Translations under genes and position numbers: made by a program
Part shown: positions 1 to 64,000 of the stretch, piece after piece
Layout of the letters: every line of letters starts with the position of its first letter
Position numbering within the stretch: the stretch's first letter is position 1
Notes under the pieces: generated by a model
Told to the model about the DNA's origin: nothing
Seen by the model: the letters and a program-made list of their open reading frames with translations, nothing else
Databases searched by the model: none
Origin: Chloroflexota bacterium
GTDB lineage: Bacteria > Chloroflexota > Limnocylindria > Limnocylindrales > CSP1-4
Assembly: GCA_003169735.1 (NCBI GenBank)
Contig: PNAP01000007.1
Span: 43,738-107,737, forward strand
Direction: 5' to 3'
DNA length: 64,000 bases

Positions 1-5
1 CTCGA

Positions 6-434
6 GTGAGCGCGGTTGGTATCAACAGCATGACAACGAACGGCCACGACGCGATTCGACGTCCGATGGCTATGATGACGTCCATGCCATCAACCCCAGC
101 GCCACGGACAAAGGCCGCGGCGCGGATCCTCACCTACGCGCGACGGCGGGCCGGCTTGACGCAGCGCGCCCTGGCCGAGAAGTCAGGTGTGCCGCAGGAG
201 ACGATCGCCCGCATCGAATCGACCCGCCAGTCGCCGCGCTTCGACACGCTCGTCCACCTGCTCAACGTCTGTGGCTTCGAACTCGAGGTAGAAGCGAAGA
301 AAGGCATCGGCGTGGACAAGAGCCTGATCGACTCGATGCTGAGCCGCGATCAGGTGACGCGGGCCCGTTCCGCATCCGCCTCGAATGACCTCAACATCCG
401 GATGATGCGCAGCGTTCGTCGGGTAGCGGAATGA
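6..434 (+). CDS. XRE-family helix-turn-helix transcriptional regulator (possible antitoxin)
   Basis: HTH_XRE signature 'LTQRALAEKSGVPQETIARIE'. Protein ~110-140 aa. Several in-frame ATGs, so the true start is uncertain. Stop overlaps the next gene's start (ATGA at 431-434). The window opens with a CTCGAG site, so upstream context is missing. Confidence 0.6.
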   Translation: MSAVGINSMTTNGHDAIRRPMAMMTSMPSTPAPRTKAAARILTYARRRAGLTQRALAEKSGVPQETIARIESTRQSPRFDTLVHLLNVCGFELEVEAKKGIGVDKSLIDSMLSRDQVTRARSASASNDLNIRMMRSVRRVAE

Positions 435-952
435 CGGAGCACCAGTCTGAGGGCCCGTTCCAGGCAGTTCCGCTGCTTGACGTGCTGATTCGCCACCATG
501 TTCGGTTCGTAGTTATCGGTGGGTTCGCGGCCCAGTTGATCGGCTCGCCGCTGGTCACGTTCGACCTGGACGTTTGCTATGCCCGCGATCGCGAGAACCT
601 GGATGCCATGGCCTTGGCCCTCCGTGAGCTGCGAGCGACCCTTCGGGGCGCGCCTGCCGACTTGCCCTTCAGGCTCGATTCCAAGACGCTCGCGAACGGG
701 GATTCGTTCACGTTCGATACGCGTCTGGGTTCGTTCGACATCCTTGGCACGCCAACGGGAACCGCGGGTTTCGACGAACTCAATGCAGCCGCCGATTGGG
801 TCGAGATCGGGGCCGCTCGAGTGCGTGTCGCGTCGATCGACGACTTGATCCGCATGAAGCGTGCCGCGGGCCGGGTGAAGGACCGCGTCCACCTCGAGGA
901 TCTCGGCGCGCTTCGGGATCAGCTCGACAGGATCGACCGGGCGAAGCCGTAG
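431..952 (+). CDS. nucleotidyltransferase-fold protein (minimal NTase, 173 aa)
   Basis: 'VIGGFAAQLIGSPLVTFDLDV' fits the hG[GS]...DxD NTase active-site pattern. The C-terminal 'SIDDLIRMKRAAGRVKDRVHLEDL' is typical of small NTase toxin/antitoxin-like proteins. 4-bp overlap with the upstream HTH gene. Confidence 0.55.
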   Translation: MTEHQSEGPFQAVPLLDVLIRHHVRFVVIGGFAAQLIGSPLVTFDLDVCYARDRENLDAMALALRELRATLRGAPADLPFRLDSKTLANGDSFTFDTRLGSFDILGTPTGTAGFDELNAAADWVEIGAARVRVASIDDLIRMKRAAGRVKDRVHLEDLGALRDQLDRIDRAKP

Positions 953-955
953 GAG

Positions 956-2053
956 TCAGGCGGTAGCGGGCGCCGCCGGTTCGGGGCTGACCTGGGCGTC
1001 GGCCAGCTGGGTCTGGAGGTTCGTCAGGCTGCCGCCGAACAGCTCGGCGACGATGCCCTTGGCGACGGCCCAGATGGCATCGGAGTCCTCCGACTTCAGT
1101 CCGGCGACGTAGAGGGTGACCTGTGTGCCTGCCGGGGTGGGCGCAAGGTCGAAGGTCGAGATCATCGGGCCCATCTGGGTCGTCGACATCAGCGTCACGC
1201 TCTCGAACGGGCGCCACTCGAGGACCTCTTCGATGACGGCGTCCTTCCCGTGGATGCAGTGGTTCGTGGTCCCGACACCAGCGCGGCCGTCGGCGTTCGA
1301 TTGGTCGACGCGGATGACGCCGACCTGCCATCTCGGGCGGAGGCGTGGCGACGTGATCCATTCCCAGACCACGGGCGGCGAGGCGGCCATGTCACGGTCC
1401 ATGCGCATCCAGGCAGAATCGTCATCGAGGTGGTGCTGAGCGCGCAATTCCTCGGCCACCCAGCGGGCGCCGAGATCCTCGACGAAGCCCTCGACGGTGC
1501 CGACGTCGTACTCCTCGGTGTGCGGGAGCATCCCGAGCCGCGGGCAGTCGAGCCCCAATGCCTCGACGGATTCCTTCGTGAGCAGCGCGTAGGCGCGGAG
1601 GCCACGCTGCTCGACGACGTGGTTCTTGAGCAGCCGATGGACGGCGATGACGTCGCTGCCGGCAAGGTTCTCCCGACCACCGACGGTCTGGCGGACGGCC
1701 TGCCCGGCGTGGACGACGAACTTCAAGTCGAGCTTCGGGATGAGGATGCACGCGTTGCACTGGCAACTCGTCGCCTGGGAGACATCGCGGAGGCGGCGGC
1801 GGAAGGCGAAGTAGCAGGCATCGATGGTGTCGAGGAGCTGCGGACCACTCATCGTGGGCGTCGGTGCGAAGACGAAGCACGCATCGCCTTCGACGGCGAC
1901 CAGGGTGAACGGGGGCGCCAGGCGGCCGATCACGGTCTCGATCAGGTCGGTCAGGACGTCCTGGGCGTGATCGAGCTCGGTGCCGGCGAGGTAGCTCGTG
2001 TAGCCGGAGATGTCGGCGATCAGCAGGACGACGGGTTCGGGGGCGCGGAGCAT
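956..2053 (-). CDS. class III adenylate/guanylate cyclase-like domain fused to an SRPBCC (polyketide cyclase-like) domain
   Basis: N-terminus 'VVLLIADISGYTSYL...VAVEGDACFVF' resembles the cyclase DIxGFT...GD..F pattern. The C-terminal half resembles SRPBCC ligand-binding domains. The 365-aa ORF is coherent; its plus-strand overlaps look like shadow ORFs. Confidence 0.55.
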   Translation of the reverse strand: MLRAPEPVVLLIADISGYTSYLAGTELDHAQDVLTDLIETVIGRLAPPFTLVAVEGDACFVFAPTPTMSGPQLLDTIDACYFAFRRRLRDVSQATSCQCNACILIPKLDLKFVVHAGQAVRQTVGGRENLAGSDVIAVHRLLKNHVVEQRGLRAYALLTKESVEALGLDCPRLGMLPHTEEYDVGTVEGFVEDLGARWVAEELRAQHHLDDDSAWMRMDRDMAASPPVVWEWITSPRLRPRWQVGVIRVDQSNADGRAGVGTTNHCIHGKDAVIEEVLEWRPFESVTLMSTTQMGPMISTFDLAPTPAGTQVTLYVAGLKSEDSDAIWAVAKGIVAELFGGSLTNLQTQLADAQVSPEPAAPATA

Positions 2054-2065
2054 TTCCCTCTGACT

Positions 2066-5000
2066 CTAGGCGAGGCCGACGGGCGTGGCAAGGTCGGACG
2101 GTCGGTCGACGTCCCGGAGTGATCGAGCCTCAGCATCGAATACGCGCCAATCGGCCTCCGGGATGACTCGGAGTGCCAGCACCTGCTGGAGAGCGCGGAG
2201 GCTCGATTCCCCGGACGCCGCCAGATCGGAGGCCGCGGCGACGGCGGCGCTGCGGTCAAGGACGATGGGGAGGCGCTGGATCTGGCCGGACGATTCGAGC
2301 ACGACGCCCTGATCGACGTCATAGCGGTAGCTCCCGTCGGGAGCGGCGAGCCGCTGGAGCATGGCGCGGATGACGGCGGTTTCCACCCACGGCATGTCGC
2401 CGGCGATGACGGCGAGGAGCGGCCCCGTCGCCCGCTCGGCACCGGCGGCGAGTCCGGCCAGTGGCCCGGCGAACGGCTGCGGATCGAGCACGACACGGAT
2501 CGGCACGGGCAGGTCGTCGGGGAGCGGCACGGACAGGCCGCCGGCCGGCCCGACGACGATGACCTCGCGGCAGACATTGGCAAGCGCGCGAATCGCATGG
2601 TGGAGGAGCGGCCGGCCATCGAGCGGCTCCGCCATCTTGTCGCGGCCGAAGCGTCGAGAGCGGCCGCCCGCCAGGACGATGCCGGACGAGGCCGGGGTCA
2701 GATGCCTCGGTGCCGGCGACGGCTCTGCGGAGCGGCGGCGACGGAGCGTCGCGGCGGCCGCGGCGGTCGCTGCGGGCGCGGTTGCGACGGGCACGACCTC
2801 GACCACCGCGTTGTAGTCCGGGACCAACGCGACCGGATCCCGCCGGCCGGGCGCGATGAGCGGATTCGCCTCCGGGAAGAACATCTGCACGTTGCCGGGC
2901 CGGATCTCGGCAAGGGTGATCCGCGCCGCGACCTCGCCCGTCTCGGACCGCACCACGACCCGGTCTCCCTCGGCCAGACCGAGCGCTCGGGCGTCCGAAT
3001 CGGCCATGAACAGCGCATCGCGCTCCCCGCCCGTCAGGGGATCGCGCGCCTTCCAGACCATCGAGTTGAACTGCTTGCCGCGGCGGGTAGCCAGCAGGAA
3101 GCGCCCGGGCTGGAGCTCGACCTCGCGGGGTCGGACGGTGGCGAAATGAGCCTTGCCATCGGCCGTCGGGAAGATCCAGCCGTCGCATAGCCGCTCGCCA
3201 CCCCACTGGATCGCGTCGCCGGTCTTGGCCAGGTGCTGGATGCCGTCGTAGAACGGCACGATGCGTGCGATCTCCTCGCGGATCGCCTGGGCCGATTCGA
3301 AATGGCAGAGGGTGGCCGCCCGCTCGGGATCCACCCGGTGCGCCAGCTCCAGCAGCGACTCCCACTCGCTGCGTGCCTCGCCGACCTGTGGGTGGGCAAG
3401 CTCCGGCGAGAACGCCACGCGGCGCTCGGTGGTCGTTTCGGTGCCGCCGCCGGGCTGCTCATAGCGGGTCGTGGCCGGCAGGAGCAGCACCTCCTCGCCC
3501 GGGTCGATGAGCATCTGCGAGCTGACCATGATGTCCTGGTGGACGCGCAGCGGGACGCGCTCCAGGGCCCTCGCGACGTCCGCCGGATCGGGCAGCGTCT
3601 CGAGGAAGTTGCCACCCACCGACCAGAGCACGTCCAGCTCGCCGCGGCCGGCGGCCTCGACCATCTCGGCGGCTGAGCGGCCGCGCTCGCCGCGGAGCGG
3701 GAACCCCCAGCGCGCGCCGAGGTCCGCGGCCGCGTCTTCGGTGATCGGCACACCGCCCGGGAAGACGGTCGCGTACGCGCCCATCTCGGCGCCGCCCTGC
3801 ACGCCGGAGTGGCCGCGAATGGGCATCAGTCCCGTGCCCGGCCGCCCGACATTGCCGCGCGCCAGTGCCAGGTTCATGATCGCCGACACGTTGTCCGTGC
3901 CGCAGACGTGCTGCGTGATGCCCATCGACCAGACGAAGACGGCCGTCTTCGCCGCCGCGTACATGGTCGCGAACCGGCGGATGTCGTCGACGGTGGCGCC
4001 ACTCCAGCGGGCCAGATCCGTGAGCGGGGTCCGCGCCAGCTCCTCGCGCAGATCCTGCCAGCCGTCGGTGTGGCGGGCGATGAAGTCCTCATCGACCGCG
4101 CCCGGGCCGCCATCCTCGATGAGCACCTTCAGCACGCCGTTCAGGAACGCGATGTCGCCGCCGATGTTGACCGGGAAGAACTCGTCGGTGATCTTCGTGC
4201 CGAAGATGGCGCTCTCCGGGTTCGATGGCACCCAGTAGTGCTCGAGGCCCGGCTCGCGGAACGGGTTGACGACGGCGACCTTGCCGCCGCGCTTCTTGGC
4301 CATGTAGAGGTACTTCATGAAGACGGGCTGCGCGTTGGCGACGTCCGAGCCGAAGAGGACGGTCAAGTCTGATTCGATGACGTCCCGGTAGGAGCAGGTG
4401 GTGGCAGCCACACCCAGCGCATGCTTGAGCGCCCCGGTCGACGGCGCGTGGCAGATGCGGGCCGCGTTGTCGATGCTGTTCGTGCCGAAGAAACGCGCGA
4501 CTTTCTGGGCGACGTAGTAGGTCTCGTTGGTGAGGCCGCGCGCGGTGAGGTAGAAGCCGAGGCGGTCGTCGCCGGGCATCGTGGCCGCGGCCGGGTCAGT
4601 CGGCGGGGTGCTCGCGGCCCTCGCCCGGACGATCCGGTCCGCCACCAGGTCGAGCGCCTCCGGCCAGGAGATGCGCCGAAACCCGAGTTCACCGCGCCGC
4701 CGGAGCATCGGGTACGGCAACCGCCCGAGCTTTCGCAGGCTTGCACTGTCGAGCTCGCGCAGGTTGTCGACCACGGCCAGCCGCTCGGGGTCGAGCGGGC
4801 CCATCGTGTTGACCTGGAGCAGGTTGAGGCGCGTCGTGCAGAGATGGACGCCGTCCATCGTCCAGTCCTTGAAGCCGGCCACGCCGAGCGCGCATCCGTC
4901 GCACACGCCCTTGCGCAGGATCCGCCACGCGTACGGCAGATGGCGCCAGTTCTCGCGGACGGTGCGCGCCATCTCCCAGTAGTGATTCGGCTTCTGCCGG

Positions 5001-5245
5001 TCGAGTCCGTTCGGCACGAGCCCGACCCACAGGCGCGGATCGATCCGGCGAGCCTTCTTGCGCGGCGGTCGCAGGGAGACGCGCGGATCCGCGTTGGGCA
5101 GGGCCTCGGCGGCGGGCGGGGGTTCGTGCGGATCGGGCCCGTGCTGCTCGGTGGTCATCGCCTCCGAGTATGCATGCGCGTATCGGGTCGCGGCCTCAGC
5201 GCCCGGCGCCTCGCCGCGAAGCGAAGAGCCGCGTTCCGGCGGCAT
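2066..5245 (-). CDS. FdhF/YdeP-family molybdopterin (bis-MGD) oxidoreductase fused at its C-terminus to a MobA-like molybdenum-cofactor guanylyltransferase domain
   Basis: N-terminal 4Fe-4S motif 'CDGCALGVAGFKDWTMDGVHLC' and the downstream molybdopterin-oxidoreductase body (~800 aa) match YdeP/FdhF-type enzymes. After an Ala-rich linker, the last ~230 aa ('IVLAGGRSRRFGRDKMAEPLDGRPLL...') match MobA (plus-strand coordinates ~2066-2760). It is a single uninterrupted ORF. Confidence 0.8.
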   Translation of the reverse strand: MPPERGSSLRGEAPGAEAATRYAHAYSEAMTTEQHGPDPHEPPPAAEALPNADPRVSLRPPRKKARRIDPRLWVGLVPNGLDRQKPNHYWEMARTVRENWRHLPYAWRILRKGVCDGCALGVAGFKDWTMDGVHLCTTRLNLLQVNTMGPLDPERLAVVDNLRELDSASLRKLGRLPYPMLRRRGELGFRRISWPEALDLVADRIVRARAASTPPTDPAAATMPGDDRLGFYLTARGLTNETYYVAQKVARFFGTNSIDNAARICHAPSTGALKHALGVAATTCSYRDVIESDLTVLFGSDVANAQPVFMKYLYMAKKRGGKVAVVNPFREPGLEHYWVPSNPESAIFGTKITDEFFPVNIGGDIAFLNGVLKVLIEDGGPGAVDEDFIARHTDGWQDLREELARTPLTDLARWSGATVDDIRRFATMYAAAKTAVFVWSMGITQHVCGTDNVSAIMNLALARGNVGRPGTGLMPIRGHSGVQGGAEMGAYATVFPGGVPITEDAAADLGARWGFPLRGERGRSAAEMVEAAGRGELDVLWSVGGNFLETLPDPADVARALERVPLRVHQDIMVSSQMLIDPGEEVLLLPATTRYEQPGGGTETTTERRVAFSPELAHPQVGEARSEWESLLELAHRVDPERAATLCHFESAQAIREEIARIVPFYDGIQHLAKTGDAIQWGGERLCDGWIFPTADGKAHFATVRPREVELQPGRFLLATRRGKQFNSMVWKARDPLTGGERDALFMADSDARALGLAEGDRVVVRSETGEVAARITLAEIRPGNVQMFFPEANPLIAPGRRDPVALVPDYNAVVEVVPVATAPAATAAAAATLRRRRSAEPSPAPRHLTPASSGIVLAGGRSRRFGRDKMAEPLDGRPLLHHAIRALANVCREVIVVGPAGGLSVPLPDDLPVPIRVVLDPQPFAGPLAGLAAGAERATGPLLAVIAGDMPWVETAVIRAMLQRLAAPDGSYRYDVDQGVVLESSGQIQRLPIVLDRSAAVAAASDLAASGESSLRALQQVLALRVIPEADWRVFDAEARSLRDVDRPSDLATPVGLA

Positions 5246-5600
5246 CGCACCAGATCAGGCGGGCCTCCTCGGGCATGGGCGCCGCCGCACCGGCTGCATG
5301 GGTGCCGGCAGACGCAGTCAGCGGCTTACGTCACCTCGACGCGAATCTGGCCAATCGGATGTCGTCCTTGTCGACCGATCTGGTTCACCTGACCCATGCA
5401 CCCGGTACGCCCAGCCACAAGCCTTGACTCCGCCCGTCCTTGAGCGAGCCGACCGGCGTAGAACCATTCGTTCACGCTGGCAGCACCCATGCAGGCGGTA
5501 CACCGCCGGTCAAACCGCGGCACGTGGTCAATCCGATCTCGGCCGACGGGCCGCGAAGAGTCGAGTTGATGCCGCGTCGCACCAGATCAGGCCCGGGTCG
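5215..5600. repeat. cluster of short dispersed/inverted repeats (left flank of the XRE gene)
   Basis: Direct repeat of ~50 bp ('gccgcgaagag...gcgtcgcaccagatcaggc') at ~5215-5265 and ~5549-5600. Motif 'cccatgca(g/c)(g/c)cggtac' at ~5393 and ~5484, and its reverse complement 'ccggctgcatgggtgccgg' at ~5290. Confidence 0.6.
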
Positions 5601-6319
5601 ATAGGTGGCTCGGTGCCGAGCGTCAGTGCACGCAGCCACCCGACCGAGGAGCCTGGGAAACGCGTGGCGAAGATTTCGGGGTAGCGCGCCAGGAGCGAGC
5701 GGTTTCGGGCGAGGTCTCGGACGACCCAGCAGACACCGACTCGAAATGGCTCGCCTGCCCCGACCCCGATGGCGAGCGCCCCTGCCTCGGCGCGCTTCCG
5801 TTCCGACGCGCGCGTGGCTCCGCCGACATTGACGAGCGTATTGATGCATTCGACAAGGACGAGCCAGCGGCTCCTGATGTTGATGAGGCCAACATCGGTC
5901 GATCTCGATGGGTCGTCTGGCTTGGTCGAAAGTTCGAAACGTCGAACGTAGCCGGCCGGCTTGGCAGTTCTCATCACCAGCTCCTGGATGCGGAGGTGGC
6001 CGGCATCGACGGGTTCCTCGTTCGGGTCGCGCGACAGATCGATGCGCAGAGCGATGCCCAGAGCGACGGCCATCCGTTGCCAGGTGTCCACAGTGTGTCC
6101 ACCGCCGCGGCCGAGTTCGAGGTCACTGATCGTGGTCTGCGAGAGGCCGGATCGCGCACCGAGTCGCGCCTGTGTCCAGCGCCGCCGCTGACGAGCGGCG
6201 CGGATGGCGCCACCGAGTCGTCCCAATTGCTCAGCATTGCGCCGACGGGCCTCGGCGGCGAGTTCGATAGGCTTGAGCTTGACCATACCGGCTGCATGGT
6301 TACCGACTGGCCTTACCAT
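5528..6319 (-). CDS. XRE-family HTH regulator with a ~150-aa C-terminal domain
   Basis: 'WTQARLGARSGLSQTTISDLELGRG' is an HTH_XRE motif. The last ~20 codons lie inside a ~50-bp sequence that is repeated upstream of the fdhF-like gene. Confidence 0.6.
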   Translation of the reverse strand: MVRPVGNHAAGMVKLKPIELAAEARRRNAEQLGRLGGAIRAARQRRRWTQARLGARSGLSQTTISDLELGRGGGHTVDTWQRMAVALGIALRIDLSRDPNEEPVDAGHLRIQELVMRTAKPAGYVRRFELSTKPDDPSRSTDVGLINIRSRWLVLVECINTLVNVGGATRASERKRAEAGALAIGVGAGEPFRVGVCWVVRDLARNRSLLARYPEIFATRFPGSSVGWLRALTLGTEPPIDPGLIWCDAASTRLFAARRPRSD

Positions 6320-6500
6320 CCGATTAGCTGCGGATCACCCCCGACTTGACCGGCTGCCCGGCGGGCTTACGGCTGATTTCTGGCGTCCTACCCGTGCAGT
6401 CGGTGCTGGGTCGCCGAAGGCGCTCGGTGGCCGACCGCGCAAGCCGCCTCGATCGGCTAGTGGCGGCGGTTCACGCTTGCAGCACCCATGCAGTCGGTAC
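6290..6500. repeat. same repeat family (right flank of the XRE gene)
   Basis: 'ccggctgcatggttaccg' at ~6291 and 'ttcacgcttgcagcacccatgcagtcggtac' at ~6467. The latter is a near-identical direct copy of 'ttcacgctggcagcacccatgcaggcggtac' at ~5470. Confidence 0.55.
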
Positions 6501-6587
6501 GACTCGGCCGAAGGATCGACTGGTACCGGCCGGAAAGTGGGAGAAGGTGGGCAGAGCTCCCGTCGCCGCTGTCGAGGGACCGCTTGG

Positions 6588-6688
6588 CAGCCGAGGATAG
6601 CCGGGGCAAGGCACCGCCGAGGGACTGCATCGTGGTCGGCCGCGGCCGAGGATCGCCGGGGCGGCGGCCAGGGATCGCCGGGGCGGCC
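6588..6688. repeat. three copies of a ~20-bp GC-rich motif (GCCGAGGATCGCCGGGGCGGC), two of them in tandem
   Basis: Copies at 6590-6607 ('gccgaggatagccggggc'), 6645-6665 and 6666-6687. The last two abut each other. Located 270-370 bp upstream of the XRE gene start and immediately 3' of the fdhD stop. Confidence 0.55.
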
Positions 6689-6703
6689 GAGAGCCACTCC
6701 GCG

Positions 6704-7576
6704 CTACCCGTTGAGGTCGATGCGCTCGCGGCCGGTGTAGATGTTGAAGCGGTCGGCGCGGAGGAAGCCGATCAGGGTCAGATTCAGACGAGCGGCGGTG
6801 GCGACGGCGAGTGCCGATGGGGCCGACACGGCCGCCAGGATCGGGATCCCGGCCATCGCGGCTTTCTGGACGATCTCGAACGAGACTCGGCCGGAGACGA
6901 GCAACACGTCGCCGCTGAGTGGCACGCGGCCGGCCAACGCCATCGCGCCGATCAACTTGTCCAGGGCGTTGTGGCGGCCGACATCTTCGTGCAGCGCGAC
7001 CAACTCACCCGCGGGCGTGAAAAGCGCCGACGCGTGGAGTCCACCGGTCGATTCGAACACCGACTGCGCCGCGCGCATCGACCCCGGGAGGCCGATGAGC
7101 ACGGATCGACCGACGACCAGACCCGGCCCGAGCGGCGAGCAGCGAGCGGCGATGTCGTCGATCGAGGCTTTGCCGCAGATCCCGCAACTCGCCGTCGCCA
7201 CGAAATTCCGCTCGGCCACGCGCGAGGCATCGAAGGCACCGGCAAGGCGGACCGTGATCTCGTTCTCGGGCTGAGCCATCCGCGCCGGGTCACCCGCCTC
7301 GAATCGGGCGCCGGCGAGGTCGGTCGGGCGAACCAGTCCCTCGGACACGAGGAAGCCGGCCGCCAGCTCCCGTTCCGCACCCGGGGTTCGCATCGTGACC
7401 GCGACATCGACCGGGTCGTGGCCCGGCCCGCAGGCGCGGATCTCGAGCGGCTCCTCTCCGACCAGGCGCTCGTCGCGTTCCACCGATATCTCGCCCGAGA
7501 CGGCCAGGACACGCGCGGTGCCGGTCGTCCGCAACCAGCCAGCAAGCGGATCGTCGGGCAGATGGGCGGCGGCCAT
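6704..7576 (-). CDS. fdhD: formate dehydrogenase accessory sulfurtransferase FdhD
   Basis: 'SCGICGK' catalytic-cysteine motif and 'GRHNALDK' are FdhD hallmarks. Length 290 aa. Confidence 0.9.
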   Translation of the reverse strand: MAAAHLPDDPLAGWLRTTGTARVLAVSGEISVERDERLVGEEPLEIRACGPGHDPVDVAVTMRTPGAERELAAGFLVSEGLVRPTDLAGARFEAGDPARMAQPENEITVRLAGAFDASRVAERNFVATASCGICGKASIDDIAARCSPLGPGLVVGRSVLIGLPGSMRAAQSVFESTGGLHASALFTPAGELVALHEDVGRHNALDKLIGAMALAGRVPLSGDVLLVSGRVSFEIVQKAAMAGIPILAAVSAPSALAVATAARLNLTLIGFLRADRFNIYTGRERIDLNG

Positions 7577-8655
7577 CAGCCCGGTGCGACGAACGGCCGA
7601 AGTACCTCGACGGCGGCGTCGATGGCCGCATCGGTCGTGTAGACGTGCGGCGCCAAGCGGATCGCGGTGCCGCGGACGGAAGCTCGGATACCGGCCGCCG
7701 CTAACGCCGCACGCACCGCATCGGGATCTCGGACCGGGACGCAGACGAGCGTGGAGGCCGGTTCGGGTTGGCCGAGGGCTCGCGTCAACCGCGAGGCAAG
7801 CTCCGGGACGCGTGCCAACTCACCGGTCGCCTGCCACTCCGCGATGAGGCGCAGCGATTCGCGCGCCCCGACCCACGGCAACCATGCGAGGGAAACGTCG
7901 AAGCGGGCAGCGCCCGAGCCGAGGGTGAGCGGGCCACCGAAGTACCGCCCGTACGGCTGGTCCGCCGCACGCCAGTTGGCCGCAAGCGGCGAGACGGTGT
8001 CTGCTGCGTCGGCCGAGATGGACATGAATGCCACGCCACGCGGCGAGAGGAGATGCTTGTACGCCGCACAGACCAGGTAGTCGGCCGCCGCGAGATCTTC
8101 ACCCGCCCGGAGGAACGGCAGCGCCTGGGTGATATCGACGAGCACCCTTGCCCCGACCGCGTGTGCCCGTTCCACGATCGATGCGAGATCGGCCCGCTTG
8201 CCGGTCTGCATCTGGACGAGGCTGAACGCGACGAGCGTGGTCGTGGGCCGGACAGCTTCGGCCAAGGTCGCGAACGGCACCTCCCGCACCGCCGTCCCGC
8301 GCTCAGCGGCGACCAGCAGCGGGAACAGCACGGACGTGAACTCGTCGGCCGGGACGACGACCTCGTCTCGTGCCGTCAGCGCGGCCGCCACCATCCCGAC
8401 GCCGACCGAGACCGCGGGCAGCAACGCCACGTCCGCAGCGGCCACGCCGCACAGTGCCGCGAATGGGGTACGCGTCTCATCGGCCGGCCGATCCCAATCA
8501 GCGATCCAGTCCGCGCGGCCACCCTGCCACGCATCCAGAGCGTGCCGCATGGCGGCGATCGTCGCCCGCGGCGGCAATCCGTAGCTGGCCGAATCGAGGT
8601 AGATCAGCCCGGTCGTGGGCTCGAAGGCTTCGGCCGGTGTAGTCGCGGTGCCCAT
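7576..8655 (-). CDS. aminotransferase class V-fold PLP-dependent enzyme (cysteine desulfurase-like)
   Basis: Class-V fold, with a putative PLP-lysine region 'LVCAAYKHLLSPRG'. Its stop abuts or overlaps the fdhD start at 7576. Confidence 0.75.
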   Translation of the reverse strand: MGTATTPAEAFEPTTGLIYLDSASYGLPPRATIAAMRHALDAWQGGRADWIADWDRPADETRTPFAALCGVAAADVALLPAVSVGVGMVAAALTARDEVVVPADEFTSVLFPLLVAAERGTAVREVPFATLAEAVRPTTTLVAFSLVQMQTGKRADLASIVERAHAVGARVLVDITQALPFLRAGEDLAAADYLVCAAYKHLLSPRGVAFMSISADAADTVSPLAANWRAADQPYGRYFGGPLTLGSGAARFDVSLAWLPWVGARESLRLIAEWQATGELARVPELASRLTRALGQPEPASTLVCVPVRDPDAVRAALAAAGIRASVRGTAIRLAPHVYTTDAAIDAAVEVLRPFVAPG

Positions 8656-8682
8656 CAGCGTCGATTATCGTGGACGGCGATG

Positions 8683-9189
8683 AACACGCGGACGGTCCGG
8701 CTCATCGCCCTGACAGGGGCGCTCGTCGTAGCGGCATGCACGCAGGGTGCCGCCCCCGCGCCTGCGACTCCCTCGCCGGCGGCGAGCGCGCACGCGCAGT
8801 CGTTCGAAGTCGACTACGACAGCGGCTCGATTCCGCCGCCGGCCAACGACCAGTACCTCCTGACCGGCTCCTTCAGCTCGGACGGAGCGACACTCGCCGT
8901 CCACTACCTGCTGACGTATTCGTCGAGCGCCAAAGACGACATCGACTGGTCTGGCACGCTCACGGGCGACTCGGCCGCGCGGTGGCAGACCCTGGTCGGC
9001 GGGACCGTCCTCGGGCCGATCCCGCCACTGCTGCCCGGCAGCCCCTCATTCACCGTGACCATCACGCCGTACCAGGGTGGCAGCAGCGGCGGCGGCGTCC
9101 CGACGAACCGCGACGCCTGGCAGGCGCTCATCGACGCGGTCGACCAACAGGCACGCGCCGAGCTGGGCAAACCGCGCTCAAGCCCGTGA
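8683..9189 (+). CDS. lipoprotein (signal peptide with lipobox), function unknown
   Basis: 'MNTRTVRLIALTGALVVAACTQG' is a lipoprotein signal peptide with Cys. Only this C-terminal part of track ORF 7768..9189 looks genuine; its stop overlaps the guaD start. Confidence 0.6.
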   Translation, partial: NTRTVRLIALTGALVVAACTQGAAPAPATPSPAASAHAQSFEVDYDSGSIPPPANDQYLLTGSFSSDGATLAVHYLLTYSSSAKDDIDWSGTLTGDSAARWQTLVGGTVLGPIPPLLPGSPSFTVTITPYQGGSSGGGVPTNRDAWQALIDAVDQQARAELGKPRSSP

Positions 9190-10574
9190 GCGCTTCAGCC
9201 GCGCCCGTCCTGCCGGCCACGCCACCGTTCGCGATCCGTGCCCGGCTCCTGACGCCGCTCAACGCGGACGGCGCCACGCGCTACGAACCGGACGCCGTCA
9301 TCGAGGTCGATGCGTCTGGCCGGATCACGTCGATCGAGCCTTGGGAAGCCTGGACGCGCGTTCAACACAGCTCCACTGGCCAGGCCGCCTCGACTGGTCA
9401 GCTCATCGACCTCCGTCCGTGGGTCCTCCTGCCCGGAATGGTCGACCTTCACGTCCACCTGCCGCAGGTCCCAGCGGCCGGCTTTGGCGCCGGGCTCGAC
9501 CTCCTGACCTGGCTTCGCCGGTACATCTTCCCGCTCGAACAGGCCTTCGACGAGGCGACCGCCGAGCGCGTTGCGCCGCGCGTCTTCCGCGCCATGGCTG
9601 CTGCCGGCACGACCACGGCCGTGATGTATGGCGCGATCTGGGCGCCGAGCCTGGACGCGTCCTTCCGAGCCGCCGAGGCCCACGGCATCCGCGCCGTCAT
9701 CGGCAAAGTGATGATGGACGAGCTGACGTACGACGACCGGCTGCCGCGCGACCGCATCCTGGAGACGAGCCTCCAGCAATCGGCGGACCTGTGCCAGCGC
9801 TGGCATGGCAGGGACAACGGGCGGCTCCGCTACGCGTTCACGCCGCGGTTCGCGGTCAGTTGCTCCGGCGACATGCTGCGCGAATCAGCGGCGCTGGCCC
9901 GCTCGACTGGCGCGTACTGGCAGACGCACATCGCCGAGGATCGCGGCGAGATCGCCGAGGTCGCCCGCCGCTTCCCCGATGCCCGCGACTATCTCGATGT
10001 CTACGACCGTGCCGGCGCCCTCGGGGAGCGGACCATCCTCGCCCACGCCATCTATCTCTCGGATCGCGAGTTGGATCGCCTGGTGGAAAGCGGCTCCCGC
10101 ATCGCCCATTGCCCGGAGTCCAACCTGTTCCTGGCAAGTGGCCTGATGCCGCTTGCCCGCTATCGGCGGCGTGGCGCGATGGTCGGTCTCGGCTCGGATG
10201 TCGCGGCGGGACCGGCGCTCTCGCTCTTCGAGCAGATGCGCATCGGCTTCTACGCGCAGAACGCGCTGCACGTCACGACCGACGACCCGAGCGCCATCCT
10301 CGATCCGCTGGACTGGTTGCGTATGGGCACGCTCGATGGCGCGCGGATGCTCGGCCTGGACGCGGAGATCGGCTCGCTGGAGGTCGGCAAGGAAGCCGAC
10401 CTCATCGCCGTCGACGCAGCACTGACCGAGCCGCTACCCGGCGTGGACGTGCACCACCCGGTCGAGTTCGAAGGCCCGGACCAGCCTTCCGACCTGATGA
10501 GCCGCCTGATGTTCCGAGCTCACCCCGAGATGGTGCGCGGTGCTTGGGTCCGAGGCCGCCTGCTGCAACGCTAG
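9186..10574 (+). CDS. guaD: guanine deaminase / amidohydrolase-family aminohydrolase
   Basis: 'MVDLHVHLPQ' metal-binding HxH, 'WQTHIAED', and an overall amidohydrolase fold typical of guanine deaminase. GTG start at 9186 in the frame of track ORF 8670..10574. The Arg-rich N-terminal extension of the track ORF is rejected. Confidence 0.8.
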   Translation: MSASAAPVLPATPPFAIRARLLTPLNADGATRYEPDAVIEVDASGRITSIEPWEAWTRVQHSSTGQAASTGQLIDLRPWVLLPGMVDLHVHLPQVPAAGFGAGLDLLTWLRRYIFPLEQAFDEATAERVAPRVFRAMAAAGTTTAVMYGAIWAPSLDASFRAAEAHGIRAVIGKVMMDELTYDDRLPRDRILETSLQQSADLCQRWHGRDNGRLRYAFTPRFAVSCSGDMLRESAALARSTGAYWQTHIAEDRGEIAEVARRFPDARDYLDVYDRAGALGERTILAHAIYLSDRELDRLVESGSRIAHCPESNLFLASGLMPLARYRRRGAMVGLGSDVAAGPALSLFEQMRIGFYAQNALHVTTDDPSAILDPLDWLRMGTLDGARMLGLDAEIGSLEVGKEADLIAVDAALTEPLPGVDVHHPVEFEGPDQPSDLMSRLMFRAHPEMVRGAWVRGRLLQR

Positions 10575-10581
10575 GCGAGGC

Positions 10582-11709
10582 TCAGCCCGCGGTCCCTCCG
10601 CAGAAGTCGTCGGTGGTGCCCTCGTCGCTGCCGAAGAACACGTCGTAGAGCTGGCCGACATGGACGGCCTTGCCGTCCTGGTGCGACGACGATGGCCAGT
10701 ACCAGAACATGTCGATGGCCACCCGATAGCTTTCGTGCGTGCCCGGGTCGGCGAACGTGTAGGTCCGACCGGACCACTGGGCGTTGTAACCGCCGGTTGC
10801 CGACGCCTTGACGATCGTGCTGGTCGAAAGATCGTGCCAATCCGCGCTCGAGTTGACGTCCCCATCGTTGTACTGGATCCGGTAGCGCCAGCCGACGGTC
10901 TGCGCGTGCGTCCCCGACACACGGCTGCTCGCATAGACGATCGGAGCACGGATCGTCAACGTCCTCAGCGTGTCTTCGCTGGTGGTGCTGTAGATGCAGC
11001 GCGCCTCCGGATACTCAGCCACATCGATCAGATCATGGGCGCCGTAATGGCCGCTGTGGCCGGGAAAACTGGCGGCGCTTGGCGCTGGCGCGGTCTGCAC
11101 GGCAGCCGGTCGGCCAGACTCGAAGCTTTCGCAATAGTCCGGGGTGATGAGCTGGACGCCCACCTCCCCGGACCCCTCGAGGACATGCTCGTAGTAGCCG
11201 TCAATTTGGCTGGCTGTGCCGACCGGGTTGGTGACGCCGGACGCGTACCAGAACGCCTCGACCACGACTTCGTAGCGAACCCCGGAGACCGGATCGACGG
11301 CGTGACTCCAGCGCGGGAACATCGCGTTGCGCTTGGCCGTGGCCGCCGACGTCTGGATGGCGCTCTCGTCGATCACCGTGTACACGTCGTCGCCGGAGGC
11401 GGCGTTCGACCAGATCTGGTACTGCACGCCGACGGTCTGGGTGCCCGCACCCTTCGTGCCGAAGATGATGGGACGGCGGATGGTGATCTTGTCGATAAGG
11501 TCCGTGCCCGCCTGGCTCTGGCAGATCGTGCCGGCGTACTCGGTGTTGTCGAGCAGGATGTGCACCCCATACGTGCCCGTCTCACCGCTGGTCTCGCCGG
11601 CCAGCACGGGGGCCGCGCCCAGCGCCATGGCCGCCAACGCGACGAGCAGGGTCGACAGGCCGGCGCGCCGCGTGATGGTTCGAACTCGGAGCCGTCGAAA
11701 CGCTGTCAT
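10582..11709 (-). CDS. secreted protein of unknown family with an internal two-domain duplication (paralog A)
   Basis: Signal peptide 'LLVALAAMALGAAPVLAGE'. Two ~140-aa repeats, each starting 'G(T/H)YG(V/A)H(I/D)L(L/I)D...EYP..C' and ending 'W(S/H)H...Y(R/E)VV(V/I)...FWY'. ATG at 11709 is preceded by a GAGGT Shine-Dalgarno-like sequence. Confidence 0.6.
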   Translation of the reverse strand: MTAFRRLRVRTITRRAGLSTLLVALAAMALGAAPVLAGETSGETGTYGVHILLDNTEYAGTICQSQAGTDLIDKITIRRPIIFGTKGAGTQTVGVQYQIWSNAASGDDVYTVIDESAIQTSAATAKRNAMFPRWSHAVDPVSGVRYEVVVEAFWYASGVTNPVGTASQIDGYYEHVLEGSGEVGVQLITPDYCESFESGRPAAVQTAPAPSAASFPGHSGHYGAHDLIDVAEYPEARCIYSTTSEDTLRTLTIRAPIVYASSRVSGTHAQTVGWRYRIQYNDGDVNSSADWHDLSTSTIVKASATGGYNAQWSGRTYTFADPGTHESYRVAIDMFWYWPSSSHQDGKAVHVGQLYDVFFGSDEGTTDDFCGGTAG

Positions 11710-11777
11710 CGGGACCTCGGGTGCGGCGTGGCCCACGAGGCTACAGCAGGATCGCATGAACGGTCAGCAGGTGAGGT

Positions 11778-12872
11778 TCAGCCGCCGGTCGCTCCGCAGT
11801 ACCCAGGGTTGTTGCCCAGGTCGGTCCCGAGGACCACGTCGGTGACCTGGCCGACGTGCACCGCCTTGCCGTCCTGGTGCGACGCCGATGGCCAGTACCA
11901 GAACATGTCGATCACGATGCGGTAGAAGACGTGCGCGGTCGCGTGGGTGAGCGAATAGGTCCGACCGGACCACTGCGCGTTGTAGCTGCCGGTCGCCGAG
12001 GCCTTGACGACCGAGCTCGTCGAGAGGTCGTGCCAATCCGCGCTGGAGTTGAAGCTCACATCGTTGTATTGGATGCGGTATCGCCAGCCAACGGTCTGTC
12101 GTCCCGAGGTACCGACGCGGTCGCTCGCGTAGACGATGGGCGCACGGATGGTCATCGTCTTGAGCGCAAGATGGCCGGTCGAGCTGTAGACGCAGCGCGT
12201 CTCCGGGTACTCCTGATCGTCGATCAGATCATGCGCGCCGTAGTGATCGCTGTGGCCTGGAGGGTCGCCGACCAGGCCGTCAGGGATCGAGACGCTTCGG
12301 ACGCCGCCAGCGCGTTCGCCTTCGGAGCTCTCGCAGTCGTTCGGGGTGATCGAATGCCCGCCGGCGTCGCCGGTCGCCGCGAGCTGGTGGTCGTAGTACG
12401 CCCCGATCTGGACCGCGGTGCCGACGGGTGTGGTTCCGTCCGGGCCGTACCAGTAGTCGGTGACGACCACGCGATAGGTCAATTCCGTCGGCACGATCGC
12501 GTGGCTCCAGCGCGGGAACATCGCGTTGTGGTTGGGCGTGGCGGTCGCCTTCCGCAGCGGGCTCGCGTCCAGCAGGGTGTAGGTATCGTCGCTCGCCGTG
12601 CTGACCTTCGACTCTATGGTCGTCACCTCGCCGACGCGCTGCGAGGCCACACCGCTCGTAGCGAAGATGATCGGTCGCCGGACGGTGATCTTGTCGATGA
12701 GATCCGTGCCCGTCTCGCTGGCGCAGATCGCGCCGGGATACTCGGGGTTGTCCAGCAGGATGTGTACGCCGTACGTGCCCGTCTCACTCGGAGTGCCGGC
12801 CACGACCGGCGCGACGCTGAGCGCGATCGATACGACCACGACCGCCAGGCCTGAAACGAGCGCACGCGACAT
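11778..12872 (-). CDS. secreted protein, paralog B of the upstream gene (same two-domain architecture)
   Basis: Signal peptide 'LAVVVVSIALSVAPVVAG'. About 60% identity to paralog A, including the conserved tail 'SHQDGKAVHVGQ...D...G...CG.TGG'. DNA-level similarity is visible at the 3' ends. Confidence 0.6.
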   Translation of the reverse strand: MSRALVSGLAVVVVSIALSVAPVVAGTPSETGTYGVHILLDNPEYPGAICASETGTDLIDKITVRRPIIFATSGVASQRVGEVTTIESKVSTASDDTYTLLDASPLRKATATPNHNAMFPRWSHAIVPTELTYRVVVTDYWYGPDGTTPVGTAVQIGAYYDHQLAATGDAGGHSITPNDCESSEGERAGGVRSVSIPDGLVGDPPGHSDHYGAHDLIDDQEYPETRCVYSSTGHLALKTMTIRAPIVYASDRVGTSGRQTVGWRYRIQYNDVSFNSSADWHDLSTSSVVKASATGSYNAQWSGRTYSLTHATAHVFYRIVIDMFWYWPSASHQDGKAVHVGQVTDVVLGTDLGNNPGYCGATGG

Positions 12873-12941
12873 GGTGACCTCTGGCTCCGATGCTAAGGGC
12901 GGAGGCTACATCACCGTTGGACCGTGGGCTAGCCTAAACAG

Positions 12942-14546
12942 GTGAACGACTGCGATGTGCTCATCGAGGGCGGCACGGTCATCGACGGGACCGGAAGCGC
13001 GGGTTTCGCGGGGGCGGTGGCGATCACCGGAGATCGATTGCGCATCATTCCCGCTGGCGCCGCCACGGAGATGCGGGCCGGCCGGCGCATCGACGCGACC
13101 GGCCTGGTGGTCGCGCCCGGCTTCATCGATCTGCATAGCCACTCCGGCTTGATGATCCTGGCCGACCCGCGCCACGAACCGAAGGTGCGGCAGGGCGTCA
13201 CGACCGAGGTCATCGGCGTCGACGGGAACTCGTACGCGCCATTCTGTCGCCGCGAGGACCTGGCCGCGTTCGTCAGGCTCAACGCCGGCCTGGATGGCAT
13301 CCCCGACATCGCCTACGACTGGGACACGGTCCTGAGCTACCTCTCGCGGTTCGACCGGAAGGTGAGCGTCAACCTCTGCTATCTCGTGGGCAATTCGGCG
13401 CTGCGAATCGATGCCGTCGGCTGGGACGACGTGCCGGCCGATGCGGCGGCGGTCGCCCGGATGCGCGCGCTGCTGCGCGTGGCGATGGAGGAAGGCGCCT
13501 TCGGCGTCTCGTCCGGCCTCGATTACCCGCCCGGCGCCTTCGCCTCGACCGACGAACTGGCCGCGCTTACGGCCGAAGCATCGGCGCTTGGCGGCATCTA
13601 CCACACCCATGTCCGGTACGCGCTGGGCGACCGATTCCTGGACCCGTTCCGCGAGGCGGTCGAGATCGGCCGGCGCGGGGGCGGGCCGGTCCACATCACG
13701 CACTTCTACCACCGCGCGACCTACCCGGGCACTCCGGAACAGATGCTCGGCCTGGTCGATGACGCGCGTGCCAACGGTGTTGATGTGACCTTCGACAGCT
13801 ACCCCTACGAGTGGGCAAGCACACGGCTGCTGATCATGTTGCCGCCGTGGGTCCAGGCCGGCGGCCCCGAGCCTTTGAAGGAGCGCCTCGCCGATCGCGC
13901 CGTCCGGGATCGGCTGCGCGACGAGATCGACGTCCGCGGCCGCAGCTATGCCGGCGCGAATCCGTGGGACGACCTGCGCCTCGGCTACTTTGCCCTTGCC
14001 GAGAACGCCCAGTGGGAGGGTCGGACGCTCGGGGAGTACATGGCCGCGACTGGCCTCGATGTCGTGGATGCCATCTGCGACCTGCTGCTGGCCGAGGATC
14101 TGCGCGTCAACGAGGTCACGCCCGGACCGTGGACGGGCGGGCTGCCGCCGTTCATCCGCCATCCGGTCGGCATGATCGGCACCGATTCGACGTTCATCGG
14201 CGCCAAGCCGAGTCCCCGCACCTACGGCTCGTTCCCGCGCGTGCTTGGCGAGTTCGTGCGCGACCTGCGCATCCTGCCGCTCGCAGAGGCGATCCGAAAG
14301 ATCACCTCGGCGCCGGCGGCGCGTCTCGGGCTCACCGACCGCGGCGTGATCCGCGACGGCATGAGGGCCGACCTGTGCCTCTTCGATCCACTGACGGTGC
14401 GGGCCACTGCCACCTACGATGATCCGCGCCAGTTCCCGGTCGGCATCCCCTATGTCATCGTCAACGGCCAGATCGTCGTGGATCGCGGCGAGCACACCGG
14501 CGCGCTGCCCGGCCGCGCCCTTCGACGAGGCCGCGCTGATGACTGA
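12942..14546 (+). CDS. N-acyl-D-amino-acid deacylase (D-aminoacylase)-family amidohydrolase
   Basis: 'GFIDLHSHS' metal-binding motif and a D-aminoacylase-like overall layout (534 aa). GTG start. Confidence 0.8.
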   Translation: MNDCDVLIEGGTVIDGTGSAGFAGAVAITGDRLRIIPAGAATEMRAGRRIDATGLVVAPGFIDLHSHSGLMILADPRHEPKVRQGVTTEVIGVDGNSYAPFCRREDLAAFVRLNAGLDGIPDIAYDWDTVLSYLSRFDRKVSVNLCYLVGNSALRIDAVGWDDVPADAAAVARMRALLRVAMEEGAFGVSSGLDYPPGAFASTDELAALTAEASALGGIYHTHVRYALGDRFLDPFREAVEIGRRGGGPVHITHFYHRATYPGTPEQMLGLVDDARANGVDVTFDSYPYEWASTRLLIMLPPWVQAGGPEPLKERLADRAVRDRLRDEIDVRGRSYAGANPWDDLRLGYFALAENAQWEGRTLGEYMAATGLDVVDAICDLLLAEDLRVNEVTPGPWTGGLPPFIRHPVGMIGTDSTFIGAKPSPRTYGSFPRVLGEFVRDLRILPLAEAIRKITSAPAARLGLTDRGVIRDGMRADLCLFDPLTVRATATYDDPRQFPVGIPYVIVNGQIVVDRGEHTGALPGRALRRGRADD

Positions 14547-15414
14547 AGCGGCGACTTCCACGCGGCGCTATGGCGCCCAGAGCATGACCGCGCCACTCCG
14601 CGAGGTGCTCGTCAAGCGGCCGGGCGAAGCGTTCGGCCGAGCCTTCGATCACCCAGCCCACGGCTTCCGCCACCCGGTTGACCTTGTGCGAGCCCAGCGT
14701 GAACACGACACGTTCGTCGATCTGCTGGTGCGACTCGGCGTGACGGTCCATGAACTCGGCACGGAGATGGGCTCGCCCGACCTGACCTACACGTTCGACC
14801 CGCTGCTGGTGACCGATTCGGGCGCCATCCCCCTCCGCTCGGGCAAGGCGAACCGCCTGGGCGAGGAGGAGGCGATCCAGGCCTGGACCTCGGCGCACGG
14901 CATCCCGACCAGGGGCCGGATCGAGAGCCCCGGCACGGTCGACGGCGGCGACACGTTCTGGCTGCGGCCGGAACTCTTCTGCATCGGCCGGTCACTGAGG
15001 ACGAATCGCCACGGCGCCGAGCAGCTGGCCGAGATCGTCGGCGGCGACGTGCGCATCTTCGACGTGCCGTACGGCGAGGGTCCGTCGGAGTGTCTCCACC
15101 TGCTGAGCCTGCTGTCGCCCATCGCCGACGACCTGGCGGTGGTCTACCTGCCACTCCTGCCGGCCGGCCTGCATGAGCTCCTCAGCGACGAGGGCATCCG
15201 CTACGTGCCGGTCCCGCCCGAGGAGTTCCCGACCCAGGCACCGAATATCCTCGCCGTTCGCCCGGGCGTGCTGATCATGATGTCCGGCAACCCGCACACC
15301 GAGCGTGCCCTGCGCGCCCACGGCTGCGAGGTCCACACCTATGAGGCGCTCGAACTCGGGATCAACGGCAGCGGCGGCCCGACCTGCCTGACGCGGCCGC
15401 TCCTGCGCGGCTGA
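14539..15414 (+). CDS. amidinotransferase-superfamily enzyme (dimethylarginine dimethylaminohydrolase / arginine deiminase-like)
   Basis: C-terminal catalytic Cys in 'GGPTCLTRPL' and a DDAH-like layout. Start taken at ATG 14539, overlapping the upstream stop by 8 bp; the alternative start is ATG ~14584. Confidence 0.7.
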   Translation: MTEAATSTRRYGAQSMTAPLREVLVKRPGEAFGRAFDHPAHGFRHPVDLVRAQREHDTFVDLLVRLGVTVHELGTEMGSPDLTYTFDPLLVTDSGAIPLRSGKANRLGEEEAIQAWTSAHGIPTRGRIESPGTVDGGDTFWLRPELFCIGRSLRTNRHGAEQLAEIVGGDVRIFDVPYGEGPSECLHLLSLLSPIADDLAVVYLPLLPAGLHELLSDEGIRYVPVPPEEFPTQAPNILAVRPGVLIMMSGNPHTERALRAHGCEVHTYEALELGINGSGGPTCLTRPLLRG

Positions 15415-15438
15415 ACTTCGGCCCAGGGGCCGAACCAG

Positions 15439-15945
15439 CTAGGTCGGCGCTCCCGGCTTGAACACCATCATGATCACGATCAGGACGATGAGGAGCGAGA
15501 CGACCATCCCGGCCATCTGCTGACGCTTGATCAGAGCGACAAGATGCGCTGGCGGCCCGGATGGCAGGGCTGATCCGGGAGCTGGCGTCGGCGGCGGCCC
15601 GCTCGTCGCCGCGATGAGCGCCCTTGCGTTGGGCAGCATCACGAAGAGGGAGATCGACAGGGCGATCACGTAGAAGAGGATCCCCAGCCCGAGCCACACC
15701 TCGGTGACGCTGTGGCCCGATCGCCAGATGAGGGCGATGCCGGTGAGGCCCACCCAGATGGCGACGGGCAACACCATCCGCTCTGAGAGCCGATACGTCA
15801 GGCGGATGGCGAAATTGACGTGCTGCGGCTCCTTGCCACCCATCGCCCCGATGATCGGGAATGCGAACGTCGGGCCGAACGCGACGATCGCTCCACCGAT
15901 GTGCAGGAACAGGAAGGTCAGGAGCACGAGGTCTGTCGAGTTCAC
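15439..15945 (-). CDS. integral membrane protein (DUF2269-like, 4 TM)
   Basis: Four hydrophobic helices and a Pro-rich loop. There is no competing ORF with features. Confidence 0.55.
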   Translation of the reverse strand: MNSTDLVLLTFLFLHIGGAIVAFGPTFAFPIIGAMGGKEPQHVNFAIRLTYRLSERMVLPVAIWVGLTGIALIWRSGHSVTEVWLGLGILFYVIALSISLFVMLPNARALIAATSGPPPTPAPGSALPSGPPAHLVALIKRQQMAGMVVSLLIVLIVIMMVFKPGAPT

Positions 15946-16046
15946 AAGATCCTCCGTGTGGCAGGGTCAGATCTGGACGGAACCGTCACTTCTACGGTAG
16001 CGCGGCGCGACGGGGCCTCGCTCGGCCATCGCGCAGGCTTGTACCA

Positions 16047-18362
16047 TCGGTCGGGATGACGGTCACGACACGTCCGATCCGGTCCGAGCCGACGGTCTCA
16101 CCCGCAGCTCCATCAGGGCTCGTGGCGCCAGTGTCGGGCGAGATCGGCGTCGGGCGAGCCGACGCCGACGCCACGCCGCGTCGGCGTGAAGGCCCGGAGA
16201 AACTGACCGGCGCCGCGAAATACGCTGATGACCTCGTCGTCCCGGGTGCCTGGTACGGCGCGACCATCCGCTCCACCGAGGCCCATGCCCGCCTGCTCGG
16301 CATCGACCTCGATCCGGACTTCGACTGGTCGAAGGTGGTCGTCGTGACCGCCGCCGACATCCCCGGCGAGAACGTGGTCAGTCTCATCTCGGACGATCAG
16401 CCGGCGCTCGTCTCGACCGAGATCCGCCACCACGCCGAACCGGTCGCGCTCATCGCCGCGCCCGATCGCGCCACGTTGCGCGGGGCCCGACGACGCATCC
16501 GCCTCCGCACGGAGCCGCTGCCGGCGGTCTTCGATCCGCTCGAATCGAGGCAGCAGTTCGCTCACTTCGAGCTTGCCGAGGGCGACATCGACGCCGGCTT
16601 CGCCGAGGCCGACCTGGTCATCGAGGGGACCTACCGTGTCGGCCACCAGGAACAGCTCTACATCGAGAACCAGGCCATGATCGCCATACCGCGCGACGAC
16701 GGCGGCGTCACGGTGCAGGGCTCGCTCCAGTGCCCGTACTACATCCACAAGGCACTCAAACGCGCTCTCGCGTTGTCCGGCGACCAGGCCGTGGTCGTCC
16801 AGACCGAGACCGGCGGCGGCTTCGGTGGCAAGGAGGAGTACCCCTCCATGATCGCCATCCACGCGGCGCTGTTGGCGCGGCGCTGCGGCAAACCGGTGCG
16901 CATGATCTACGAGCGCCACGAGGATCTGGCGGCGACCACCAAGCGGCACCCGGCCATCGTCCGGTACCGGAGCGGCGTCACGCATGACGGCCGGCTGGTC
17001 GCCCAGGACATCGAGGTCATCATGGACGGCGGCGCTTATTGCACGCTTACGCCGGTAGTCCTGTCGCGCGGCACCATCCACGCCGGCGGCCCCTATCGCT
17101 GCCCGAACGTGCGAATCCGTGGTCGGGCGATGGCCACCAACACGCCGCCGAACGGCGCCTTCCGCGGCTTCGGCGCGCCGCAGACCGAATTCGCGGCCGA
17201 GATGCAGGCCAATCGCGCGGCAGAAGCGCTGGGCATCTCACCGCTCGAGTTGCGGCGGCGTTGGGTCTATCGCGAGGGCGACACGACGCCGACCGGCCAG
17301 GTCCTGCGCGAGAGCGTCGGCGGCGAGGAGGTGCTCGAGCGGGCGGCCGAGGCGAGCGGCTTCGAGCGCGTCCGCGAGCTGACCCGCATCGGCCGGCATG
17401 CCCGGACGAGCCGCCAGCGCACGGCGTCTGGCATCGGCCTCGCGCTCGCCTGGCACGGCGCCGGGTTCACCGGCAGCGGCGAGGTCAAGCTGGCCAGCGT
17501 GGCCAGCATCGAGTTGACGCACGACGGCAGGATCCGCGTCCTGAGCGCCTCGACCGAGATGGGCCAGGGCACCAAGACGATCTTCCCGCAACTCGTCTCG
17601 CAGGAGCTTGGCGTGCCGTACGAGGCGGTCGAGATCGCGGTGCCGGACACCTCGGTCGTGCCGGACAGCGGCCCGACGGTCGCGTCGCGCACCGCGATGG
17701 TCGTCGGCGGGCTGCTCATCAAGGCCGCGCGTCGGCTGCGATCGCTGGTCGAGGACGCGACCGGGCGGACCTTCGCCGATTCGTACCGCGAGTACGCCGC
17801 GAGCCACGGCGGCGCGCGCGTCGACCAGCGCTTCGAGCCGTATCCGGATGTCTCGTTCGACGACGACACCTACCGCGGCGATGCGTATCCGTGCTACGGC
17901 TGGGCGGCCGCCGTGGCCGAGGTCGACGTCGATCTCGATACGGGCGAGGTCGCGGTGCGCCACGTGGTCGCCGTAGATGACGTTGGCAAGGTCATCCACC
18001 GCGTGCTGGCCGAGGGGCAGGTCGAGGGCGGCACGCTCCAGGCCGTTGGTTACGCGACGATCGAGGAGATCAAACTCCAGGACGGCCGCTACCTGAACGA
18101 CCGCCTCGCGACCTACCTGATCCCGACCGCGATGGACGCTCCCCACATCAGCACCATCCTCGTCGAGAAGCCGTTCAGCGGTTCGCCGCACGGGGCGAAG
18201 GGCGTCGGCGAGCTGCCCATGGACGTCGGGGCGCCGGCTGTGGTCGCCGCCATCCACGACGCGGTCGGCGTCTGGATCCACGATCTGCCCGCCTCGCCGG
18301 AGCGGATCCTTGCGGCGCTCGCCGCAAAGGGCGACGCCCGCGCGGGCACGCGTCCCGCATGA
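16047..18362 (+). CDS. xanthine dehydrogenase-family molybdopterin-binding large subunit
   Basis: Aldehyde-oxidase/xanthine-dehydrogenase a/b hammerhead and MoCo-binding domains ('GGGFGGKE', 'QVEGG'). ATG at 16047 is in the frame of track ORF 15861..18362. 4-bp overlap with the 2Fe-2S subunit gene. Confidence 0.85.
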   Translation, partial: SVGMTVTTRPIRSEPTVSPAAPSGLVAPVSGEIGVGRADADATPRRREGPEKLTGAAKYADDLVVPGAWYGATIRSTEAHARLLGIDLDPDFDWSKVVVVTAADIPGENVVSLISDDQPALVSTEIRHHAEPVALIAAPDRATLRGARRRIRLRTEPLPAVFDPLESRQQFAHFELAEGDIDAGFAEADLVIEGTYRVGHQEQLYIENQAMIAIPRDDGGVTVQGSLQCPYYIHKALKRALALSGDQAVVVQTETGGGFGGKEEYPSMIAIHAALLARRCGKPVRMIYERHEDLAATTKRHPAIVRYRSGVTHDGRLVAQDIEVIMDGGAYCTLTPVVLSRGTIHAGGPYRCPNVRIRGRAMATNTPPNGAFRGFGAPQTEFAAEMQANRAAEALGISPLELRRRWVYREGDTTPTGQVLRESVGGEEVLERAAEASGFERVRELTRIGRHARTSRQRTASGIGLALAWHGAGFTGSGEVKLASVASIELTHDGRIRVLSASTEMGQGTKTIFPQLVSQELGVPYEAVEIAVPDTSVVPDSGPTVASRTAMVVGGLLIKAARRLRSLVEDATGRTFADSYREYAASHGGARVDQRFEPYPDVSFDDDTYRGDAYPCYGWAAAVAEVDVDLDTGEVAVRHVVAVDDVGKVIHRVLAEGQVEGGTLQAVGYATIEEIKLQDGRYLNDRLATYLIPTAMDAPHISTILVEKPFSGSPHGAKGVGELPMDVGAPAVVAAIHDAVGVWIHDLPASPERILAALAAKGDARAGTRPA

Positions 18363-18826
18363 CCTACCACCTGACGGTCAACGGCGAGCCGGTCGAGCTG
18401 GCCGTACCCGGCATGCGTCGATTGCTCGATGCGCTGCGCGAGGACCTCGGGCTGACGGGCACAAAGGAGGGCTGCGGCGAGGGCGAGTGCGGCGCGTGCT
18501 CAGTGCTCGTGGACGGCGCCGTCGTCGACAGCTGCCTCGTCCCGGTCTGCCAGGTCGATGGGTCGACGGTTCGGACGGTCGAAAGCCTGGTAGGGCCCGC
18601 AGACGGTCGACTGAGCCCGCTCCAGGAGGCCTTCCTCGACGCCGGCGGCGCCCAGTGCGGCATCTGCACGCCGGGCATGCTGATGGCGGCGCGTGCATTC
18701 CTCGATGGCGGCGGCGAACCGACCGACGAAGCCATCCGCGAGGCCATCGCCGGCAACCTCTGCCGCTGCACGGGCTACACCAAGATCATCGAAGCCATCG
18801 CCCTCGCGGCGAAGCGTGAGCGTTGA
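18359..18826 (+). CDS. xanthine dehydrogenase (2Fe-2S)-binding small subunit
   Basis: 'CGEGECGACSV' plus 'CGICTPG...CRCTGY' are both [2Fe-2S] motifs of CoxS/XdhC-iron-sulfur subunits. Confidence 0.9.
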   Translation: MTYHLTVNGEPVELAVPGMRRLLDALREDLGLTGTKEGCGEGECGACSVLVDGAVVDSCLVPVCQVDGSTVRTVESLVGPADGRLSPLQEAFLDAGGAQCGICTPGMLMAARAFLDGGGEPTDEAIREAIAGNLCRCTGYTKIIEAIALAAKRER

Positions 18827-18884
18827 CAGCATACTGGACGCAGCATACCATTGTGGTACGTATCAACTGGTAGGGCACGCCGAT

Positions 18885-19124
18885 ATGAAAGCTACCGTCG
18901 GAGAGCGAGGTCAGGTGACCATCCCCAAGCCGCTGCGTGACCGTTTGGGCATCAGGCCGGGCGAACGACTCGAATTCACCGAGGAACCCGGCCGACTGGT
19001 GGTGCGAAAGGCCGACATCGAAGCACGGATGCGCAGCGTCTTCGGTACGCTCAAGCTGCCCGGCACGGTCGACGAGGCGATCGAAGAGATGCGTGGTCCA
19101 GTCGTATTGCCGCCGGAACCGTGA
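18885..19124 (+). CDS. vapB: AbrB/MazE/SpoVT-family antitoxin (VapB-like)
   Basis: 'GERGQVTIPKPLRDRLGIRPGERLEF' is a swapped-hairpin AbrB-type fold. 79 aa. Stop overlaps the PIN gene start (GTGA). Confidence 0.75.
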   Translation: MKATVGERGQVTIPKPLRDRLGIRPGERLEFTEEPGRLVVRKADIEARMRSVFGTLKLPGTVDEAIEEMRGPVVLPPEP

Positions 19125-19531
19125 TCACCGCGGTCGATACGAACGTGATCCTGGATGCTTTGACCGGCGAAGCTCCGTTCGCTGGGCCGTCACAGGAGGC
19201 GATGCTGACCTGTGCGGCCGACGGCTCGCTGATCGTCTGTGACGTCGTCTGGGCCGAGACGGTCGCATGGTTCCGGTCAGCGGACAGCATGGAAGCAACG
19301 ATGCAACGACTGGATCTGCGGTTCGTAGCGTCCTCGACTGCCACGGCTGAAGCCGCCGGACTGGCCTGGCGCCTGTACCGATCCGAGGGTGGACCGCGGG
19401 AACGGGTCCTACCCGACTTCCTGGTCGGAGCTCACGCCATGATCCAGGCGGATCGCCTCTTGACCCGCGATCGCGGATTCTTCCGGCGCTATTTTGACAG
19501 CCTCCGGATCGTCGATCTGGCGACCCCGTAG
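19121..19531 (+). CDS. vapC: PIN-domain ribonuclease toxin (VapC-like)
   Basis: 'ITAVDTNVILDAL' N-terminal acidic PIN motif, ~136 aa, GTG start. 4-bp overlap with the antitoxin gene. Confidence 0.75.
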   Translation: MITAVDTNVILDALTGEAPFAGPSQEAMLTCAADGSLIVCDVVWAETVAWFRSADSMEATMQRLDLRFVASSTATAEAAGLAWRLYRSEGGPRERVLPDFLVGAHAMIQADRLLTRDRGFFRRYFDSLRIVDLATP

Positions 19532-19540
19532 GCACCACTG

Positions 19541-20398
19541 ATGCCGGTCGAGCCACCCGTCGTGACGCCGCGGACTCTCGCGGATGCGTACGCGACCCTG
19601 GCCGGCGCGCCGCATCGGCCGATGGCCGGAGGCACGGATCTGATGGTGCAGATCACCGGCGAGATCGGCGAACCGCCAGAGCGCGTTCTGGACCTGTGGC
19701 GCCTGGATGAACTGCGCGGCATCGCTCTGTCCGCGACTGGCGACGAACTCGTCTTCGGCGCGCTGACGACGTACACGGAGATACGTCGCTCGGCGGTCGT
19801 CGCAGCGCGGCTACCGGCCCTGGTCGAGGCGGCCGCGACCATCGGCGCGGCGCAGATCCAGAACCGCGGCACGCTGGGCGGCAACATCGGCAATGCTTCA
19901 CCCGCTGGCGACACGCTGCCCATCCTGCTCGCGACCGACGCGGTCATCGTGCTCGGCAGCACGCGCGGCGAGCGCGGCGTCCCGGCAGCAGCGTTCTGGA
20001 CCGGGTACCGGAAGACGGCGCGAGCCGATGACGAGCTGGTCATCCGCGTCCGCATCCCGGTCCCGGCGCGGCGGGTGGTGCGCTTCCGAAAGGTAGGCAC
20101 GCGGCGAGCGCAGGCCATCTCCAAGGTCGTGTTGGCACTCGCCTATCGCGAAGACGGCGGCGTCTGGCGCGATGTCCGCGTCGCCCTGGGATCGGTCGCG
20201 GAACGCCCCATCCGGGTCCCGGAGACCGAGGCGGTCCTCGAAGGCGCCGCGGCCCGCGAGACGGTCGCCGATCACGCCGCGGCCGTCATCAGCCGCGAGA
20301 TCCACCCCATCGATGACGTCCGCTCCACCGCCGATTACCGCCGCATCGTCACCGCCAGGATCCTGCATCGCCTCCTGCGCGAGGAGGGCGGCTGGTGA
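19541..20398 (+). CDS. xanthine dehydrogenase FAD-binding subunit
   Basis: 'AGGTDLMV' and '[15 protein letters not shown]' are FAD-binding CoxM-type motifs. The gene starts 9 bp after the vapC stop and overlaps malate synthase by 4 bp. Confidence 0.85.
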
Positions 20399-21984
20399 CG
20401 TCGATCCCGGCCGGCGTCGAAGTCGGCGCCAGCGTGCCTACGGACCTCGAGAGCATCCTGTCGGCCGACGCGCTCGCCTTCGTCGCCGACCTCAATCGAA
20501 CGTTCGACCACCAGCGCATCGAGCTGCTGGAACGCCGCAGGGATCGCCAGGCCGAACTGGACGCCGGCGGCAAGCTCGATTTCCCGTTGGCCACCTGGGA
20601 GGTCCGGGAAGCCGCCTGGTCGGTCGCCCCCGCACCCTCCGATCTCGTCGACCGTCGCGTCGAGATCACCGGCCCGGTCGAGCGGAAGATGATGATCAAT
20701 GCGCTCAACAGCGGCGCTCGCGTCTTCATGGCGGATCTCGAGGACGCCCTCAGCCCGACCTGGTCGAACGTGCTCGAAGGCCAGGCCAACCTCCGCGACG
20801 CCGTCCGGCGAGAGCTCGACTTCACGAGCCCGGAGGGCAAGTTCTACGCGCTGGATGCCGAGACCGCCACGCTCGTGGTCCGGCCGCGCGGCTGGCATCT
20901 CGTCGAGCGGCACCTCCTCGTGGAGGGGCATCCAGTGTCCGCCTCGCTGTTCGACGCCGGCCTCTACCTCTTCCACAACGCGCGACAGATCCTGGAGCGC
21001 GACGAGGGCCCGTGCCGCGGCTCCTACTTCTACCTGCCCAAGCTGGAGAGCCGCTGGGAAGCGCGGCTCTGGAACGACGTCTTCATCCATACCCAGGAGC
21101 GACTCGGCATCCCGCGCGGGTCGATCCGCGCCACGGTCCTCATCGAGACCATCCCCGCCGCGTTCGAGATGGACGAGATCCTGCACGAGTTGCGCGAGCA
21201 CGCCGCGGGCCTGAACGCCGGTCGCTGGGACTACACCTTCAGCCTCATCAAGCGGTTCCAGGGCCGAGCGGACATGGTCCTGCCCGATCGCGCCCAGGTG
21301 ACCATGGCGGTGCCCTTCATGCGTGCCTACACGCAGCTCCTGGTCAAGACCTGCCATCGACGCGGCGCCCACGCCATCGGCGGCATGAGTGCCTTCATCC
21401 CCAACCGACGGAAGCCCGAGGTGACGGAGAACGCCCTGGCCAAGGTCCGAGAGGACAAGGAGCGCGAGGCGGGCGACGGATTCGATGGGACCTGGGTGGC
21501 CCACCCGGACCTGGTGCCGGTTGCGAAGGAGGTCTTCGACCGAGTCCTTGGCGACCGACCGAACCAGAAGGATCGACTGCGCCAGGACGTCCGAACGACG
21601 GCGGCCGAGCTCCTTGCGGTGGGCGTCCCGGGCGGGCGCGTGACCGAGGCCGGCGTGCGCACCAACATCTCGGTGGCGCTCCAGTACATCGATTCGTGGC
21701 TCGGCGGGAACGGCGCGGCCGCCATCAACGACCTGATGGAGGATGCCGCGACTGCGGAGATCAGCCGCACACAGCTGTGGCAATGGTTGCGCCACAAGGT
21801 CGCGCTGGACGACGGCGGGCGCATGACCGAGGAGTTGTACCGGGCGATCCGGGACGACGAGCTGGAGACGCTCGGCGCCGGGAACGGACATCTGGCCGCG
21901 GCCGCCGAGGTGCTCGATTCACTCGTCCTCGACGCGGAGTTCCATGAGTTCCTGACCTTGCTGGCGTACGGCCGCCTCGACTGA
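20395..21984 (+). CDS. aceB: malate synthase A
   Basis: 529 aa with malate synthase A signature regions ('[22 protein letters not shown]', 'GLNAGRWDY', 'HAIGGM'). Confidence 0.9.
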
Positions 21985-21995
21985 TCCGGGCGATC

Positions 21996-22421
21996 CTAGC
22001 GAGGATCAGCGAACGGGTTCTTGACCGTGACTGAACCGTACGTTGCGCCGTCCGCGAGGTCTTCGCTGAGGACGTGGGAACAACCCGCGACTTCGGCGGC
22101 GCGAAGGATCAAGGCATCCCAGATCGAGATCTGCCAATCTCGACTGCCGGCGATCGCCGCGGCGACGAGCGAGGCGTCGATGGCGACGACGGGCAGGACC
22201 GAGAGCTGACGAACCATCGCCTCGGCAACGTCGAGCGCCACGGGAACGGTGAGCTTCCGGGTGACCACCGCGTAGAACTCCGTCAGGACCTGTGTCGATA
22301 CGACCAGGTTGCGGCCGGGCAGTGGGGCGACGACCTCTTGGGCTCGGTCACGTTTCGTCTGGTCGGCGGTGTCGACCGCGTATACCCACACGTTCGTGTC
22401 AACGAAGATCAGATCGGTCAT
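21996..22421 (-). CDS. PIN-domain toxin (VapC-like), second TA module
   Basis: 'LIFVDTNVWVYAV' PIN N-terminal motif. Start taken at the internal ATG, overlapping the antitoxin gene. Confidence 0.7.
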   Translation of the reverse strand: MTDLIFVDTNVWVYAVDTADQTKRDRAQEVVAPLPGRNLVVSTQVLTEFYAVVTRKLTVPVALDVAEAMVRQLSVLPVVAIDASLVAAAIAGSRDWQISIWDALILRAAEVAGCSHVLSEDLADGATYGSVTVKNPFADPR

Positions 22422-22644
22422 GCAGTTCGTCTCGCGTCCACGCGCGGCCGCCGGGTCCACTGGTCGCCAGGCTCCGCGCGGCCAGATCCGCGAACGCCAT
22501 CAGGGCCACAGCCGAGTCAGTCACGCCCGCGTAGCGTTCGAGGTACGTTCGAAGCAGAGCGTTGACCGAGGTTCCGTCCTCCAGAGCGCGCATTCGGGCT
22601 TTCTTCAAGAGTCGGTCGTCGAGGGCGATCGTCAGATTGGCCAT
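22399..22644 (-). CDS. ribbon-helix-helix (CopG/Arc-like) antitoxin
   Basis: 'MANLTIALDDRLLKKARMRALEDGTSVNALLRTYLE' is a classic RHH N-terminus. 81 aa. Sits upstream of and overlapping the PIN gene. Confidence 0.65.
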   Translation of the reverse strand: MANLTIALDDRLLKKARMRALEDGTSVNALLRTYLERYAGVTDSAVALMAFADLAARSLATSGPGGRAWTRDELHDRSDLR

Positions 22645-22726
22645 GTCAGAGCTCCCGTGCTACACGGGTTCAGTGTAACACGGGTATCTAATCGCGCCTA
22701 CTCGAGCCGTTTGCGGTGCGAGTCGC

Positions 22727-24118
22727 CTAGCGGCTGACGATGGATCGCTCCTGATAGCGGCCGAAACCGCGGCGCCCGACGAACTCCCCGCTGCGGATCA
22801 CATCCTGGCCGCGCAGCAGGACGTGGCGCACGGCGCCGCGCACGGCCATACCCTCATATGGCGTGTAGTCGCTGGTGTGATGGAGGTCGGCGGCGCGGAT
22901 GATGCGCGCGGCCGAGGGATCGAAAAGAACCAGATCGGCGTCCTTGCCGACCTCGATGACGCCCTTCGACGGCATACCGAAGAGTCGGGCCGGCGTCGTC
23001 GAGAGGACATCGACCATGCGCTCGAGCGTGATGCGGCCCTTGGCGACGCCCTCCGAGTAGACGATCGCGAGGAGCGTCTCGATGCCCGGTGCCCCGTTGC
23101 TGATCTCGGTGAACGGCTGGCCCGTGTAGCGCTTCTCAACGGCCAGCCGGTCCGGCACGTGGTCCGTGGCGACCACATCAAGCGTGCCATCGGCGAGGCC
23201 GGTCCAGAGTGCATCGACGTCGTGGCGCGAGCGGAGCGGCGGCGAGATGACGTAGCGCATCGCCTCATCATCCGTGCCTTCGTAAACGCGCGAATCCAGC
23301 GCCAGGAAGTGCGGGCACGTCTCGGCGAAGACCGCTTCGCCGCGCACTTTCGCGGCGCGGATCGTCGCGACGGCATCGCCGCACGACACGTGGACCGCAT
23401 ACATCGGCGCGCGGGCCCTGGCCGCCAGCGCGATCGCCCGCTCGGTTCCGGATGCCTCGACCTCTGGCGGCCGCGAATCGGCGTGGTGGCGCGGCGCCGT
23501 GCGACGCGCCGCCATCTGGGCGGCGATGCCCCGCTCGAGCATCGCCCGGTCCTCGCAATGGATCTCGAGCAGGGCGCCCAGGCTCGCCGTCCCGGCCAGG
23601 AGTCGGCCCAACGCCGCCTCATCGACCCCGAAGTCAAAGACCATGAACGCCTTGAAGGTCGAGACTCCTTGCTCGACCGCCCAGGCCAGATCGGCCTCGG
23701 GCGACGCCTGCTGCGCCGTGATCACGGCCGACAGCCCGTAATCGATCGCCGAATCGCCGACGGTCCGATCCAGCCACTCGGCCACGCCGTCGCGCAGCCG
23801 CCCTTGGGCCGCGACGGAGATGCCCGTCCCTGGGTTGTTGAACGAGAGGAACGTGGTCGTGCCGCCGTACGCGGCCGCCACGGAGTCCTGGAAGAACCGA
23901 TCGGGCTCCGCGTCGCTGGCGATCCGCGTGTGCGTGTGGACGTCGATGACGCCTGGCAGAACGAGAAGACCCGTGGCGTCGACGACTCGACCGGCCGACT
24001 CGACCGGGATGGCGGCCTCGACCGCGGCGATGCGCGAACCCTGGACGGCCACGTCGGCTTGACGGGATCCGCTCGGCGTGACCACCGTGCCGCCACGGAT
24101 CAGCACATCGAAGCTCAT
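22727..24118 (-). CDS. cyclic amidohydrolase (allantoinase / dihydropyrimidinase / hydantoinase family)
   Basis: 'DVHTHT' metal-binding motif and a dihydroorotase-like TIM-barrel layout. Start at ATG ~24118 ('MSFDVLIRGG'). The context of urate-pathway genes favours allantoinase. Confidence 0.8.
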   Translation of the reverse strand: MSFDVLIRGGTVVTPSGSRQADVAVQGSRIAAVEAAIPVESAGRVVDATGLLVLPGVIDVHTHTRIASDAEPDRFFQDSVAAAYGGTTTFLSFNNPGTGISVAAQGRLRDGVAEWLDRTVGDSAIDYGLSAVITAQQASPEADLAWAVEQGVSTFKAFMVFDFGVDEAALGRLLAGTASLGALLEIHCEDRAMLERGIAAQMAARRTAPRHHADSRPPEVEASGTERAIALAARARAPMYAVHVSCGDAVATIRAAKVRGEAVFAETCPHFLALDSRVYEGTDDEAMRYVISPPLRSRHDVDALWTGLADGTLDVVATDHVPDRLAVEKRYTGQPFTEISNGAPGIETLLAIVYSEGVAKGRITLERMVDVLSTTPARLFGMPSKGVIEVGKDADLVLFDPSAARIIRAADLHHTSDYTPYEGMAVRGAVRHVLLRGQDVIRSGEFVGRRGFGRYQERSIVSR

Positions 24119-24131
24119 CGCGAGCCCCGGT

Positions 24132-24542
24132 TCATCGCTCCTCGATGGTGATGTGCTGCGCACCCTCCCAGAGGGCGCGGCGGCCCATCTCGCGGAGCTG
24201 CTCGCCCCCCTCGAAGATGGTCGCGAAGTGGTTGCCGGCGAGCTGACCGACCTTGGACGAGAAATCGACGGCGCCATACGCGACCAGGATCTCCGCCTCG
24301 GAGATGCCGCCGGGATAGACGATCAGCTCGCCCGGTGCCGGGTGGCTGGTGGGATTCTCGAAGCCGACCCCGAAATCCATGTCGCCGAAGGGGATCCAGC
24401 ATCCCTCGCCGCTCCACCGGCAGTGGATGAGCTTGGCGCGCAACGGCAGCATCTCGCGGACCCGGGCACTCGTGTGGGGCGCTTCGGCCACCCAGCGAGC
24501 GGTAAAGTGGAGGTCGCCGACGGTGATCGCGAGGTCGCCCAT
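24132..24542 (-). CDS. DUF3830-like small protein
   Basis: 'MGDLAITVGDLHFTARW...' is 136 aa from an internal ATG. The long N-terminal extension of the track ORF is low-complexity and is rejected. Confidence 0.5.
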   Translation of the reverse strand: MGDLAITVGDLHFTARWVAEAPHTSARVREMLPLRAKLIHCRWSGEGCWIPFGDMDFGVGFENPTSHPAPGELIVYPGGISEAEILVAYGAVDFSSKVGQLAGNHFATIFEGGEQLREMGRRALWEGAQHITIEER

Positions 24543-24582
24543 GGCCGCAGGATAGCGGCTGGCCAACGGTGTCAGGAGATGG

Positions 24583-24918
24583 ATGAACGACGGACGGCCG
24601 ACCATCTCGACCCACGTGCTCGACACGGCGACGGGTGCACCAGCGGTCGGCATCCCCGTGCGATTGGTGCGCGTGGTCGACGATGGCGCCGAGGTCGATG
24701 CCGGCGCGGGGGTGACCGATGCGGATGGGCGGATCCGCCAGCTCCTGCGCGGCGAGCTGACGGCCGGGGCATATCGGTTGCACTTCGACCTGACCGAGGC
24801 CGGCGGCGGGTTCTTCACTGGCCTGGCGCTCGACCTGCTGGTCCGGGACGCCGACCGCAGCTACCACGTGCCTCTGCTCATCGCGCCGTTCGGATTGACG
24901 ACCTACCGCGGCAGCTGA
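24583..24918 (+). CDS. uraH: 5-hydroxyisourate hydrolase (transthyretin-like)
   Basis: Transthyretin-like fold with 'STHVLDT' and the C-terminal 'YRGS' signature. 111 aa. Confidence 0.9.
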   Translation: MNDGRPTISTHVLDTATGAPAVGIPVRLVRVVDDGAEVDAGAGVTDADGRIRQLLRGELTAGAYRLHFDLTEAGGGFFTGLALDLLVRDADRSYHVPLLIAPFGLTTYRGS

Positions 24919-25388
24919 TGAACGCCGCGGAGTCAGTGGTCGAGGCGATCTTCGAGGGAGCGCCGTGGTTCGTGGCGCGACTGATGGCGGACGGCCCATT
25001 CGAGTCCGACGCGGCGCTGCTCTGGCACGCCGGGGAACTGGCGCGGGCGATGCCCGAGGCTGACCAGGTCGCGCTGCTCGCGGCCCATCCGCGGATCGGT
25101 GCGCCGCCCGCGTCCGTGTCCGCTATGTCGTTCCACGAGCAGGGCTACGACCGACCCATCGACTCGGGCGCCCTGCCGGCGCAGCTCGATCGCCTCAACG
25201 ATGCCTACGAATCGCGCTTCGGCTTCCGGTTCGTCATCTTCGTCAACGGTCGGTCGCGCGCCGAAATCGCGCGCGTCATGGAGCGGGCACTGACGAGCGA
25301 CCGCGCGACCGAGAAGCAGCGCGGGCTGACCGACGTGGTTGCCATCGCCGCGGATCGGCTGCGCACCATCCGGGAGGGTGGCCAGTGA
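24918..25388 (+). CDS. uraD: OHCU (2-oxo-4-hydroxy-4-carboxy-5-ureidoimidazoline) decarboxylase
   Basis: C-terminal 157 aa of track ORF 24078..25388 ('AHPRIGAP...FRFVIFVNGRS'). Its ATG overlaps the uraH stop (TGATG). Confidence 0.8.
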   Translation: MNAAESVVEAIFEGAPWFVARLMADGPFESDAALLWHAGELARAMPEADQVALLAAHPRIGAPPASVSAMSFHEQGYDRPIDSGALPAQLDRLNDAYESRFGFRFVIFVNGRSRAEIARVMERALTSDRATEKQRGLTDVVAIAADRLRTIREGGQ

Positions 25389-26311
25389 AGACCGAGATCC
25401 ACTACGGCAAGGCCGCCGTCTCGACCTATCGCACGTACGCCACGCCGCTGCGCGTGACGCCCATCCCGGAATCGCCGTTCACGGGCCGCGAGAACATCAT
25501 CATGGGTGCCGCGATCGACGTCCGCGTGCTCGGCGAATCGTTCCTCGCCGCCTACACCGGAGGCGATAACCGCCTCGTCGTCGCCACCGACACGATGAAG
25601 AACTTCATCCATCGTGAATCGCTGGCCTTCGACGGGCCGACTTTGGAGGGCTGGCTCTTCTTCATCGGGCGTCGTTTCCTCGAGACCTACCCGCACATGG
25701 AGCGCCTGGAGATGAGCGGGCGCGAGGCGCCGTTCCTCGCCGCGCGCGTGCCGGACGGCGACTCCGGCGGCTGGCGCGACAGCGCCGTCCTGTTCGACCG
25801 TGGGCATGGCGACCACGGCACGGCAGTGGTCGCGCTCGACCGGACCGGCGACGGCGCGATCGTTGCGACCGAGGTCCATTCGGGACGGGCCGACCTGGAG
25901 ATGATCAAAGTCTCTGGCAGCAGCTTCGCGCAGTTCGCGCGCGACGCGTATACGACGCTGCCGGAGCGAACCGATCGGCCGCTCTACGTCCACCTGGATA
26001 TCGGCTGGCGCTACGCCGACCCGATGATCGCGATCACGCCGGATGCCGCGCGCTACGTCGCGTCGGAGCAGGTCGCGGATCTCGCGGCGACCGTCTTCGA
26101 CGGCTTCGTCAGCCTCTCCATCCAGCACCTCGTCCATGAGATCGGCCAGCGCGCGCTGGCTCGATGGCCGCAACTCACCGAGATCTCGTTCGAGGCGCAG
26201 AACCGGCTCTGGGATCTGTCGCACACGTCCGATTCGGACGAGCGGGTCAAGGTCTATACGGACCCGCGGCCGCCGTTCGGGCGTATCGGGCTGGTGCTGC
26301 GCCGCGACTGA
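25385..26311 (+). CDS. factor-independent urate oxidase (uricase)
   Basis: 'VVATDTMKNFIH' uricase signature region and tandem T-fold layout. 4-bp overlap with uraD. Confidence 0.85.
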   Translation: MKTEIHYGKAAVSTYRTYATPLRVTPIPESPFTGRENIIMGAAIDVRVLGESFLAAYTGGDNRLVVATDTMKNFIHRESLAFDGPTLEGWLFFIGRRFLETYPHMERLEMSGREAPFLAARVPDGDSGGWRDSAVLFDRGHGDHGTAVVALDRTGDGAIVATEVHSGRADLEMIKVSGSSFAQFARDAYTTLPERTDRPLYVHLDIGWRYADPMIAITPDAARYVASEQVADLAATVFDGFVSLSIQHLVHEIGQRALARWPQLTEISFEAQNRLWDLSHTSDSDERVKVYTDPRPPFGRIGLVLRRD

Positions 26312-26889
26312 AGATCGGCCGGCGTATCGATGTCGGGGTTGTCCCCTTCGACCGCGACCTCGGCGACAAGTTCGGGGTGCGCGGCGATGAGCGGCCCGAA
26401 GCCGCGGTCGCCACTCAGCGCGGCGGCCAGTGGCCACGCGGCATGGCGCAGTAGTACCGGGTTGCGGCCGCCGTCGCTGGCATAGAGCGGCACGACGATG
26501 GGCCGTTCCGGCTGCGCCCGAGCCTCGGCCAGCAGGGCTCCCATGACCGCGACCGACACCTGCGGCTGGTCGCCGAGGACGATGAGCGCGGCAGCGGCGC
26601 GGCTCCCGGCCAGCGCCTCGAGCCCGACCCGCACCGAGCTGGACAGGCCTCGTCCCGGATCGGGGTTGGTCACGCGGCGCTCGGCTCGCCACGTGACGCC
26701 GGCCTCGATGCGATCCGCCGCATGGCCGAGGACGACGACCGTCTCCGCGGGCGTGAACGCGTCGACCGCATCGAGCACGTGCTGGAGCACGGGACGCCCG
26801 TCCAGATCTGCGAGCAACTTGGGCTCCTCGCCGAACCGCGACCCGGCGCCGGCCGCCAGGATGATCGCCGCGACATCACGGGGCTCCAT
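26254..26889 (-). CDS. MobA-like NTP transferase (likely molybdenum cofactor cytidylyltransferase MocA)
   Basis: 'AIILAAGAGSRFG' NTP-transferase P-loop-like motif, 211 aa. Lies next to XDH-family enzymes that use the cytosine-dinucleotide cofactor. Its 3' end converges on and overlaps the uricase 3' end by ~57 bp. Confidence 0.75.
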   Translation of the reverse strand: MEPRDVAAIILAAGAGSRFGEEPKLLADLDGRPVLQHVLDAVDAFTPAETVVVLGHAADRIEAGVTWRAERRVTNPDPGRGLSSSVRVGLEALAGSRAAAALIVLGDQPQVSVAVMGALLAEARAQPERPIVVPLYASDGGRNPVLLRHAAWPLAAALSGDRGFGPLIAAHPELVAEVAVEGDNPDIDTPADLQSRRSTSPIRPNGGRGSV

Positions 26890-26970
26890 GTCGGCACTGT
26901 ATCGGGACGCTGCGTCGCCCGCCGTATCATTCGGGCGTCACCTGCATCCCGTTCGAGGAGAGCCGAGCCG

Positions 26971-27723
26971 ATGACCCCCAGCCGCATGCCCCGCTACTAC
27001 GTCTCGAACGACGGGATGGGGCCGTACGCGATCTTCTATTGCGATCGGTGCAACCGCGAGTACCGCAGCAACCCGAACATCAGCACGACCGTGACCGAGG
27101 GAGTCAAGCGCGGCGCGTTCGGCGGCTTTTTGCGCAACGTGCCCATCGTCGGCAACGCGGCGGCCAACCAGATCGAGAACGATCGCTACCGCTCGAGCAT
27201 GTCGAACGAGGAGCTGGCAAGCGCCTGGGGCCAGACGCAGCAGTACTTCCGCGAATGCCCGACCTGCCACCAGATCGTGTGCATCCCCGACTTCGATGAG
27301 CCGACCGGCTTCTGCGCCGAGCATTCCCCGAATGCGGCCGCCAACGCCCAGGCGCAGGCCGAGCAGGCCGGGGCGGCGCTGAAGGGCATCGCCAGTGCCT
27401 TTGGCATCGGCGCGGCCGTGCAGGCATCAGCGGCGCGCGCTGCGGCGGCCACGGTCGTCTGTCCGAAGGACGGCACGCACGCTCCGGCCGGTACCGGCTT
27501 CTGCCCGATGTGTGGCACCGCGATGCAGCCAGTCGCCGCGGCCGCCGGCACGCCGGCGCTCCAGCAGTGCGCCAAGTGCGGCGCGGGGATGCTGGCCGGG
27601 GCCAAGTTCTGTCCGAACTGCGGCACGCCGACAGTTCAGCCGGCAGCCTGCACGAAGTGCGGAACGACCATCGCCTCGGGCGTCAAGTTCTGCCCCAACT
27701 GCGGCACCGCCGCCGCCGTGTGA
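26971..27723 (+). CDS. multi-zinc-ribbon protein (N-terminal CxxC...CxxC domain plus three C-terminal 'FCPNCGT' double zinc ribbons)
   Basis: Strong Shine-Dalgarno sequence (GAGGAGAG) 8 nt upstream of ATG 26971. Repeated 'C(A/T)KCG...KFCPNCGT' units. Confidence 0.6.
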   Translation: MTPSRMPRYYVSNDGMGPYAIFYCDRCNREYRSNPNISTTVTEGVKRGAFGGFLRNVPIVGNAAANQIENDRYRSSMSNEELASAWGQTQQYFRECPTCHQIVCIPDFDEPTGFCAEHSPNAAANAQAQAEQAGAALKGIASAFGIGAAVQASAARAAAATVVCPKDGTHAPAGTGFCPMCGTAMQPVAAAAGTPALQQCAKCGAGMLAGAKFCPNCGTPTVQPAACTKCGTTIASGVKFCPNCGTAAAV

Positions 27724-27759
27724 TCGCGGCCGGTCGATCGGCGGCCACCGCGTCGCCAC

Positions 27760-28191
27760 TCACCGCGGAGTGGCGCGCAGCCTCACCGGGATGACCAGCC
27801 GTAACGCCGTGTGCGTCTCCGAGAAGCTGACCACCTTGTTGTCGACCAGCCCCTGATCGATCGCAGCCGCGATCACCTCCGTATCCCGCAGCGTGGCCGC
27901 GCGGCCCTTGCGGGACACGACCCAGATGGCGCCGTTCGGGACGAGGCGAGCCCGCAGATCCGTCAACGCGCCGAGCGCCTCGACCGAATCGGCCGCCAGG
28001 AAGATCAGGTCGGTCGAACCCTTCGGCCAGCCGTCGGTCAGGTCGGTCGTGCGCGTCGCCAGCAGTCGTCGGAACGCTGCATCGTCGAGGTCGACCAGCG
28101 CCACGCGTGCCCCCGGCCGGACGCCGAGCTTGTCCAGCAGCGGACGGGTCGAGACGCGATCGAGCTGGCTCACGGTCGTTGACCCTACCAT
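27760..28191 (-). CDS. DUF3052-like small protein
   Basis: C-terminal 143 aa of track ORF 27760..29145 ('[13 protein letters not shown]...'). The remainder of that ORF is antisense to the thioredoxin-domain gene. Confidence 0.5.
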
Positions 28192-28197
28192 TCCGGC

Positions 28198-30273
<2,076 letters not shown>

Positions 30274-30318
30274 CGGCTTCGTTCCTCCGTCGCCTGAAAG
30301 ACCCGCTACCCTTCGCCG

Positions 30319-31059
30319 GTGACTGATCCGACCGCCGATCCCGGGCCGCCGGAACCCGAGGATCTGCCCGACCTGCCCGAGCCGGGCGGCCTCATCTTCG
30401 ACCTCGACGGCACGCTTGTCGATACCGTGCCGGCACGGATCGAGGCGTGGCTCGACACGTTTCGCGAGGTCGGGTTCCCGGCCGACCGCGCCCATCTTGC
30501 CGGCCTCATCGGCGCCGACGGAAAGCGGCTCGCGCGCGAAGTTGCGGAGGTCGGCGGACGGCGTCTCTCGGAGGATCGCGCCGAGGCCATCGATCGGCGC
30601 GCTGGTGAACGCTTCGACGAGATCAGCCTCGATCCGCAGCCGTTGCCCGACGCCATCCTGCTTCTGAGCGCGCTCGGTGCGTCAACCTTGCCGTGGGCCA
30701 TCGCCACGTCGAGCCGAGCGGAGCAGGTGACGGTCTCGATCAAGGCGCTCGGGTTGGCCAACGGACCGCACATCGTCGATGGCAGCCAGGTCACGCAAGC
30801 GAAGCCGGCGCCCGACCTGCTGCTCCACGCGGCCGAGCAGATCGGCGTCGCCAGCCACCGATGCTGGTACGTGGGCGACTCGACCTGGGACATGCGCGCC
30901 GCACGCGCGGCCGGGATGACCGCGCTGGGCGTCTCGACGGGCGCGGCGTCGGCGGATCAGCTGCGCGGCGCCGGCGCCCGCGTGGCGATCAGTTCGCTCG
31001 AAAGGCTGCGGCAGGAATTGCGGCGCCGGGGGCTGGTGGCGGGAAGCGGTTCGGAGTGA
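30319..31059 (+). CDS. HAD-superfamily hydrolase (phosphatase / beta-phosphoglucomutase-like)
   Basis: 'LIFDLDGTLVDT' (DxDGT motif I) and 'VGDSTWDMRAARAAG' (motif IV). Confidence 0.75.
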   Translation: MTDPTADPGPPEPEDLPDLPEPGGLIFDLDGTLVDTVPARIEAWLDTFREVGFPADRAHLAGLIGADGKRLAREVAEVGGRRLSEDRAEAIDRRAGERFDEISLDPQPLPDAILLLSALGASTLPWAIATSSRAEQVTVSIKALGLANGPHIVDGSQVTQAKPAPDLLLHAAEQIGVASHRCWYVGDSTWDMRAARAAGMTALGVSTGAASADQLRGAGARVAISSLERLRQELRRRGLVAGSGSE

Positions 31060-32911
31060 TGCCGGGCAGCGGCTGAACGACGCTCCGTGGCGTCCACAGC
31101 CGGGCCGGAGCGGTCGGCGATTCAGCCGGCATCGGCGCATTCTGGGCGGTCGACATGCCGTGCACGAACGCAGCCACGAGGGTCGGATCGAGTTGGCTGT
31201 CGGACGCATCCTCGAGGCGCACCAGCGCCTCCTTGACCGAGAGTGCCTTGCGGTACGGACGCGTCGTGGTCATCGCCGAGAATGCGTCGGCGACGGCCAG
31301 GATCCGAGCGATGAGTGGGATCTCAGTGCCGGCCAGGCCATCGAGATAGCCGGTTCCGTTCCATTGCTCGTGGTGATGGCGGATGCCGAGGCGGACCTGG
31401 TCGAGATCGGGCAGGTCGCGCACGATCATGTAGCCGAGCGCGACGTGTTGCTTGACCACGCTGTACTCGTCGGGCGTGAGTTTGCCGGGCTTGCGCAGGA
31501 TCTGGTCGGGGATACCGATCTTGCCGACGTCGTGCAGGCGTCCCGCCACGTGGAGCGTGCGCCGCACCGCCGCCGGCAGCCCGAGCCGATCGGCCAGGAA
31601 GACGGCATACCGCGCGACGTCATCGGAGTGGCGCTTGGTGTAGTTGTCCTTGGTGTCGACGGCGATGACCAGGCCCTGGAGGATGTCGAAGCTCTTGCGC
31701 ACGTCGCTCGCCTCGGGCATCGGCTCGGCGAGGCGGACCTTGTCCCCGCCGCCCTGCTTGGCCTGTTGGAGCGCCTGTGTCGCGAGGGAGAGCAACTCGG
31801 TCGCCGCGCGGCCATGTCGCGGATACGCAGCCAGGCCGACGCTGACCGTGACCGGCAGATGCTCCGAGTCACCGAAACGCGGCCCGAAGGCGACGAGCCG
31901 CGTCCGGAGCCGCTCGACCGCCGGCCCGAGATCATGGATGCACGATGCCGGCGTCACGACCAGGAACTCGTCGGGGCCATACCGGCCGATCGCCGTCTCC
32001 TCGGACATCTCGGAGCGCAGCGTACGCGCCACTTCGCGCAGCACCTGGTCGCCGGGATCGTGGCCGTGCGTGTCGTTGAGGCCGCGGAAGTTGTCGACGT
32101 CGATGAGCGCCAGTCCGACGCTCTCGCCAGGAGCGGCGCGCTCCATCTCGGCGTTCAGCCGGGCCACGATGGCGCCGTGGGTGAAGAGCCCGGTCAGGGC
32201 ATCGCGGCGCGTCGACTCGAGCAGTTCGGCGGTCTGGCGCTTGAGCCGCCGATCGGCGCCGCGGAACAGGAAGTACAGGAGGAAGGCCAGGATCGCCCCG
32301 GCGGCGCCGGTCATGAGCAGCACTTCGCGGGTCGTCTTGTCGATCTGGGCGATGATCGCGCCGGCGTCGCGGTAGACCTCGAAGACAGCGACCACGGGAC
32401 CGTCACCGAAGGAGACGGGCAGGTACTCCTCGATGGCCGGACCGTGGCCGATGAGGTCGGGCTCCTCGTCGCTGAAGTCGGTCTTCAGGTCCGAGTGCGG
32501 GATGCCCGCCAGCGCATCCTGAAGGTCGTCTTCGAGTCCGAAGTTGTCGCCGCGCAACTGGGCCTTGTCGGCGAGCAGGACCGTGCCGCTCTTGTCGAAG
32601 ACCTTGATGCGAAAGAGACCGTTTCGGACGAGGACCTGCATCTGCCCTTCGACCTGGGCGATCCGATCCGGTGTCAAGGCATTCGGCTGCAACAGCTCGG
32701 CGGGCGTGAGGTTGGCCTCGGCGAACGCCAGGACCAGCGAGCGGTCGGCCTGGACGGATGAGCCGATGGCGGTATCGCGGACATCGTTCGAGACGACCGT
32801 GGTCAGGGCCACAGCCGTGAAGGCGACGAGCACGAGGCTCACGACGTAGACGACCGCGAGCAACCGGGGCGCCCGGCGCCGAGGGTCGAGCGACGGCATC
32901 CTCATGTGCAC
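30989..32911 (-). CDS. membrane sensor protein with GGDEF (variant 'GPDEF') and HD-GYP domains
   Basis: N-terminal TM plus a periplasmic-like domain, a second TM, a GGDEF domain ('RYGPDEFLVV'), then an HD-GYP domain ('HDVGK...HHEQWNGTGYLDGL'). Confidence 0.8.
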   Translation of the reverse strand: MHMRMPSLDPRRRAPRLLAVVYVVSLVLVAFTAVALTTVVSNDVRDTAIGSSVQADRSLVLAFAEANLTPAELLQPNALTPDRIAQVEGQMQVLVRNGLFRIKVFDKSGTVLLADKAQLRGDNFGLEDDLQDALAGIPHSDLKTDFSDEEPDLIGHGPAIEEYLPVSFGDGPVVAVFEVYRDAGAIIAQIDKTTREVLLMTGAAGAILAFLLYFLFRGADRRLKRQTAELLESTRRDALTGLFTHGAIVARLNAEMERAAPGESVGLALIDVDNFRGLNDTHGHDPGDQVLREVARTLRSEMSEETAIGRYGPDEFLVVTPASCIHDLGPAVERLRTRLVAFGPRFGDSEHLPVTVSVGLAAYPRHGRAATELLSLATQALQQAKQGGGDKVRLAEPMPEASDVRKSFDILQGLVIAVDTKDNYTKRHSDDVARYAVFLADRLGLPAAVRRTLHVAGRLHDVGKIGIPDQILRKPGKLTPDEYSVVKQHVALGYMIVRDLPDLDQVRLGIRHHHEQWNGTGYLDGLAGTEIPLIARILAVADAFSAMTTTRPYRKALSVKEALVRLEDASDSQLDPTLVAAFVHGMSTAQNAPMPAESPTAPARLWTPRSVVQPLPGITPNRFPPPAPGAAIPAAAFRAN

Positions 32912-33003
32912 GGCAGGGTGCGATCCACGCGGCGGAACCTAGCCCGAGGGGTACCGGATTGTCGATAGCCCCTTTGGGCCACCGAGACAAGCCCGCGGAT
33001 CGG

Positions 33004-34134
33004 TCAGGCGCCGGCCTTGGCGTCCTCCGTCGCCGGCGTGGCATGGACGATCGGGTGGCGCCGATGCCGATCGATCTTGAGCGGCAGCAGCGATCCGAGC
33101 GACTCGGCCACGACGAGGGCGTCGTCACCGGGTTGGAGGGCGAAGTCGGTGGGCGGATTGATGTGCGTCTCGGTGCCGCGGCTGATGGCCAGCAGGGTCG
33201 CGCGATGCTCCGTCCGGAGCTTCATGCTCACCTCGTCCACGGACAGGCCGAGGAACTTGTCCGGAAGCGTCACCCGGTACAGCTCGGATCCGAATCCTCC
33301 CGAAACGATGTCGGTAACGAGGCTCGTCAGGCCCGGATAGATGGCGGAGCGGGCCAGCAGGTGCGCCGACAGCCGGGACGTGACGAGGACCTCATCGGCA
33401 TGCGCTCGCTCGAAGTGCTCGACGTGACGTGGGTTGTTGCACTCGACCACGATGCGCACGTCGGGCGCCACGGCGTCGATGGCGAGGACGGTCAGGATCG
33501 AGGTCATGTCCGCCTCGTTGCTTGCCGAGGAAGGGAAGACGACGGCCGCATGTGCGGCCTTGATATCGGCCCGCTCCAGGGCCTCCGCCTCGGTCGGGTC
33601 GCCGCGCACGAAGTAGACCGCATCTCCGGCCGGGTTCCGTTCCGAGTCGTGGATGAGCACGACCTTGAGCGGGTACTCGTCGCCGCGCAATTCCTCGACA
33701 AGATCACGAGCGGTCGAGTTCCAGCCACAGACGACGATGTGGTTGCGGTAGCCCGATGCCCCCATTCCCTGTCCCTCCTTGAGCAAGAAGTCGATGATGA
33801 CGGCGATGAGCACACCGGTGATGAGGCCAAGCATGAGCACGCCGACGATGATCAGCACGACATAGACCAGCCAGCCACCCGGTGTCGTGACGAACCCGGA
33901 GTCGCCGTTGCCGAGGATCGAGGTGATGGCCCAGTAGAACGATGCGCCGTACCGATCGAGGTTCAATCCTCCCTCGAGGATGGACACGATCAACGCCGAC
34001 ACCGCGACGATGGCGAGGAGCGCCTCGATCACGAGCAGGACGAGCCGCGCATTCAACTGCCGTCCGACCTGGCGTCCGTACCACGCCAGTCTTCGGACTA
34101 CGGGATGGTGGACGAAGGGAACCGAGCGGAACAT
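33004..34134 (-). CDS. potassium-channel family protein with TrkA-N/TrkA-C (RCK) domains
   Basis: Two TM helices plus a pore-like loop ('[11 protein letters not shown]'), then a Rossmann RCK domain ('[17 protein letters not shown]'). Confidence 0.7.
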
Positions 34135-34137
34135 CGG

Positions 34138-34902
34138 TCAGACCGATCGAGCGGGTGCTCGTCGAAAGACCTCGAGCCAGACCTGGGCCCCGAATTGGTC
34201 CTCGGTCGACTCCCGCACCTCAAGATCACGCTTGGCGCCAGCTTGCTTCAGCCAGTCGAGGTCATGCGCGATCATGCCGCCCGGTCCGCCATCAGGTCCC
34301 TGCCCGACCCAGCTCGCACCGAGGTAGTCGGGTCGCCGCTCGCTGACCGGGACGTACGACGCGAACAGCAGGCCGTCCGTGGCCGCATGCTCGGCGAAGG
34401 AATCGAGCAGTTGCTCGATCTGCGGCTTCGCAGCGTGACTCCACACGCTGCGTGCCAGCACGAAATCGGGTCTGCCTCCGAAGACGCCGACGTTGAACGA
34501 TCGATCATCAGAGAACCGCGGACTCTTGGCTTCCTCCAGACCAGGCTCCAGGATCTCCTTCCGCCCGCCACTGAGGAACTCCTGGCTGGGCTCGATCCCG
34601 TGATAGCCGCCTGGATCGAGGAAGTGGATCAGCCAGTAGCCGGCGCGCAACGTGCCACAACCGACATCGACGACCATCGAGTCCGGCCTCAGGCCGCGCC
34701 GCAGGAGGGCGATGAGTTGCGACCGCCCGTCCTGCTCGAAATGCTCGACCGGGCCACCGAGGAACAGGTGCCCACTGACCGCCTCGGCCCGACGTTGCAG
34801 CGGGCCGTCGAGGGTCCGCACAACGGACGCGGTCGTGGGGCGCGGTCCGTGTCCAGCTCGTCCGGGCGCGAGCATTGTTCGCAGCCTCCGAGTCACGTGC
34901 AC
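34138..34902 (-). CDS. class I SAM-dependent methyltransferase
   Basis: 'VVDVGCGTLRAG' is SAM-binding motif I. The start may be the internal ATG ~34875. Confidence 0.7.
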   Translation of the reverse strand: MHVTRRLRTMLAPGRAGHGPRPTTASVVRTLDGPLQRRAEAVSGHLFLGGPVEHFEQDGRSQLIALLRRGLRPDSMVVDVGCGTLRAGYWLIHFLDPGGYHGIEPSQEFLSGGRKEILEPGLEEAKSPRFSDDRSFNVGVFGGRPDFVLARSVWSHAAKPQIEQLLDSFAEHAATDGLLFASYVPVSERRPDYLGASWVGQGPDGGPGGMIAHDLDWLKQAGAKRDLEVRESTEDQFGAQVWLEVFRRAPARSV

Positions 34903-35008
34903 GATCTAGCCCCCTCTCGGGTGCCGCCGCGGGAGATCACCTGGGCAGGCCCTCCCGGTGCGACACCATCACCGTACACGACAGGGATGGCGCGGCGCGA
35001 CATCCCGC

Positions 35009-35785
35009 TCACGCGTCGACCACCTCCATCCGGATGCGCTTGTTGATGCGGCCCTTGGATTCGTAGCCGGTGACGTGGATCCGCCCGACCTCGGAGGTAT
35101 TCGCAACGTGCGTGCCACCGTCGGCCTGAAGGTCGAGCCCCTCGATGTCGATGACGCGGATCTCCGAGATGCCCGGCGGCAGCAGGTTGATCTTGGTGCG
35201 GATGAGATCGGGGATGGCGAACGCCTCGTCGCGCGGCAGGACGCGGACGTGGATGGGATGCGCGGCGGCCAGCTCGGCGTTGACACGCGCCTCGATGCTG
35301 CTCACGAGATCGCCCGACATCGACTCGAACTCGAAATCCATCCGGCCACGACCCGGCTCCATGTTGCCGCCCGTGACGAGCGCGCCGTGGTCGCGCCAGA
35401 CGACGCCGCACAGGGCATGCAGCGCGGTATGGGTGCGCATCAACAGGTGACGGCGCGGCCAGTCGATCTCCGCCACGACCGCATCGCCGGCCTGGAGCGC
35501 GGCCGCCGACCCACGTTCCGCCACAGAGGCCGCGATTCGATGGACGATGGCCGGGCCGGCCTTCGCCGCCGATTCGACCGGCCACGAGGGGCTGCCATCG
35601 GCGTCCGCGCGCTGCAACCATCCGTTGTCGGCCGGCTGGCCGCCGCCACCGGGATAGAAGACGGTTCGGTCGAGGATCACCTCAAGGACGCCGTCGTCTG
35701 CCCGGTGCACCGCCTCGACCGTGGCTCGAGTGGAGCGCGCGTACGCGTCTCGATAGCAGATGGCGTCGGTGACCTGATCGCCCAT
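35009..35785 (-). CDS. alanyl-tRNA editing protein AlaX-M (Ser/Gly-tRNA(Ala) deacylase)
   Basis: 'HTALHAL' and 'GGTHV' zinc-binding motifs of the AlaRS editing domain. 258 aa. Confidence 0.8.
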   Translation of the reverse strand: MGDQVTDAICYRDAYARSTRATVEAVHRADDGVLEVILDRTVFYPGGGGQPADNGWLQRADADGSPSWPVESAAKAGPAIVHRIAASVAERGSAAALQAGDAVVAEIDWPRRHLLMRTHTALHALCGVVWRDHGALVTGGNMEPGRGRMDFEFESMSGDLVSSIEARVNAELAAAHPIHVRVLPRDEAFAIPDLIRTKINLLPPGISEIRVIDIEGLDLQADGGTHVANTSEVGRIHVTGYESKGRINKRIRMEVVDA

Positions 35786-36357
35786 CAGGTCTCGATGGTA
35801 AACGAGCCGTGCATCGTCGCGTAGTGGGTCGGGACGGTGCGCGCGAACTGGAGCGAAGCGCTTTCGGCGGTGGCCGTGTACTGGAACTCCTGCACCCCGG
35901 ATTCCCTTGCCGGCACGCCGGGCAGACCGGTCGTGTCGCCCTTCTTGAGGTCGGCGGCCACCCCGTCATGCGTGATCTCGAGCGAGATGGTCTCGGTCAG
36001 GTCGATGACGTTGGCCGCCGGGCTGGGGCTTGGGCTGGGGCTTGGGCTCGGGCTCGGGCTCGGGGTCGGCGAGGTCGATGGGCTGGGCGATGCGGTGGCC
36101 GATGGAGCTGGGCTCGGGCTCGGGGTCGGCGACGGCGATGAGCTGGCCGACGCGGGAGCCGAGGTGGCCGACGGCGACGGGCCGGGACTGGTCGACGAGC
36201 CCGGGCTCGCACCTGCTGAGGCGGTAGCGGCCGGCGTGCCGGTGGGTAACGGGGCGAACGTCCACGTCACTCCAGCCGAGCGGTCCGCGCAGGCGGTCGC
36301 GGCCAGGCAGATCGCGGCGAGGAACGCGAGGCGGATCGGTCGGGTCATCGTGCGCAT
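35785..36357 (-). CDS. Ser/Pro-rich lipoprotein, function unknown
   Basis: Internal start 'MRTMTRPIRLAFLAAICLAATACA' gives a lipoprotein signal peptide. It is followed by a long (SP)n low-complexity linker and an ~80-aa C-terminal domain. Start coordinate is uncertain by about 1 nt. Confidence 0.5.
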   Translation of the reverse strand: MRTMTRPIRLAFLAAICLAATACADRSAGVTWTFAPLPTGTPAATASAGASPGSSTSPGPSPSATSAPASASSSPSPTPSPSPAPSATASPSPSTSPTPSPSPSPSPSPSPSPAANVIDLTETISLEITHDGVAADLKKGDTTGLPGVPARESGVQEFQYTATAESASLQFARTVPTHYATMHGSFTIET

Positions 36358-36412
36358 CCGCGGATATTGCGGCATCCGGCGGGCATGTGATGGCGCGGTC
36401 GCTACGCCTGAC

Positions 36413-39400
36413 TCAGCCGCGGCCCGAACGAAGGGCATCGGCGGCGACCGGCTCATCCGGGACGAGGCCCAGGCGGATGGCCTTGCCGGTGGCCTCGGTG
36501 CGTCCGGCGACGCCGAGTTTGGCGAGGATGCGGCGGACATGGACGCCGACCGTGCGGTCGCTGATGAAGAGACGATCGGCAATCTCGCGATTGGTGCGTC
36601 CTTCGGTCAGTACCTGCAGCACTTCCATCTCGCGTGGGCTCAGCCCGAAAGGGGCGGCGGCGACACGCGTCCCGTCGCTCCCGAACCGCTCCGCGATGGA
36701 GGGCACGCCATCGTCCGCACCCGGACCAACCGGTACGCGTCCGCCCCCGGCTCGCGTCAACGCCGGCCCGCCGAGTGGACGCCGCGCTTCGCGTGCCACC
36801 GGCACGATCACCTTGGGCCTCGCATCCGCGAGCGCCGCCGCCTCGGCGGCGCCGGGCAGGACGATGCGGGCACGACGCGCGAGATCGGCAAGCGCCCAGC
36901 GGAGCGGCGCCGAGGGTAATTCACCGCTGATCTGCCACGCCTCCCGAAGCGGCGCCTGCGCGGCATGCCTGCCGTCGCCCGCCTGCAGGAGTGCCCGCGC
37001 CTGCCACCATCTGGCCTTGGCCTGCTGGTACGGGACCGGTACCGCGGCCCATGCCTCGGCCAGGCGGGCCCACGCCGTTGCGGAGGGCTTGCCTCGAAGT
37101 CTGGCCAGATGTGCGCGTGCCATGTCGAGGTGCAGCTCAGCTTCCCGCCGGGCGCCGAGCGTCGGCGAAAGCGGACTGTCGGCCACGCTGCGCTCGGCGT
37201 CGGCCAGGGTGCGGGCGGCCAGTTCGCCGGCCGTGGCGACGGCGCTGTAATCGCGGCGTTGCCGGCCAGCCTCGGCGAGCGCGACGGCCGCCTCGAGCGC
37301 GGTCGATGACGCCATGGCGATCTGGACGGCTTCGCCCGTCTCGAGCACGCGATCCCACTCCCGGCTTGCGACGGCCACGGCATCGGCGGCTTCGCCGCGC
37401 CACAGCAGCAGGCTGACCGCGGCTCGCAGGACGAGTGCCGTCCACTGGCCGGCCGGGACCTGCTCGAGCTGCAGCAGCGTCTGGCCGACGAGCCGCGTGG
37501 CTTCCTCATCAGCCCGGGATTCGACGAGCACCAGCCCGAGATAGAGGATCGGGCTGAACCAGGGCACGCCGGCCGGCCGGTACGCCATGCCGGCCCGACA
37601 CTCGACCTCCGACTCCGCCCAGCGCCCGAGGTTGAACAGGATGTCTGCCGCGTTGCCGCGCAGGAAGGCGCCGTAGGTATCGCCCGTGCCGGCGGCCCGG
37701 GCATCGCGGATGCCGTCTTTGACGACGCTCAGCGCCTGTTCGCGGCGCGAGTCGAGGTCGAGCAACGTCGTCCGGTTGGCGTACGCGCGCATCAGGTCGT
37801 CGAGGCTGCCGGTCCGGCGCGCGATGTCGGTCGCCTCCTCGAGGAGCGCCAGACCGCGGTCGAGTTGGCCAAGGTAGGCCATGTCCACGCCGAGCGTGCA
37901 CGTCGCGTGCCCGAGTTCGTCGAGCGCGATCGGTTCGGTCGCGCGCGCCACGTCGCACGCCTGGTTGGCGATGCCGGCACTCTCGGCGAAGCTGCCGTCG
38001 AGCATCAGGTGCTGCGCGAGGACGGCCAGGGCGCCGGCGCGAGCCTGACTCGGCGCCTCGTCGATGAGCGCCAGCGCTTCGTGCATGTTCTGGAGCCCAC
38101 CGACGAGATCGCCGCTCGCCCAGCGATACCGACCGAGTCGTTCGTGGAGCACGCCCTGGCGCGTCCGCTCGAGCCGCCGCGTCTCCAGGCGGTCAGCGCG
38201 TTCCTCCGGCGTCCAGGGGCGCTCTCCGGTGGCGGTCCCGACGCGGCGCGGGCGAGCGTCGATGGCCCGCTTGACCAGCGCGGCGGCGCGTCGGAACGAG
38301 CCCGCTGCCGCAGCCGCGGCGCCCGCCGCCACCAGGGTCGCGGTCACATCGGCGAGCGGGTCGGTGCTGTCTGGCGTCGACTCTCCGAGGTCGAGCGCGG
38401 CCTGGTACGAGAAGAGCGCTGTCTCTCCGGGATCGAGTCGCTGCGCTGCGGCAGCCGCGGCAAGGTGCGCGGATCGAGCATCGACCGGTTGGAGTGCCGC
38501 CGTCAGGTGCCACGCCGCTTCGGCGGGCGAAACCTCTCTCGAGAGCGCCACCGCACCGTGCACCGCCTGCCGCTCGGGCGGAAGGCAGAGCGCCTCGATG
38601 GCTTCGGCATACAGCTCATGCGCGATGGCGATGGCATCGCCAGGGCGCTCGACCGCCAGACCGCTCGCCAGCGCGTCATCGAGTGCCTGGCGGTCGAGCC
38701 GGCCTTCGCGCATCGGCAGCGACGTGCAGGCGTGGCGCGGCAATGGACGCCGTACGGCGGCCAGCAGGCGGACCGCGCGCAGTCCGCCAGGCGACAGCGC
38801 ATCGAGACGGGCGGCGAGCACTTCCTCGAACGGGTCGGACAGGCGCATCCCGGCCAGCCGTGCGTGGGCGGTGATGAGCTGCGTGGCCCGCAATGGGTTG
38901 CCGCCCGATCCCTCCATCAGCGCCGCCATGAAACTCCCTGTAGGCCGATCACCGCCCATCTCGAGCGAGATCCTCTGCAACTCGTCGCTGCTGAGCGGCC
39001 CGAGCTCGATGGGATCGAAGCCATCGGCGTTCGCCAGAGCCGCGATGAAGCCGTGCGCCGGGTGGCGGCGATGGAGCGCGTCGGGCTCATAGGTCAGGAT
39101 CAGGCAGATGGGTGATCGCCGACCCATGCCCAGCATCGCATCGATGAAGCGGCGCGTCGCAGGGTCGCTCCAGTGGAGGTCCTCCAGCGCCAGGACCACG
39201 ATGCCGGTCGCGGCGAGGCGCTCCATCGCGCCGAGGATGCTCTCGACGACTCGGTTGCCGAGCTGCGCGACCGAGCTGAGGGCGGGCGGGTCGCGCGGAA
39301 CGGCGAGGTCGTCGAGACGCGGCACGAGGTCCGGCAAGAGGGCGCAGAGATCATGCCCGGCCGGCCCCACGACCGTCGCCAGGCGTTCGTCGGGGAGCGT

Positions 39401-39727
39401 CGCGAGCGCCGTGCGCAGCGCCTGAGCCACCGCGGCGTACGGCTGGCCAGCCTGTGGTTCGTAACCCTGGCCACGTGCCACGAGGACATCGGGCACATCG
39501 GCCAGCCGCGTCTCGAGTTCGTCGAGCAGACTGGAGGCGCCGATGCCCGCCTGTCCCGCAACCAGCACCCGAGTGGCCTCGCCGTCGGACGCCCGTTGGA
39601 TGGCCCGCGCGAGATGGGCCAACTCACGCTCGCGGCCCATGAACGCCATGCGCGCAAGCATACCTGCGGCGGTGCTCGATACTGGAGCCGTGACCCCACC
39701 CTCGGTGCACCCCGACAACGCGCTCAA
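36413..39727 (-). CDS. LuxR-family transcriptional regulator with N-terminal AAA/STAND ATPase (LAL-type)
   Basis: C-terminal 'LTEGRTNREIADRLFISDRTVGVHVRRILAKLG' is a LuxR HTH. N-terminal Walker A 'VLVAGQAGIGASSL'. ~1100 aa with a helical repeat region. The start is possibly at an internal ATG (~39661). Confidence 0.8.
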   Translation of the reverse strand: MSALSGCTEGGVTAPVSSTAAGMLARMAFMGRERELAHLARAIQRASDGEATRVLVAGQAGIGASSLLDELETRLADVPDVLVARGQGYEPQAGQPYAAVAQALRTALATLPDERLATVVGPAGHDLCALLPDLVPRLDDLAVPRDPPALSSVAQLGNRVVESILGAMERLAATGIVVLALEDLHWSDPATRRFIDAMLGMGRRSPICLILTYEPDALHRRHPAHGFIAALANADGFDPIELGPLSSDELQRISLEMGGDRPTGSFMAALMEGSGGNPLRATQLITAHARLAGMRLSDPFEEVLAARLDALSPGGLRAVRLLAAVRRPLPRHACTSLPMREGRLDRQALDDALASGLAVERPGDAIAIAHELYAEAIEALCLPPERQAVHGAVALSREVSPAEAAWHLTAALQPVDARSAHLAAAAAAQRLDPGETALFSYQAALDLGESTPDSTDPLADVTATLVAAGAAAAAAGSFRRAAALVKRAIDARPRRVGTATGERPWTPEERADRLETRRLERTRQGVLHERLGRYRWASGDLVGGLQNMHEALALIDEAPSQARAGALAVLAQHLMLDGSFAESAGIANQACDVARATEPIALDELGHATCTLGVDMAYLGQLDRGLALLEEATDIARRTGSLDDLMRAYANRTTLLDLDSRREQALSVVKDGIRDARAAGTGDTYGAFLRGNAADILFNLGRWAESEVECRAGMAYRPAGVPWFSPILYLGLVLVESRADEEATRLVGQTLLQLEQVPAGQWTALVLRAAVSLLLWRGEAADAVAVASREWDRVLETGEAVQIAMASSTALEAAVALAEAGRQRRDYSAVATAGELAARTLADAERSVADSPLSPTLGARREAELHLDMARAHLARLRGKPSATAWARLAEAWAAVPVPYQQAKARWWQARALLQAGDGRHAAQAPLREAWQISGELPSAPLRWALADLARRARIVLPGAAEAAALADARPKVIVPVAREARRPLGGPALTRAGGGRVPVGPGADDGVPSIAERFGSDGTRVAAAPFGLSPREMEVLQVLTEGRTNREIADRLFISDRTVGVHVRRILAKLGVAGRTEATGKAIRLGLVPDEPVAADALRSGRG

Positions 39728-40607
39728 CGAGCTGCCCGGCGGGGAGTGGCTCTACTTCACCAAGTCGCTCTGGACGACGGCCTACCCGTCCGAATTGGGC
39801 CATGCCGTCCGAAAGGCTCACGGCGCGAACAAGCCGCCGCGGCTGATGGCGCGCCTGATCGAGTTCTTCACGGTGCGGGACGAGCTGGTGCTCGATCCGT
39901 TCGCCGGGGTGGGTGGGACGCTGCTCGGCGCGGCGATCTGCCGGGCTCCGCGACGGTCGCTGGGCATCGAACTCGAGCCGCGCTGGGCCGAGGTCTACGA
40001 GTCCGTCGTGCGCGACGCGTGTGCCGAGCGGGACGGCGCTGGAGCGTTGCTGGCCGACCTGGGCCCGAGCGATCCCGGCGGCACGCGGTCATTCGACCCG
40101 AGTGGCTGCCGGATGGAGGTCGGCGATGCGGTCGAGTCGCTGGCTGCCCTGGCCACCGGGTCGGTCGACTTCGTGGCCACCGACCCGCCCTACAACCCCC
40201 AGCTGCGAATGACGATGTCGGGCGGGAAGCTCTCTGACGCCTTCGCCAATCGGCGGACCGATTACGCGATGGTCACCGACCAGCCGGCCGACCTCGCCAA
40301 CAGCGCCAGCTACGACGAGTATCTCGATCGGATGGAGGCGATCCTGGGCCAGCTGCGGCGGGTCTTGCGCGACGGCCGCTACGCCACGGTCATCGTCCGA
40401 GACGCGTACCAGGACGGCCGCTACCGCTTCACCGGCTCGGATCTTGCCGCGCGCGCCGAACGGCAAGGTTTCGTCACCAAGGGCGACCTCATCTGGTACC
40501 AGGCCGGCACCCGGCTACGACCCTACGGCTACCCTCGCAGTTTCGTGCCCAACATCGTCCACCAGCACATCCTGGTCTTGCGCGCCCATAGCCTCCGGCG
40601 CGGCTAG
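39648..40607 (+). CDS. amino-methyltransferase (N6-A/N4-C DNA methylase-like) with motif I before the DPPY motif IV
   Basis: 'KPPRLMARLIEFFTVRDELVLDPFAGVGGT' is the helper plus motif I region of PF01555-like enzymes. 'SVDFVATDPPYNPQ' is motif IV. The order is permuted relative to beta-class methyltransferases. Start uncertain (ATG 39648 or GTG ~39692). It overlaps divergently with the LAL gene's 5' end. No restriction-enzyme-like gene is nearby. Confidence 0.65.
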   Translation: MRASIPAAVLDTGAVTPPSVHPDNALNELPGGEWLYFTKSLWTTAYPSELGHAVRKAHGANKPPRLMARLIEFFTVRDELVLDPFAGVGGTLLGAAICRAPRRSLGIELEPRWAEVYESVVRDACAERDGAGALLADLGPSDPGGTRSFDPSGCRMEVGDAVESLAALATGSVDFVATDPPYNPQLRMTMSGGKLSDAFANRRTDYAMVTDQPADLANSASYDEYLDRMEAILGQLRRVLRDGRYATVIVRDAYQDGRYRFTGSDLAARAERQGFVTKGDLIWYQAGTRLRPYGYPRSFVPNIVHQHILVLRAHSLRRG

Positions 40608-40642
40608 CCGGAGGCGTGCGCTGATCTGGCGCGGCTAGCCAG

Positions 40643-41842
40643 TCAGCGCAACAGGCTCCGTGGTGCAGGGGAAACCATCAGCCGTTGGCGGAGTGCCGGG
40701 TCGGTCGCCAGGTCGATCGCCGTCCAGGCCATCGCCAGCGCGCCATCGTGGATGGCCTGATCGGCCGCCGCGGAAGCCGCCGCGATGGTGAAGCCACGCT
40801 GGTGGTTGACCGCGGGCAGCGAATCGATGCCGATCATGGGATGGATCGACGGGATGACCTGCGAGATGTCGCCCATGTCGGTCGAGACCGGCCCGAGACC
40901 GGATTCCGCTCCGGGCACGATGGTCCGCCCGAGCGTCTCGGCGTGGACGCGGTAGCGCTCCATGATCCCGGCGTCCTGGACGACGTTGGCGTAACGGACC
41001 CGCGGCTTGACCGCGAGCTGGGCGCCCGTGGCGAGAGACCCGGCCTCGAAACAGTGCATGACGCGCGCCTTGAGTTCGTCCAGCCCTTCCACGTCCGGGG
41101 CACGGACCATGAACAGGCCTTCGGTGTGGGCGGGCACGACATTGGCCGCGTCGCCCCCGTGCGTCACGATACCGTGCACGCGCGTCCCGGCTGGCATGTG
41201 CTGCCGCAGCAGGCCGATGGCAACCTGAGCGACCACGAACGCGTCGGCAGCGTTGATGCCGAGTTCCGGCGCCCCCGCCGCGTGCGCCTCGCGTCCTTCG
41301 AAGCTGACCTCCAGCGTCTGCGCCGCGATGAGTTGCTGATCGATGGTGTCCCGCGGTGCGGGGTGGACCATCATCGCCGCGTGGACGCCGTCGAAGGCGC
41401 CGGCATCCAGCAATCGGATCTTGCCGCCGCCGCCTTCCTCAGCCGGAGTGCCGATGACGGTCACCCGAAGGCCGACGTCGTCCGCGACCGCGGCCAGCGC
41501 CAGCCCGGCCCCGACAGCGGCCGCGGCGATGACGTTATGTCCGCATGCGTGACCGATGACCGGCAACGCGTCGTACTCGGCGACGACCGCGACATGCAGG
41601 GGCCCTGGCCCGAAGCTACCCGCGACGGAGGTCGGCATCTCACCCATCCCGCGCGTGACCTCGAAGCCGGCGCTGGTCAGCCAATCGGCGATCCAACCGG
41701 CGGCCAGCTCCTCCTCGAAGGCGACCTCCGGGTTGGCGTGGATCCAGTGGCTGAGCCCGACGAGCGACGGGTAGGCGGCCTCGACCACGCTTCGCGCCCG
41801 CGCCTGATGGTCGGTCTCCGGTATCGGGTCGGTCTCCGGCAT
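40643..41842 (-). CDS. M20-family amidohydrolase/peptidase (M20D)
   Basis: 'GHACGHN' metal-binding region and an M20 dimerisation-domain layout. ATG at 41842 ('MPETDPIPETD'). Confidence 0.8.
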   Translation of the reverse strand: MPETDPIPETDHQARARSVVEAAYPSLVGLSHWIHANPEVAFEEELAAGWIADWLTSAGFEVTRGMGEMPTSVAGSFGPGPLHVAVVAEYDALPVIGHACGHNVIAAAAVGAGLALAAVADDVGLRVTVIGTPAEEGGGGKIRLLDAGAFDGVHAAMMVHPAPRDTIDQQLIAAQTLEVSFEGREAHAAGAPELGINAADAFVVAQVAIGLLRQHMPAGTRVHGIVTHGGDAANVVPAHTEGLFMVRAPDVEGLDELKARVMHCFEAGSLATGAQLAVKPRVRYANVVQDAGIMERYRVHAETLGRTIVPGAESGLGPVSTDMGDISQVIPSIHPMIGIDSLPAVNHQRGFTIAAASAAADQAIHDGALAMAWTAIDLATDPALRQRLMVSPAPRSLLR

Positions 41843-42091
41843 CGTCCCCCTCGCTATCGGTTCGGCAGGCGCCAAGTATGGGCGTGGCCTGTTGACCGAG
41901 CCGAACACGACGTCGCAAGGCGTCACCGACGCGTGCGAATCACCCCTTGCGCGATGAGATCCATCCGTTACCATGCATGTAGCCATAGTGCCCGAAGCGT
42001 TCGGGCCAAAGACCCGTCCGGCGTCACGACTCACTCCTCTCACGGATCCCGCGAGAACAGTCGCGGGAGCCGGCATGAGAAGGAGTGTTCT

Positions 42092-42541
42092 TTGTTTACG
42101 GATCGCACCCTGACCTGCGCCGACTGCGGGCAGGAATTCACGTTCACGTCGAGTGAACAGCAGTTCTACAGCGATCGTGGGTTCAGTGACCCGCGACGTT
42201 GCAGTTCCTGTCGCGCAAGCCGCAAGGCAGCCCGTGGTGACTCGGGCGGCGGCTTCAGCGGTCGCTCAGGCGGCAGCAGTTACGGCGGCAGCAGCAGCGG
42301 CGGCTACAGCTCGGGCAGTGGCATCGGCGGCGGGTACTCCGCGTCCGGTGGCTACTCGGCCGGCGGTGGCGGTGGCGGCGGCTACGGCGGCGGCAGCGGC
42401 GGTGGGTACCGCGAGCGCGGCCCCCGCGAGATGTTCGAGGCGACCTGCTCCGAGTGCGGCAACACGGCCATGGTGCCGTTCCGCCCGACGAGCGGCAAGC
42501 CGGTCTACTGCAACGATTGCTTCGCCAAGCGTCGCGCGTAG
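42092..42541 (+). CDS. zinc-ribbon (zf-trcl-like CxxC-x17-CxxC) protein with Gly/Ser/Tyr-rich low-complexity centre
   Basis: 'CADCGQEFTFTSSEQQFYSDRGFSDPRRCSSC' and 'CSECGNTAMVPFRPTSGKPVYCNDC' separated by a (GGYS)n tract. TTG start at 42092 with AGGAG 7 nt upstream. Confidence 0.6.
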   Translation: MFTDRTLTCADCGQEFTFTSSEQQFYSDRGFSDPRRCSSCRASRKAARGDSGGGFSGRSGGSSYGGSSSGGYSSGSGIGGGYSASGGYSAGGGGGGGYGGGSGGGYRERGPREMFEATCSECGNTAMVPFRPTSGKPVYCNDCFAKRRA

Positions 42542-42566
42542 GCTTCCTCTCGACCTAGCAGCAAGA

Positions 42567-42597
42567 GACCCGGGACTTCGGTCCCGGGTCTTTTCAT
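42567..42597. terminator. bidirectional intrinsic terminator
   Basis: 10-bp perfect stem 'gacccgggac'/'gtcccgggtc' with a UUCG tetraloop followed by TTTTCAT. Lies between two convergent genes. Confidence 0.75.
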
Positions 42598-42623
42598 GTC
42601 GTTTCGCGGGTGTCCCGGCAGGC

Positions 42624-43229
42624 CTACTCGGCGTTGATGCCGCCTTCGGGCGCGGGACTCGGCGCATTCGTCACGCCGCCCGCCGGTTGGCGGATGCTCG
42701 GTTCGACGGTCGACCGGATCGCGCCCACCGGGCGGAACGCGGGCTCCGCGGAGCGGGGCGCCTCGGCCATCGCCTGGGTGGCCTTCTGCATGTGCAGCTC
42801 GCCATCGACGTAGCCGCCTTCGTGCAGCATCAGCTTGACGGTCTCGATTGTGCCGCTGACCCGCCCGGTCGGCATGACCTCGAGGCGCTGCCGGCAGACG
42901 AGCTTGCCGGTGTACTGCCCGGCGATGATGACCTCCTCGGCGGTCACATCGGCTGAGACCTTGGCGCTCTGCTCGATGAGCACGTGGCTGGCCGATTCGA
43001 TCGAGCCGTCGACGCTGCCGAGGATGCGGACGCCGCGTGCCGTGCGGAGCTTGCCTTCGATGCGATCGTCCGCGGCGAGCACGCTCTCCTCACCGGATCG
43101 CGCGATGGACGCGGGGCCGCCCGCGCCCCCGGGAACGCTCGACGCCTCCCTGGTGCCGGCGGGTGACGTGATCGGACGGACCGCGCGCTGGTCCTCGTTG
43201 GCTGGTCGCTCGTTGTTTCGGCCGAACAT
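42624..43229 (-). CDS. bactofilin-family cytoskeletal protein
   Basis: Central beta-helical DUF583-like repeats ('ILGSVDGSIESASHVLIEQSAKVSADVTAEEVIIAGQYTGKL') with disordered termini. Confidence 0.75.
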   Translation of the reverse strand: MFGRNNERPANEDQRAVRPITSPAGTREASSVPGGAGGPASIARSGEESVLAADDRIEGKLRTARGVRILGSVDGSIESASHVLIEQSAKVSADVTAEEVIIAGQYTGKLVCRQRLEVMPTGRVSGTIETVKLMLHEGGYVDGELHMQKATQAMAEAPRSAEPAFRPVGAIRSTVEPSIRQPAGGVTNAPSPAPEGGINAE

Positions 43230-43272
43230 GTGATCTCCCCCGGGTGATCAGGTGGCGCGAGTGGACGGTCAG

Positions 43273-43348
43273 TCTAGGCGAATTGGTAGGGGAGCCTGGA
43301 TTCGAACCAGGAACCAGCCGGATATAAGCCGACCGCTCTAACCGTTGA
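43273..43348 (-). tRNA. tRNA-Ile, anticodon UAU (tRNA-Ile2-like)
   Basis: Reverse complement gives a 76-nt cloverleaf: GGGGGAG|TA|GCTC-AACGGTTA-GAGC|G|GTCGG-CTTATAT-CCGGC|TGGTT|CCTGG-TTCGAAT-CCAGG|CTCCCCT|A|CCA. The anticodon loop CU-UAU-AU places TAT at positions 34-36. Architecture resembles E. coli tRNA-Ile2. Confidence 0.8.
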
Positions 43349-43400
43349 GCTACTCCCCCGCCGAGATGCTACACCGGCCGTTGCCGACGAAGCTCGGCGG

Positions 43401-43790
43401 TCAGCTGATGAGCGGCCGGATGACCTGGAAGATGACCACCAGGACGAGATAGACGATGGGCAGCGAGGCGATCAGCCCGAGGAACCCCGACCACCACGAG
43501 CGGCGCCGCACGCCGGATGCCCCGGTCGGCAGCTCGACCCAGAGGTAGGTCACGACGCTGCCGACGACCATCACGACCAGCACGTAGAGAGCGCCGAGCG
43601 CGGTCCGGAGGTCACCGCCCGGCAGCGCCGTGCCATGCGAGAGCAACACGTCATAGGCGAGCAGCGCCAGGCCACCGACGACAGCTACGCTCAGGTTCGC
43701 GACCACCGCCCGGAAGATCGGCGGCGGCGGGTTGCGCGCCTGCCGCAGCCGGACCTTGAGCCAGGAACGCGGCCGTGGCTCGGTCACGCG
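43401..43790 (-). CDS. small membrane protein (3 TM), hypothetical
   Basis: GTG start overlaps the upstream stop (GTGA). Hydrophobic segments 'LSVAVVGGLALLAY', 'LGALYVLVVMVVGSVVTYLWV' and 'FLGLIASLPIVYLVLVVIF'. Confidence 0.4.
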   Translation of the reverse strand, partial: RVTEPRPRSWLKVRLRQARNPPPPIFRAVVANLSVAVVGGLALLAYDVLLSHGTALPGGDLRTALGALYVLVVMVVGSVVTYLWVELPTGASGVRRRSWWSGFLGLIASLPIVYLVLVVIFQVIRPLIS

Positions 43791-44686
43791 CGATCGTCCG
43801 ATGGAGTGAGGATGGCCAAACCCGGCCGGCGGGGCAGCGAATCGGGCGTGTGACCGGCGAGCACGGCGACCACCTCGGCGAACCGCGTGAGTTCGGCCTC
43901 GGTGTTCCAGAACCCTACGCTGGCTCGGACAGCATCCCGTTCGCCAGCCGATCCCAGGATGGCGAAGACCCTCCGCGACAGCTCCTCCCCGGTCTGTTCG
44001 GCCGTCCAACCGCCGATGGTGAAGGTGACCACCGCAGGCCCGGGTGAGGGCAGAAGGTCGACCCCGTGGACCGCCGCCAGCTCCTCCGAGAGGAGGGCGC
44101 TCAGTCGAGCCGTCCGTTCGTACGCCCACGGCAGCCCGACGAACATCTCGAGCCAGCCGAGGGAGCGGGCGAGACCTAGCAGCGACCGCCGAGGCAGGGT
44201 CGGCGAGTTCGGCCGCTTCGCGTGCCGGCCACGTGCGCCCGGCCGAAGCCACAGAGCGCCGGACCCCTCAGGTCCGAGCAGCCAGCGGTGGCCGTCGAGC
44301 ACCGCCGCATCCACGCTGAGTGCCGTGACGTCGATCGCCTCGACGCCCGCGACATAGCGCAGATCAGCGACCGCGGCACCATCGGGGAGCCAGCGGACCG
44401 CGTCATCCGCGCCGAACATGAGCACGATGTCGTCCGCATCCGCCCCGAGCAGCGCGGCGACGACCGCCCGCGCCTCGGCATCGCGTTGTGCCACGTCCGC
44501 GTCGCGATCCGGTCCGCCGCGGCCGACCTTGAGTTCCCATTCGTCGGCTTCGGCCAGGGCGCGGGCCGTCTCGGCCGGGAACGGGCCGGCCGTGGCCGTG
44601 TCGAGATAGATGCCAGCGCCAGTGGCCGGCAACATCTCGCGGATGTCGGCGACCTTCTCGTCGTCGGTGTGGAGCGGCTCGACCAT
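43784..44686 (-). CDS. aminotransferase class V-like protein (short, possibly degenerate)
   Basis: Recognisable class-V fold segments ('IYLDTATAGP', 'DIVLMFGA'), but only 300 aa and no clear PLP-lysine motif. Confidence 0.5.
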   Translation of the reverse strand: MVEPLHTDDEKVADIREMLPATGAGIYLDTATAGPFPAETARALAEADEWELKVGRGGPDRDADVAQRDAEARAVVAALLGADADDIVLMFGADDAVRWLPDGAAVADLRYVAGVEAIDVTALSVDAAVLDGHRWLLGPEGSGALWLRPGARGRHAKRPNSPTLPRRSLLGLARSLGWLEMFVGLPWAYERTARLSALLSEELAAVHGVDLLPSPGPAVVTFTIGGWTAEQTGEELSRRVFAILGSAGERDAVRASVGFWNTEAELTRFAEVVAVLAGHTPDSLPRRPGLAILTPSDDRA

Positions 44687-44717
44687 GTCGGCCGGAGCTT
44701 ACGCGGTCGCGCGGCCT

Positions 44718-46409
44718 CTACGTTCCGGCCGTCAGAACGCGGTATCGGCCGCCTTCCTGAAGTTGGTCGTGGAGCGTCGCGACCGTCGAGAGGACATCGA
44801 TCTCGTCGGGGCCCTTGTCGGTACGGATCTGGACGATGCGCGGGAACCGCATCGCGTAGCCCGACGCGTGACGGTTGGAGCGGTGGATGACGTCGAAGGC
44901 GATCTCCACCACGACGCTCGGCTCGACCAGCCGGTAGCGCCCGAACTGGCGGATGGTGTGCGCCTCGAACCAGCGCGTCATCTCGGCGATCTCGGCGTCG
45001 GTCAGCCCGCTGTACGCCTTGCCGATGGTCACGAGCTTGCCGTCCGCGCCGGGTCGATCGTCGCGCACCGCGAACGTGTAGTCGGAGAGAACGCCGTGGC
45101 GCTTGCCGTGGCCGAGTTCCACGCCGACGACCACGCAATCGAGCGTCGTGAGCGGCCGCTTCAGCTTCAGCCACCCGTAGCCGCGGCGACCGGGCGAGTA
45201 GATCGAGTCTGGGTCCTTGACCATCAGCCCCTCGTTGCCCCGTTGCTGGGAGGCAGCGAAAACGGCGCGCAACACCTCCTCGTCCGGGGCGCTGTCCAGT
45301 TGTGCGATGCCGAATCCCGGCGTCGCCGCCAAGTCGAGCGCCTCCAGGCTGGAGCGGCGTTCGCGGAGCGGGAGCCGGAGCAGCGGCTCGATCGGCGCGC
45401 CGTTGCCGGCGCCCAGTGCCAGGACATCGAACGCGACATAGATGACCGGCACCGCGGCCTGGATCTCGGCGCTCGGTTCCTTGCGGCCGAGCCGCGACTG
45501 GAGTCGCAGGAACGGGATCGCCGTGCCATCGCGCCACCCGAGCACCTCGCCGTCGAGGATGCCGTCCCAGCTGAGTGGCGCCGCCGCCCGGATGACCTCC
45601 GGGAACTGGTCGCTGACGTCGTTGAGATCGCGGCTGTACAGGCGGACGGTGCCCCCGGCGCGATGCAATTGCGCGCGGATGCCGTCGTACTTGTCCTCCA
45701 CCCAGACGGGCGTGCCGAGGCGCTCGATGACCTCCGCCTCATCAGCGGCCGGGTGGGCAAGCATCGACTTGAGCGGCCGGAAGAGCGTCAACTCGGCGTC
45801 GGCGAGCGCATCGTCGCGAGCCAGCTCGGCGGTGTGGCCGAGGTCGCCGGTAAGCATCCCCGCCCACTGGACATCCTCTGTCTGGCGACCGAACGCCGCC
45901 GCGATGGCCGCTTCGAGGTGGCCCTCTCGAAGCCCGATGCGCAGCTCTCCGGACAGGATCTTGGCCACGTACCGCGCGGTCAACGGATCGCACCGCGCGA
46001 GCAGTTCGCGCAGGACGGCCGACTTGGCAGCGGGTCCACGGGCCTCGGCGATGGCGGTGAAGGCGGCGGCGACCTCGGGCACCGTCGGCGGCGTTCCCGC
46101 CGGTTCGTGGCCGGCCTCCGCCAGCAGGTCGCCGACCGCCTGGCCGAGGTCGGACGATCGATCGTAGGCGGCACCGAGCGCGCCATCGGGAGCGTTCGCG
46201 ATCTCCTCGGCGACCCGGCCAAGGGCGGACCAGCCGAGACCGGTCGTGCGCTGGTCTCGCTCGGGAAACGCGCGACCCGTCATGAACGTTGCGGCCGGCG
46301 GCAGCACGTCCCGGTCAAGCGTGGCGAGATACGCCGCGAGCGTCGTGACCTTGACCGAGGTCCTGCTCGTGGCGCCGATGGCTTCGGCGGTCTCGCTCCA
46401 GCGTCGCAT
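44718..46409 (-). CDS. ATP-dependent DNA ligase
   Basis: 'VEDKYDGIRAQ' is the adenylation KxDG motif, with downstream OB-fold motifs. Start taken at 'MRRWSETAEAIG'. Confidence 0.85.
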   Translation of the reverse strand: MRRWSETAEAIGATSRTSVKVTTLAAYLATLDRDVLPPAATFMTGRAFPERDQRTTGLGWSALGRVAEEIANAPDGALGAAYDRSSDLGQAVGDLLAEAGHEPAGTPPTVPEVAAAFTAIAEARGPAAKSAVLRELLARCDPLTARYVAKILSGELRIGLREGHLEAAIAAAFGRQTEDVQWAGMLTGDLGHTAELARDDALADAELTLFRPLKSMLAHPAADEAEVIERLGTPVWVEDKYDGIRAQLHRAGGTVRLYSRDLNDVSDQFPEVIRAAAPLSWDGILDGEVLGWRDGTAIPFLRLQSRLGRKEPSAEIQAAVPVIYVAFDVLALGAGNGAPIEPLLRLPLRERRSSLEALDLAATPGFGIAQLDSAPDEEVLRAVFAASQQRGNEGLMVKDPDSIYSPGRRGYGWLKLKRPLTTLDCVVVGVELGHGKRHGVLSDYTFAVRDDRPGADGKLVTIGKAYSGLTDAEIAEMTRWFEAHTIRQFGRYRLVEPSVVVEIAFDVIHRSNRHASGYAMRFPRIVQIRTDKGPDEIDVLSTVATLHDQLQEGGRYRVLTAGT

Positions 46410-46474
46410 CGTCGGATGGTAGTCGCGGGCGGCGGGGCGGCGGGGTAGCATCCGAGGCACATGCCCAGCACGCC

Positions 46475-47086
46475 GTGATGGCCCGCGACTTCTGGCAACC
46501 GACCCTCATCGAGGGCCGGCGAGTCCGCCTGCGCCGCCACCGCAAGGAGAACCTGCCGAGCGTCCTGCGCTGGTACCGCGATGCCGAAGTGGCTCGGCTG
46601 ACCCGCTACCAGACGCGACCGATGACCAAGGACGAGGTCGAGCGGTTCTTCGAAGCTCGGCTCATCTCGCCCGATTCGGTCGCCTACGCCATCCACATCG
46701 CCGCCACCGACCGGCTCATCGGCCTGACCACGTTCAGTTCGCTCGACGCGGACAACGGTTCAGCGCTCTTCCACATCACCATCGGCGAGCGCGACGGCTG
46801 GGGCCAGGGCTACGGGACGGAGAGCGCGGAGCTGATGCTCGCCCATGCCTTCGAGCGGCTCGGCCTGCACCGCGTGGCGCTGAGCGTCTTCTCGTTCAAC
46901 GAACGCGCCATCCGCTCGTACCAGAAGGCAGGTTTCCACATCGAAGGGCGGCTGCGCGAAGCGATCATGCGGGACGGCCGCTACTGGGACGAGATCCAGA
47001 TGGGCGCGCTGCGCGAAGAGTGGCTGGCGCGCGCGGCTGGCGCAGCCGGCAACGCTGTCGATCCACTCTCTGTCTCGAGTCGCTGA
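46475..47086 (+). CDS. GNAT-family N-acetyltransferase (RimJ/RimL-like)
   Basis: GNAT motif A region 'GWGQGYGTES', 203 aa. Confidence 0.8.
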   Translation: MMARDFWQPTLIEGRRVRLRRHRKENLPSVLRWYRDAEVARLTRYQTRPMTKDEVERFFEARLISPDSVAYAIHIAATDRLIGLTTFSSLDADNGSALFHITIGERDGWGQGYGTESAELMLAHAFERLGLHRVALSVFSFNERAIRSYQKAGFHIEGRLREAIMRDGRYWDEIQMGALREEWLARAAGAAGNAVDPLSVSSR

Positions 47087-47095
47087 AGGAGGGCG

Positions 47096-47377
47096 GTGAT
47101 GGCCAGCCAGGGGCCGATGGCCGACGAGGCGCGCGCCGACCTTCGCAGCATCATCGAGGAGAAGGGCCACGCCGTCGACGTGGCGCGCAAGGCCGTGGCG
47201 CGCCTGGACGACGCGTTCGCCATGGGGGCGCTGCAACGCACGCCGTTCATCGACCAGGCGCTGCGCGACCTCGAGGTCGCTCTGGAGCAGGACGACGGCC
47301 AGAAACTGGGCGGCAAGAGCTCCGAAGCGTCCCGCTTCATCCTGCACGCCATCGAGCGCATGCTCGACGACGCGTAG
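47096..47377 (+). CDS. hypothetical small protein (93 aa)
   Basis: Strong Shine-Dalgarno sequence (AAGGAGGG) upstream of the ATG. No recognisable domain. Confidence 0.45.
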   Translation: MMASQGPMADEARADLRSIIEEKGHAVDVARKAVARLDDAFAMGALQRTPFIDQALRDLEVALEQDDGQKLGGKSSEASRFILHAIERMLDDA

Positions 47378-47384
47378 GGCTGAG

Positions 47385-47774
47385 GTGCCACACGGCGGAG
47401 AGTATCGGGTGTTGACTGGCTGGGAGAACCGCGCCATCGCGCGGTTGCTGGAACCCGAGTTCCCCGGTCGATCCGAGTTGTGTCTCCAGCTCGATCGCGC
47501 CAGTGCAAAGACGATCGACGATCACGGCAACGGTCACGGGTGCATCGACATCCGTTCACATTCCCCGGCCATCGCTGAGGTGCTGCAGCGAGTCCCCTCG
47601 GAAGGTCAGGCAGCAGATGCGGACGGGGTCGACATCCACGTGCTCCTCCACGTGGTCGGTGGGCGGATGTCGGAACTCGAGATCTTCAAGGACGACGGAT
47701 CCGACGTCGTTCGGTTACCAGATCCCGACGACATCGACGTCTTCGTGTTCGATCCGGCTTGGAATGGGGAATAG
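47385..47774 (+). CDS. hypothetical protein
   Basis: ORF with a possible GTG start at ~47408 after a GGAGAG sequence. No recognisable motif. Confidence 0.35.
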   Translation: MPHGGEYRVLTGWENRAIARLLEPEFPGRSELCLQLDRASAKTIDDHGNGHGCIDIRSHSPAIAEVLQRVPSEGQAADADGVDIHVLLHVVGGRMSELEIFKDDGSDVVRLPDPDDIDVFVFDPAWNGE

Positions 47775-48027
47775 CCGACCCGTTTTCGTCTAACGCCAAC
47801 CCGAGTAGCGCTACAACGGGTCGCGGCCCACTCGGACACTCACAAGTGCCGGATTCGCGCCATCCGTAGCGTGGGCGTGCTCAAGGAGCTGTTCTTGTCG
47901 CTGGTCTCGACGGTTCGGAAGCTCTTCGCGTCGTCCAACGCTCCCGGGGTTCGCATTCGACGAAAAGCCGCCGGGGTCGACGGTGAGCGTCACGAAACGA
48001 TCACGGGGCGGCCGGTACACTCCGACG

Positions 48028-48633
48028 ATGCTCGACCGCCTCATCTCCCGCCCGAAGCTGACCGACGCCCAGAAGAGGCGCGTGCCTCCCGGCCAGTACG
48101 TGACCGAGAAGTGGCCGGTCCTCCATTACGGATCCGTGCCGCGGACCGACCTCGCGACGTGGGACTTCAAGGTCTGGGGCGAGGTCGAGAACCCGTACAC
48201 GTTCACGTGGGCCGAGTTCCAGGCGATGCCGCGCAAGACGGTCCACACCGATATCCACTGCGTGACCCGCTGGACGCGCCTCGATGCCGAGTTCGAGGGC
48301 GTGCCCATCCAGCACATCCTCGGGCGCGCCAAGCTCAAACCGACCGCGAAGTTCGTGCTCGAGCATGCCGAACAGGGCTATACGACCAACCTGCCTCTTG
48401 ACGTCCTCGACGATGACGATGTCCTTCTCTGCGACAAGGCCGACGGCGAGCCGCTCACGCCCGAGCACGGCTACCCGCTTCGACTCGTCGCCCCCCAGCG
48501 CTACTTCTGGAAGAGCGCCAAGTGGATCCGCGGCCTCCAGTTCCTCGCCGACGACCAGCCCGGTTTCTGGGAGCGCTACGGTTACAACAACAACGCCGAC
48601 TTCTGGAAAGAAGAGCGCTTCACCGACGACTAG
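48028..48633 (+). CDS. sulfite-oxidase-like molybdopterin-dependent oxidoreductase (YedY/MsrP-like fold)
   Basis: 'TDIHCVTRWTRLDAEFEGVP' contains the conserved Mo-ligand Cys region, and 'GYPLRLVAPQRYFWKSAKW' is typical of the Oxidored_molyb domain. Start taken at 'MLDRLISRP'. Confidence 0.8.
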   Translation: MLDRLISRPKLTDAQKRRVPPGQYVTEKWPVLHYGSVPRTDLATWDFKVWGEVENPYTFTWAEFQAMPRKTVHTDIHCVTRWTRLDAEFEGVPIQHILGRAKLKPTAKFVLEHAEQGYTTNLPLDVLDDDDVLLCDKADGEPLTPEHGYPLRLVAPQRYFWKSAKWIRGLQFLADDQPGFWERYGYNNNADFWKEERFTDD

Positions 48634-48691
48634 TAGGCGCCGATGGTCGGGCGCCAACACCTGGCGATTCGCGGCCTATCGGGCACGCGAT

Positions 48692-49525
48692 CTAGTTGCG
48701 GCGAAGCTCCAATTGCCGCGCGTCCACGGCCAGCGGGCGCAGATGGCGCGACAGGTGGCGGATCTCGCGTTTCAGCACCGCGTCCAGGCCGCACAGCCGG
48801 CCGACCGTGTCGGGCGCCTCCAGCAGGTCCTGCCGCGTGGCCAACTCCACCTGGATGAGCGCGGTCAGCAGGAACGAGAGGGCGGTCGGGTCGTCCGAGG
48901 CGGCCAGCCGATGGGCTGCCGCCATCAGCAGGTCACGCCGCTGTTCCTCGGACAGGAGCTTCGTGTCGAGGACCGGTTCCAGCGGCGGCGGCTCCTCGAC
49001 CTCAGCCATCATGCCGCCGATGTCCAGCGGCTCTGGTGTACCGGACGTGTCGTCGGGGGCCTCGATCTCGACTTCGATCTCGATCTCCGGCCCGTTGTCG
49101 GCAAGGGCAGGCTGGAGGAGCTCGAGGTAACGGATGAACCGACGCCCGACCTGATCGGCCAGGCCCTTGGCCTCGGCATCGCCGCCTGATTCCTCGGTGA
49201 TGAGCGTCACATCGCCGACGAGGTACGGCTCGCGGTCGGCTGACACGCTCGTCACGCGGAACCGCCGCGGACCGATGGTCACGATGTCCAAGCGGCCATC
49301 CGGGTAGCGGCCGGCACGCCGGATGACCGCCGTCGTGCCGATCTCAGCCAGGCGCTCGGGCGGCGCGCCTGCCTCCCGACCCTCGCGGATGAGGACGACC
49401 CCGAACGGCTCGCCACGCTCGATGCAGCGGGCGATCATCAACCGATAGCGCTCCTCGAAGATGTGGAGCGGCAGGGCGACGCCCGGACAGAGGACGGAAT
49501 GGAGGGGGAAGAGCGGGATCTCCAT
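48692..49525 (-). CDS. LON N-terminal (substrate-binding) domain-containing protein
   Basis: 'LFPLHSVLCPGVALPLHIFEERYRLMI' is a Lon N-terminal domain signature. 277 aa with an acidic linker. Confidence 0.75.
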   Translation of the reverse strand: MEIPLFPLHSVLCPGVALPLHIFEERYRLMIARCIERGEPFGVVLIREGREAGAPPERLAEIGTTAVIRRAGRYPDGRLDIVTIGPRRFRVTSVSADREPYLVGDVTLITEESGGDAEAKGLADQVGRRFIRYLELLQPALADNGPEIEIEVEIEAPDDTSGTPEPLDIGGMMAEVEEPPPLEPVLDTKLLSEEQRRDLLMAAAHRLAASDDPTALSFLLTALIQVELATRQDLLEAPDTVGRLCGLDAVLKREIRHLSRHLRPLAVDARQLELRRN

Positions 49526-49605
49526 CTTCTCGGTGATCTCGACCGGGCCGAAAAAGGAACGAGCGAGCCGCGAAGGGCTCGCCCGTAGATCAGCCGAAGG
49601 TCAGG

Positions 49606-50028
49606 TCAGTGGTGGCAGCCGCCCGGGCTGCCGGCCGAATCGGCCGTCCGGAAGCTGCTGCCGCAACCGCACGCTGAAACGGCGTTGGGATTGTTGACCG
49701 TGAAGCCGGCGCCCATGAGGGTGTCGAGATAGTCGATCTCGGAACCGGTCAGATGCTGGGTGCTCTGCTGATCAACGTAGACATTGATGCCCTTGCTCTC
49801 GACCGTGATGTCCTCAGACGTTGGCTGGTCCTCGAGCATCATGCCGTAGCGGAATCCCGAGCAGCCGCCGCTGTAGACGTAGACCCGAAGACCGACCGCG
49901 GTATTCGGATCGTCGGCGGTGAGCTCATGAAGCTTGGCGGCCGCTGCGTCGCTCAGGACGACGAGCGGCGGCGCCTGGACGTCGATGAGGCGCTCCGGCT
50001 TCGGGGCGATGGGCTGGGTTTCGATCAT
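49606..50028 (-). CDS. iron-sulfur cluster insertion protein (ErpA/IscA/HesB family)
   Basis: HesB signature 'SACGCGSSF' at the C-terminus and 'SGGCSGFRYG'. Confidence 0.85.
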   Translation of the reverse strand: MIETQPIAPKPERLIDVQAPPLVVLSDAAAAKLHELTADDPNTAVGLRVYVYSGGCSGFRYGMMLEDQPTSEDITVESKGINVYVDQQSTQHLTGSEIDYLDTLMGAGFTVNNPNAVSACGCGSSFRTADSAGSPGGCHH

Positions 50029-50152
50029 GTTGGAAGGTGCCTCCTGGCCCTTGAGTCGTTTCCATGGCCGTCTCTCGACGCCAGTCGGTGCATGGTACGG
50101 GCGGAGGCGGGTTTCGGCAAGCGTGACGTTCGTCGGCGCGGTGCCGACGGCG

Positions 50153-52549
50153 TCAATGCGTCGCGAATACCTGGGTGCCGACCAACAGGATCCCGAAGAC
50201 GATGAACACGACGACGATGATGGCGACGATCGTGAGCAGGATGTTCAGGGCACGCGACCGCGTTCCCTGGTCGCTGCTCGGCACGGAACGATCCGGCTCG
50301 CCGGTCAGCAGCCAGAGCGCGCCAGGGGCTGGCGAGTCGCCCGGTGCCGACGCCGCAGCGGCGGCACGTTGACGGAACTGGGCGCGCAACTGAGCCTCAG
50401 GGGTCATCGCTCCGGTCAACGCGGCCTGCGAGCTGGCGCCGACCGACTCGAGCGATCGGCCTGGCGCCGCGCTCGGTACCAGACTCTGCAGATCCCGCGG
50501 CGCGTTGCCGGTCTCGGAGCCACGTTCCGGCGAGAGAGCCCCCGGCCCCGATGTCTCGGTATCCGGAGCTGGGCTGAGCACCGAGAAGGTCCGCCCGCCC
50601 GACGGAGACTGTCGGTCCATGATCCCCTGCTGCGACCAGCGGGGCAGCGCGGCGTCGTGGCCGCCGTCCGGGAACGGCTCGCTCAACACCGCCAGTTGTG
50701 GCGTAGGCGGCCATGCCTCTTCAGCGAGCTTGCCATCGCTGGGTGATCCGTCGAGGAACGAGGATCCTACGGGCGCAGGATCCTCTGACACCGGAGCGAG
50801 TTGAGCGGGCGCGTCGGCTTCGGGCGGGGTCGCGGCAACCCACGGCGCAGGACCCGTCGTCGAGCTCATCGGTTCCGCCGCTGGCGCTTCCGCATGCACC
50901 GTATCGACGAATGGGTCGGCGACAAGGAGTGGTTCGGCGGCTGGCGCCGCCGCGAGCGGTGGCTCGGCGACGTGCGGCTCGGACGCCGGCGCCCGGTCGA
51001 ACAGGGACGAAAGGAACGCCCGGTCGGGAGTCGGGCCGAGCGGCATCCCCTGGGGCGGCACGGCGACATGCCCATGACTGGCTGCGGCAAGATCCGCGGC
51101 CTCGGGCGCCACGGTTTCCGGGTCTGCGCCGCTGTCCTCGGGTGCGGCTTCCGAGTCGGCCTCGGTGACCTCTGCCTCAGCCGCGGGCAGCCCAAGCGCC
51201 TCGAGCCGTTGGGCGATGCGTCGCTCGGAGGAATCGGTGGTTGGCGGTCGAAGCGAACGGAAGGCGAATCCCAGGTCGGTCGGATCCGCGGCATCGAAAT
51301 CGGTCAGCGCCGTGGCTCCATCCGGCATGGGCGCATCGGCACTCGTCCCGGGCTCGGTCATGGCAACCGAGACAGGAGTCTCAGCGGAGACGGGAGTCTC
51401 AGCCGACGCAGCAGCGTCGGCAGGGGCGGGCATCTCGGCCGGTTCGATCCACCAATGGTCATCAAGAGGGGTGGGTGGCGACACGGCGTCAAAACCGTCC
51501 TCCGTGTCGTGGCCGTCGTCGAGGTGCTCCACCGATGGAGCCTCTGTCGGCACATCCGGAGTTCCGTCCACCGGCCCGGCATCCGCCGCCGTGTCCTGAG
51601 ACATAGGCTCGGTGCTGGGCGGCTCGTCCGGCTCGGCGTCAGGCGCGGTCGTGGCCGCCGCCGCTGTCGTCGGAGGTGCCACGGCGGATCGCCATGCCGG
51701 GTGAACCGGTAGTGATGAGGGCGTCTCTGGGGCCGTCGGATGGGTCCAGTCGTCGGCGTCGAAGGTTCGATGGGCGTCGGCCGTCGTGTACGGCTGGACC
51801 TCGAACGGCTCGTGCGCATCTGGGCCAGTGTCGAGCAGCTCGACATCGACCGGCAGCGCGGCGTCCCTACCCGCCGCGTATCCCGCGACCGCATCGTGAG
51901 GCACCTCTACCTCATGCGGGACATCCACGTCTTCGGCCTCGGGCACCGCGATGGTTTCATGGTCGAACCCGGTCGATTCCATCGGCGCGGTCCAGGCTGA
52001 TGCCGATCCAGGCTCGGCGGCTGCCTGCGCGGGCATCGATGGCATTCGGGTCGGCGCTCCGAAGACAGACGCCGGATGCGGCGTGATCGCCGGCGTGGAG
52101 GCGCGCGGGATCCACGCCGAAGCCAGAGATCGCGCCAGCGACGGAGCGGTTGCCGGCGGTTGACCGACCGACGGATCGGTCGCGATCTGCGGACTCAAGA
52201 CTGCCGCGGCGATGACCGGGGCATCGGCATCGGGGTCCCAGGGTTCGGCAGCAGGATCGCCGGCCTCGGGCTCAGCCGGCGCCATCGGATGGTCCCAGGC
52301 ATCTTCGGGCGGCACGATCGGCGCCGATGCGGACGGTGCGAGCGGCTGGAGATAGGGCGGCGCCAGCGGCGCGAAGTCGCGCGGCGGCGCGAAGTCGGGC
52401 GGCGGGGCGAGATCGGGCGGCGGCCCGACCGAGAACCCGGCGTGTTCGGCGGCCGAGGCCACGTCAGGGAGTCGCCACGGATCGTCTCCGCGCGCCGTGT
52501 CGTCATCCGGTTCCGGTGTCGTCCAGGGCGTGCCGCTCATCTCATTCAT
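50153..52549 (-). CDS. large acidic Pro/Ala/Asp/Glu-rich disordered protein with a single C-terminal transmembrane anchor
   Basis: ~800-aa low-complexity ORF ending in the hydrophobic helix '[26 protein letters not shown]'. Start ATG overlaps the thiolase stop (ATGA at 52546-52549). Plus-strand alternatives are Arg-rich shadow ORFs. Confidence 0.55.
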
Positions 52550-53796
52550 GTGGAAGCTCCCGTTGGATCGAGGCGCTCGACGACGGTGGCGATCCCCTGC
52601 CCCACGCCGATGCACATCGTGGCGAGCCCGTAACGGCCATTGCGTCGTTCGAGTTCATGGACCAGCATCGTGATCAACCGGGCGCCGCTCATGCCGAGCG
52701 GATGCCCGATGGCGATCGCGCCGCCGTTGACATTGACCTTGTCGCCGTCCAGGCCGAGCTCGCGGATGCAAGCGATCGACTGGCTGGCAAAGGCTTCATT
52801 GAGTTCGATCAGGTCCAGATCACCGACCGACAGACCAGCCCGACCGAGCGCTTTACGGGTGGCCGGGATGGGCCCGAGGCCCATGACCGATGGGTCGACG
52901 CCGGCCACAGCGGTCGAGACGATCCGCGCCAGCGGGCGCAAGCCTCGTGATCGGGCGAACTCGGCGTCGACGATGACGACCGCGCTCGCGCCATCGTTGA
53001 TGCCGGAACTATTCCCAGCCGTGACCGTGCCCGTCCCGTCGGTTCGAAAGGCGGGCTTGAGCCGAGCCAGCGCGTCGATGCTGGTGTCAGGCCGCGGATG
53101 CTCGTCGCGGTCGACGACGATCGGCTCGCCCTTCGGCTGTGGCACCGTCACCGGCACGATCTGGTCGGCGAAGCGACCTGCCTCGATGGCGGCGATCGTC
53201 CGCTGGTGACTCATCAATGCGAACGCGTCCTGGTCCTCGCGGCTGACGCGGCACTGGGCCGCGACGTTGTCTGCCGTCTCGCCCATCGAGTAGGGGTGGT
53301 ACTGCTCGGTGAGCTTCGGGTTCACGAAACGCCAGCCGAGCGTCGTGTCGACGGCCTTGCGGTCGCCGCGCTCGAACGGGCCCTCGGACTTCAGCGTGAC
53401 GTACGGTGCCCGAGTCATCGATTCGACGCCGCCGGCGACGAAGGCATCACCGTCGCCGACCATGATGGCGTGGGCTGCGCTGTTGATCGCCTGCAGACCC
53501 GAGCCGCAGAGCCGGTTCACAGTCTGGCCGCCGGTCTCGATCGAGAGGCCCGCCATCAGCCCGGCCATGCGAGCCACATTGCGATTGTCCTCGCCGGCCT
53601 GGTTCGCGGCGCCGAGGATGACATCCTCGACAAGGGACGGTTCAAGGCCGGAGCGCTCCACCGCAGCGCGGATCACGAGTGCCGCCAGATCGTCCGGGCG
53701 CACGCCGCGCAGGGCTCCGCCGTACCGCCCAACGGGGGTACGTACGGCGCTGATGATCCACGCTTCGCGGAGCGGGCGCGCGAGATCTCGGGTCAC
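52546..53796 (-). CDS. acetyl-CoA C-acyltransferase (thiolase)
   Basis: '[11 protein letters not shown]' active-site Cys and the C-terminal '[17 protein letters not shown]' / '[10 protein letters not shown]' thiolase signatures. Confidence 0.9.
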
Positions 53797-53860
53797 GGCG
53801 TGATTGTAGGCTCCGCTCCGAACCGCCCCAGCATGACCCGAAGGTCACCTGACCGAACCG

Positions 53861-55045
53861 TCAGATGGTGGCGATGCGCCACAGTCCCTCCGCCGGAGTG
53901 AAGCGCCCCGCGGCGTCCGGTTCGTGGCTGCGGGCGAGGCGAGCGAGGCCCTCGACGACGACGCGCAGACCGAGGTCGCCGGCACGCTCGAACGGCCCCT
54001 TGGGATGACCGGCGCCGAGTCGCATGGCACGGTCGATGTCCGGCGGCTCCGCGACCTGTTCGTCAACGGCGTGGTACGCCTCGTTGATGATGGCGAGCTC
54101 GATGCGGGCGGTGATCCTGGCGGCCGGCGCGGCGCCGCCCGACTTCGGGTGAGCGGGCGCGTACGTCGTCGGCAGGTCGGCGATACCAAGGGCGCCGTCC
54201 GCCGCGTAGCGGTAGAAGCCGATACCCGTCTTGCGGCCGAGCCGCCCAGCCTCGACCATCGCCGACTGGAGCGGCGACGGACGGAACCTCGGCGCTTCGT
54301 CGAACGCCGCGTAGAGCGACCGCGCCACGGCGAGATTGACGTCGATGCCGACAAGGTCCATCAGCCGGAAGGGACCCATCGGGTAACCCGCGGCCTCCAT
54401 CGCTTCGTCGACATCCTCGATGGCGGCCTCGCCCGCATCGACGAAACGGAGCGCCTCCAGCGTGAACGGGCGAATGACCCGGTTGACGATGAAGCCCGGC
54501 GAATCGGCGCAGACCACCGGCGTCTTGCCCAGGCCGCGGCAGAACGCGACGGCGCGATCGACCGTCTCCGCAGCGGTCGCGTCGGCCGCGACGACCTCGA
54601 CGAGCGCCATGGCCGGCGCGGGATTGAAGAAGTGCAGGCCGACGACACGGCCCGGCCGCGAGGTGACAGCGGCGATCTCGCCGACCGAGAGGGCACTCGT
54701 GTTGGTGGCCAGGATGGCGTCGGGTCGGGCCAGCCCATCGAGCGCCCGGAAGATGGTCCGCTTGAGCTCGATGTCCTCGAGCGCAGCCTCGATGACCAGG
54801 TCGGCTTCCGCCGCTACTGCATCGAGCGTGTGCGCGTTGCGCAGACGAGCTCTGGCAGCCGCCGCGTCGTCGGCCGGCACCCGCCCCCGGGCGACCCCGC
54901 GCTCGAGGCCGGCCTCGACACGTTCGCGCCCGCGGCCGATGGCCGCGTCATCGATGTCGTAGAGCAGCACCTCGTGGCCTGCCTGGAGGCAGACCTGGGC
55001 GATGCCGGCGCCCATCGTGCCCGCCCCGACGACGCCGACGATCAC
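53861..55045 (-). CDS. 3-hydroxyacyl-CoA dehydrogenase family protein
   Basis: 'VIVGVVGAGTMGAGIAQV' NAD-binding Rossmann motif, GTG start. The C-terminal domain is duplicated, as in 3-hydroxybutyryl-CoA dehydrogenase-like enzymes. Confidence 0.8.
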   Translation of the reverse strand: MIVGVVGAGTMGAGIAQVCLQAGHEVLLYDIDDAAIGRGRERVEAGLERGVARGRVPADDAAAARARLRNAHTLDAVAAEADLVIEAALEDIELKRTIFRALDGLARPDAILATNTSALSVGEIAAVTSRPGRVVGLHFFNPAPAMALVEVVAADATAAETVDRAVAFCRGLGKTPVVCADSPGFIVNRVIRPFTLEALRFVDAGEAAIEDVDEAMEAAGYPMGPFRLMDLVGIDVNLAVARSLYAAFDEAPRFRPSPLQSAMVEAGRLGRKTGIGFYRYAADGALGIADLPTTYAPAHPKSGGAAPAARITARIELAIINEAYHAVDEQVAEPPDIDRAMRLGAGHPKGPFERAGDLGLRVVVEGLARLARSHEPDAAGRFTPAEGLWRIATI

Positions 55046-55049
55046 TTCG

Positions 55050-55844
55050 TTACTCGCCGGAGAATCGGGCCGGGCGCTTCTCGATGAACGCCGCGATGCC
55101 CTCGGCGTGGTCGCGCGATCGGCCGGCGACCGCCTGGAGCTGTGCCTCCAGCTCAAGCTGCGAAGCCAGGTCGGATTCGAACGCGTGGTTAAGGGCTCGC
55201 TTGGTGAGGGCGAGGGCGAGTGGCGCGGCAGCCGCCAGCCGGAGGGCCAGGGCGCGTGCCTCCTCCCCCAGGCGCGCTGCCGGCACGACGCGGTTGACCA
55301 GGCCGACGCGCTCAGCCGTGGCGGCGTCCATGGGCTCGGCCAGGAAGGTCATCTCGGCCGCCCGGGCGTAGCCGATCAGCCGCGGCAGGAACCAGGTCGA
55401 GCCGGTGTCCGGGACCAGCCCGATGCGCGCGAACGCCTCCAGGAAGCGCGCGTCCTCGCTGGCGATGACGAGGTCGCAGGCGAGCACGAGCGAACAACCC
55501 GCGCCCGCCGCGACCCCGTTGACCGCTGCAACGACTGGTTTGTCGAGCTGACGGATGGCCAGGATGATCGGGTTGAAGCGCTCGCGAAGTTCAGTGCCCA
55601 GGTCGGCCGCGGCTCCGGCGCCCGCTCCGTCGGCCGCAACGCGCTCCTTGAGATCCTGGCCCGCGTTGAAGGCGCGGCCCGCTCCGGTGATGATGACGAC
55701 GCGAACGTCACGATTCCGCGCGGCCGACTTGAGCGCGGCCAGCAGCTCTTCCTTCATCGCTCGGTCGAACGCGTTGAGGGCGTCGGGCCGGTCGAGGGTG
55801 ATGGTCAGGATGTTCTCGGCAGTCTCCGTGCGGATGGCGGGCAC
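55050..55844 (-). CDS. enoyl-CoA hydratase/isomerase (crotonase) 1
   Basis: 'VVIITGAGRAFNAGQDLKE' crotonase signature. Confidence 0.85.
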   Translation of the reverse strand: MPAIRTETAENILTITLDRPDALNAFDRAMKEELLAALKSAARNRDVRVVIITGAGRAFNAGQDLKERVAADGAGAGAAADLGTELRERFNPIILAIRQLDKPVVAAVNGVAAGAGCSLVLACDLVIASEDARFLEAFARIGLVPDTGSTWFLPRLIGYARAAEMTFLAEPMDAATAERVGLVNRVVPAARLGEEARALALRLAAAAPLALALTKRALNHAFESDLASQLELEAQLQAVAGRSRDHAEGIAAFIEKRPARFSGE

Positions 55845-55848
55845 GACG

Positions 55849-56646
55849 CTAGCGGCCCTTCCACTCGGGGCGGCGCTTCTCGATGAAGGCGCGCATCCCT
55901 TCCTTCTGGTCGTCGGAGGCGAAGAGCAGGAAGAAGTTGCGACGCTCGAATTCGAGGCCGGCCTCGAGCGACAGCTCGTATGCCCGATTCACGGCCTCCT
56001 TCGCGGCGCGGACCGCCAGGGGCGGCAGAGCGGCGATCTCGCCGGCAAGCGCAAGTGCGGCCGAGAGTGTCTCCTCGCGGGCGACCACGCGCGTCACCAG
56101 GCCGCGCGCCTCGGCCTCGCGCGCCGAGAGGTTGCTCCCCGTCAGGATCATCTCCATCGCCTTGGCTTTGCCGAGGGCGCGAGTCAGGCGTTGCGTGCCG
56201 CCAGCACCGGGCATGACGCCGATCTTGATCTCGGGCTGGCCGAAGACCGCGTCGTCCGAGGCGATGATCATGTCGCACGCCATGGCCAGTTCGCAGCCGC
56301 CACCGAGCGCGAAGCCGCGCACGGCGGCGATGATCGGCACGCGTACGCTCCGGATGCGCTCCCAGCGCGCGAAGCTGTTGGCGATGCCAAGCGTGACCGG
56401 CGTCGCCTCGGCCATCTCCTTGATGTCCGCGCCGGCAGCGAATGCTCGGTCGCCCGCGCCGGTGATGACAACGCACCGGCAGTCGGCGTCCGAGTCCAGG
56501 CGCTCCAGCCCTTCGACGAGCTCCTGCATCGTCTGGACGTCGAGCGCGTTGAGCGCCTCGGGCCGATCCAACGTCAGGAGCGCGACGCCATCGACCGCCG
56601 CGCCCGAGTGAAAATGCGTCGCCGGGAAGTCGACCTTGACCGTCAT
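55849..56646 (-). CDS. enoyl-CoA hydratase/isomerase (crotonase) 2
   Basis: 'VVITGAGDRAFAAGADIKEM' crotonase signature. Confidence 0.85.
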   Translation of the reverse strand: MTVKVDFPATHFHSGAAVDGVALLTLDRPEALNALDVQTMQELVEGLERLDSDADCRCVVITGAGDRAFAAGADIKEMAEATPVTLGIANSFARWERIRSVRVPIIAAVRGFALGGGCELAMACDMIIASDDAVFGQPEIKIGVMPGAGGTQRLTRALGKAKAMEMILTGSNLSAREAEARGLVTRVVAREETLSAALALAGEIAALPPLAVRAAKEAVNRAYELSLEAGLEFERRNFFLLFASDDQKEGMRAFIEKRRPEWKGR

Positions 56647-57449
56647 CAGCCGGCCTCCTCGGTGGCCCTGCGCAGCGCCTCGTAGTCGACGCCGCGTTTG
56701 GCCGCGAAACTCTCGAGGCCCTCAGCGACTTCGGCCGAGCCAGCATGGATGGTCAGCCACTCGCGCGCCATGCGGATGGTCATCGACCACGAAAGGTCCT
56801 TCCAGAAATCGAGGCTGACCTTGGTGGCACGGACGATCTCGGGCATCTTGGCGAGCAACTCGTCGCAGTAGTCGTCCACGGCCAAGTCCAGCTCCGCGCG
56901 CGGGACGACGCGGTTGACCCAGCCCCAATCGAGCGCCTGCGCGGCCGACACGGGTCGGTTGAGGAGCAGGATCTCCCGTGCCCGCCGATCACCGACGAGC
57001 AACGCCATCCACTGCGTGGCGCCGCCGGCAGGAAGACTGCCGCGGGACGGACCGACGTGACGGAACACGACGTCATCCGCGGCGATGGCGAGGTCGCACG
57101 CCAGGTTCAGTTCGTTGCCGCCGCCGACGGTCATGCCATTCAGCCGTGCGATGGTCGGCTTGGCGCAGCCCTTGACCGCCTCGATGGCCTCGATGAAGCG
57201 CGACATCCAGTCCCAGTAGTCGTTGGGACGCGCCAGGAACGCCTTCTGCTCGGCCAGGTCGGCGCCGGTGCAGAACGCTCGGTCGCCGGTCCCGGTGAGG
57301 ACGACGACACCGATGCCATGATCGGCCGAAGCCTCGCGGAAGTGGTCGCGGATGGCCTCGAGCGTCGGGCGGTCGAGCGCGTTGAGGACGGCCGGGCGAT
57401 CGAGGCGCACCGTTGCCCGGCGGCCCACGACCGTGTAGTGGACCATCAC
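56646..57449 (-). CDS. enoyl-CoA hydratase/isomerase (crotonase) 3
   Basis: 'VVVLTGTGDRAFCTGADLAEQ' crotonase signature. Confidence 0.85.
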   Translation of the reverse strand: MMVHYTVVGRRATVRLDRPAVLNALDRPTLEAIRDHFREASADHGIGVVVLTGTGDRAFCTGADLAEQKAFLARPNDYWDWMSRFIEAIEAVKGCAKPTIARLNGMTVGGGNELNLACDLAIAADDVVFRHVGPSRGSLPAGGATQWMALLVGDRRAREILLLNRPVSAAQALDWGWVNRVVPRAELDLAVDDYCDELLAKMPEIVRATKVSLDFWKDLSWSMTIRMAREWLTIHAGSAEVAEGLESFAAKRGVDYEALRRATEEAG

Positions 57450-57787
57450 GCGGCGGGACCCGTGCCGGGACCCGCATCCGGCTCCAGCGTCAGCAGGGTG
57501 AGCATCCCGCCGGGCGCGATCTCGCGGAGGTTCCGCCCCGCCGCGCGCATCTCGTCGCTGACCATCGCCGCGTCGAGGGCCGCGCGGTCATCGAAAAGCA
57601 TCTCCGTGACGATGACCAGATCCGTCTGGCCGTACGCCGCCGAGGCACGGTTGGCGGTCATCCCCCGCAGGCCGGGCACTCGCGCCATGAGCGGCAGATG
57701 CTCAGCGTAGTAGCGGGCGCGGAACGTCTCGAGTGCCTCGTCGCCGCCCTCGGGTCGGCGAAAGAGCGCCATCAGTGTCACCGACAT
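57446..57787 (-). CDS. EthD-domain (Dabb-like) protein
   Basis: Internal ATG 'MSVTLMALFRRPEG...FRARYYAEHLPLMARVPGLRG' fits the EthD pattern. The upstream part of the track ORF is Arg-rich junk. 4-bp overlap with the crotonase 3 start. Confidence 0.55.
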   Translation of the reverse strand: MSVTLMALFRRPEGGDEALETFRARYYAEHLPLMARVPGLRGMTANRASAAYGQTDLVIVTEMLFDDRAALDAAMVSDEMRAAGRNLREIAPGGMLTLLTLEPDAGPGTGPAA

Positions 57788-57821
57788 GCTGCCTGCCCTC
57801 CGCTTCCCACGCCACGAGTAT

Positions 57822-58754
57822 CTACCACGCGTCCCACCATTCGGGCTCCCGCGCGACGGCCAAGCCCTCGCCCATGCCCTCGCCGTCGATGCCGCCCGCG
57901 ATAGACGGCCGCGCGATGGCCGGGTCGAGATCGGCGGCGCCGGACGTCGGAAGCCGATGCGCCGTCTTCGGAGCGACACCGGCGCGCTCACGGGCGAGGT
58001 GCTCGGTCGACCGATAGAAGGCGCCGGCGGCTTGGTTGAACAGCGCCGGCTGGCTGACCATCACCTGGTGCGGGCAATCCGGGGCGACCAGCAGCCGCGC
58101 ATCCGGCAACTGGCGGTGGAGCGCCGCGGCGTGGTCGATCGGCACGAAGATGTCGCGATCCCCATAAGCGAGAAGGATCGGCACGCGGGCGTTGCGCAGC
58201 TCGGCCGGGGTGAGCAGCGGCTGGGCGGCGACATCCGCGGCGATTGCGGGGAGCAGCCGCTTCCACGCCCCGGCGCCCTGCACCGGTCCGTGGCGCCGCT
58301 CCAGTTGCGCGGCCCACGCGGGCTCGTCCCGCTCGATGCGAATCGGATCCATCAGCCGCGCGGCGACCCGGGTGCGTGGCTCGCGCTGATTGTCGATGCC
58401 GCAGATGATGGCGGTGCGCAACCGTTCGGCATGGTGCGTCGCGTACGTCAGCGCCGTCATCGCGCCCATCGAGAACGCGGCGATGTGGAACGTCTCCAGG
58501 TTCATGGCATCCACGAACGCGGCGAGATCCGCGACGAGCACCTCCTTGTCGAAACCGTTGGCGGCGTCCCAGCGCGTTCCGCCGTGGCCGCGCGCATCGA
58601 CCAGGTAAAGGCGGAAGGCGCGGCGGAAGAGGGGCCGTTGCGCCGACCAGTCCTCCAGCGCCGTCGACGATGCCCCGTGGAGCATGACCAGCGGCGGACC
58701 CGCGCCCTCCGCGCTGTACGAGATGTCGATGCCGTTGGCGTGGACGAGCGGCAC
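57822..58754 (-). CDS. alpha/beta-fold hydrolase
   Basis: 'GPPLVMLHGASS' (HG oxyanion motif) and 'AAFSMGAM' (nucleophile elbow GxSxG). GTG start one nt after the upstream TGA. Confidence 0.75.
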   Translation of the reverse strand: MPLVHANGIDISYSAEGAGPPLVMLHGASSTALEDWSAQRPLFRRAFRLYLVDARGHGGTRWDAANGFDKEVLVADLAAFVDAMNLETFHIAAFSMGAMTALTYATHHAERLRTAIICGIDNQREPRTRVAARLMDPIRIERDEPAWAAQLERRHGPVQGAGAWKRLLPAIAADVAAQPLLTPAELRNARVPILLAYGDRDIFVPIDHAAALHRQLPDARLLVAPDCPHQVMVSQPALFNQAAGAFYRSTEHLARERAGVAPKTAHRLPTSGAADLDPAIARPSIAGGIDGEGMGEGLAVAREPEWWDAW

Positions 58755-58755
58755 G

Positions 58756-59325
58756 TCAGGTCGCGTCCGGCTTGCCGAGCAGCTCGGCTGTCTCGGCGTG
58801 CTCGATGTGCAGGTAGCGGCCGCGGAAATAGAGCAGCGGCCACGCGTCGGATTCGCGTGCCCCGAGGTCGACGATGCGTCCGAGGTAGAGCGTGTGGTCA
58901 CCGGCTTCGATGACCCGCTCGAGATCGCAGATGACGTATGCCAGCGCCGCATCGAGGATGGGCAGGCCGCCCGCGCCCTCGGCGTAGGCAGCGTTGCAGA
59001 AGGCGGTCCGCGGTAGGCGCGACGGGGCACCCGCGAAACAGTCGGACAAGTCGGTGCTTTCCTCGTCGAGGATGTTGACGGCGAAACGGCCGCCCGCGGC
59101 GATGACCGGGTGGATGGTCCGCTCTCCACCGACGGCGATGAGCACCAGCGGCGGATCGAGCGAGATCGATGTGAAGCTGTTGACGGTCGTGCCGATGGGC
59201 TGACGGGTGACCGTTCCGTCGGCGGCGGACTGCTCGTCGATGGCCGTGACCACGGTCACCCCGGTCGGGTATCGGCCCAGCACGGCGCGGTATCGGAACG
59301 GATCGATGGTGGGCGGTGCGGCCAT
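58756..59325 (-). CDS. flavin reductase-family protein (NAD(P)H:flavin oxidoreductase, HpaC-like)
   Basis: '[19 protein letters not shown]...[17 protein letters not shown]' is the split-barrel flavin reductase domain. Confidence 0.8.
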
Positions 59326-59507
59326 CGGCAGAGTCTAGTCAAAGCCACGATTTGTTCCCGAGGCTCCGCGTGAAGGTGCCTTTCGGCACTTGTCGAAGAG
59401 CCGCGCCGACTGCTTTTATTCAGGGGGATTCCGTGCGGCACCGTGGCTCAGCAGCCGCTGGGGCGGCTGGAGTGTTCGATGCCCCGGACGTTGGGGAGGA
59501 CCATCGA

Positions 59508-62500
59508 ATGCGTTGCCTGGATCGTTTCGTTTGGCGTCGGCGCGTGGGACTCGCCGCTGCGCTCGGGCTCTTCGGCCTTCTGTCGGTCGGGCTGGCTGGC
59601 GCGTCCGGCTCGGACCCGTGCGACACGGCTTGGAAAGCTCCCGTCTCCGGCGACTGGTCCGACGGGTCGAAATGGACAGGCGGCGTGCCCGATGCGTCGA
59701 AGCGGGCATGCTTCACCGAAGCCGGTTCGTACGTCGTATCGAAGACGACAAGCGCCGGTATCAGTGCGGGGAGCGTGTACGTGGGTCCGTTGGCCTCCGT
59801 GGCGCTCAGCGATGTGTCCGGCTACGGGTTGGGCCTCACCGTCGCCGATGACTTCACCAACGCCGGCACGCTCGATCTGCCGCACGGCATCAGCATCACG
59901 CTCCCGCCTGGCGGCACGGTCCACAACACCGGCACGCTGCACCTGCCGGCAAGTGGGACGATCAACGCCAACCTCGACAACAGCGGCATCGTCCAGCTGG
60001 TCGGCGGCGACCTCCAAGTCAACGGCACGACCTCCAACTCGGACTCGATCAGCGTGGCCGGCGGGTCGACCCTCTGGACGGCTGGCTTCAGCCAGACCGC
60101 CGGAACGGTCGACAACGCGGGCGCCTTCCAGAGCTCTGGCCCGGTGACCTACAACGGAGGCACGTTGTCGGGCCACGACGTCGTGCTCTACCACACCTCG
60201 CTGACCCTCTCACCCGATCTGTCCGGCACGGTCGCTTTCGGGTGTGCCCGTTACACCGATACCTGCCCGCTGCTGAGCAACATCCCGGCCGGGCTCTCGC
60301 TGACATTCCATGACTCACTCGGCTACGGCGTTGCCCTGACCGTCGCCGATGGCTTCACCAACGCCGGCACGCTCAGCCTGCCCGCCCCGACAGGTGTCAG
60401 CATCACCCTCCCCCCTGGCGGCACGTTCCACAACACCGGCACGCTGCACCTGCCGGCGGGCGGGACGATCAACGGCAACCTCGACAACAGCGGCACCATC
60501 CAGCTGGTCGGCGGCGAACTCCAAGTCAACGGCACGACGACCAACTCGGACTCGATCAGCGTGGCCGGCGGGTCGACCCTCTCGACGGCCGGCTTCACCC
60601 AGACCGCCGGAGCGGTCGACAACGCGGGCGCCTTCGTGAGCTCTGGCCCGGTGACCTACAACGGGGGGACCCTGTCGGGCCACGACGTCGTGCTCTACCA
60701 CACCTCGCTGACCCTCTCACCCGATCTGTCCGGCACGGTCGCTTTCGGGTGTGTGCGGTCAACCGATACCTGCCCGCTACTGAGCAACATCCCGCACGGG
60801 CTCTCGCTGACCATCAATGATGCGTCCGGCTACGGTGTCGTGGTGAGCGCCAGCGATGGCCTGACCGTCGCCGGAACGTTCCATCTGCCGGCCGGCATCA
60901 CCCTCACCCTCCCGCCCGGTGGCACGGTCCACATCACCGGCACGTTGCACCTGCCGGCAGGCGGGACGATCAACGCCAACCTCGACAACAGTGGCACCAT
61001 CCAGCTGGTCGGCGGCGACCTCCAAGTCAACGGCACGACGACCAACTCGGGCTCGATCAGCGTGGCCGGTGGCTCGACGCTCTCGACGGTCGGCTTCAGC
61101 CAGACCGCCGGAACCACGATCCTTCAAGGCTCAGCGTCCAACCTTGCCGGCGGCGGGCTCGTCGACATCAAGGGCGGGACGCTCGGCGGCATCGGCACCG
61201 TCAGTGGCACGGTGCACAACGGCGGCACCGTCAGCCCCGGCACCTCGCCGGGCCGGCTCACCATCGCCGGCACATACACCCAACTCGCCTCGGGCCACCT
61301 CGCCATCGAGGTCACCGGCACGGCCGCCTCATCCTTCGACCGCCTGGCCGTGACCGAGACGGCGACCCTTGACGGGACGCTCGCGATCACCACGAGCGGC
61401 TTCACGCCGGGCCCGGCCGACACGTTCGCGTTCCTGACCGCCGACTCCCGCAGCGGCACCTTTGCGGCTGTGACCGGGACGACCATCAGCCCGAGTCGCA
61501 CGTATGCCATCGAGTATTCGGCGGTCGGAGCTGGCCTGCACGTCGTGGTCCTTCCGCCGACAGTCTCGCTCACGCTGCCTCCCTTCACCAACTCTCGGAC
61601 CGTGACCGCGACCTTTGCCACGACCGATCTCGACGACGCCGGCATCGTCGGCTGGTGTCTCTCGGAATCGGAATCCAATCCTCCGCCCGATGCGTGGAAG
61701 GACACGAAGCCTCTCTCGTTCACCCTAACCGCTGGTGACGGCACCAGGAGCATCTACGCCTGGGTGAGGGACGGCAATGGCACCGTCTCGGCGTCGGACG
61801 AGGCGACCACCGTCCTCGACACCGTGAAGCCCACGGCTTCGCTCACGGCTCCCGCCACGAGTTCCACTCGTGCCATCGCGGTCACCGTCGGAGGATCCGA
61901 TGCCGGCGGTTCGGGTGTCTCCGCGTATGCCATCGTCGAGGGAACGACAGCTCCCGGCAGCGGCAACTCGGCATGGAAGGCGACCGCGCCGACCCAGTTC
62001 ACCCTGTCCACCGGAAACGGGGACAAGACAGTCAGCGCCTTTACGCGAGATGCCGCGGGCAACGTGTCCGACTGCGACACGAAGACCGTGACGCTCACCG
62101 TCGCAAGCGTTCCGGACGCCTCGACGGGTGTCACCGCCGAGGCGGGCAACGCCCAGGTCACCGTCAGCTGGTCCGCGCCCGCGCACGACGGCGGCAGCGC
62201 CATCACGGGATACACGGCCACGTCGTCACCGGGTAACCGGACCTGCACGACTGCAAGCGCCCTCTCCTGTGCCGTGATCGGCCTCACGAACGGGACCGCG
62301 TACACCTTCACTGTCACGGCTGCCAACGGAGTTGGCACTGGTCCGGCGTCAGCGGCCAGTCCTGCCGTGGTGCCCACGACCGGATCGCTCACGGCGACCC
62401 TTGCCGCGACCTCGATGGGTGCCGCGAAGAACTCGCCGATTCCGGTCGACCTTGGCTGGGCGAGCGGCCTCGCGGCCCCGTCGATCGGCAGCTGGACCCT

Positions 62501-63050
62501 CCAGGAGCGGGTCGGCACCGGGGCATGGACGTCGGTCGGTCTTCCATCGTCGACCGCGACCAAGATCACCGTGTCGCTCACCCCGAAGATCGCCGTGTCG
62601 TTCCGGGTCCGCCCGACGACCACGGCCGGAGCCGTCGGCCCATGGTTCACCGTCGCCACCTTCACTCCGAGCTCGCGCCAGGAATCGGCCAAGACGGTCA
62701 GCTGGAAGGGAACGGGCTGGAAGAAGGTCTCGAGCTCGGCGGCCTATGGGGGCACGCTCAGGGACGCGACCGCCAAGAACCGCACCGCCACGACCTCGTT
62801 CACCGGCATGTCGGTGGCCTGGGTCAGCACCCTGGGCAAGGACCGGGGACAAGCCGAGATCTGGCTCGACGGCGCCAAGGTCGCGACCGTCTCCCTCTAC
62901 AAGACGACCGCGGCCGCGCGTCAGATCGTCTGGTCGGCCAGCCTCGCCTCGGGCGGGAACCACACCCTGATGATCAAGGTGCTGGGCACGCACGCCACGG
63001 GCTCCAAGGGAAGCCGCGTCGACGTCGACGGGTTCCTGCTGTTGCAGTAG
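59508..63050 (+). CDS. large secreted surface protein with three tandem ~167-aa repeats, an FN3 domain and Ig-like domains
   Basis: ATG 59508 preceded by GGGGAGGA. Signal peptide '[22 protein letters not shown]'. Three near-identical repeats ('[18 protein letters not shown]...[54 protein letters not shown]'). The FN3-like segment is '[41 protein letters not shown]'. Confidence 0.75.
59820..61100 (+). repeat. intragenic tandem DNA repeats (period ~501-507 bp, 2 full + 1 partial copy, >85% identical)
   Basis: Unit starts at 'ggctacgg' at ~59820, ~60321 and ~60828. Long runs are identical between copies. Confidence 0.8.
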
Positions 63051-63066
63051 GCGCCTGGCCGAATCG

Positions 63067-64000
63067 TCACAGCGCGGGGTCGGACATGCCCGGCGTGCCG
63101 AAGATCCGCTCATGGGTGGAGAGGGCAAAACGGTCGGTCATGCCGGCCACGTAGTCGGCCACCTGGGTCACCCGGTCGGCGTCGTTGTCGCGATAGCTGG
63201 CCGGGATGTCCTCGGGATGGACGAGGTGGTAGTCGACGAGACGGCGGATGACATCGATGGCTTCGACCTGGTGCGCCCGGTGGGCCGGCGCGAGGTAGAC
63301 CCGTTCGAACATGAACTCGCGAAGCTCGTTCATGACCGCGAGCGTCTCGGGGTCCATGCGGACCGCTCCCGTCTTCAGGGAGTAGTCGGTCACGGCGTCG
63401 ATCATCTCGCCGACCCACATCCGGCCGGGCGTGCCGAAGCGCTCCCGAACCGCGGCGGGGAAGTCGTCCTCAGTCAGGATGCCGGCGCGCTGAGCGTCCA
63501 GGGCATCGTGCGTGAGATACGCGATGCGGTCGGCGAAGCGGATGCAGTAGGCCTCCTGCGTCGCCGGCGGCGGATCGATCTTCCACGAATGGGCGCGGAT
63601 GCCGTCGCGCACCTCCCAGGTCAGGTTGAGGTCCTCCAGCACCTCCCAGATGCGGACGCTCTGGGCCGCGTGGTGCCACTCGCGGTCGGGGAAGTACGGG
63701 CTGAGCGCCTCTTCGCCGGTGTGCCCGAACGGCGAGTGACCGACGTCGTGCCCAAGCGCGATCGCTGCGGCGAGTGGCTCGTTGAGCGAGAGAGCGGCGG
63801 CCAGGGCGCGCCCGATCTGGTTGACCTGGAGGGTGTGGGTGAGGCGCGTCAGGTAGTGGTCGCCATCGGGGTTGATGAAAACCTGCGTCTTGTGCATGAG
63901 GCGGCGGAACGCCTTGGAATGGAGGATGCGGTCGCGGTCACGCTCGAACGCGGTGCGGTACTCGTCCGGCGGTTCTGGGCGGGCACGGCCGCGCGAGTCA
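63067..64000 (-). CDS. deoxyguanosinetriphosphate triphosphohydrolase-like HD-domain protein (partial; the 5' end runs off the window)
   Basis: 'HDVGHSPFGH' HD motif. Translation continues in frame upstream of the track's internal ATG ('...ERDRDRILHSKAFRRLMHKTQVF', a typical dGTPase N-terminus) to the window edge. Confidence 0.8.
   Translation of the reverse strand, partial: DSRGRARPEPPDEYRTAFERDRDRILHSKAFRRLMHKTQVFINPDGDHYLTRLTHTLQVNQIGRALAAALSLNEPLAAAIALGHDVGHSPFGHTGEEALSPYFPDREWHHAAQSVRIWEVLEDLNLTWEVRDGIRAHSWKIDPPPATQEAYCIRFADRIAYLTHDALDAQRAGILTEDDFPAAVRERFGTPGRMWVGEMIDAVTDYSLKTGAVRMDPETLAVMNELREFMFERVYLAPAHRAHQVEAIDVIRRLVDYHLVHPEDIPASYRDNDADRVTQVADYVAGMTDRFALSTHERIFGTPGMSDPAL

Follow-up and report, generated by a model that had tools for sequence, protein, structure and literature searches.

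A conserved two-gene cassette of an XRE-type regulator and a minimal nucleotidyltransferase most resembles the MenT1 toxin system

What function is served by two small overlapping genes, one for a helix-turn-helix (HTH) protein and the other for a minimal nucleotidyltransferase (NTase)? The pair opens a 64,000-nucleotide stretch of Chloroflexota DNA (the window), and an initial annotation likened it to toxin-antitoxin (TA) and abortive infection modules. ORF A (6..434, forward strand) is a 142-aa open frame for the HTH partner, and ORF B (431..952, forward strand) encodes the NTase, a 173-aa protein and the proposed toxin. The genes overlap, as first described, by a 4-bp ATGA (431..434) in which the ATG of ORF B (431-433) and the TGA of ORF A (432-434) interlock, which suggests translational coupling. 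Both are real genes, and the 5' end of ORF A at position 6 is over-extended. Its in-frame start candidates are GTG 6, ATG 30, ATG 66 (the start in other gene calls), ATG 72, ATG 75, and ATG 84. The last is favoured because its context, ATG(T/C)CATCA, is kept in the closest relatives, so the partner gene probably extends over 84..434 on the forward strand and encodes 116 aa.

The flanks of the pair offer little to explain it. The CTCGAG at position 1 is the mere edge of the window, as had been noted, while the upstream context, initially considered truncated, is recoverable because identical sequence runs on in public contigs (L003). There, the start of an oppositely oriented YCII gene lies approximately 10 bp ahead of the window. 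The convergent gene at 956..2053 (reverse strand) encodes the cyclase-like and SRPBCC domains originally described (Pfam DUF2652, E 1.3e-28; Polyketide_cyc2/SRPBCC, E 3.6e-10). Its possible functional link to the pair is rejected, as the association recurs in 0 of 80 loci. No second copy of the module was found in the 64-kb window.

The pair itself is held together across phyla and in variable genomic contexts, mostly via overlapping stop and start codons. Of 80 species-level genomes, 75 place an HTH homologue immediately before the NTase gene, and 44 of the 74 separately encoded pairs have the 4-bp start/stop overlap. The 80 loci belong to Chloroflexota (36), Actinomycetota (32), Acidobacteriota (8), and others (4), and the identity of their NTases to the query is 53-65% irrespective of phylum. 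One MAG carries two copies (L041 and L069). Clustering of flanking ORFs gave no third conserved gene; the commonest family reaches at most 12 of the 80 loci, and the clusters look like high-GC noise. This synteny bears on a reading in which the NTase plays the antitoxin or regulator role of the MNT protein in HEPN-MNT (type VII) systems and the toxin is encoded elsewhere. The small size and NTase fold of the protein agree with that reading, and a likeness to MNT-type modules had been proposed from the start. However, neither the window nor any of the 80 loci has a HEPN gene next to the NTase, the only conserved neighbour being the HTH protein; Pfam matches to HEPN and to NTP_transf_2/MNT are absent, and the helical domain at the C-terminus, with its K...R.KD motif, belongs to the MenT/DUF1814 type. 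The HEPN-MNT reading is effectively refuted by synteny and is exceedingly improbable; the NTase would here be the toxin, not the antitoxin.

The downstream product is a minimal NTase-fold enzyme, a remote homologue of MenT1 and structurally closest to it. Its relatives number 3653 in the protein collection and 14401 clusters of 50% identity at E<=1e-3, and hits were obtained in 469 genomes. Residues G30-G31, T43, D45, D47, D103, K143, R148, D151, and E156 are invariant across 37 relatives. The N-terminal catalytic motifs (518..571, forward strand), invariant or nearly so in the same relatives, comprise hGG (G30-G31), G38-S39, and T43-x-D45-x-D47. D45-L-D47 is the DxD motif of the window protein, which bears out the intact GG...DxD first reported. 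D103 (737..739, forward strand), within an fDiL segment on strand E100-105 of the AF2 model (pLDDT 94.2), is aligned to the D of VVVDLL in MenT1 and is the probable third catalytic carboxylate. The C-terminal helical motif K143-RAAG-R148-x-K-D151-....-E156 lies at 857..898 (forward strand).

The relationship to MenT1 emerges from the family profile. A PDB search with the single NTase sequence gave chance matches only, whereas MenT1 is the sole significant PDB sequence match of the profile (E 2.9e-4), and hhalign of the profile against MenT1 returns a probability of 84% (E 7e-6). For the 173-aa protein of the window, every Pfam family stays below threshold. In the HMMER alignment, MenT1 G-G ... 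T39-x-D41-x-D43 pairs with hGG ... T43-x-D45-x-D47, and K143 is aligned to the catalytic K137. MenT1 D152 is placed by the HMM opposite the variable H154, a position flanked by the invariant D151 and E156. The roles of MenT1 T39, D41, D43, and K137 have been described (PMC10435456; PMC11375011). The Ser/Thr two residues before the first DxD Asp is the phospho-acceptor, T39 in MenT1 (PMC11375011) and S78 in MenT3.

An NTase fold could also belong to a non-toxic nucleotidylyltransferase acting on small molecules, for example on a metabolite or on an antibiotic that it would inactivate (cf. LnuA and ANT(2'')-Ia), with the XRE protein as its dedicated repressor. Against the 84% for MenT1, hhalign of the family profile with verified ANT(2'')-Ia gives a probability of 0.1%, and the profile search of PDB sequences contains no antibiotic NTase even at E<=10. 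PF10706 gave only weak matches among the 37 relatives (best 6.4e-5) and none for the window NTase. The invariant T-x-D-x-D and K...R.KD motifs are MenT-type and are lacking in ANT(2'')-Ia and LnuA, which have no HTH partner either; ANT(2'') has H at the position of the Thr (verified sequence). Furthermore, a plain repressor would have no need for a stop/start overlap, for fusion to the enzyme, or for a C-terminal module that outlives loss of the HTH. Such an activity is quite unlikely for this family.

MenA1-MenT1 of Mycobacterium tuberculosis (Rv0078B-Rv0078A; PDB 8AN4, 8AN5, 8RR5) is the closest known system, although the window NTase is only ~22% identical to MenT1. MenT1 is likewise minimal, at 196 residues, which explains why the window enzyme is so short beside AbiEii, as the initial annotation had pointed out. 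Of the features expected in a MenT/AbiEii enzyme, the window NTase shows a pol-beta-type fold bearing hG[GS], DxD, and the third carboxylate, the Ser/Thr before DxD (T43 in 37/37, aligned to T39), the catalytic C-terminal Lys (K143), and an antitoxin-type gene immediately upstream in the operon, which is XRE rather than COG5340 or MenA1. PF08843 (AbiEii/DUF1814) does not match the window NTase at E<=1 and is touched by just 2 of the 37 relatives (best E 2.6e-6). Other near systems are DUF2204 (PF09970), DUF6036 (PF19502), and TM1012 (PDB 2EWR), and the window NTase falls under both gathering thresholds (15.6 bits against 20.3 for DUF2204 and 12.4 against 23.6 for DUF6036); the corresponding matches of the 37 relatives are mostly weak too. 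A literature search on these two families and their accessions found nothing functional, and the Xre-NTase pair is not listed in Makarova 2009 and 2013. Scans of the NTase with NCBIfam, PADLOC, and PHROGs yielded nothing meaningful. AbiEi-AbiEii and MenA3-MenT3 (COG5340-DUF1814; type IV/VII TA, abortive infection) share the enzyme superfamily and a similar plan, in which an N-terminal DNA-binding domain precedes a C-terminal neutralising domain (as proposed here) in an autoregulated operon.

The partner is a modular protein that joins an XRE HTH closest to the HigA and HipB antitoxins with a conserved two-helix C-terminal module. Pfam supports the small XRE HTH protein of the initial annotation (HTH_3, E 3.6e-11; HTH_31, E 4.8e-11), and the DNA-binding domain covers 135..287 on the forward strand (HTH_3, residues 44-94 of the 142-aa ORF). 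The resemblance to AbiEi does not extend to this protein, which has HTH_3/HTH_31 instead of a COG5340 winged helix. Its profile matches HigA (6af3, E 1.2e-12) and HipB most closely in the PDB, and PADLOC returns generic HTH matches such as RmrA and CapH, with AbiEi absent. As in type II systems with XRE antitoxins, a small XRE-HTH gene lies upstream and a palindrome is found at what is probably its own promoter, a place where HigA and HipB likewise have a palindromic operator. However, the toxins of HigA and HipB (a RelE-fold RNase and the HipA kinase) are unrelated to the NTase, and the C-terminal module of the partner differs from theirs and is undescribed.

This C-terminal module (285..431, forward strand), proposed from its conservation across partners to bind and neutralise the NTase, has the consensus G.GvDRtlIr..LrltP.eR...A, with GIGVDKSLIDSMLSRDQVTR... 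as the window version. It is kept in partners of 68-79 aa that have no HTH (L009, L010, L085) and even in pairs whose NTases are just 35% identical; distant pairs that carry it are found on plasmids of Mycolicibacterium rufum, whose pair is WP_043416234.1 / WP_052429202.1, and of Miltoncostaea. The module forms two confident helices in the model of a fused HTH-NTase protein. It has no match in Pfam or the PDB, and similarity to MenA1 is not detectable. MenA1 (68 aa) is of the same size class as the HTH-less partners and has no HTH, unlike the usual partner here. In MenAT1, the repressor is a separate protein, Rv0078 (PMC10435456). The putative antitoxin of this cassette is of a previously undescribed type.

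Is the cassette self-regulated? A conserved palindrome lies at the start of the partner gene, and the HTH is inferred to bind it as a putative operator. In the window, this probable operator is the 7-6-7 inverted repeat TGATGAC-GTCCAT-GCCATCA at 73..92, which overlaps the partner's probable start codon. A search of the 64-kb window for TGATGAC-N6-GTCATCA, with <=1 mismatch allowed, returned this site alone (0/100 shuffles match), and the four closest relatives (L014, L046, L052, L023) have the palindrome at the same place. The operator was recognised only through comparison of 76 upstream regions. The main clade has TGATAGC-N6-GCTATCA, placed at -28..-8 relative to the start codon; 33 of 76 loci carry it, compared with 3 of 585 control windows. 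The window fits this main-clade pattern only when 3 mismatches are allowed, a match that lacks significance by itself; the sub-clade pattern is significant. A search ahead of the distant M. rufum pair gave no main-clade operator. A consensus promoter and terminator scan, which required both promoter hexamers, and a generic inverted-repeat search gave nothing useful in the window upstream region. TATGAT (71..76, forward strand) is therefore only tentatively assigned as a -10-like hexamer, from its location and from the comparable TATCAT of the main-clade half-site; it ends 7 nt before ATG 84, a geometry that would fit a leaderless transcript.

Taken as a whole, the cassette looks self-contained, self-regulated, and widespread in soil bacteria, and among known systems it most resembles the tRNA-modifying MenT1 system. 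The interpretation that we modestly favour is a chromosomal two-gene TA-like cassette of the MenAT/DUF1814-superfamily kind with an undescribed antitoxin type. The TA-like nature first suggested for the module has gained from its conservation, its coupling, and a nearest characterised relative, MenT1, that is a TA toxin. In the proposed mechanism, the partner HTH would bind the palindrome at 73-92 and repress the leaderless operon transcript, while the C-terminal module would bind the NTase and keep it inactive. Inactivation may occur by occlusion, perhaps together with provoked autophosphorylation of the invariant T43, as in MenA1/MenT1. Depletion or displacement of the partner would free the NTase, which would bind Mg2+ through D45/D47/D103 and, with K143, extend the 3' end of an RNA by nucleotides; the CCA end of tRNA is the likeliest target. 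Such modification would then block aminoacylation and translation, leading to growth arrest.

The same mechanism could serve as a dedicated AbiE-type phage defence, with phage infection as the trigger and the natural HTH-NTase fusions as single-chain sensors. Homology to the AbiEii/MenT superfamily is compatible with this role. Phage sensing is known for cis-fused toxin-antitoxin proteins such as CapRel. However, PADLOC has no match for the enzyme, no relatives that would hint at an arms race were found among phage records and viral contigs, and the two Pfam-annotated neighbourhoods consist of metabolic or housekeeping genes. The link to abortive infection and defence drawn in the initial annotation is thus not upheld, and a dedicated defence function is very unlikely. 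Relatives occur in 2 of 72,556 plasmid records. This near-absence from plasmids and the absence from phages also count against the TA-like interpretation, as do the missing recognition of the NTase by Pfam, PADLOC, NCBIfam, and PHROGs and the ambiguous counterpart of MenT1 D152.

A further challenge comes from the fusions. HTH and NTase are joined into one polypeptide in at least 13 diverged lineages, in contrast to MenA1-MenT1. The natural fusions retain all catalytic residues (fused model pLDDT 92.6, pTM 0.80), one fused protein is identical among three independent assemblies, and a fused gene likewise has the operator palindrome ahead of it. Such a cis fusion is not typical of systems with a classical labile antitoxin and counts against the TA-like interpretation; the intact catalytic residues and the fused model count for it. 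The fusions, their intact residues, and the kept operator would also suit an enzyme-coupled transcription switch, in which the NTase, through nucleotide binding or use or by nucleotidylating or phosphorylating itself or the HTH partner, tunes DNA binding at the palindrome as BirA or NadR do. The housekeeping genes in the inspected neighbourhoods, the near-absence from plasmids, and the absence from phages point the same way. However, a switch would be impossible for the HTH-less partners, and the closest characterised relatives of the NTase are all growth-arresting toxins. The patchy cross-phylum spread and multiple copies per genome better fit selfish or mobile modules. No target or regulon neighbour is conserved besides the pair, which leaves the pair's own genes as the only evident targets of regulation. 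A transcription switch is unlikely.

An unlikely extension is that split and fused XRE-NTases constitute an unrecognised, very large MenT-like class, inactivated in cis or in trans by a new module of two helices, G.GvDR..I...L.tP.eR. On this view, a fused form would be a sensor-effector that represses itself within a single chain; alternatively, the NTase would act as an enzymatic co-regulator of its own HTH and not as a toxin. Either version, if true, would represent a new regulatory logic for NTase-fold enzymes, beyond another toxin-antitoxin pair. MenT/AbiEii NTase toxins are recently understood translation inhibitors, so far known with COG5340-type or MenA1-type antitoxins. As a TA-like system, the cassette would contribute an XRE-type antitoxin with a new neutralising module, and the class would grow by a large family of thousands of sequence clusters. 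With an invariant Thr where MenT1 is autophosphorylated, this distant branch allows a direct test of the proposed generality of antitoxin-induced autophosphorylation; the natural fusions and HTH-less partners offer the module already taken apart.

Most members of the family come from uncultured Actinomycetota, Chloroflexota, and Acidobacteriota of soil and groundwater, and their only annotation there is 'hypothetical protein'. Cultured carriers are Mycolicibacterium rufum JCM 16372, on a plasmid, and Miltoncostaea oceani.

The two open reading frames that the initial annotation described at the left edge of the window are present as reported. ORF A, the partner gene, is open from position 6 to a TGA at 432-434 (+ strand, ORF inspection), and ORF B runs from an ATG at 431 to 952 (+) and encodes the 173-aa nucleotidyltransferase (NTase) protein; the stop of the first and the start of the second share an ATGA. 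The ORF A protein carries an XRE-type helix-turn-helix (HTH; Pfam HTH_3, E 3.6e-11; HTH_31, E 4.8e-11). The convergent neighbour (956..2053, - strand) consists of DUF2652 (E 1.3e-28) fused to SRPBCC/Polyketide_cyc2 (E 3.6e-10) by Pfam, in agreement with its earlier description as a cyclase-like domain joined to an SRPBCC domain. The window edge does hide the upstream context, as was pointed out, but the CTCGAG at position 1 is a mere window boundary. Twelve public metagenomic contigs carry an identical copy of the 173-aa protein, and contigs with this identical NTase reveal an opposite-strand YCII gene that begins ~10 bp before window position 1. The pair is bracketed by this divergent gene and the convergent one and therefore forms a two-gene unit.

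The two genes form a conserved and autonomous cassette. With one genome scanned per species, 469 relatives were confirmed, and the best 80 of these 469 loci belong to Chloroflexota (36, many Limnocylindria), Actinomycetota (32), Acidobacteriota (8), and, one each, Gemmatimonadota, Dormibacterota, Gammaproteobacteria, and an unclassified lineage. Their NTases are 53-65% identical to the query, independent of phylum. An HTH-protein homologue lies directly upstream on the same strand in 75 of the 80 loci, and truncated contigs account for two of the five exceptions. The two genes are translationally coupled, with the 4-bp stop/start overlap of the window recurring in 44 of 74 separate pairs. No DUF2652/SRPBCC gene occurs nearby in any of the 80 loci, which removes the functional link to the neighbour that had been considered. 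Likewise, clustering of flanking ORFs within 4.5 kb of these loci gave no third conserved gene, as no family occurred in more than 12. The distribution is patchy and cross-phylum, in variable contexts. Distant pairs, whose NTases are only 35% identical, occur in Mycolicibacterium rufum (plasmid) and Miltoncostaea oceani (megaplasmid); these NTases, annotated in RefSeq as 'hypothetical protein', are still preceded by an annotated 'helix-turn-helix transcriptional regulator'. One Chloroflexota MAG (MGR_bin164, JACCWY01) holds two separate cassettes (L041 and L069), so the module can be multi-copy. A search of 50,697 phage records and of IMG/VR viral contigs found no relatives. A dedicated abortive-infection role, also raised initially, is so far without contextual support and is quite improbable. 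The M. rufum pair (record NZ_CP092428.2, 126257-127309; L090), from a cultured host, is carried by a mobilizable MOBF plasmid, with an IS110 transposase 2.2 kb away; among the cases inspected, only this one has an obvious mobile-element setting.

The NTase fold of the ORF B protein is secure, and profile searches upheld the NTase assignment, although Pfam yielded no family above threshold (DUF2204, 15.6 bits against a cut-off of 20.3; DUF6036, 12.4 against 23.6). NCBIfam returned sub-threshold chance matches only (IF-1A models), and PADLOC and PHROGs returned none. The sole significant PDB sequence match of the family profile is MenT1 (E 2.9e-4; profile 11-154), and hhalign aligns the profile to a MenT1 fragment with 84% probability (E 7e-6). 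Among structural matches, the Mycobacterium tuberculosis toxin MenT1 (8AN4; 142 residues aligned, 22% identity) scores 13.6, followed by TM1012 (12.7), LnuA (11.2), ANT(2'')-Ia (10.9), JHP933 (9.6), TglT/MenT3 (9.5), and MenT4 (8.0). Antibiotic NTases are only moderately worse structural matches than MenT1, which is a reservation on a toxin-antitoxin reading. The family is large, with 3653 relatives at E<=1e-3 in a 90%-clustered protein collection and 14401, 4678, and 437 representatives of 50%-identity clusters at E<=1e-3, <=1e-10, and <=1e-30, respectively.

Alignment of 37 relatives sharing 55-73% identity with the window protein shows G30, G38, T43, D45, D47, R72, D83, D103, K143, R148, D151, and E156 to be invariant. 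HMMER aligns T43, D45, D47, and K143 with MenT1 T39, D41, D43, and K137. In MenT1, NTP binding, toxicity, and tRNA modification all depend on D41 and K137, and the antitoxin induces autophosphorylation at T39 (PMC10435456, PMC11375011). The counterpart of MenT1 D152 is ambiguous, as the aligned position lies between the invariant D151 and E156. The enzyme is closest to MenT1 and has the predicted MenT catalytic and phospho-acceptor residues. Weak matches to DUF2204 (37/37), DUF6036 (33/37), and AbiEii (2/37) recur among the relatives; these three families belong to one clan, in which the enzyme is a distant, MenT1-like member. Formal membership of PF08843 was rejected by the membership test. 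A small-molecule NTase under the control of a repressor is unlikely: the hhalign probability against the verified ANT(2'')-Ia sequence is 0.1%, and the NTase motif pattern and the HTH-independent module of the partner also weaken this explanation. Some relatives have C-terminal extensions (P0201, 428 aa; P0197, 287 aa; NTase ORFs of L057 and L061, to ~290 aa), which may reflect genuine fusion or read-through/assembly artefacts; the extension of P0201 comprises an entire enoyl-CoA hydratase domain (ECH_1, E 1.3e-49).

The partner is modular and obligatory upstream of the NTase: it joins an HTH of antitoxin type to an additional conserved module. Across 78 aligned partners, an N-terminal HTH of ~60 residues, whose best profile matches are the antitoxins HigA (E 1.2e-12) and HipB, is followed by ~45 residues with the consensus G.GvDRtlIr..LrltP.eR...A. 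This C-terminal module alone has no match in Pfam or PDB (best E 0.22) and may be regarded as undescribed. In three loci (L009, L010, L085), a 68-79 aa protein in the same overlapping position lacks the HTH and keeps the module, placing it in the size class of the HTH-less MenA1 (68 aa). Many of the best 150 cluster representatives are 250-310 aa long with the NTase at the C-terminus, and all eight scanned have an N-terminal HTH_3. A dedicated search recovered 13 full-length HTH-NTase fusions, whose identity to the query fusion is only 45-58%. Every catalytic residue is kept in these, and three independent assemblies contain one of them, P0130, in identical form, so the fusions are genuine and maintained. 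In the AF2 model of P0130 (pLDDT 92.6, pTM 0.80), the partner C-terminal stretch forms two confident helices (residues 71-77 and 82-95), suggesting a defined packing against the enzyme. Recurrent fusions are atypical for labile-antitoxin systems and are a main reservation on the toxin-antitoxin reading. Fusions are, on the other hand, frequent in HEPN-MNT and Xre-COG2856 modules (Makarova et al., PMC3632139). A transcription switch coupled to an enzyme would fit the fusions and the housekeeping contexts; the HTH-less partners and the selfish-element-like distribution do not fit it, and it is rather unlikely.

Upstream of 76 partner genes (130 bp each), the enriched 7-mers point to TGATAGC/GCTATCA (28/76 regions vs 3/578 control windows). 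Allowing <=1 mismatch per half-site, 33 of the 76 loci have both as an inverted repeat with a spacer of exactly 6 bp, usually at -27/-28 and -14/-15 relative to the start codon; at least one half-site occurs in 62, and any half-site pair in only 3/585 control windows. The fused gene P0130 retains a 3-mismatch copy ending 5 nt upstream of its start. The sub-clade of the window (with L014, L046, L052, and L023) has TGATGAC-N6-GTCATCA instead, and the candidate operator TGATGACGTCCATGCCATCA (73-92) is the only site of this type in the 64 kb (0/100 shuffles matched). Conservation of the palindrome over the partner start was observed: all five sub-clade members have an ATG within it (ATG(T/C)CATCA), and their partner proteins are alignable only downstream of this ATG. 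The partner gene of the window therefore probably starts at ATG 84, rather than 6 or 66, and encodes 116 aa. A putative promoter element, TATGAT (71-76), ends 7 nt before ATG 84, a geometry that would suit a leaderless promoter; the analogous TATCAT lies within the main-clade half-site. A degenerate version of the operator, TGATRRC-N6-GYYATCA, is matched exactly at L008 7217-7236 (+), ~1.2 kb downstream of the L008 cassette. This copy is not at the start of the HTH gene and may be an additional binding site or have arisen by chance.

Taken as a whole, the cassette is somewhat better read as a toxin-antitoxin system than not. The partner would repress the operon via the palindrome, and its C-terminal helices would bind and silence the NTase by occlusion, possibly also by inducing T43 autophosphorylation, as MenA1 does to MenT1 T39. 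Free NTase would nucleotidylate tRNA 3' ends and stop translation; tRNA-CCA as the specific target is a tentative proposal. This predicted working most resembles MenA1-MenT1, with a more general likeness to COG5340-DUF1814 systems (AbiE, MenAT3). The cassette differs from both types in its partner, which falls outside the two known antitoxin families. The AbiEi/AbiEii resemblance proposed initially thus holds for the enzyme clan but not for PF08843 membership or the partner. The likeness to MNT-type modules falls away, and an MNT-type antitoxin role for the NTase is excluded for practical purposes, by the absence of HEPN. An Xre-NTase toxin-antitoxin pair is not described in Makarova 2009 or 2013, and no functional literature was found for DUF2204 or DUF6036. 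The MenT/AbiE class itself is already known; through the size of the family, the new partner module, the candidate operator, and the natural fusions, the cassette offers a worthwhile, easily testable extension of it.

Other features of the region were noted. Counterparts of window 956-2053 lie at L001 10526-11754 and L002 755-1983, on contigs with the identical NTase. The tblastn match (78% identity) is limited to the first 265 query residues and gene calls give a 148-aa SRPBCC-only protein and a 221-aa ORF on the opposite strand, so between strains the DUF2652 half seems to have diverged or been disrupted. A 1059-aa ORF (2066-5245, -) encodes a formate-dehydrogenase-like molybdopterin oxidoreductase (Molybdopterin, Molydop_binding) with a C-terminal MobA-like NTP transferase domain (PF12804, E 1.5e-29), thus uniting enzyme and cofactor-maturation domain in a single polypeptide; an FdhD gene is near the molybdoenzyme gene in L001. 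A second XRE-HTH protein (5528-6319, -; 263 aa; HTH_31/HTH_3 E 1.6e-8), whose C-terminal ~170 residues have no Pfam match, is encoded beside the molybdoenzyme gene, also in L001 and L002. In most bacteria, AUA is decoded by a lysidine-modified CAU tRNA, and a genomic UAU isoacceptor is uncommon. The sole tRNA in the window is a tRNA-Ile with anticodon TAT (UAU) at 43284-43359 (-; ARAGORN; Rfam tRNA 67.3 bits).

Follow-up and report, generated by a model that had tools for sequence, protein, structure and literature searches.

Fusions between enzymes of Moco biosynthesis are usually taken as the sign of a functional complex. One of them joins MoeA to MobB (PMC13197769), and in some bacteria the alpha subunit of nitrate reductase is fused with delta (NarJ), the chaperone for its maturation (PMC6147048, whose main and supplementary text do not list MobA or PF12804 among the fusions that they name). 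The route by which the bulky bis-MGD cofactor passes from MobA through a chaperone to an apo-enzyme is known mainly from transient interactions of the two-hybrid or SPR type (PMC10609526, PMC13197769). In E. coli, a TorD-MobA-apoTorA platform places MobA beside the apo-molybdoenzyme, into which the fresh bis-MGD is inserted directly (PMC10609526, PMC9103625); in vitro, insertion into apo-enzyme works without MobA or chaperone (PMC9103625). For formate dehydrogenases (FDHs) the maturation order is MoeA, MobA, FdhD and FDH, with an interaction between MobA and FdhD (PMC13197769), and it is established that FdhD sulfurates bis-MGD and delivers it after MobA (PMC13197769, PMC13653126). Here we analyse a gene in which an FdhF-type enzyme and MobA are parts of one polypeptide, an arrangement of which we found no published description. 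The gene lies in a stretch of Chloroflexota DNA of 64 kb, referred to below as the window, and its features are collected in Table 1.

Table 1. Coordinates of the fusion gene, its parts and its upstream neighbours (positions in the window)
Feature	Position	Strand	Basis or remark
Fusion ORF, FdhF-linker-MobA	2066..5245	-	1059 aa from first ATG; stop codon 2066-2068
FdhF/YdeP-family Mo/W-bisPGD oxidoreductase body, residues 74-815	2801..5026	-	TIGR01701, PF00384, PF01568
N-terminal Cys cluster C115-x2-C118-x17-C136, presumed Fe-S site	4838..4903	-	Three Cys invariant
Cys265-His266 codons, motif ARICHAPS, predicted Mo/W ligand and catalytic His	4448..4453	-	Conservation
Inter-domain linker, residues ~821-850, Ala/Pro/Arg-rich	2696..2785	-	AF2, comparison of fused proteins
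Complete MobA-type (GTP:Mo-MPT guanylyltransferase) domain, residues ~851-1059	2069..2695	-	PF12804, alignments, motifs, AF2
fdhD, FDH-specific sulfurtransferase / bis-MGD chaperone	6704..7576	-	Upstream of fusion, same strand
Class-V aminotransferase-fold (cysteine-desulfurase-like) gene	7576..8655	-	PF00266; stop overlaps fdhD start

Reading frame and linker

The fusion gene is one ORF without interruption, and Pfam and NCBIfam domains together with motif alignment confirm that it encodes a genuine FdhF-type enzyme of the FdhF/YdeP family joined to MobA, as the original prediction had it. The peptide quoted in that prediction (IVLAGGRSRRFGRDKMAEPL) and the Ala-rich linker were both found in the ORF, and the junction, which had been placed at ~2740-2800, matches the linker region. 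The true start is probably M30 at position 5158, giving a protein of 1030 aa (2066..5158); public annotations of the identical protein use this start, and the AF2 pLDDT of residues 1-50 is below 50. Both domains match their families with E-values of 1e-29 to 1e-193, which, together with the recurrence of the gene in independent assemblies, puts the architecture far beyond chance. The AF2 model of the whole protein (pTM 0.72) was computed from alignment A5; alignment A4, in which standalone MobAs were combined with full-length proteins, was discarded because the MobAs were misaligned into the FdhF body.

Two genes can be joined falsely by the loss of a stop codon or by a frameshift, and suspicion is fed by the indel-prone nature of high-GC MAG data, by the many frame changes in the homologous region of a long-read MAG (L009) and by the separate genes of close relatives. 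The codon-position GC content of the ORF points the other way, with a GC3 of 0.86-0.98 in the same frame throughout the junction (0.86 in codon block 801-850 and likewise in 851-900) and with no stops or frame changes in the linker. The identical 1030-aa protein is encoded by 9 contigs, which come from at least 3 samples and were put together with different assemblers, and a single frame is kept in 13 diverged clusters; the relatives with separate genes are laid out differently and lack a linker of 23-52 aa. Tested by GC3 periodicity, diverged homologues and independent assemblies, an artefactual origin was rejected and is almost certainly wrong: the read-through is genuine and not a sequencing error.

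Across the fused proteins the linker is 23-52 aa long, rich in P, A, R, S and T, unconserved and hypervariable. The AF2 model gives pLDDT values below 50 at residues 823-847 between confident domains on both sides, and by this model the linker is intrinsically disordered. Disordered Pro/Ala/Arg-rich linkers are open to proteases, and NCBI annotates a 253-aa MobA-only CDS within an intact fusion ORF (L014), both of which would suit a fusion at the gene level only, with MobA freed by linker proteolysis or by internal initiation. Near the junction, however, in-frame starts are limited to codons 807, 814 and 818, all within the conserved C-terminus of FdhF and none with a well-spaced Shine-Dalgarno; the next, M871, is downstream of the essential LAGG motif, and no conserved cleavage motif was found in the linkers of the fused proteins. 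Two proteins from the one ORF are in our judgement very unlikely, and the polypeptide probably stays uncleaved.

Oxidoreductase body

The body scores 644.3 bits with TIGR01701 (FdhF/YdeP) against a cut-off of 582.15, over profile positions 6-738 of 744. Within it, PF00384, the molybdopterin oxidoreductase domain, covers residues 175-636 (120 bits) and PF01568, the C-terminal dinucleotide-binding domain, residues 717-814 (48 bits), and the AF2 pLDDT is mostly above 85. Scores for the FdhF equivalog TIGR01591 (339 bits, cut-off 666) and the YdeP equivalog NF007406 (215 bits, cut-off 1473) are both below threshold; among solved structures, the nearest are without exception formate dehydrogenases.

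Among 61 homologues C115, C118 and C136 are the only invariant Cys of the N-terminal segment, but PF04879 was not found in the protein with Pfam, and a fourth Cys ligand, as a [4Fe-4S] site would have, was not identified; the PDB alignments begin after this segment. The pLDDT below 50 at residues 117-138 is as expected, because a metal-site loop has here been modelled without its metal. At the active site, all 61 homologues have C265 and at least 90% of them H266. The motif ARICHAPS stands opposite ARVCHSPT in the alignment with a solved FDH alpha subunit and aligns with the Cys/Sec-His pair of solved FDHs. The metal ligand is Cys, not selenocysteine, and a formate-dehydrogenase-type Cys-His active site is predicted.

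MobA domain

PF12804 (MobA-like NTP transferase) covers residues 855-1017 with 103.7 bits against a cut-off of 27, and residues 850-1050 are modelled with a pLDDT of 85-95. The domain aligns end to end with the standalone operon MobAs (199-201 aa) and with E. coli MobA, and with its motifs invariant it was rightly described as complete. These motifs (LAGG..R.FG..K, D, GPLAG and GDMP in the fused set) match L12-G15, R19, G22, K25, D71, G78-G82 and D101 of E. coli MobA. The Asp residues of VLDP and of GDMP, which align with D71 and D101, are invariant in 10/10 fused domains. In alignment A3, VLAGGRSRRFGRDK and GPLAGL of the fused domain stand opposite VLAGGKARRMGGVDK and GPLAGM of E. coli MobA and opposite ITAAGLSSRMG and GLLTSV of E. 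coli MocA, so that the motifs are of the GTP type (LAGG...R..G..K, GPLAG) and not of the MocA type (TAAG, GLLTS). These MobA and MocA motifs reportedly set nucleotide specificity.

The fused domain falls below the cut-offs of all NCBIfam MobA equivalogs (63.7 bits against 151.85 for TIGR02665), and its Gly-rich loop, residues 862-867, has a low pLDDT. Both points would fit a catalytically dead domain retained as a built-in chaperone or nucleotide-binding scaffold, with a separate MobA elsewhere making bis-MGD. The equivalog cut-off is nevertheless uninformative for this lineage, because its standalone MobAs, including those named MobA by NCBI, score 61-104 bits and are below it as well; MobA models outrank MocA models in the fused domain and in all of these standalone proteins. 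None of the motifs that match catalytic or GTP-binding residues of E. coli MobA varies among the fused domains, and no second mobA was found within the window. We consider a dead domain highly improbable and infer from the sequence that the MobA domain is full and catalytically competent. No MobB-like part was detected in the fusion protein with Pfam or NCBIfam.

Neighbouring genes

The upstream fdhD gene scores 162.5 bits with TIGR00129 (cut-off 140.9), contains PF02634 and encodes a CxxC motif, C-G-I-C, at residues 131-134; fdhD adjoins fdhF in related loci, fused and unfused alike. The aminotransferase-fold gene next to it matches cysteine-desulfurase models only weakly, with every score well short of the respective cut-off, and its synteny with fdhD is shared by two related loci (L093, L094) and absent in another (L002). 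Its product may tentatively be regarded as a possible sulfur donor for FdhD.

A separate MocA-like gene at 26254..26889, also part of the original prediction, is borne out by a TIGR03310 (MocA) score of 110.8 bits, which is below the equivalog cut-off of 186 and compares with 32 bits for MobA models, and by its LAAG and GLSSS motifs (ILAAGAGSRFG and GLSSSV), whose aligned counterparts in E. coli MocA are TAAG and GLLTS. This gene adjoins uricase and lies ~6 kb from the XDH subunit genes. Beside the fusion, the window also encodes an MCD/XDH branch (MocA, XdhC-type factors) and a Mo-MPT/sulfite-oxidase branch. Searches for a Moco riboswitch or other regulatory RNA and for terminator-like sites found none; one promoter-like site was found.

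Recurrence and origin of the fusion

The fusion is unusual, as had been remarked, but it is no one-off and is rather the trait of a whole clade. All three Pfam domains are present together in twelve clusters at 68-100% identity. In 7 GTDB species representatives FdhF runs on into MobA in one unbroken frame; one of these representatives, L014, adds the thirteenth cluster. All carriers are Limnocylindrales-type Chloroflexota MAGs. In a NJ tree of 124 FdhF bodies the fused ones form one clade with a bootstrap of 100/100, within which identity has fallen to 68-76% for FdhF and 52-62% for MobA. A single event in a group of uncultured soil Chloroflexota joined what had been two neighbouring genes.

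Unfused relatives display several arrangements. In L088 and L090 the order is fdhD-fdhF-mobA, with separate genes and an 80-nt gap or a 4-nt overlap; in L040, L062 and L063 mobA overlaps the fdhF stop in a different frame; and in L001 and L003 the order is mobA-fdhD-fdhF. A loss of the stop codon starting from this last order was rejected, mobA being upstream of fdhD in these first two unfused relatives, and it is the fdhF-mobA adjacency found later in the others that provides a route for the merger of neighbours. The ancestral state would have been an fdhD-fdhF-mobA operon with fdhF and mobA adjacent and translationally coupled, whose two frames a small indel or the loss of a stop codon would have merged. 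In L087, which belongs to the fused clade, the linker is interrupted by an in-frame TGA, after which MobA is intact. L009 was considered as a split version of the fusion and rejected, its sequence being riddled with frame changes and uninformative.

A junction-spanning query of the representative library, aimed at other lineages, returned only 2 fragments that span the junction and no further long fused protein, which is weak negative evidence because full-length fusions are probably hidden in 50%-identity clusters represented by an unfused FdhF. A MobA-only word-indexed search missed even known fused proteins and was unusable for counting fusions. In public records the fused proteins are named just 'FdhF/YdeP family oxidoreductase', or the MobA tail alone is called, and a genome survey could wrongly score the carriers as lacking mobA.

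Proposed role of the tether

A bifunctional polypeptide, formed once by the fusion of operon neighbours and holding MobA beside its client, very probably accounts for the observations. The N-terminal part would be a cytoplasmic FdhF/YdeP-family Mo/W-bis-pyranopterin-guanine-dinucleotide oxidoreductase, and the tethered MobA would make bis-MGD from Mo-MPT and GTP, both domains presumably being active. The tether would set MobA and apo-enzyme at 1:1 stoichiometry, a few nanometres apart, so that the nascent, labile bis-MGD would be made beside the client enzyme and would then pass to the FdhD encoded upstream for sulfuration, with insertion following post-translationally. Most likely, then, the tether keeps MobA beside its client, with FdhD acting between the two. 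Proximity may bring a kinetic benefit or protect the cofactor; a benefit from channelling is conjecture, since insertion in vitro needs neither MobA nor a chaperone.

It had been proposed that the fused MobA inserts bis-MGD co-translationally into the nascent oxidoreductase, an idea that having the enzyme and its cofactor-finishing enzyme in one polypeptide invites. We give it hardly any credence. MobA is C-terminal, made and folded only when all four oxidoreductase domains are already clear of the ribosome, and for FDHs the sulfuration and delivery by FdhD, encoded here upstream, come after MobA (PMC13197769, PMC13653126). The domain order and the FdhD step make co-translational insertion in cis impossible and restrict any co-translational action to one in trans, on a different nascent chain; the disordered linker and the unfused relatives also speak against it.

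It is possible, though we rather doubt it, that the fusion of operon neighbours was near-neutral and the tether is mechanistically idle, MobA serving in trans as the cell's general MobA for any bis-MGD enzyme, as it would have done when its gene was separate. A merger of overlapping, translationally coupled genes takes only a 1-2-nt indel, sister lineages work with separate adjacent genes, L087 carries its linker stop within the fused clade, and the linker is long, disordered and unconserved. Against this, the fusion has been kept in 13 clusters and 7 species representatives across a clade as diverged as described above, a retention that argues at least against a deleterious fusion but is no proof of benefit. 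The covalent linkage is clearly dispensable, given the separate genes of the sister lineages and the TGA in the linker of L087. For the tethered MobA that we favour, these same two features and the long, disordered, hypervariable linker point to a loose tether rather than to a mechanism in which coupling is obligatory.

Further, MobA might serve one client only, the protein being a self-provisioning formate dehydrogenase for which MobA and FdhD form a dedicated assembly line, with bis-MGD synthesis scaled strictly to the client and its share of Mo-MPT secured. We think this unlikely. If true, the tether would secure that share against the MCD/XDH and Mo-MPT/sulfite-oxidase branches, and the fusion would represent the long-postulated MobA-chaperone-apoenzyme complex in a stable form that occurs in nature, suited to structural work. 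More generally, the fusion offers 'Rosetta-stone' evidence, a modest natural hint, that MobA works beside its client; it is a ready-made construct for structural capture of the MobA-FdhD-FDH hand-over, and the fused, adjacent-gene and linker-stop forms within one clade supply natural controls.

Comparison with known systems

The closest counterparts are the separate operons of other Limnocylindrales/Chloroflexota (L088, L090, L040, L062, L001, L003), which encode the same three proteins with fdhD adjacent. Their FdhF bodies are 67-74% identical to the fused FdhF, and their MobAs 36-44% identical to the fused domain over the full length. They differ in that mobA is a gene of its own, behind an 80-nt gap, overlapping in another frame or upstream of fdhD, whereas here a 30-aa linker joins the two in one frame. 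The MobA- and FdhD-dependent maturation of FdhF/FDH in E. coli has the same chemistry and step order (PMC13197769, PMC13653126), the same GTP-type motifs and a Cys/Sec-His motif; there, however, the proteins are free and come from unlinked loci, while here MobA and the oxidoreductase are fused, and the latter belongs to the YdeP-like TIGR01701 branch with Cys in place of selenocysteine.

Other fusions within Moco biosynthesis, MobA-MobB (NF011056, NF011059) and MoaC/MobA (NF011070), join MobA to a neighbouring step of the pathway. They link biosynthetic enzymes to one another, whereas here MobA is linked to the end-user enzyme, and without MobB. [quoted passage not shown] In the TorD-MobA-apoTorA platform proximity is achieved through a transient, chaperone-mediated complex, whereas the peptide tether described here would make it permanent. 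The FdhF-MobA fusion is a new combination of known parts.

The FdhF-MobA reading frame and its recurrence

The fusion ORF comprises 1059 codons without interruption, and an identical public protein is called from its second ATG (M30, window position 5158), giving 1030 aa. The NCBIfam model TIGR01701 ('FdhF/YdeP family oxidoreductase') matches residues 74-815 with 644 bits (cut-off 582), no stop codon is present in the junction sequence '...PDYNAVVEVVPVATAPAATAAAAATLRRRRSAEPSPAPRHLTPASSGIVLAGGRSRRFGRDK...', and GC3 is 0.86-0.98 with the frame unchanged across the junction. ORF, Pfam and NCBIfam matches (Table), junction sequence and GC3 thus bear out the original prediction of a single-ORF FdhF-MobA fusion, coordinates included, and the identification of its two parts as an FdhF/YdeP-family enzyme and MobA is supported.

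Table. Features of the window around the fusion gene and beyond.
Feature	Position	Strand	Remarks
DUF2652 + SRPBCC (polyketide-cyclase-like) gene	956..2053	-	starts 12 nt past the fusion stop
FdhF-MobA fusion gene	2066..5245	-	
PF00384 (Pfam)	fusion residues 175-636		
PF01568 (Pfam)	fusion residues 717-814		
PF12804, MobA-like NTP-transferase domain (Pfam)	fusion residues 855-1017		
XRE-family HTH gene	5528..6319	-	between fdhD and the fusion gene
fdhD	6704..7576	-	upstream of the fusion gene; above family cut-off, CxxC motif
Class-V aminotransferase-fold, cysteine-desulfurase-like gene	7576..8655	-	stop overlaps the fdhD start codon
Amidohydrolase	8670..10574	+	
Guanine-deaminase-like amidohydrolase, malate synthase A, dihydropyrimidinase/allantoinase-like gene	within 8670..26889		
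XDH large, 2Fe-2S and FAD subunits	15861..20398		
Uricase	25385..26311		
MocA	26254..26889		
Sulfite-oxidase-family Mo-MPT domain protein	47983..48633	+	PF00174
Putative secreted repeat protein	59316..63050	+	1244-aa ORF

The original prediction had named a stop codon or frameshift at the junction in other assemblies as the mark of a sequencing error; three lines of evidence speak against this. The exact 1030-aa protein recurs across 9 contigs, of which those listed come from three samples with differing assembler naming styles and have their local synteny in common. A homology search with the fusion protein yielded 12 clusters from NCBI, JGI, ENA and Logan assemblies (68-100% identity, 943-1049 aa), all with the three Pfam domains. 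GTDB species-representative genomes were scanned with the aligned MobA domains of the fusions as query, followed by tblastn and an open-frame test, and FdhF and MobA lie in one unbroken frame in seven of them, all MAGs labelled Chloroflexota, Limnocylindrales or similar. Examples of MAGs with the fusion are CAWGBA01, JACCQX01 and JALZLU01. On the strength of these 9 contigs, 12 clusters and seven representatives, an assembly or sequencing artefact is rejected.

Public annotation of the architecture is uneven. In locus L014 (identical to L004), one of the seven representatives, a 1063-aa FdhF-MobA ORF (1343..4534) is intact in the DNA, yet its MobA tail alone is called, as a 253-aa CDS, leaving 2.4 kb geneless; annotation pipelines may therefore mishandle such fusions. 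In a long-read MAG (L009, 1634..4621) the fdhF-mobA homologue is fragmented over frames 1, 2 and 3, through either pseudogenisation or homopolymer-type assembly errors, and was used as evidence neither for nor against the fusion.

The MobA domain and the separate MocA

Alignment of the fused MobA domain with E. coli K-12 MobA and MocA, taken from the RefSeq genome, recovers the motifs LAGG...RRFGRDK, D, GPLAG and GDMP, corresponding to E. coli MobA L12-G15, R19, G22, K25, D71, G78-G82 and D101, and all are invariant in 10/10 fused domains. Equivalent positions read TAAG and GLLTS in E. coli MocA, and LAAG and GLSSS in the product of window gene 26254..26889, which scores 111 bits with the MocA model against 32 with MobA. 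The two dinucleotide branches are therefore separately encoded, as had been proposed from the sequence. With the MobA equivalog models the fused domain reaches about 64 bits against a cut-off of 152. Every standalone MobA tested from the lineage, including those named MobA by NCBI, likewise falls under the cut-off, so the low score is a lineage effect and no sign of decay of the domain.

The oxidoreductase body

The nearest solved structures to the oxidoreductase body are formate dehydrogenases without exception (NAD-dependent FdsA types, F420-dependent FDH, M. extorquens W-FDH, B. subtilis YjgC and E. coli FDH-H), and its 'ARICHAPS' segment aligns with the Cys/Sec-His active-site pair of FDH. 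Among 61 homologues C265 is invariant and H266 nearly so; the N-terminal C115, C118 and C136 are also invariant, while no fourth ligand of this cluster was found. Because the body scores under the cut-offs of both the FdhF and YdeP equivalog models, formate is its presumptive substrate.

Structure prediction and linker

AlphaFold2 modelling of the fusion from an alignment of 61 sequences (mean pLDDT 80.6, pTM 0.72) gives a confident oxidoreductase body and a confident MobA domain (pLDDT 85-95); pLDDT falls below 50 in the linker (823-847), at the N-terminus (first 50 residues), in the loop of the Cys cluster (117-138) and in the Gly-rich loop of MobA (862-867). The linkers of the fused proteins measure 23-52 aa, abound in Pro, Ala, Arg, Ser and Thr, and show no conservation: in the alignment of fused clusters the oxidoreductase body is ~70% identical and the linker unalignable, and the start of the MobA domain is strongly conserved ('TPxASGIVLAGGRSSRFGRDK'). 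Low pLDDT, variable length and absent conservation are, at the level of sequence and model, the signature of a flexible tether with no fixed interface. The two parts could conceivably be separated by proteolysis. Release of a free MobA by internal initiation is unlikely, as the only in-frame starts near the junction of the window ORF lie inside the conserved FdhF C-terminus or past the LAGG motif.

Origin of the fusion

When 124 FdhF bodies are placed in a neighbour-joining tree, the fused proteins group as a single clade (bootstrap 100/100). Relatives outside it have the layout mobA-fdhD-fdhF (loci L001 and L003) or fdhD-fdhF-mobA as separate adjacent genes, the latter two genes being set apart by an 80-nt gap in L088, overlapping by 4 nt in L090, and in L040, L062 and L063 arranged so that the mobA start spans the fdhF stop in a different frame. 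In the full-data tree, P0075 and P0066 come out as the bodies nearest to the fused clade; both have the adjacent-gene arrangement, but the sister relationship has a support of just 28/100. Over its full length the fused MobA domain matches the operon MobAs at 36-44% identity, and is 42-52% identical to other standalone MobAs of the phylum. Inside the fused clade, locus L087 (body P0013; 3880..3990) retains the whole layout of the fusion, with a linker-like tail of ~40 aa in frame, but has one in-frame TGA within the linker and an intact MobA beyond it; the TGA may reflect a secondary split, read-through or a sequencing error. Taking the single clade, the adjacent-gene relatives and L087 together, the simplest history is that translationally coupled fdhF-mobA neighbours merged once via a small mutation and the merged gene was retained as the clade diversified, the link being breakable again with neither part lost. 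Assembly VBFZ01, a single MAG, carries two separate loci with fdhF next to mobA, on two contigs (L040 and L063), which points either to possible duplication of the module in one genome or to a mixed bin.

Gene neighbourhood

The product of the class-V aminotransferase-fold gene could be a dedicated sulfur donor for FdhD; its matches to cysteine-desulfurase families are weak, each far under cut-off, and its synteny with fdhD is found in L093 and L094 and absent from the more distant fused locus L002. At fused loci L008, L012 and L014 the gene immediately preceding the fusion is fdhD, and none was found within the flanks present for L007 and L011. Since L012 and L014 have no HTH gene at that place, the HTH gene of the window seems to have been inserted locally or to be a dedicated regulator. 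No Moco riboswitch was found at the fusion locus. The DUF2652 gene is probably co-transcribed with the fusion gene; two DUF2652 paralogues lie close to the fused gene in L002.

Window 8670..26889 is a purine and ureide catabolism neighbourhood. Kindred neighbours recur at the fused genes of L002 (XDH, amidohydrolases) and L005 (a MocA-like gene, uricase, OHCU decarboxylase and HIU hydrolase), which hints that the FDH-like enzyme may be tied to purine degradation. The longest ORF of the 8670..10574 amidohydrolase is extended at its N-terminus by an Arg-rich stretch of about 170-250 aa, probably left untranslated; the L093 homologue is called at 462 aa. With the PF00174 gene, each of the three Moco branches (bis-MGD, MCD and Mo-MPT) has a client encoded in the window.

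At the far end of the window, the protein encoded by 59316..63050 contains three tandem repeats of ~170 aa, 75-81% identical in translations of the minus-strand frame. Two small high-GC3 minus-strand ORFs (59822..61117 and 61124..62692) were rejected as antisense artefacts of this gene. The repeat went undetected by Tandem Repeats Finder, presumably on account of its length: the unit is about 500 nt, which equals or exceeds the longest period (500 nt) that the tool handles.

What the tether may do

MobA forms bis-MGD, which FdhD binds, furnishes with a sulfido ligand whose sulfur comes from a cysteine desulfurase, and delivers to FDH; contacts between MobA and FdhD are on record (PMC13197769, PMC13653126). 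In the case of TorA, the chaperone TorD has been proposed as a platform linking MobA and the apo-enzyme (PMC10609526, PMC9103625). The co-translational cofactor insertion suggested in the original prediction is not supported; in cis it is excluded by domain order, as translation reaches MobA last. In the best-supported reading the tether would keep one MobA per oxidoreductase within reach, so that bis-MGD could be made locally, passed to FdhD and inserted post-translationally. Any benefit of such tethering is inferred. A serious rival, which seems to us quite possible without being probable, is that the fusion is near-neutral: relatives manage with separate genes, L087 has a stop in its linker, and bis-MGD insertion is feasible in vitro without MobA (PMC9103625). 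Derived from operon neighbours and not obligatory, the fusion is mechanistically unsurprising, but it provides a useful natural handle for studying the hand-over from MobA to an apo-enzyme, and a warning for annotation.

Comparison with known fusions

The fusion is, as far as seen, confined to one clade of uncultured Chloroflexota. Its proteins are already public, named only 'FdhF/YdeP family oxidoreductase' or 'molybdopterin-dependent oxidoreductase alpha subunit'. Full-text searches of the open-access literature and the queried databases returned no description of a molybdoenzyme-MobA fusion, and there is none in the main text of a domain-fusion survey of about 5,900 genomes or in the supplementary text available for it. 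The parts and the pathway are thus known, and their covalent joining is apparently undescribed. Related fusions that are known join Moco-pathway enzymes to one another, as in the MobA-MobB and MoaC/MobA models of NCBIfam and the MoeA-MobB fusions on record (PMC13197769), or a molybdoenzyme to its chaperone, as in nitrate reductase alpha and delta (PMC6147048).

Follow-up and report, generated by a model that had tools for sequence, protein, structure and literature searches.

Organisation of the locus

The window, by which we mean the whole 64,000-nucleotide stretch analysed here, comes from an uncultured soil/peat Chloroflexota. The genes treated below lie in it on one strand, in the order L-S-vapBC-M-malate synthase (Table 1). 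L, S and M code for the large, small and medium subunits of an enzyme of the xanthine dehydrogenase (XDH) family, and their domains (MoCo-binding, 2x[2Fe-2S] and FAD-binding, respectively) are those expected of a three-subunit XDH. The start of L is uncertain and may be placed from 16053 to 16203 (the gene call in L001 gives 719 aa), and the start of M agrees with the consensus N-terminus of its homologues.

Table 1. Coordinates of the genes and sequence features at the locus (position 1 is the first nucleotide of the window).
Feature	Coordinates	Strand	Basis or remark
L, molybdopterin (large) subunit gene, XDH family	16203..18362	+	Pfam Ald_Xan_dh_C, MoCoBD_1, MoCoBD_2
S, 2Fe-2S (small) subunit gene	18359..18826	+	Pfam Fer2, Fer2_2; TGA stop 18824-18826
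P_vapB, sigma-70-type promoter-like site	18823..18851	+	promoter scan
Candidate VapB operator, direct repeat CAGCATAC x2	18827..18834, 18841..18848	+	repeat search
Segment from -10 to vapB ATG, 33 nt	18852..18884	+	near-palindrome TGGTACGTATCA at 18854-18865
vapB, antitoxin gene, 79 aa	18885..19124	+	PF04014; TIGR01439
vapC, toxin gene, 136 aa, GTG start	19121..19531	+	PF01850
vapC-M spacer, gcaccactg, 9 nt	19532..19540	+	sequence
M, FAD-binding (medium) subunit gene	19541..20398	+	Pfam FAD_binding_5, CO_deh_flav_C
Malate synthase gene	20395..21984	+	Pfam MS_N, MS_TIM-barrel, MS_C

The genes are packed very closely. The stop of L and the start of S share ATGA, the stop of vapB and the start of vapC share GTGA (19121-19124), and M overlaps the malate synthase gene by 4 nt. 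S is separated from vapB by 58 nt, and the short spacer between vapC and M carries no Shine-Dalgarno-like motif. A previous reading of this DNA (the sequence-only reading) had described a vapBC-type module between S and M of a tightly coupled XDH-family operon. The 4-bp couplings (L/S, vapB/vapC, M/malate synthase) and the 9-bp gap before M that it listed are all present in the sequence, and the gene layout and the Pfam matches agree with its description. Malate synthase is probably the downstream member of the transcription unit of M.

Across NCBI, ENA and Logan assemblies of several samples, 14 contigs carry a vapC with an identical product, and the gene order is the same on every such contig shown, where it is long enough. 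We could rule out an assembly artefact because the identical arrangement is found in at least 6 independent assemblies.

Regarding the composition, the GC content of the cassette is 62-65% vs 69-74% in the flanks, and GC3 is 0.71 in vapB and 0.75 in vapC vs 0.86-0.90 in the flanks. A repeat search detected no direct or inverted repeats bracketing 18823-19540, and hence neither a target-site duplication nor terminal inverted repeats. There were no integron attC sites and no integrase at the cassette, no recombinase among the neighbouring genes and no Rfam elements within 15000-23000. A transposon, an IS element and an integron cassette were all rejected, since flanking repeats, attC sites and an adjacent recombinase were all missing.

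Regarding the host enzyme, the best NCBIfam match of L was pucD, with 516.9 bits and thus under the equivalog cut-off of 783.65, and those of M were glyceraldehyde dehydrogenase beta and xdhA/XdhB, with around 167-168 bits and also under their cut-offs. As these scores do not reach the equivalog level, it is only the context that points to xanthine as the substrate. Within 6 kb downstream we found genes for uricase, HIU hydrolase (transthyretin family), OHCU decarboxylase, a DUF3830 protein and an allantoinase-like amidohydrolase, and this purine-catabolic neighbourhood supports the predicted identity of the enzyme as an XDH. The locus resembles the pucCDE operon of Bacillus and the xdhABC operon of E. 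coli in having large, small and medium subunits with the expected domains, translationally coupled neighbouring genes and adjoining genes for uricase, HIU hydrolase, OHCU decarboxylase and the allantoin pathway. However, it differs from them in the L-S-M order and in the malate synthase gene fused on to the unit. The L-S-M order is kept in all the relatives with a contig spanning the three genes (around 170 relatives examined).

The VapBC pair

VapB matched PF04014 (MazE/AbrB) over residues 3-43 with 48.8 bits (cut-off 24.7; 6.7e-13) and the NCBIfam model TIGR01439 (AbrB) with 53.2 bits (cut-off 28.3; 1.8e-14). By these matches, its N-terminal half is predicted to be a swapped-hairpin DNA-binding domain of the AbrB/SpoVT/MazE type, and the C-terminal half is presumed to be the toxin-binding part. 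VapC matched PF01850 (PIN) with 33.2 bits (cut-off 23.6), and its NCBIfam scores fell under the equivalog cut-offs. Thus, the AbrB-type antitoxin and the PIN toxin that had been called without database searches are recovered by profile searches, both of them above the Pfam cut-offs.

Residues D6, E46, D99 and D117 of VapC are invariant in two alignments, of 31 and 38 sequences, and we take them to be the catalytic acidic tetrad (Mg2+/Mn2+) of the family. The AlphaFold model of VapC had a pLDDT of 93.9, and the best 25 Foldseek matches in the PDB were all VapC or PIN toxins (TM 0.72-0.76, identity 14-27%), the nearest folds being M. tuberculosis VapC15, Rickettsia felis VapC2, NTHi VapC-1 and Shigella VapC. 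A PDB search with the single VapC sequence gave no match, and a profile search then found VapC15 (E = 0.0044). The nearest VapC in a database of 5.8 billion proteins is 60% identical.

An antitoxin gene placed first and a GTGA-type overlap with the toxin gene are the typical VapBC arrangement (PMC5499597). Judged by gene order, profile matches and predicted fold, the pair is a canonical VapBC type II toxin-antitoxin (TA) module, whose toxin is a predicted PIN ribonuclease. In VapBC systems generally, the two genes overlap by 1 or 4 nt behind a common promoter 5' of the antitoxin gene, and the toxin stops growth by cleaving RNA unless it is neutralised by its antitoxin, which is readily degraded by proteases.

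Promoter-like site, candidate operator and predicted leader

P_vapB was the sole sigma-70-like match in 15300-22800 (7.5 kb, both strands), where 0.3 are expected by chance. It consists of a -35 hexamer TTGACA (18823-18828), a 17-nt spacer and a -10 hexamer TACCAT (18846-18851), with 10/12 matches, and the TGA stop of S falls within the -35 hexamer. The pattern TTGACN-17/18-TAC(C/T/G)AT was found in 8 other copies with XDH context (L094, L091, L106, L092, L105, L103, L040 and L156). Members of the same vapBC family placed beside unrelated genes (L097 and L099) have the same promoter architecture, with TTAACG as the -35 hexamer in one of them.

The two CAGCATAC repeats span the spacer of P_vapB and overlap its -10 hexamer. 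CATAC-bearing direct or inverted repeats are found at the equivalent position in all the homologous cassettes, with inverted repeats of the form GGTATG...CATACC in relatives.

In every other copy examined, the ATG of vapB is located 6 nt past the -10 hexamer, so that vapB is predicted to be leaderless in most of them; the window copy has 27 nt more, which would give its vapB transcript a short leader. The 33-nt segment before vapB shares GGTACGTATCA with a promoter arrangement of the L092 type and is of equal length, which is suggestive of a degenerate second copy of the promoter.

The scan of 15300-22800 revealed neither a second promoter for M nor a terminator after vapC. Without a detectable promoter of M or a terminator before it, transcription would have to pass through the cassette to reach M, starting either at P_vapB at the S/vapB boundary or further upstream, with read-through. 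This supports the dependence of M on read-through or on a promoter within the cassette that the sequence-only reading had proposed.

Distribution of the cassette among relatives

The S-vapBC-M arrangement recurs in at least 9 further Limnocylindria lineages (L091, L092/L093, L094-L096, L040, L101, L103, L105, L106 and L156), with VapC proteins 46-62% identical, and the stop of vapC lies 1-13 nt before the start of M in the 8 homologous loci where this was measurable. The closest relative, L090, whose M is 85% identical, encodes a VapC-like C-terminus (LVLVDPMGH*) 11 nt before M. The cassette is absent, and S and M are adjacent, in L088, L089, L100, L104 and L009/L107, and the first two of these are equally close relatives. 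A different TA pair, of the RHH-PIN type, occupies the L-S junction in some relatives, and in some there is a TA pair in both operon junctions. All the relatives are metagenome assemblies.

In around one third of the relatives the S-M spacer is 215-300 bp long. These spacers were considered as decayed vapBC copies and rejected, the best matches of VapB and VapC HMMs having E = 0.2-1, and no TTGACN-17-TANNNT motif was found in 50 of them. They encode a conserved small membrane protein.

Synteny at the S-M junction had been put forward as a check: the junction is intact in L088, L089 and the others named above, and is occupied by vapBC in at least 9 lineages. Nor do the relatives share one fixed arrangement with an independent promoter for M, which the sequence-only reading had named as evidence against itself, since intact S-M junctions exist and no such promoter was found.

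Loss, replacement and selection

We found one deletion scar. In L102, residues 160-195 of S are 92% identical to residues 48-83 of the VapB of L103 (E = 1e-21), which means that S runs on into a piece of VapB; no toxin gene accompanies it. A second type of event can be inferred from L092 and L101, whose M genes are 93-100% identical in DNA, vs 42-73% for vapC DNA and 53% for the VapC protein, and where the break in identity falls exactly at the vapC/M boundary. This points to a replacement of the cassette. A chimeric contig might in principle give the same picture, and each of the two cassette types is present in independent assemblies (L093; P0132, with 21 member sequences).

Regarding the selection on the cassette, dN/dS in the trio L092/L103/L105 was 0.12-0.15 for vapB and 0.09-0.13 for vapC, and 0.07-0.14 for S and 0.11-0.12 for M. 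These ratios of around 0.1 indicate that vapB and vapC are under purifying selection in the trio. The dS of the cassette was similar to that of the flanks or up to around twice as high, which indicates that the cassette diverged there in step with its flanks.

The distances of M and VapC were correlated in a Mantel test (r = 0.48, p = 0.02). The neighbour-joining tree of 126 VapC sequences was star-like and did not resolve a single origin. The VapC proteins with XDH context are not monophyletic relative to the family members from unrelated contexts; for example, the VapC of L094 is 68% identical to the non-XDH copy of L099 and at most 58-62% identical to the other XDH-context copies. Repeated independent capture, or a spread borne by recombination, instead of a single ancestral insertion, would therefore be possible.

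Maintenance of the cassette

We consider, with a probability of around 60%, that the locus carries a canonical VapBC addiction module that has long been resident at the S-M junction in an uncultured Limnocylindria clade and is mostly selfish. As judged from the comparison of around 10 related lineages, the cassette appears old, entrenched and evolutionarily dynamic, being retained in some, swapped or deleted in others. By analogy with characterised VapBC systems, VapB alone or together with VapC would bind the CATAC repeats and autorepress P_vapB. Transcripts covering vapB, vapC, M and malate synthase would arise both from P_vapB and by read-through from an upstream xdh promoter, and the translation of M would be coupled to that of vapC, as it would be to that of S in the relatives without cassette. 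The module would persist mainly as a selfish element whose loss risks the action of the toxin; furthermore, it fits so tightly between S and M that only near-precise deletions would be tolerated. For the enzyme, the consequences are probably neutral or modest, M and malate synthase gaining one more promoter inside the operon. As for the history of the site, the most likely course would be a single acquisition near the base of the clade, followed by inheritance, repeated loss and occasional exchange by recombination.

An explanation that we hold to be rather unlikely is that TA pairs stabilise the purine cluster: vapBC, along with another pair past the malate synthase gene and the RHH-PIN pairs of relatives, would guard it against large deletions by post-segregational killing. 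That TA modules of the chromosome stabilise the DNA around them is a well-established idea, put forward for those in superintegrons and genomic islands. Two PIN pairs do lie in a 3.5-kb stretch inside the purine cluster, with no other PIN among the window ORFs scanned, and four TA types are found in or beside the operon across different lineages. Moreover, PIN (PF01850) was not among the listed families with at least 2 members when 90 small ORFs were taken from 455 kb around the operon of 27 cassette-free relatives, although this density estimate is rough, given the small counts, the composition filter on the ORFs and the listing of the best 25 Pfam families. Nevertheless, most Limnocylindria have the same cluster without any TA, and pure selfish persistence would be expected to give the same data.

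It is unlikely, in our opinion, that the module has been recruited as a regulator. In this scheme VapB or VapBC would keep P_vapB repressed until stress leads to the degradation of VapB, and most of the expression of M and malate synthase would come from this promoter. How much active XDH holoenzyme is formed and how much glyoxylate is disposed of would then depend on the TA status, and free VapC could additionally stop translation in purine or nitrogen stress. M begins 9 nt past vapC and lacks its own promoter, Shine-Dalgarno motif and terminator, which fits this idea, as does the strong, conserved consensus promoter just 5' of vapB. In addition, vapB is predicted to be leaderless in most copies and begins only 31 nt past the S stop; if so, read-through transcripts may be poorly translated for vapB, vapC and M, and the transcripts from P_vapB would be important for M. 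The retention of the cassette under purifying selection across the clade also agrees with recruitment, but addiction alone predicts such selection on the TA pair. In the same way, TA pairs in both operon junctions of some relatives could be read in its favour; however, equally close relatives manage with S and M directly coupled, at least one deletion has left a scar and one cassette has been replaced by a divergent allele, which is unlike a tuned regulator, and the family with the same promoter also adjoins unrelated genes. Actually, nothing in the toxin or the operator is specific to purine metabolism, and a gating of purine catabolism by TA activity, as the sequence-only reading had suggested, is unlikely. 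A broader form of this idea, in which the AbrB-PIN pairs at S-M and the RHH-PIN pairs at L-S were both co-opted and the occupancy of P_vapB by the antitoxin sets the expression of M and malate synthase separately from that of L and S, seems to us improbable. If it were true, there would be a TA-controlled checkpoint, tied to stress and protease status, on how active xanthine dehydrogenase is assembled and how glyoxylate is disposed of.

We regard it as equally improbable that the cassette was inserted recently, by horizontal transfer into this lineage alone, and is just tolerated; the sequence-only reading had offered a recent, tolerated insertion as its alternative. This is the picture that the window alone would give: GC and GC3 are under those of the flanks, the nearest VapC is only 60% identical, the promoter region is atypical, and the close relatives L088 and L089 are without cassette. 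However, the junction, the gene order, the promoter and the S stop within the -35 hexamer are common to many diverged relatives, at least 9 other lineages carrying S-vapBC-M with the same promoter; L090, the closest relative, apparently also has vapC before M. The loss scar in L102, the co-divergence with the flanks under purifying selection in L092/L103/L105 and the lack of target-site duplication or terminal inverted repeats likewise argue against it. A recent occupancy of the site thus appears to be largely refuted by these comparisons. The GC3 of the cassette, well under that of the flanks, would fit a more recent import of the allele of the window, and the recent event may be a replacement of the allele and not the occupancy of the site.

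Finally, that the pair is a decaying or inactive remnant and no longer a working TA, as the VapC scores under the NCBIfam equivalog cut-offs might suggest, is very unlikely, because neither ORF is interrupted and the 14 contigs agree in both, VapC retains its whole acidic tetrad, its model is confident and VapC-like, dN/dS is around 0.1 in relatives, and a true remnant looks different, as the fusion of S with a VapB fragment in L102 illustrates.

Comparison with known systems and significance

The module of the window, a canonical and mostly selfish VapBC in our preferred reading, resembles VapBC2 of Rickettsia felis (PDB 3zvk, on promoter DNA), the VapBC systems of Shigella, Salmonella and the F plasmid and VapBC-1 of NTHi. 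They have in common the antitoxin gene placed first with a 4-nt overlap, an antitoxin with an N-terminal swapped hairpin, a PIN toxin with the D-E-D-D residues, promoter repeats over the -35/-10 region and, for the predicted structure, the fold similarity given above. However, the VapC identity is as low as 14-27%, and the module is wedged between enzyme subunit genes, unlike a free-standing two-gene operon.

The closest system both by profile (E = 0.0044) and by Foldseek (27% identity) is VapBC15 of M. tuberculosis (PDB 4chg). The M. tuberculosis modules also share with ours a high-GC Terrabacteria host and the leaderless state predicted for most of the copies studied here; leaderless transcripts are reportedly over-represented among the TA modules of that species. 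Nevertheless, to our knowledge the antitoxin partner of VapC15 is not of the AbrB type, unlike the one described here, and the M. tuberculosis modules are mostly located in genomic islands or independent operons, whereas this one lies inside a metabolic operon.

There is also a likeness to the TA cassettes of Vibrio superintegrons, which are small selfish modules among unrelated genes, patchy in distribution, often lost or exchanged, and which may protect the neighbouring DNA. Unlike them, the cassette described here has no attC, integrase or flanking repeats, and it is in line with its host operon and probably co-transcribed with it.

No description of a TA module within an xdh operon turned up in the literature that we could search, and a 2026 paper on Limnocylindria genomics yielded nothing relevant on TA or purine genes. 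The vapBC module itself is ordinary, and its value is the natural experiment around its site. At one precise chromosomal site four states of a TA module can be distinguished among related uncultured soil bacteria: retained under purifying selection, cleanly deleted, fused as a VapB fragment to S, and replaced by a divergent allele. Thus, this is a compact case of how addiction modules become entrenched in transcription units that look essential, and of their effect on the genes of downstream subunits. Should the internal promoter prove important for the expression of M and malate synthase, the locus would also illustrate how a metabolic operon is rewired by a selfish element.

Gene organisation of the operon

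The operon, of the xanthine dehydrogenase (XDH) family, carries a vapBC cassette between the genes of its 2Fe-2S (S) and FAD (M) subunits. The sequence-only reading had described this position as well as the L/S, vapB/vapC and M/malate synthase overlaps, and each of these elements was confirmed in the sequence and the ORF list. L, S, M and malate synthase all showed the expected Pfam domains. Because uricase, HIU hydrolase, OHCU decarboxylase, DUF3830 and an allantoinase-like amidohydrolase follow downstream within a few kb, it seems reasonable to read the operon as purine-catabolic, although the L and M subunits score under the NCBIfam equivalog cut-offs.

Coordinates of the features (window positions unless a locus handle, L001 to L105, precedes them; L001 is the NCBI MAG copy of the window's own locus, the others are loci of other assemblies)
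Feature	Position	Strand	Remarks
XRE-type (HTH_3) protein	6-434	+	4-nt overlap with next gene
173-aa protein	431-952	+	no Pfam match
Mo-subunit gene (L)	end 18362	+	ATGA overlap with S (ORF list, sequence 18200-20000)
2Fe-2S subunit gene (S)	18359-18826	+	stop TGA 18824-18826
P_vapB	18823-18851		TTGACA-17 nt-TACCAT
S-vapB spacer			58 nt
vapB	18885-19124	+	
vapC	19121-19531	+	GTGA overlap with vapB
FAD subunit gene (M)	19541-20398	+	start 9 nt past vapC
Malate synthase	20395-21984	+	4-nt overlap with M
Second vapBC-like pair	21996-22644	-	between malate synthase and the amidohydrolase
PIN protein of second pair	21996-22421	-	Pfam 3e-13
Partner preceding this PIN	22399-22644	-	81 aa, weak RHH/FitA-like match
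Three similar ORFs	59822-61117	-	95-99 aa, ~500 bp apart
Malate synthase in L001	L001:11275-12788		two ORFs
RHH-PIN pairs, L-S junction	L008:1156-1886, L092:1007-1737, L102:3645-4372, L103:3071-3795, L091:1700-2430		PIN 147 aa
S with VapB fragment (S::VapB')	L102:4382-4999		205 aa
PIN ORF	L021:7606-8001		ends at M start
vapBC, unrelated contexts	L097:1033-1682, L099:4762-5408		same promoter layout
S-M membrane protein ORF	L016:7771-8000		
Membrane protein in junction	L040:6209-6847		
DinB-like protein	L013:7025-7537		
Glyoxalase/VOC protein	L073:6977-7387		
PLP-dependent enzyme-like (by eye)	L011:906-2294	-	462 aa, opposite strand, in junction

The source is an uncultured member of the Chloroflexota class Candidatus Limnocylindria: the same DNA is present as contig PKVP01000157 of MAG GCA_003131865.1, and the homologues bear Limnocylindria names. 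Several assemblies and samples contributed 14 contigs that encode this very VapC, and gene order agreed on all contigs shown, so a mis-assembly of the cassette could be ruled out. Its GC content is 5-8 points under that of the flanks, with a GC3 of 0.71-0.75 versus 0.86-0.90. In L001 the malate synthase is split and L is only 96% identical to that of the window, either an assembly or a strain difference; the gene is intact (529 aa) in the window and the ENA copies.

The VapB and VapC proteins

The AbrB-type antitoxin and PIN toxin calls held in the profile search: VapB matched Pfam MazE/AbrB with 48.8 bits (cut-off 24.7) and VapC matched PIN with 33.2 bits (cut-off 23.6). Residues 3-43 of VapB form the AbrB/SpoVT domain (Pfam, NCBIfam). 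In VapC, D6, E46, D99 and D117 are invariant in an alignment with 30 homologues, and likewise in a second set; we take them to be the acidic tetrad expected of PIN nucleases. The AlphaFold2 model of VapC, built on an alignment of 38 sequences, is confident (pLDDT 93.9), and the PDB entries nearest to it (TM 0.72-0.76) are without exception VapC toxins from structures of TA complexes, namely M. tuberculosis VapC15 (27% identity) and VapC11, Rickettsia felis VapC2 (bound to its own promoter DNA), NTHi VapC-1 and Shigella VapC. VapC15 was also reached by the VapC sequence profile (E = 0.0044), whereas the single-sequence search with the window VapC did not reach it. The window VapC is only distant kin of the solved ones (14-27% identity). 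Gene order, the 4-nt overlap and antitoxin type agree with canonical PIN TA operons (PMC5499597). By every criterion testable on sequence, the pair belongs to the VapBC family, its antitoxin being of the AbrB type.

Promoter and edges of the cassette

A sigma-70 consensus scan of 15300-22800 found a single promoter-like site on either strand, P_vapB at the S/vapB boundary (10/12 matches, 0.3 expected by chance), and no terminator-like site. The TGA stop codon of S falls within its -35 hexamer, an arrangement seen in seven of nine XDH-context copies, and the direct repeat CAGCATAC occurs twice in its spacer and -10. In all eight other XDH-context cassettes with the upstream region available, TTGAC(A/G/T)-17/18-TAC(C/T/G)AT precedes vapB, and two family members with unrelated neighbours share this architecture, one of them with TTAACG as -35. 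CATAC-type repeats, direct or inverted, lie between the hexamers in all ten. Since the vapB ATG of these ten copies comes only 6 nt past the -10, their vapB is predicted to be leaderless. Unlike them, the window has ACG at this position and 27 extra nt up to the real start (MKAT), because of which its vapB transcript would have a short leader.

The distance from the vapC stop codon to M could be measured in eight other copies, in which it amounts to 1-13 nt, and the S-M junction of cassette-free relatives is as tight (-14 to +22 nt). Neither a target-site duplication nor terminal repeats were seen around the cassette.

Distribution among relatives

We compared 80 loci from species-representative genomes and 80 from JGI metagenomes, collected with an M-subunit profile, and added the contexts of individual M and VapC homologues. 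The L-S-M order was universal among them. S and M were adjacent in around half of the operons, and around a third, a different clade from that of the window, had a 215-300-bp S-M spacer with no trace of the TA, encoding a small conserved membrane protein. In L016 and ~50 similar spacers (alignment A7), from the largest other Limnocylindria clade, this is a single-pass protein (MSPDxDRIAVPTNG...QLAVGFGIIASLVLLVAGR.RRRR), which may serve the enzyme as a further, uncharacterised subunit or as its anchor.

The comparison of synteny had two sides. The S-M junction is intact in the equally close relatives L088 (80%), L089 (82%), L100, L104 and L009/L107; however, S, AbrB-type vapB, same-family vapC and M follow one another as in the window in L091, L092/L093, L094-L096, L040, L101, L103, L105, L106 and L156, and L090, the closest M relative (85%), has a VapC-like C-terminus 11 nt ahead of M. 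Thus the proposal of a recent insertion was not supported as regards occupancy of the site, because S-vapBC-M with the same promoter occurs in many diverged relatives. Most carriers group with the window in the M tree, in a clade of ~16 lineages of which about half have the cassette; L040 and L156 form a separate pair outside. The vapBC family is not tied to XDH operons, since the L097 copy adjoins uncharacterised genes and the L099 copy a 2H-phosphodiesterase-like gene.

Constraint, loss and replacement

In the trio L092/L103/L105, dN/dS was 0.12-0.15 for vapB, 0.09-0.13 for vapC, 0.07-0.14 for S and 0.11-0.12 for M (dS 0.57-0.84, 0.84-1.29, 0.56-0.70 and 0.57-0.63 respectively), a pattern of vertical co-divergence of cassette and flanks under constraint. 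M and VapC distances correlate (Mantel r = 0.48, p = 0.02). A single origin of the XDH-context cassette is likely, albeit not proven, because the VapC tree is star-like and these copies are no closer to one another than to copies from other contexts.

Loss was seen in L102, whose M is sister to that of L105, where the cassette is intact. In L102 the S reading frame runs on into the C-terminal half of VapB: S residues 160-195 match residues 48-83 of L103 VapB with 92% identity (E = 1e-21). A short tail and then M come next; vapC and the DNA-binding half of VapB are gone, which reads as the scar of a deletion. The S protein of the related L008 is likewise extended (169 aa).

Replacement appears in L092 versus L101: M is 93-100% identical in DNA and 98% in protein, whereas identity is only 42-73% over vapC and 77-80% over what is present of vapB, the switch falling precisely between vapC and M. 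In its VapC and the C-terminal half of its VapB, L101 is instead like the L094/L097 type.

Other genes in the junctions

A TA of another kind, a FitA-like RHH and PIN pair, lies in the L-S junction of one subclade, in L008, L102, L103, L105, L092 and probably L091, and therefore L092, L103 and L105 have TA in both junctions. The PIN ORF of L021 is unrelated. Outside its own population, the second pair of the window was not seen in any of ~170 relatives. A crude estimate is suggestive of a preference of PIN modules for the purine cluster; among 90 small ORFs in 455 kb around the operon of 27 cassette-free relatives, PIN was not among the families with at least two matches. The junctions of the XDH operon seem unusually permissive. 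Other junction genes of single lineages are those of L013, L073, L040 and L011.

At the window edge, 6-952 may be another antitoxin-toxin-like pair. Tandem Repeats Finder reported nothing at the three similar ORFs.

Persistence of the module

VapC would act as an RNase kept inactive by VapB, and VapB or the VapBC complex would bind the CATAC repeats and repress P_vapB. From family knowledge, vapB, vapC, M and malate synthase would form one transcription unit, with transcripts probably starting at P_vapB as well as reading through from the xdh promoter, and M translation would be coupled to vapC termination in place of the S-M coupling of relatives. Clean loss should be rare because the module is packed base-to-base against two needed genes; the sole imperfect loss seen is the tolerated S::VapB' fusion. 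Most likely, the module persists as an addiction element.

Given the low GC3 and the atypical vapB leader in the window, its lineage may have had the allele replaced fairly recently. A role of the TA in stabilising the cluster, here inseparable from selfish persistence, is rather improbable. That TA status gates purine catabolism of the operon is more doubtful still, because close relatives function without the cassette, it is lost and swapped among them, and vapBC of this family, promoter included, also occurs in unrelated surroundings.

We found no description of TA in an xdh operon in the literature searched. What is unusual about the module is its position, conserved and in line between genes for subunits of a heterotrimeric enzyme, and it is chiefly of interest for the natural series found at one site, where the cassette is retained, scarred or swapped or the site is empty.

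Follow-up and report, generated by a model that had tools for sequence, protein, structure and literature searches.

Within the 64,000-nucleotide stretch of Chloroflexota DNA analysed here (the window), a forward-strand gene at 39690-40607 probably encodes an orphan, circularly permuted DNA amino-methyltransferase of the beta class. The gene appears to be vertically inherited and expressed from a leaderless mRNA, under a promoter overlapping that of a divergent LAL-type regulator, and its product would perform housekeeping or regulatory methylation. We assign this reading as a whole a probability of roughly 70%. The predicted enzyme opens with its AdoMet-binding half (motif X followed by I to III), which a linker of about 36 residues connects to the catalytic half (IV to VIII). 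The segments of the gene are as follows.

39690..40607, forward strand: methyltransferase coding sequence as re-annotated (GTG start, 305 aa, TAG stop at 40605-40607)
39708..39776, forward strand: family-specific N-terminal segment HPDNALNELPGGEWLYFTKSLWT (residues 7-29), equivalent in the 2zie alignment to the post-TRD strand of beta-class enzymes
39819..39923, forward strand: helper/motif X HGANKPPRLMARLIEFF and motif I AdoMet-binding loop LVLDPFAGVGGTL (residues 44-78)
39999..40106, forward strand: linker between the former C- and N-termini (residues 104-139)
40047-40106, forward strand: clade-specific conserved insertion LLADLGPSDPGGTRSFDPSG within the linker, delimited by sequence comparison
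40161..40196, forward strand: motif IV catalytic block SVDFVATDPPYN (residues 158-169)
40488..40583, forward strand: motif VIII-like strand and family-specific C-terminal signature LIWYQ...PYGYPRSFVPNIVHQHILVLR (residues 267-298)

The initial annotation had called an ORF at 39543-40607 on this strand, and the reading frame is indeed open. The ATG at 39543 is merely the start of the longest ORF; it was ruled out by the length of the homologues (295-300 aa, with 'VHPDN' as their first residues) and by a conserved module of -10 hexamer and start codon described below. By these comparisons the true start is the GTG at 39690, giving a protein of 305 aa. The proposed overlap of the coding sequence with that of the LAL regulator proved to be a longest-ORF artefact, the re-annotated starts lying at 39690 and 39649. 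A frameshifted ORF or pseudogene, a possibility raised at the outset, was rejected as well: homologue alignments are full-length and cover residues 6-304.

The arrangement of motifs is the one originally described, with the 'KPP..L...I.F.....LVLDPFAGVGGT' block in the N-terminal half of the protein and the 'S.DFV.TDPPYN' block in the C-terminal half. In a Pfam search the protein matched PF01555 (N6_N4_Mtase) with 75.5 bits, above the gathering cut-off of 26.7 (E 7.4e-21), and the precomputed annotation of all homologues shown includes the same family. The match is split into two stretches, residues 74-150 corresponding to positions 141-217 of the 221-position profile. The alignment with 2zie is likewise swapped, residues 62-152 pairing with 190-273 of the chain and residues 190-320 of the query with 23-138, and CcrM (6pbd) was also matched in swapped order. 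When the sequence was re-permuted in silico (residues 132-305 placed before 1-131), PF01555 matched it in one uninterrupted piece that spanned profile positions 1-217 with an E-value of 6.6e-22. The swapped matches and the re-permutation thus bear out the proposed circular permutation of a DPPY amino-methyltransferase of the beta class. These alignments place the protein in the beta-class N6A/N4C family, as a circularly permuted member. Homology to members of that family (TTHA0409, 2zie; CcrM, 6pbd; M.PvuII, 1boo; M.RsrI, 1eg2) extends over both halves and takes in the helper/motif X, the FxGxG of motif I, the (D/S)PPY of motif IV, a motif VIII-like 'IW.Q' strand, a long loop after motif IV with a 'DLGN..Y..FL' signature, and the Rossmann core. 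In contrast to the beta order, in which IV precedes I, the methylase runs from I to IV, with the old termini joined by the 36-residue linker and the chain cut at the site of the beta-class TRD.

In the N-terminal segment, the Limnocylindria clade and a gammaproteobacterial, cassette-linked clade have N10, N13, W20, T24, S26 and W28 in common as invariant residues. The stretch comprising helper/motif X and motif I matches positions 141-217 of the PF01555 profile, residues 212-282 of 2zie and residues 192-253 of CcrM, with D69, P70, F71, G73, G75 and T77 invariant. The motif IV block, in which P166, P167 and Y168 are invariant, aligns with the N-terminal DPPY/SPPY motif of 2zie (22-59) and of CcrM (19-95). 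Invariance across subfamilies extends to P278, Y279, G280, Y281, P282, V286, P287, N288 and Q292 of the C-terminal signature, a region that contains two strands of the structure model (E261-272 and E290-299). The linker insertion LLADLGPSDPGGTRSFDPSG is kept in the Limnocylindria sequences and missing from an SPPY subfamily. In the model, which is of moderate confidence (pLDDT 75, falling below 50 in the loop after DPPY and in the PYGYP loop), the linker forms a helix plus a loop, and the insertion is mostly loop with a pLDDT of about 71.

Under the Malone classification, the linear order of the beta class is IV-VIII, TRD, X, I-III. The methylase departs from it and becomes canonical only upon artificial re-permutation. 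It also lacks the TRD that beta-class enzymes carry between motifs VIII and X, the structure model showing no extra domain. The chain starts about 40 residues before motif X and ends 7 residues after the 'HQHILVLR' strand; since it begins and ends at the position of the beta-class TRD, it has no large TRD. No TRD or DNA-binding domain of a recognisable kind was found in the methylase, and the C-terminal DNA-binding domain of CcrM is missing from it. DNA recognition would then come from the short family-specific N- and C-terminal segments and from loops. The protein would represent a natural and evolutionarily successful permuted beta-type methylase devoid of a TRD, which bears on how such enzymes recognise DNA and on their need to dimerise. 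As a point of topology, the C-terminus falls where beta-class enzymes insert their TRD.

The permuted order has precedents. The protein is colinear with the PADLOC type II methylase model MTase_II PDLC03284 (residues 10-299 against 62-357 of 361, E 2.9e-43), and the models PDLC03391 and PDLC03363 are also colinear matches of the family. In 2002, Bujnicki put forward minor permuted classes of beta origin, with M.MwoI as delta and M.TvoORF1413P as zeta, as cited in PMC3874165; PMC7544214 cites the work too. More recently, a 'class E' was defined by a SAM motif preceding the catalytic motif at a distance of less than 100 aa with no TRD in between, its members being expected to match class B/D (beta/alpha-type) profiles from the SUPFAM set (Samokhina and Alexeevski, bioRxiv 10.1101/2023.12.13.571470). 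The methylase has this order and spacing, with motif I at residue 71, DPPY at residue 165 (94 residues apart) and a linker predicted as helix plus loop in between; it is picked up by PF01555 and by beta-class PDB sequences, which are profiles other than the SUPFAM set used by those authors. It thus resembles the class E enzymes M1.BcnI and M4.BstF5I in having the SAM motif first, fewer than 100 residues between motifs, no inserted TRD and target recognition presumed to occur through loops. The comparison with these two enzymes, as with M.MwoI and M.TvoORF1413P, is by description of topology. All four belong to type II or IIS restriction-modification systems, whereas the Limnocylindria methylase is an orphan core gene of one class. 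On motif order and colinear PADLOC matches, the architecture is rare yet already catalogued as a recognised minor class, and what is new is the Limnocylindria clade as an orphan, not the permuted class itself.

Several lines of evidence suggest that the substrate is DNA. In profile searches, E-values were 3e-34 for 2zie, 1e-18 for N4CMT and 8e-18 for CcrM, followed by DpnA, PvuII, RsrI and MboIIA; the value for Trm11 was 9e-8. Around 25 IMG/VR viral contigs encode full-length relatives, as do 6 GenBank phages, where the annotation is DNA methylase. A 35%-identical subfamily, found in Shewanella, Aliikangiella and Idiomarina, adjoins a second, canonical N6_N4 methylase and convergent genes of unknown type, beside integrases. 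Profile comparison matched none of these convergent genes to a nuclease family, and for that reason 'restriction-modification' is a presumptive label for the gammaproteobacterial cassettes. Fusions with HTH_3, HTH_17, LexA or a D12 Dam-type methylase are seen in other members of the family. The presence of relatives in phages, in integrase-side cassettes with two methylases and in fusions with HTH, LexA or Dam domains makes DNA the most likely substrate. Phages and restriction-modification-like cassettes would be the home of the family as a whole. The predicted product is N6-methyladenine or N4-methylcytosine, the DPPY motif mildly favouring N6-adenine.

The main rival to a DNA substrate is RNA. 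The protein could be a lineage-specific modifier of the translation apparatus that descends from a DNA methylase and acts on an exocyclic amine of rRNA or tRNA (m2G, m4C or m6A). The initial annotation had named a standard I-IV enzyme of the RNA m2G or HemK type as the competing possibility, to which the data come only faintly close: Trm11, TrmN and Trm14 gave the best colinear structural superpositions, and the order X, I, then IV and the DPPY-type motif are those of the UPF0020 group (Trm11, TrmN, Trm14 and RlmL). The lack of a TRD, the very high class-wide identity (73-83% among the best 80 of 245 loci) and weak matches to TIGR01177 (1e-5), UPF0020 (1e-3), Trm11 (5e71, 9e-8) and the m4,2C rRNA synthase 8vyd (3e-6) point the same way. 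Sequence profiles, however, favour DNA methylases, to which the similarity is about 25 orders of magnitude stronger. UPF0020 (PF01170) scored 19 bits against a curated cut-off of 22.3, no stretch passing by itself, and TIGR01177 scored 25 bits against 316. The THUMP domain, N-terminal in the Trm11-type enzymes, is missing, and no PUA or other RNA-binding domain was found in the methylase. In sister clades the methylase is carried by phages, linked to cassettes or joined to DNA-binding or Dam domains, and the family-specific, non-catalytic signature residues are invariant between these clades, including the cassette-linked clade, and the orphan Limnocylindria clade. The cassette-linked subfamily is equally conserved (63-84% across unrelated hosts), so that high identity characterises the family and is no indication of an RNA target. 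We therefore regard an RNA substrate as unlikely. A protein methyltransferase that would use the (D/N)PPY pocket to modify glutamine N5, in the manner of HemK/PrmC, or lysine is very improbable. No HemK/PrmC sequence match was obtained in Pfam, NCBIfam or PDB profile searches, and the structural score is no different from what any class I methyltransferase would give. The motif is DPPY and not NPPY, the latter being typical of HemK-type enzymes.

As first noted, the DNA methylase has no restriction partner: over about 8 kb to either side there is neither a nuclease nor a specificity gene, and the window locus contains no cognate endonuclease that would place it in a type II restriction-modification system. 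Its neighbours encode the LAL regulator, an M20 peptidase, a zinc-finger protein, a bactofilin, an aminotransferase fragment, a ligase, an AlaX-like protein and a class I methyltransferase, and relatives of the methylase also lie in nuclease-free surroundings. Screening for defence-system membership with PADLOC returned generic MTase_II matches for the methylase and weak HTH matches for the regulator. Relatives of the methylase are encoded in 245 stretches of GTDB species-representative genomes; the best 80 of these 245 loci all come from Chloroflexota/Limnocylindria MAGs. Several of the carrier genomes consist of very long or chromosome-scale contigs, such as OY969885.1 (2.4 Mb) and OY970306.1 (3.7 Mb). 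The methylase has a mean identity of 77%; the corresponding figures are 47% (adjacent regulator), 53-72% (M20 peptidase) and 62-77% (ligase). By this measure constraint on the methylase is stronger than on all neighbours. The gene is solitary and taxon-wide: at least 80 species carry it at a single syntenic site, with its chromosomal context kept across species. By this sequence evidence it has been passed down vertically within the class Limnocylindria as a chromosomal gene under strong constraint.

This distribution bears on whether the protein might be a solitary methylase tied to defence, either a decayed restriction-modification leftover or a protective enzyme, with no regulatory role and a merely coincidental synteny with the LAL gene. 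Mobile restriction-modification-like cassettes and phages are the usual setting of the wider family, and the best-matching PADLOC models are classed as type II methylases. Against this, neither mobile-element genes nor a nuclease were found near the methylase, the chromosomal context and the single syntenic site are preserved, and purifying selection exceeds that on all neighbours; restriction-modification remnants are normally patchy and decay quickly. We consider a defence-related methylase quite improbable. Class-wide conservation back-to-back with a LuxR-type regulator, in the absence of a restriction partner, points instead to housekeeping or regulatory methylation as the most likely role. 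By analogy, this methylation would be genome-wide and similar in kind to that of other lineage-conserved orphans, such as CcrM in Alphaproteobacteria and Dam in Gammaproteobacteria. CamA is a further example: every C. difficile genome examined carries it, while few other bacteria do (PMC8187626). The Limnocylindria methylase is like these three in being solitary, nuclease-free, taxon-wide at one chromosomal site and under strong constraint; it differs from them in its permuted, TRD-less architecture and in having a cellular role that is predicted only. A class-wide, constrained orphan methylase predicts a single methylation motif common to all Limnocylindria, an abundant class of uncultured soil bacteria represented, as far as the data here show, by MAGs only. 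A literature search for Limnocylindria methylomes retrieved nothing. Such a motif would be of practical use in binning long-read metagenomes by methylation, and the gene is a candidate housekeeping epigenetic system outside Proteobacteria.

The region upstream of the methylase is shared with the regulator gene and contains the following features.

36413..39649, reverse strand: LAL-type regulator, re-annotated to 1078 aa, with an AAA_16 STAND ATPase and a C-terminal LuxR/GerE HTH
39678..39683, forward strand: -10-like hexamer GATACT, 6 nt upstream of GTG 39690, putative leaderless methylase promoter
39657..39662, reverse strand: -10-like hexamer TATGCT, 7 nt upstream of the regulator ATG 39649, putative leaderless LAL promoter

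The regulator matched the Pfam families AAA_16 (1.8e-22) and GerE (3.1e-19). The tight divergent control region that had been proposed between the two genes is supported: a divergent LAL N-terminus lies no more than 300 bp from the methylase in 70 of 77 loci. In the window, 40 bp separate the methylase GTG from the regulator ATG, and in 41 of the 51 loci in which both could be located the start codons stand 38-40 bp from each other. On the methylase side, 73 of 82 loci have GATACT, CATACT, TAGGCT or TACGCT 5-8 nt upstream of an in-frame start codon (ATG or GTG), even though anything from 1 to 21 codons separates this start from the conserved HP codon. On the regulator side, TATGCT or TATCCT (TAGAAT in a distant clade) precedes the ATG of 'MAF[VIL]GRERE' by 6-8 nt in 56 loci. 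A -35 consensus was not found upstream of the methylase, and scanning 39400-40800 revealed neither sigma-70 -35/-10 consensus sequences nor intrinsic terminators. The methylase mRNA is probably leaderless and would originate from a -10-only promoter back-to-back with that of the regulator. Since the start codons lie 38-40 bp apart with a -10-like hexamer before each, the two promoters probably overlap. The interdigitation of promoters first proposed is thus retained in modified form, on the strength of the conserved hexamers and not of an overlap of coding sequences.

The putative -10 elements lie about 15 bp apart, each where the other's -35 would fall. Conceivably, the methylase and LAL genes work together as a conserved epigenetic module of two genes, through which a signal-dependent or bistable methylation state is kept up throughout the class. 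RNA polymerase would then use only one of the overlapping leaderless promoters at a time, the ligand-responsive STAND regulator would set the level of methylase, and methylation of the shared 40-bp region could bias promoter choice. We view this module as tentative and rather doubtful. Inspection by eye of the sequence between the -10 boxes revealed no conserved palindrome evident as a candidate target site. We know of no counterpart of the head-to-head pairing with a LAL gene in the CcrM, Dam or CamA systems. With its 38-40 bp spacing and apparently leaderless transcripts, the layout offers a compact and testable case of promoter interference or co-regulation. The adjacency of the regulator could also reflect inherited synteny without functional coupling.

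The -10 hexamers themselves differ between clades; the distant clade has the same two-hexamer layout with different hexamers.

The longest plus-strand ORF at the methylase locus (39543-40607, 354 aa, in a window of about 69% G+C) contains both motif blocks from which the initial annotation deduced a permuted DPPY methylase. In Pfam, PF01555 (N6_N4_Mtase) scores 75.5 bits (E 7.4e-21) on the protein, with the match split in two; its best stretch pairs protein residues 74-150 with positions 141-217 of 221, the C-terminal part of the profile. Among PDB sequences, TTHA0409 (2zie) aligns in swapped order, query residues 62-152 corresponding to chain residues 190-273 (helper and motif I) and query residues 190-320 to chain residues 23-138 (SPPY/DPPY region). 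The same swap is seen with CcrM (6pbd); the CcrM and other beta-class models of NCBIfam match below threshold only. When the 305-aa form of the methylase was cut in the linker and residues 132-305 were joined to residues 1-131, the two PF01555 stretches of the native order became a single contiguous match (profile 1-217, E 6.6e-22). Together, these results confirmed that the methylase is circularly permuted relative to the beta class.

The 305-aa form follows from a revision of the start codons. Close homologues are 295-300 aa long, with 'VHPDN' as first residues, and in 73 of 82 related loci a conserved −10-like hexamer lies 5-8 nt upstream of an in-frame ATG or GTG on the methylase side (near clade: GATACT or CATACT; far clade: TAGGCT or TACGCT). 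Since this start lies anywhere from 1 to 21 codons ahead of the conserved HP codon, depending on the locus, hexamer and start form a conserved unit. A hexamer-plus-ATG pattern on the opposite strand precedes the divergent LAL-type regulator gene (36413-39649, minus strand); it recurs in 56 loci and is also found in the distant clade, with TAGAAT. The elements in the window are:

39678-39683, plus strand: methylase −10-like hexamer GATACT, part of the conserved hexamer-plus-start module
39690, plus strand: methylase start codon GTG of the same module, giving the 305-aa protein
39657-39662, minus strand: regulator −10-like hexamer TATGCT, 7 nt before the ATG, a mirror image of the methylase side
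39649, minus strand: regulator start codon ATG ('MAFMGRERELA'), with a hexamer pattern recurrent in related loci

The conserved modules on both strands and the length of the homologues thus identify the previously described overlap of the two coding sequences as an artefact: 40 bp separate the start codons. Of the 51 loci in which both starts could be placed, 41 have a spacing of 38-40 bp; in five loci (L067, L073, L076, L080 and L087) 50-60 bp are inserted between the −10 boxes. In the window these boxes lie about 15 bp apart, each at the position of the other's would-be −35 element, and a sigma-70 consensus scan of 39400-40800 found no −35/−10 pair. Conservation of this arrangement suggests leaderless transcription of both genes from overlapping promoters. 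To this extent the interdigitated promoters proposed along with the overlap can be retained.

Methylase relatives are encoded in 245 stretches from GTDB species-representative genomes. The best 80 of these loci, with 73-83% identity, are all from MAGs labelled Chloroflexota or Limnocylindria. There, identity to the window proteins averages 77% for the methylase and 47% (range 31-65) for the adjacent regulator; values for other neighbours are 53-72% (M20 peptidase), 37-73% (aminotransferase fragment) and 62-77% (ligase). Genes downstream of the methylase differ among subclades; the divergent LAL gene is constant, its N-terminus lying within 300 bp upstream of the methylase in 70 of the 77 loci with sufficient flank. 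In the other seven (L020, L043, L063, L064, L075, L078 and L082) the regulator is 0.5-2.8 kb away, pointing to insertions between the two genes. As the initial annotation stated for the adjacent genes, no nuclease or specificity subunit, nor any mobile-element gene, was found within about 8 kb of the methylase in the window.

Homology ties the methylase firmly to the beta class (PF01555), yet the protein lacks the motif order and the position of the target-recognition domain (TRD) that define this class. Dimerisation is thought to be a requirement of class beta enzymes (PMC7544214). In motif order, spacing and lack of a TRD, the topology of the methylase fits 'class E' of Samokhina and Alexeevski (bioRxiv 10.1101/2023.12.13.571470), in which the SAM motif precedes the catalytic motif by less than 100 aa and there is no TRD; detection through beta-type profiles is a further feature of that class. 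Permuted minor classes of beta-enzyme descent, with M.MwoI and M.TvoORF1413P as examples, go back to a proposal of 2002 that PMC3874165 cites. This type of permutation is on record already and not new. Its order is common to a large family: scanning 1.84 billion representatives gave 123 clusters at E ≤ 1e-30, many of which align colinearly with residues 6-299 and are 35-45% identical. PADLOC type II methylase model PDLC03284 is also colinear (residues 10-299 versus 62-357 of 361, E 2.9e-43), as are PDLC03391 and PDLC03363 with a distant family member; these three models presumably derive from catalogued restriction-modification methylases. Full-length colinear relatives occur in about 25 viral contigs of IMG/VR and in six GenBank phages, annotated as DNA methylases except for one 'hypothetical protein', and a viral protein from BFVD gives a full-length match to the methylase model (TM 0.71, 32% identity).

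Fusion partners of other family members are HTH_3, HTH_17, a LexA complete with DNA-binding domain and S24 peptidase, and a D12 methylase of the Dam type; P0236, P0166, P0217, P0240 and P0195 carry LexA, D12 or XRE/HTH_17 domains. A LexA fusion would link a methylase to SOS-type self-cleavage. In P0173 and P0166, motif IV reads 'DVPYW' in place of (D/S)PPY, the second proline of the catalytic tetrapeptide being substituted. In P0207 (521 aa) the permuted domain is duplicated in tandem, with an intact second copy and a first copy degenerate in both motif I ('VLDSTCHD') and motif IV ('VRPSISF'). PF01555 spans the copy junction in canonical beta order (residues 144-334 versus profile 20-221). The protein resembles the kind of duplicated intermediate postulated in models of circular permutation, or else a fused inactive/active pseudo-dimer.

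A gammaproteobacterial SPPY subfamily, 35% identical to the methylase, is cassette-borne in Shewanella, Aliikangiella and Idiomarina. The cassettes comprise a 61-63-aa ORF, the permuted methylase, a canonical 252-260-aa N6_N4 methylase and convergent genes, and adjoin integrases in two of the three genomes examined. In Aliikangiella and Idiomarina (L006:7815-10503 and L007:7647-10320, both minus strand) the convergent pair, next to the integrases, encodes a 335-aa protein with a 4Fe-4S ferredoxin-type domain and a 557-562-aa protein; Shewanella (L004, 7808-9070) has one 420-aa unknown protein instead. Apart from the ferredoxin-type domain, the convergent genes of the three hosts had no family match. 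The Fe-S protein is an unusual candidate restriction component.

An RNA substrate is the main rival to DNA. The family profile does reach RNA-type enzymes (Trm11, 9e-8; UPF0020, 8vyd, 3e-6), but behind the DNA methylases: TTHA0409 (3e-34, in three swapped pieces), N4CMT (1e-18) and CcrM (8e-18), then DpnA, PvuII, RsrI and MboIIA. Pfam UPF0020 scored below cut-off against the methylase. Furthermore, the cassette-linked and Limnocylindria subfamilies share an invariant set of non-catalytic residues specific to the family, at the N-terminus (N10, N13, W20, T24, S26, W28, H44) and the C-terminus (P278-Y-G-Y-P282, V286-P-N288, Q292), which argues for the same substrate class in both. On these grounds DNA is rated above RNA as the probable substrate. 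High identity by itself is no sign of an unusual substrate, since identity within the cassette-linked subfamily is also 63-84%, although its hosts are unrelated. N4-cytosine enzymes more often have SPPY/SPPF and N6-adenine enzymes DPPY, though not invariably; the motif of the methylase is only a mild pointer to N6-adenine. A linker insertion (LLADLG.SDPGG.R.FDPSG) is conserved in the Limnocylindria clade and missing from the SPPY subfamily. The AlphaFold model (pTM 0.80, pLDDT 75) has a confident core; the post-DPPY and PYGYP loops are not confident.

In the best-supported reading, the methylase would be an orphan DNA amino-methyltransferase of known permuted, TRD-less architecture, domesticated as a Limnocylindria core gene and expressed from a −10-only promoter overlapping that of the conserved LAL regulator. 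The enzyme probably serves in genome-wide methylation of a housekeeping or regulatory kind; the nearest functional analogues are the taxon-wide orphans CcrM, Dam and CamA. The orphan regulatory methylase of the initial annotation remains the leading reading, its orphan context confirmed and its regulatory role one that we infer. For functional coupling to the regulator, the conservation of adjacency and spacing is the only hint. Two features are new: the methylase is conserved class-wide, and it is paired head-to-head with a LAL regulator in a fixed and apparently leaderless arrangement.

Several other genes of the window deserve mention. In the ORF at 35785-36582 (minus strand), which has no Pfam match, a lipoprotein-like signal ('MTRPIRLAFLAAICLAATACADRS') precedes a long low-complexity tract rich in Ser, Pro, Thr and Ala (SPSPSPSP...); the gene at the equivalent position in related locus L001 has cupredoxin/copper-binding matches. 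The overlap of the window's ORF, taken as longest ORF, with the 3′ end of the regulator is probably again a start-codon artefact. Located 4-5 kb upstream of the permuted methylase are genes for an unrelated class I SAM methyltransferase (Methyltransf_12/23/25) and a protein with an AlaX-like tRNA-editing domain (tRNA_SAD), at 34138-34902 and 35009-35785 (both minus strand). A small protein (42080-42541, plus strand) has two treble-clef zinc fingers, zf_Tbcl and zf_Tbcl_2, on either side of a low-complexity linker rich in Gly, Ser and Tyr. At 43784-44686 and 44718-46460 (both minus strand) lie the genes for a 300-aa protein, whose match to the aminotransferase class V profile is confined to the C-terminal half of that profile (182-371 of 371), and, immediately upstream of it, for an ATP-dependent DNA ligase of three domains; the pair is kept in many related loci. 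Finally, 30989-32911 (minus strand) encodes a GGDEF plus HD-GYP-type (HD_5) protein, a cyclic-di-GMP turnover enzyme.
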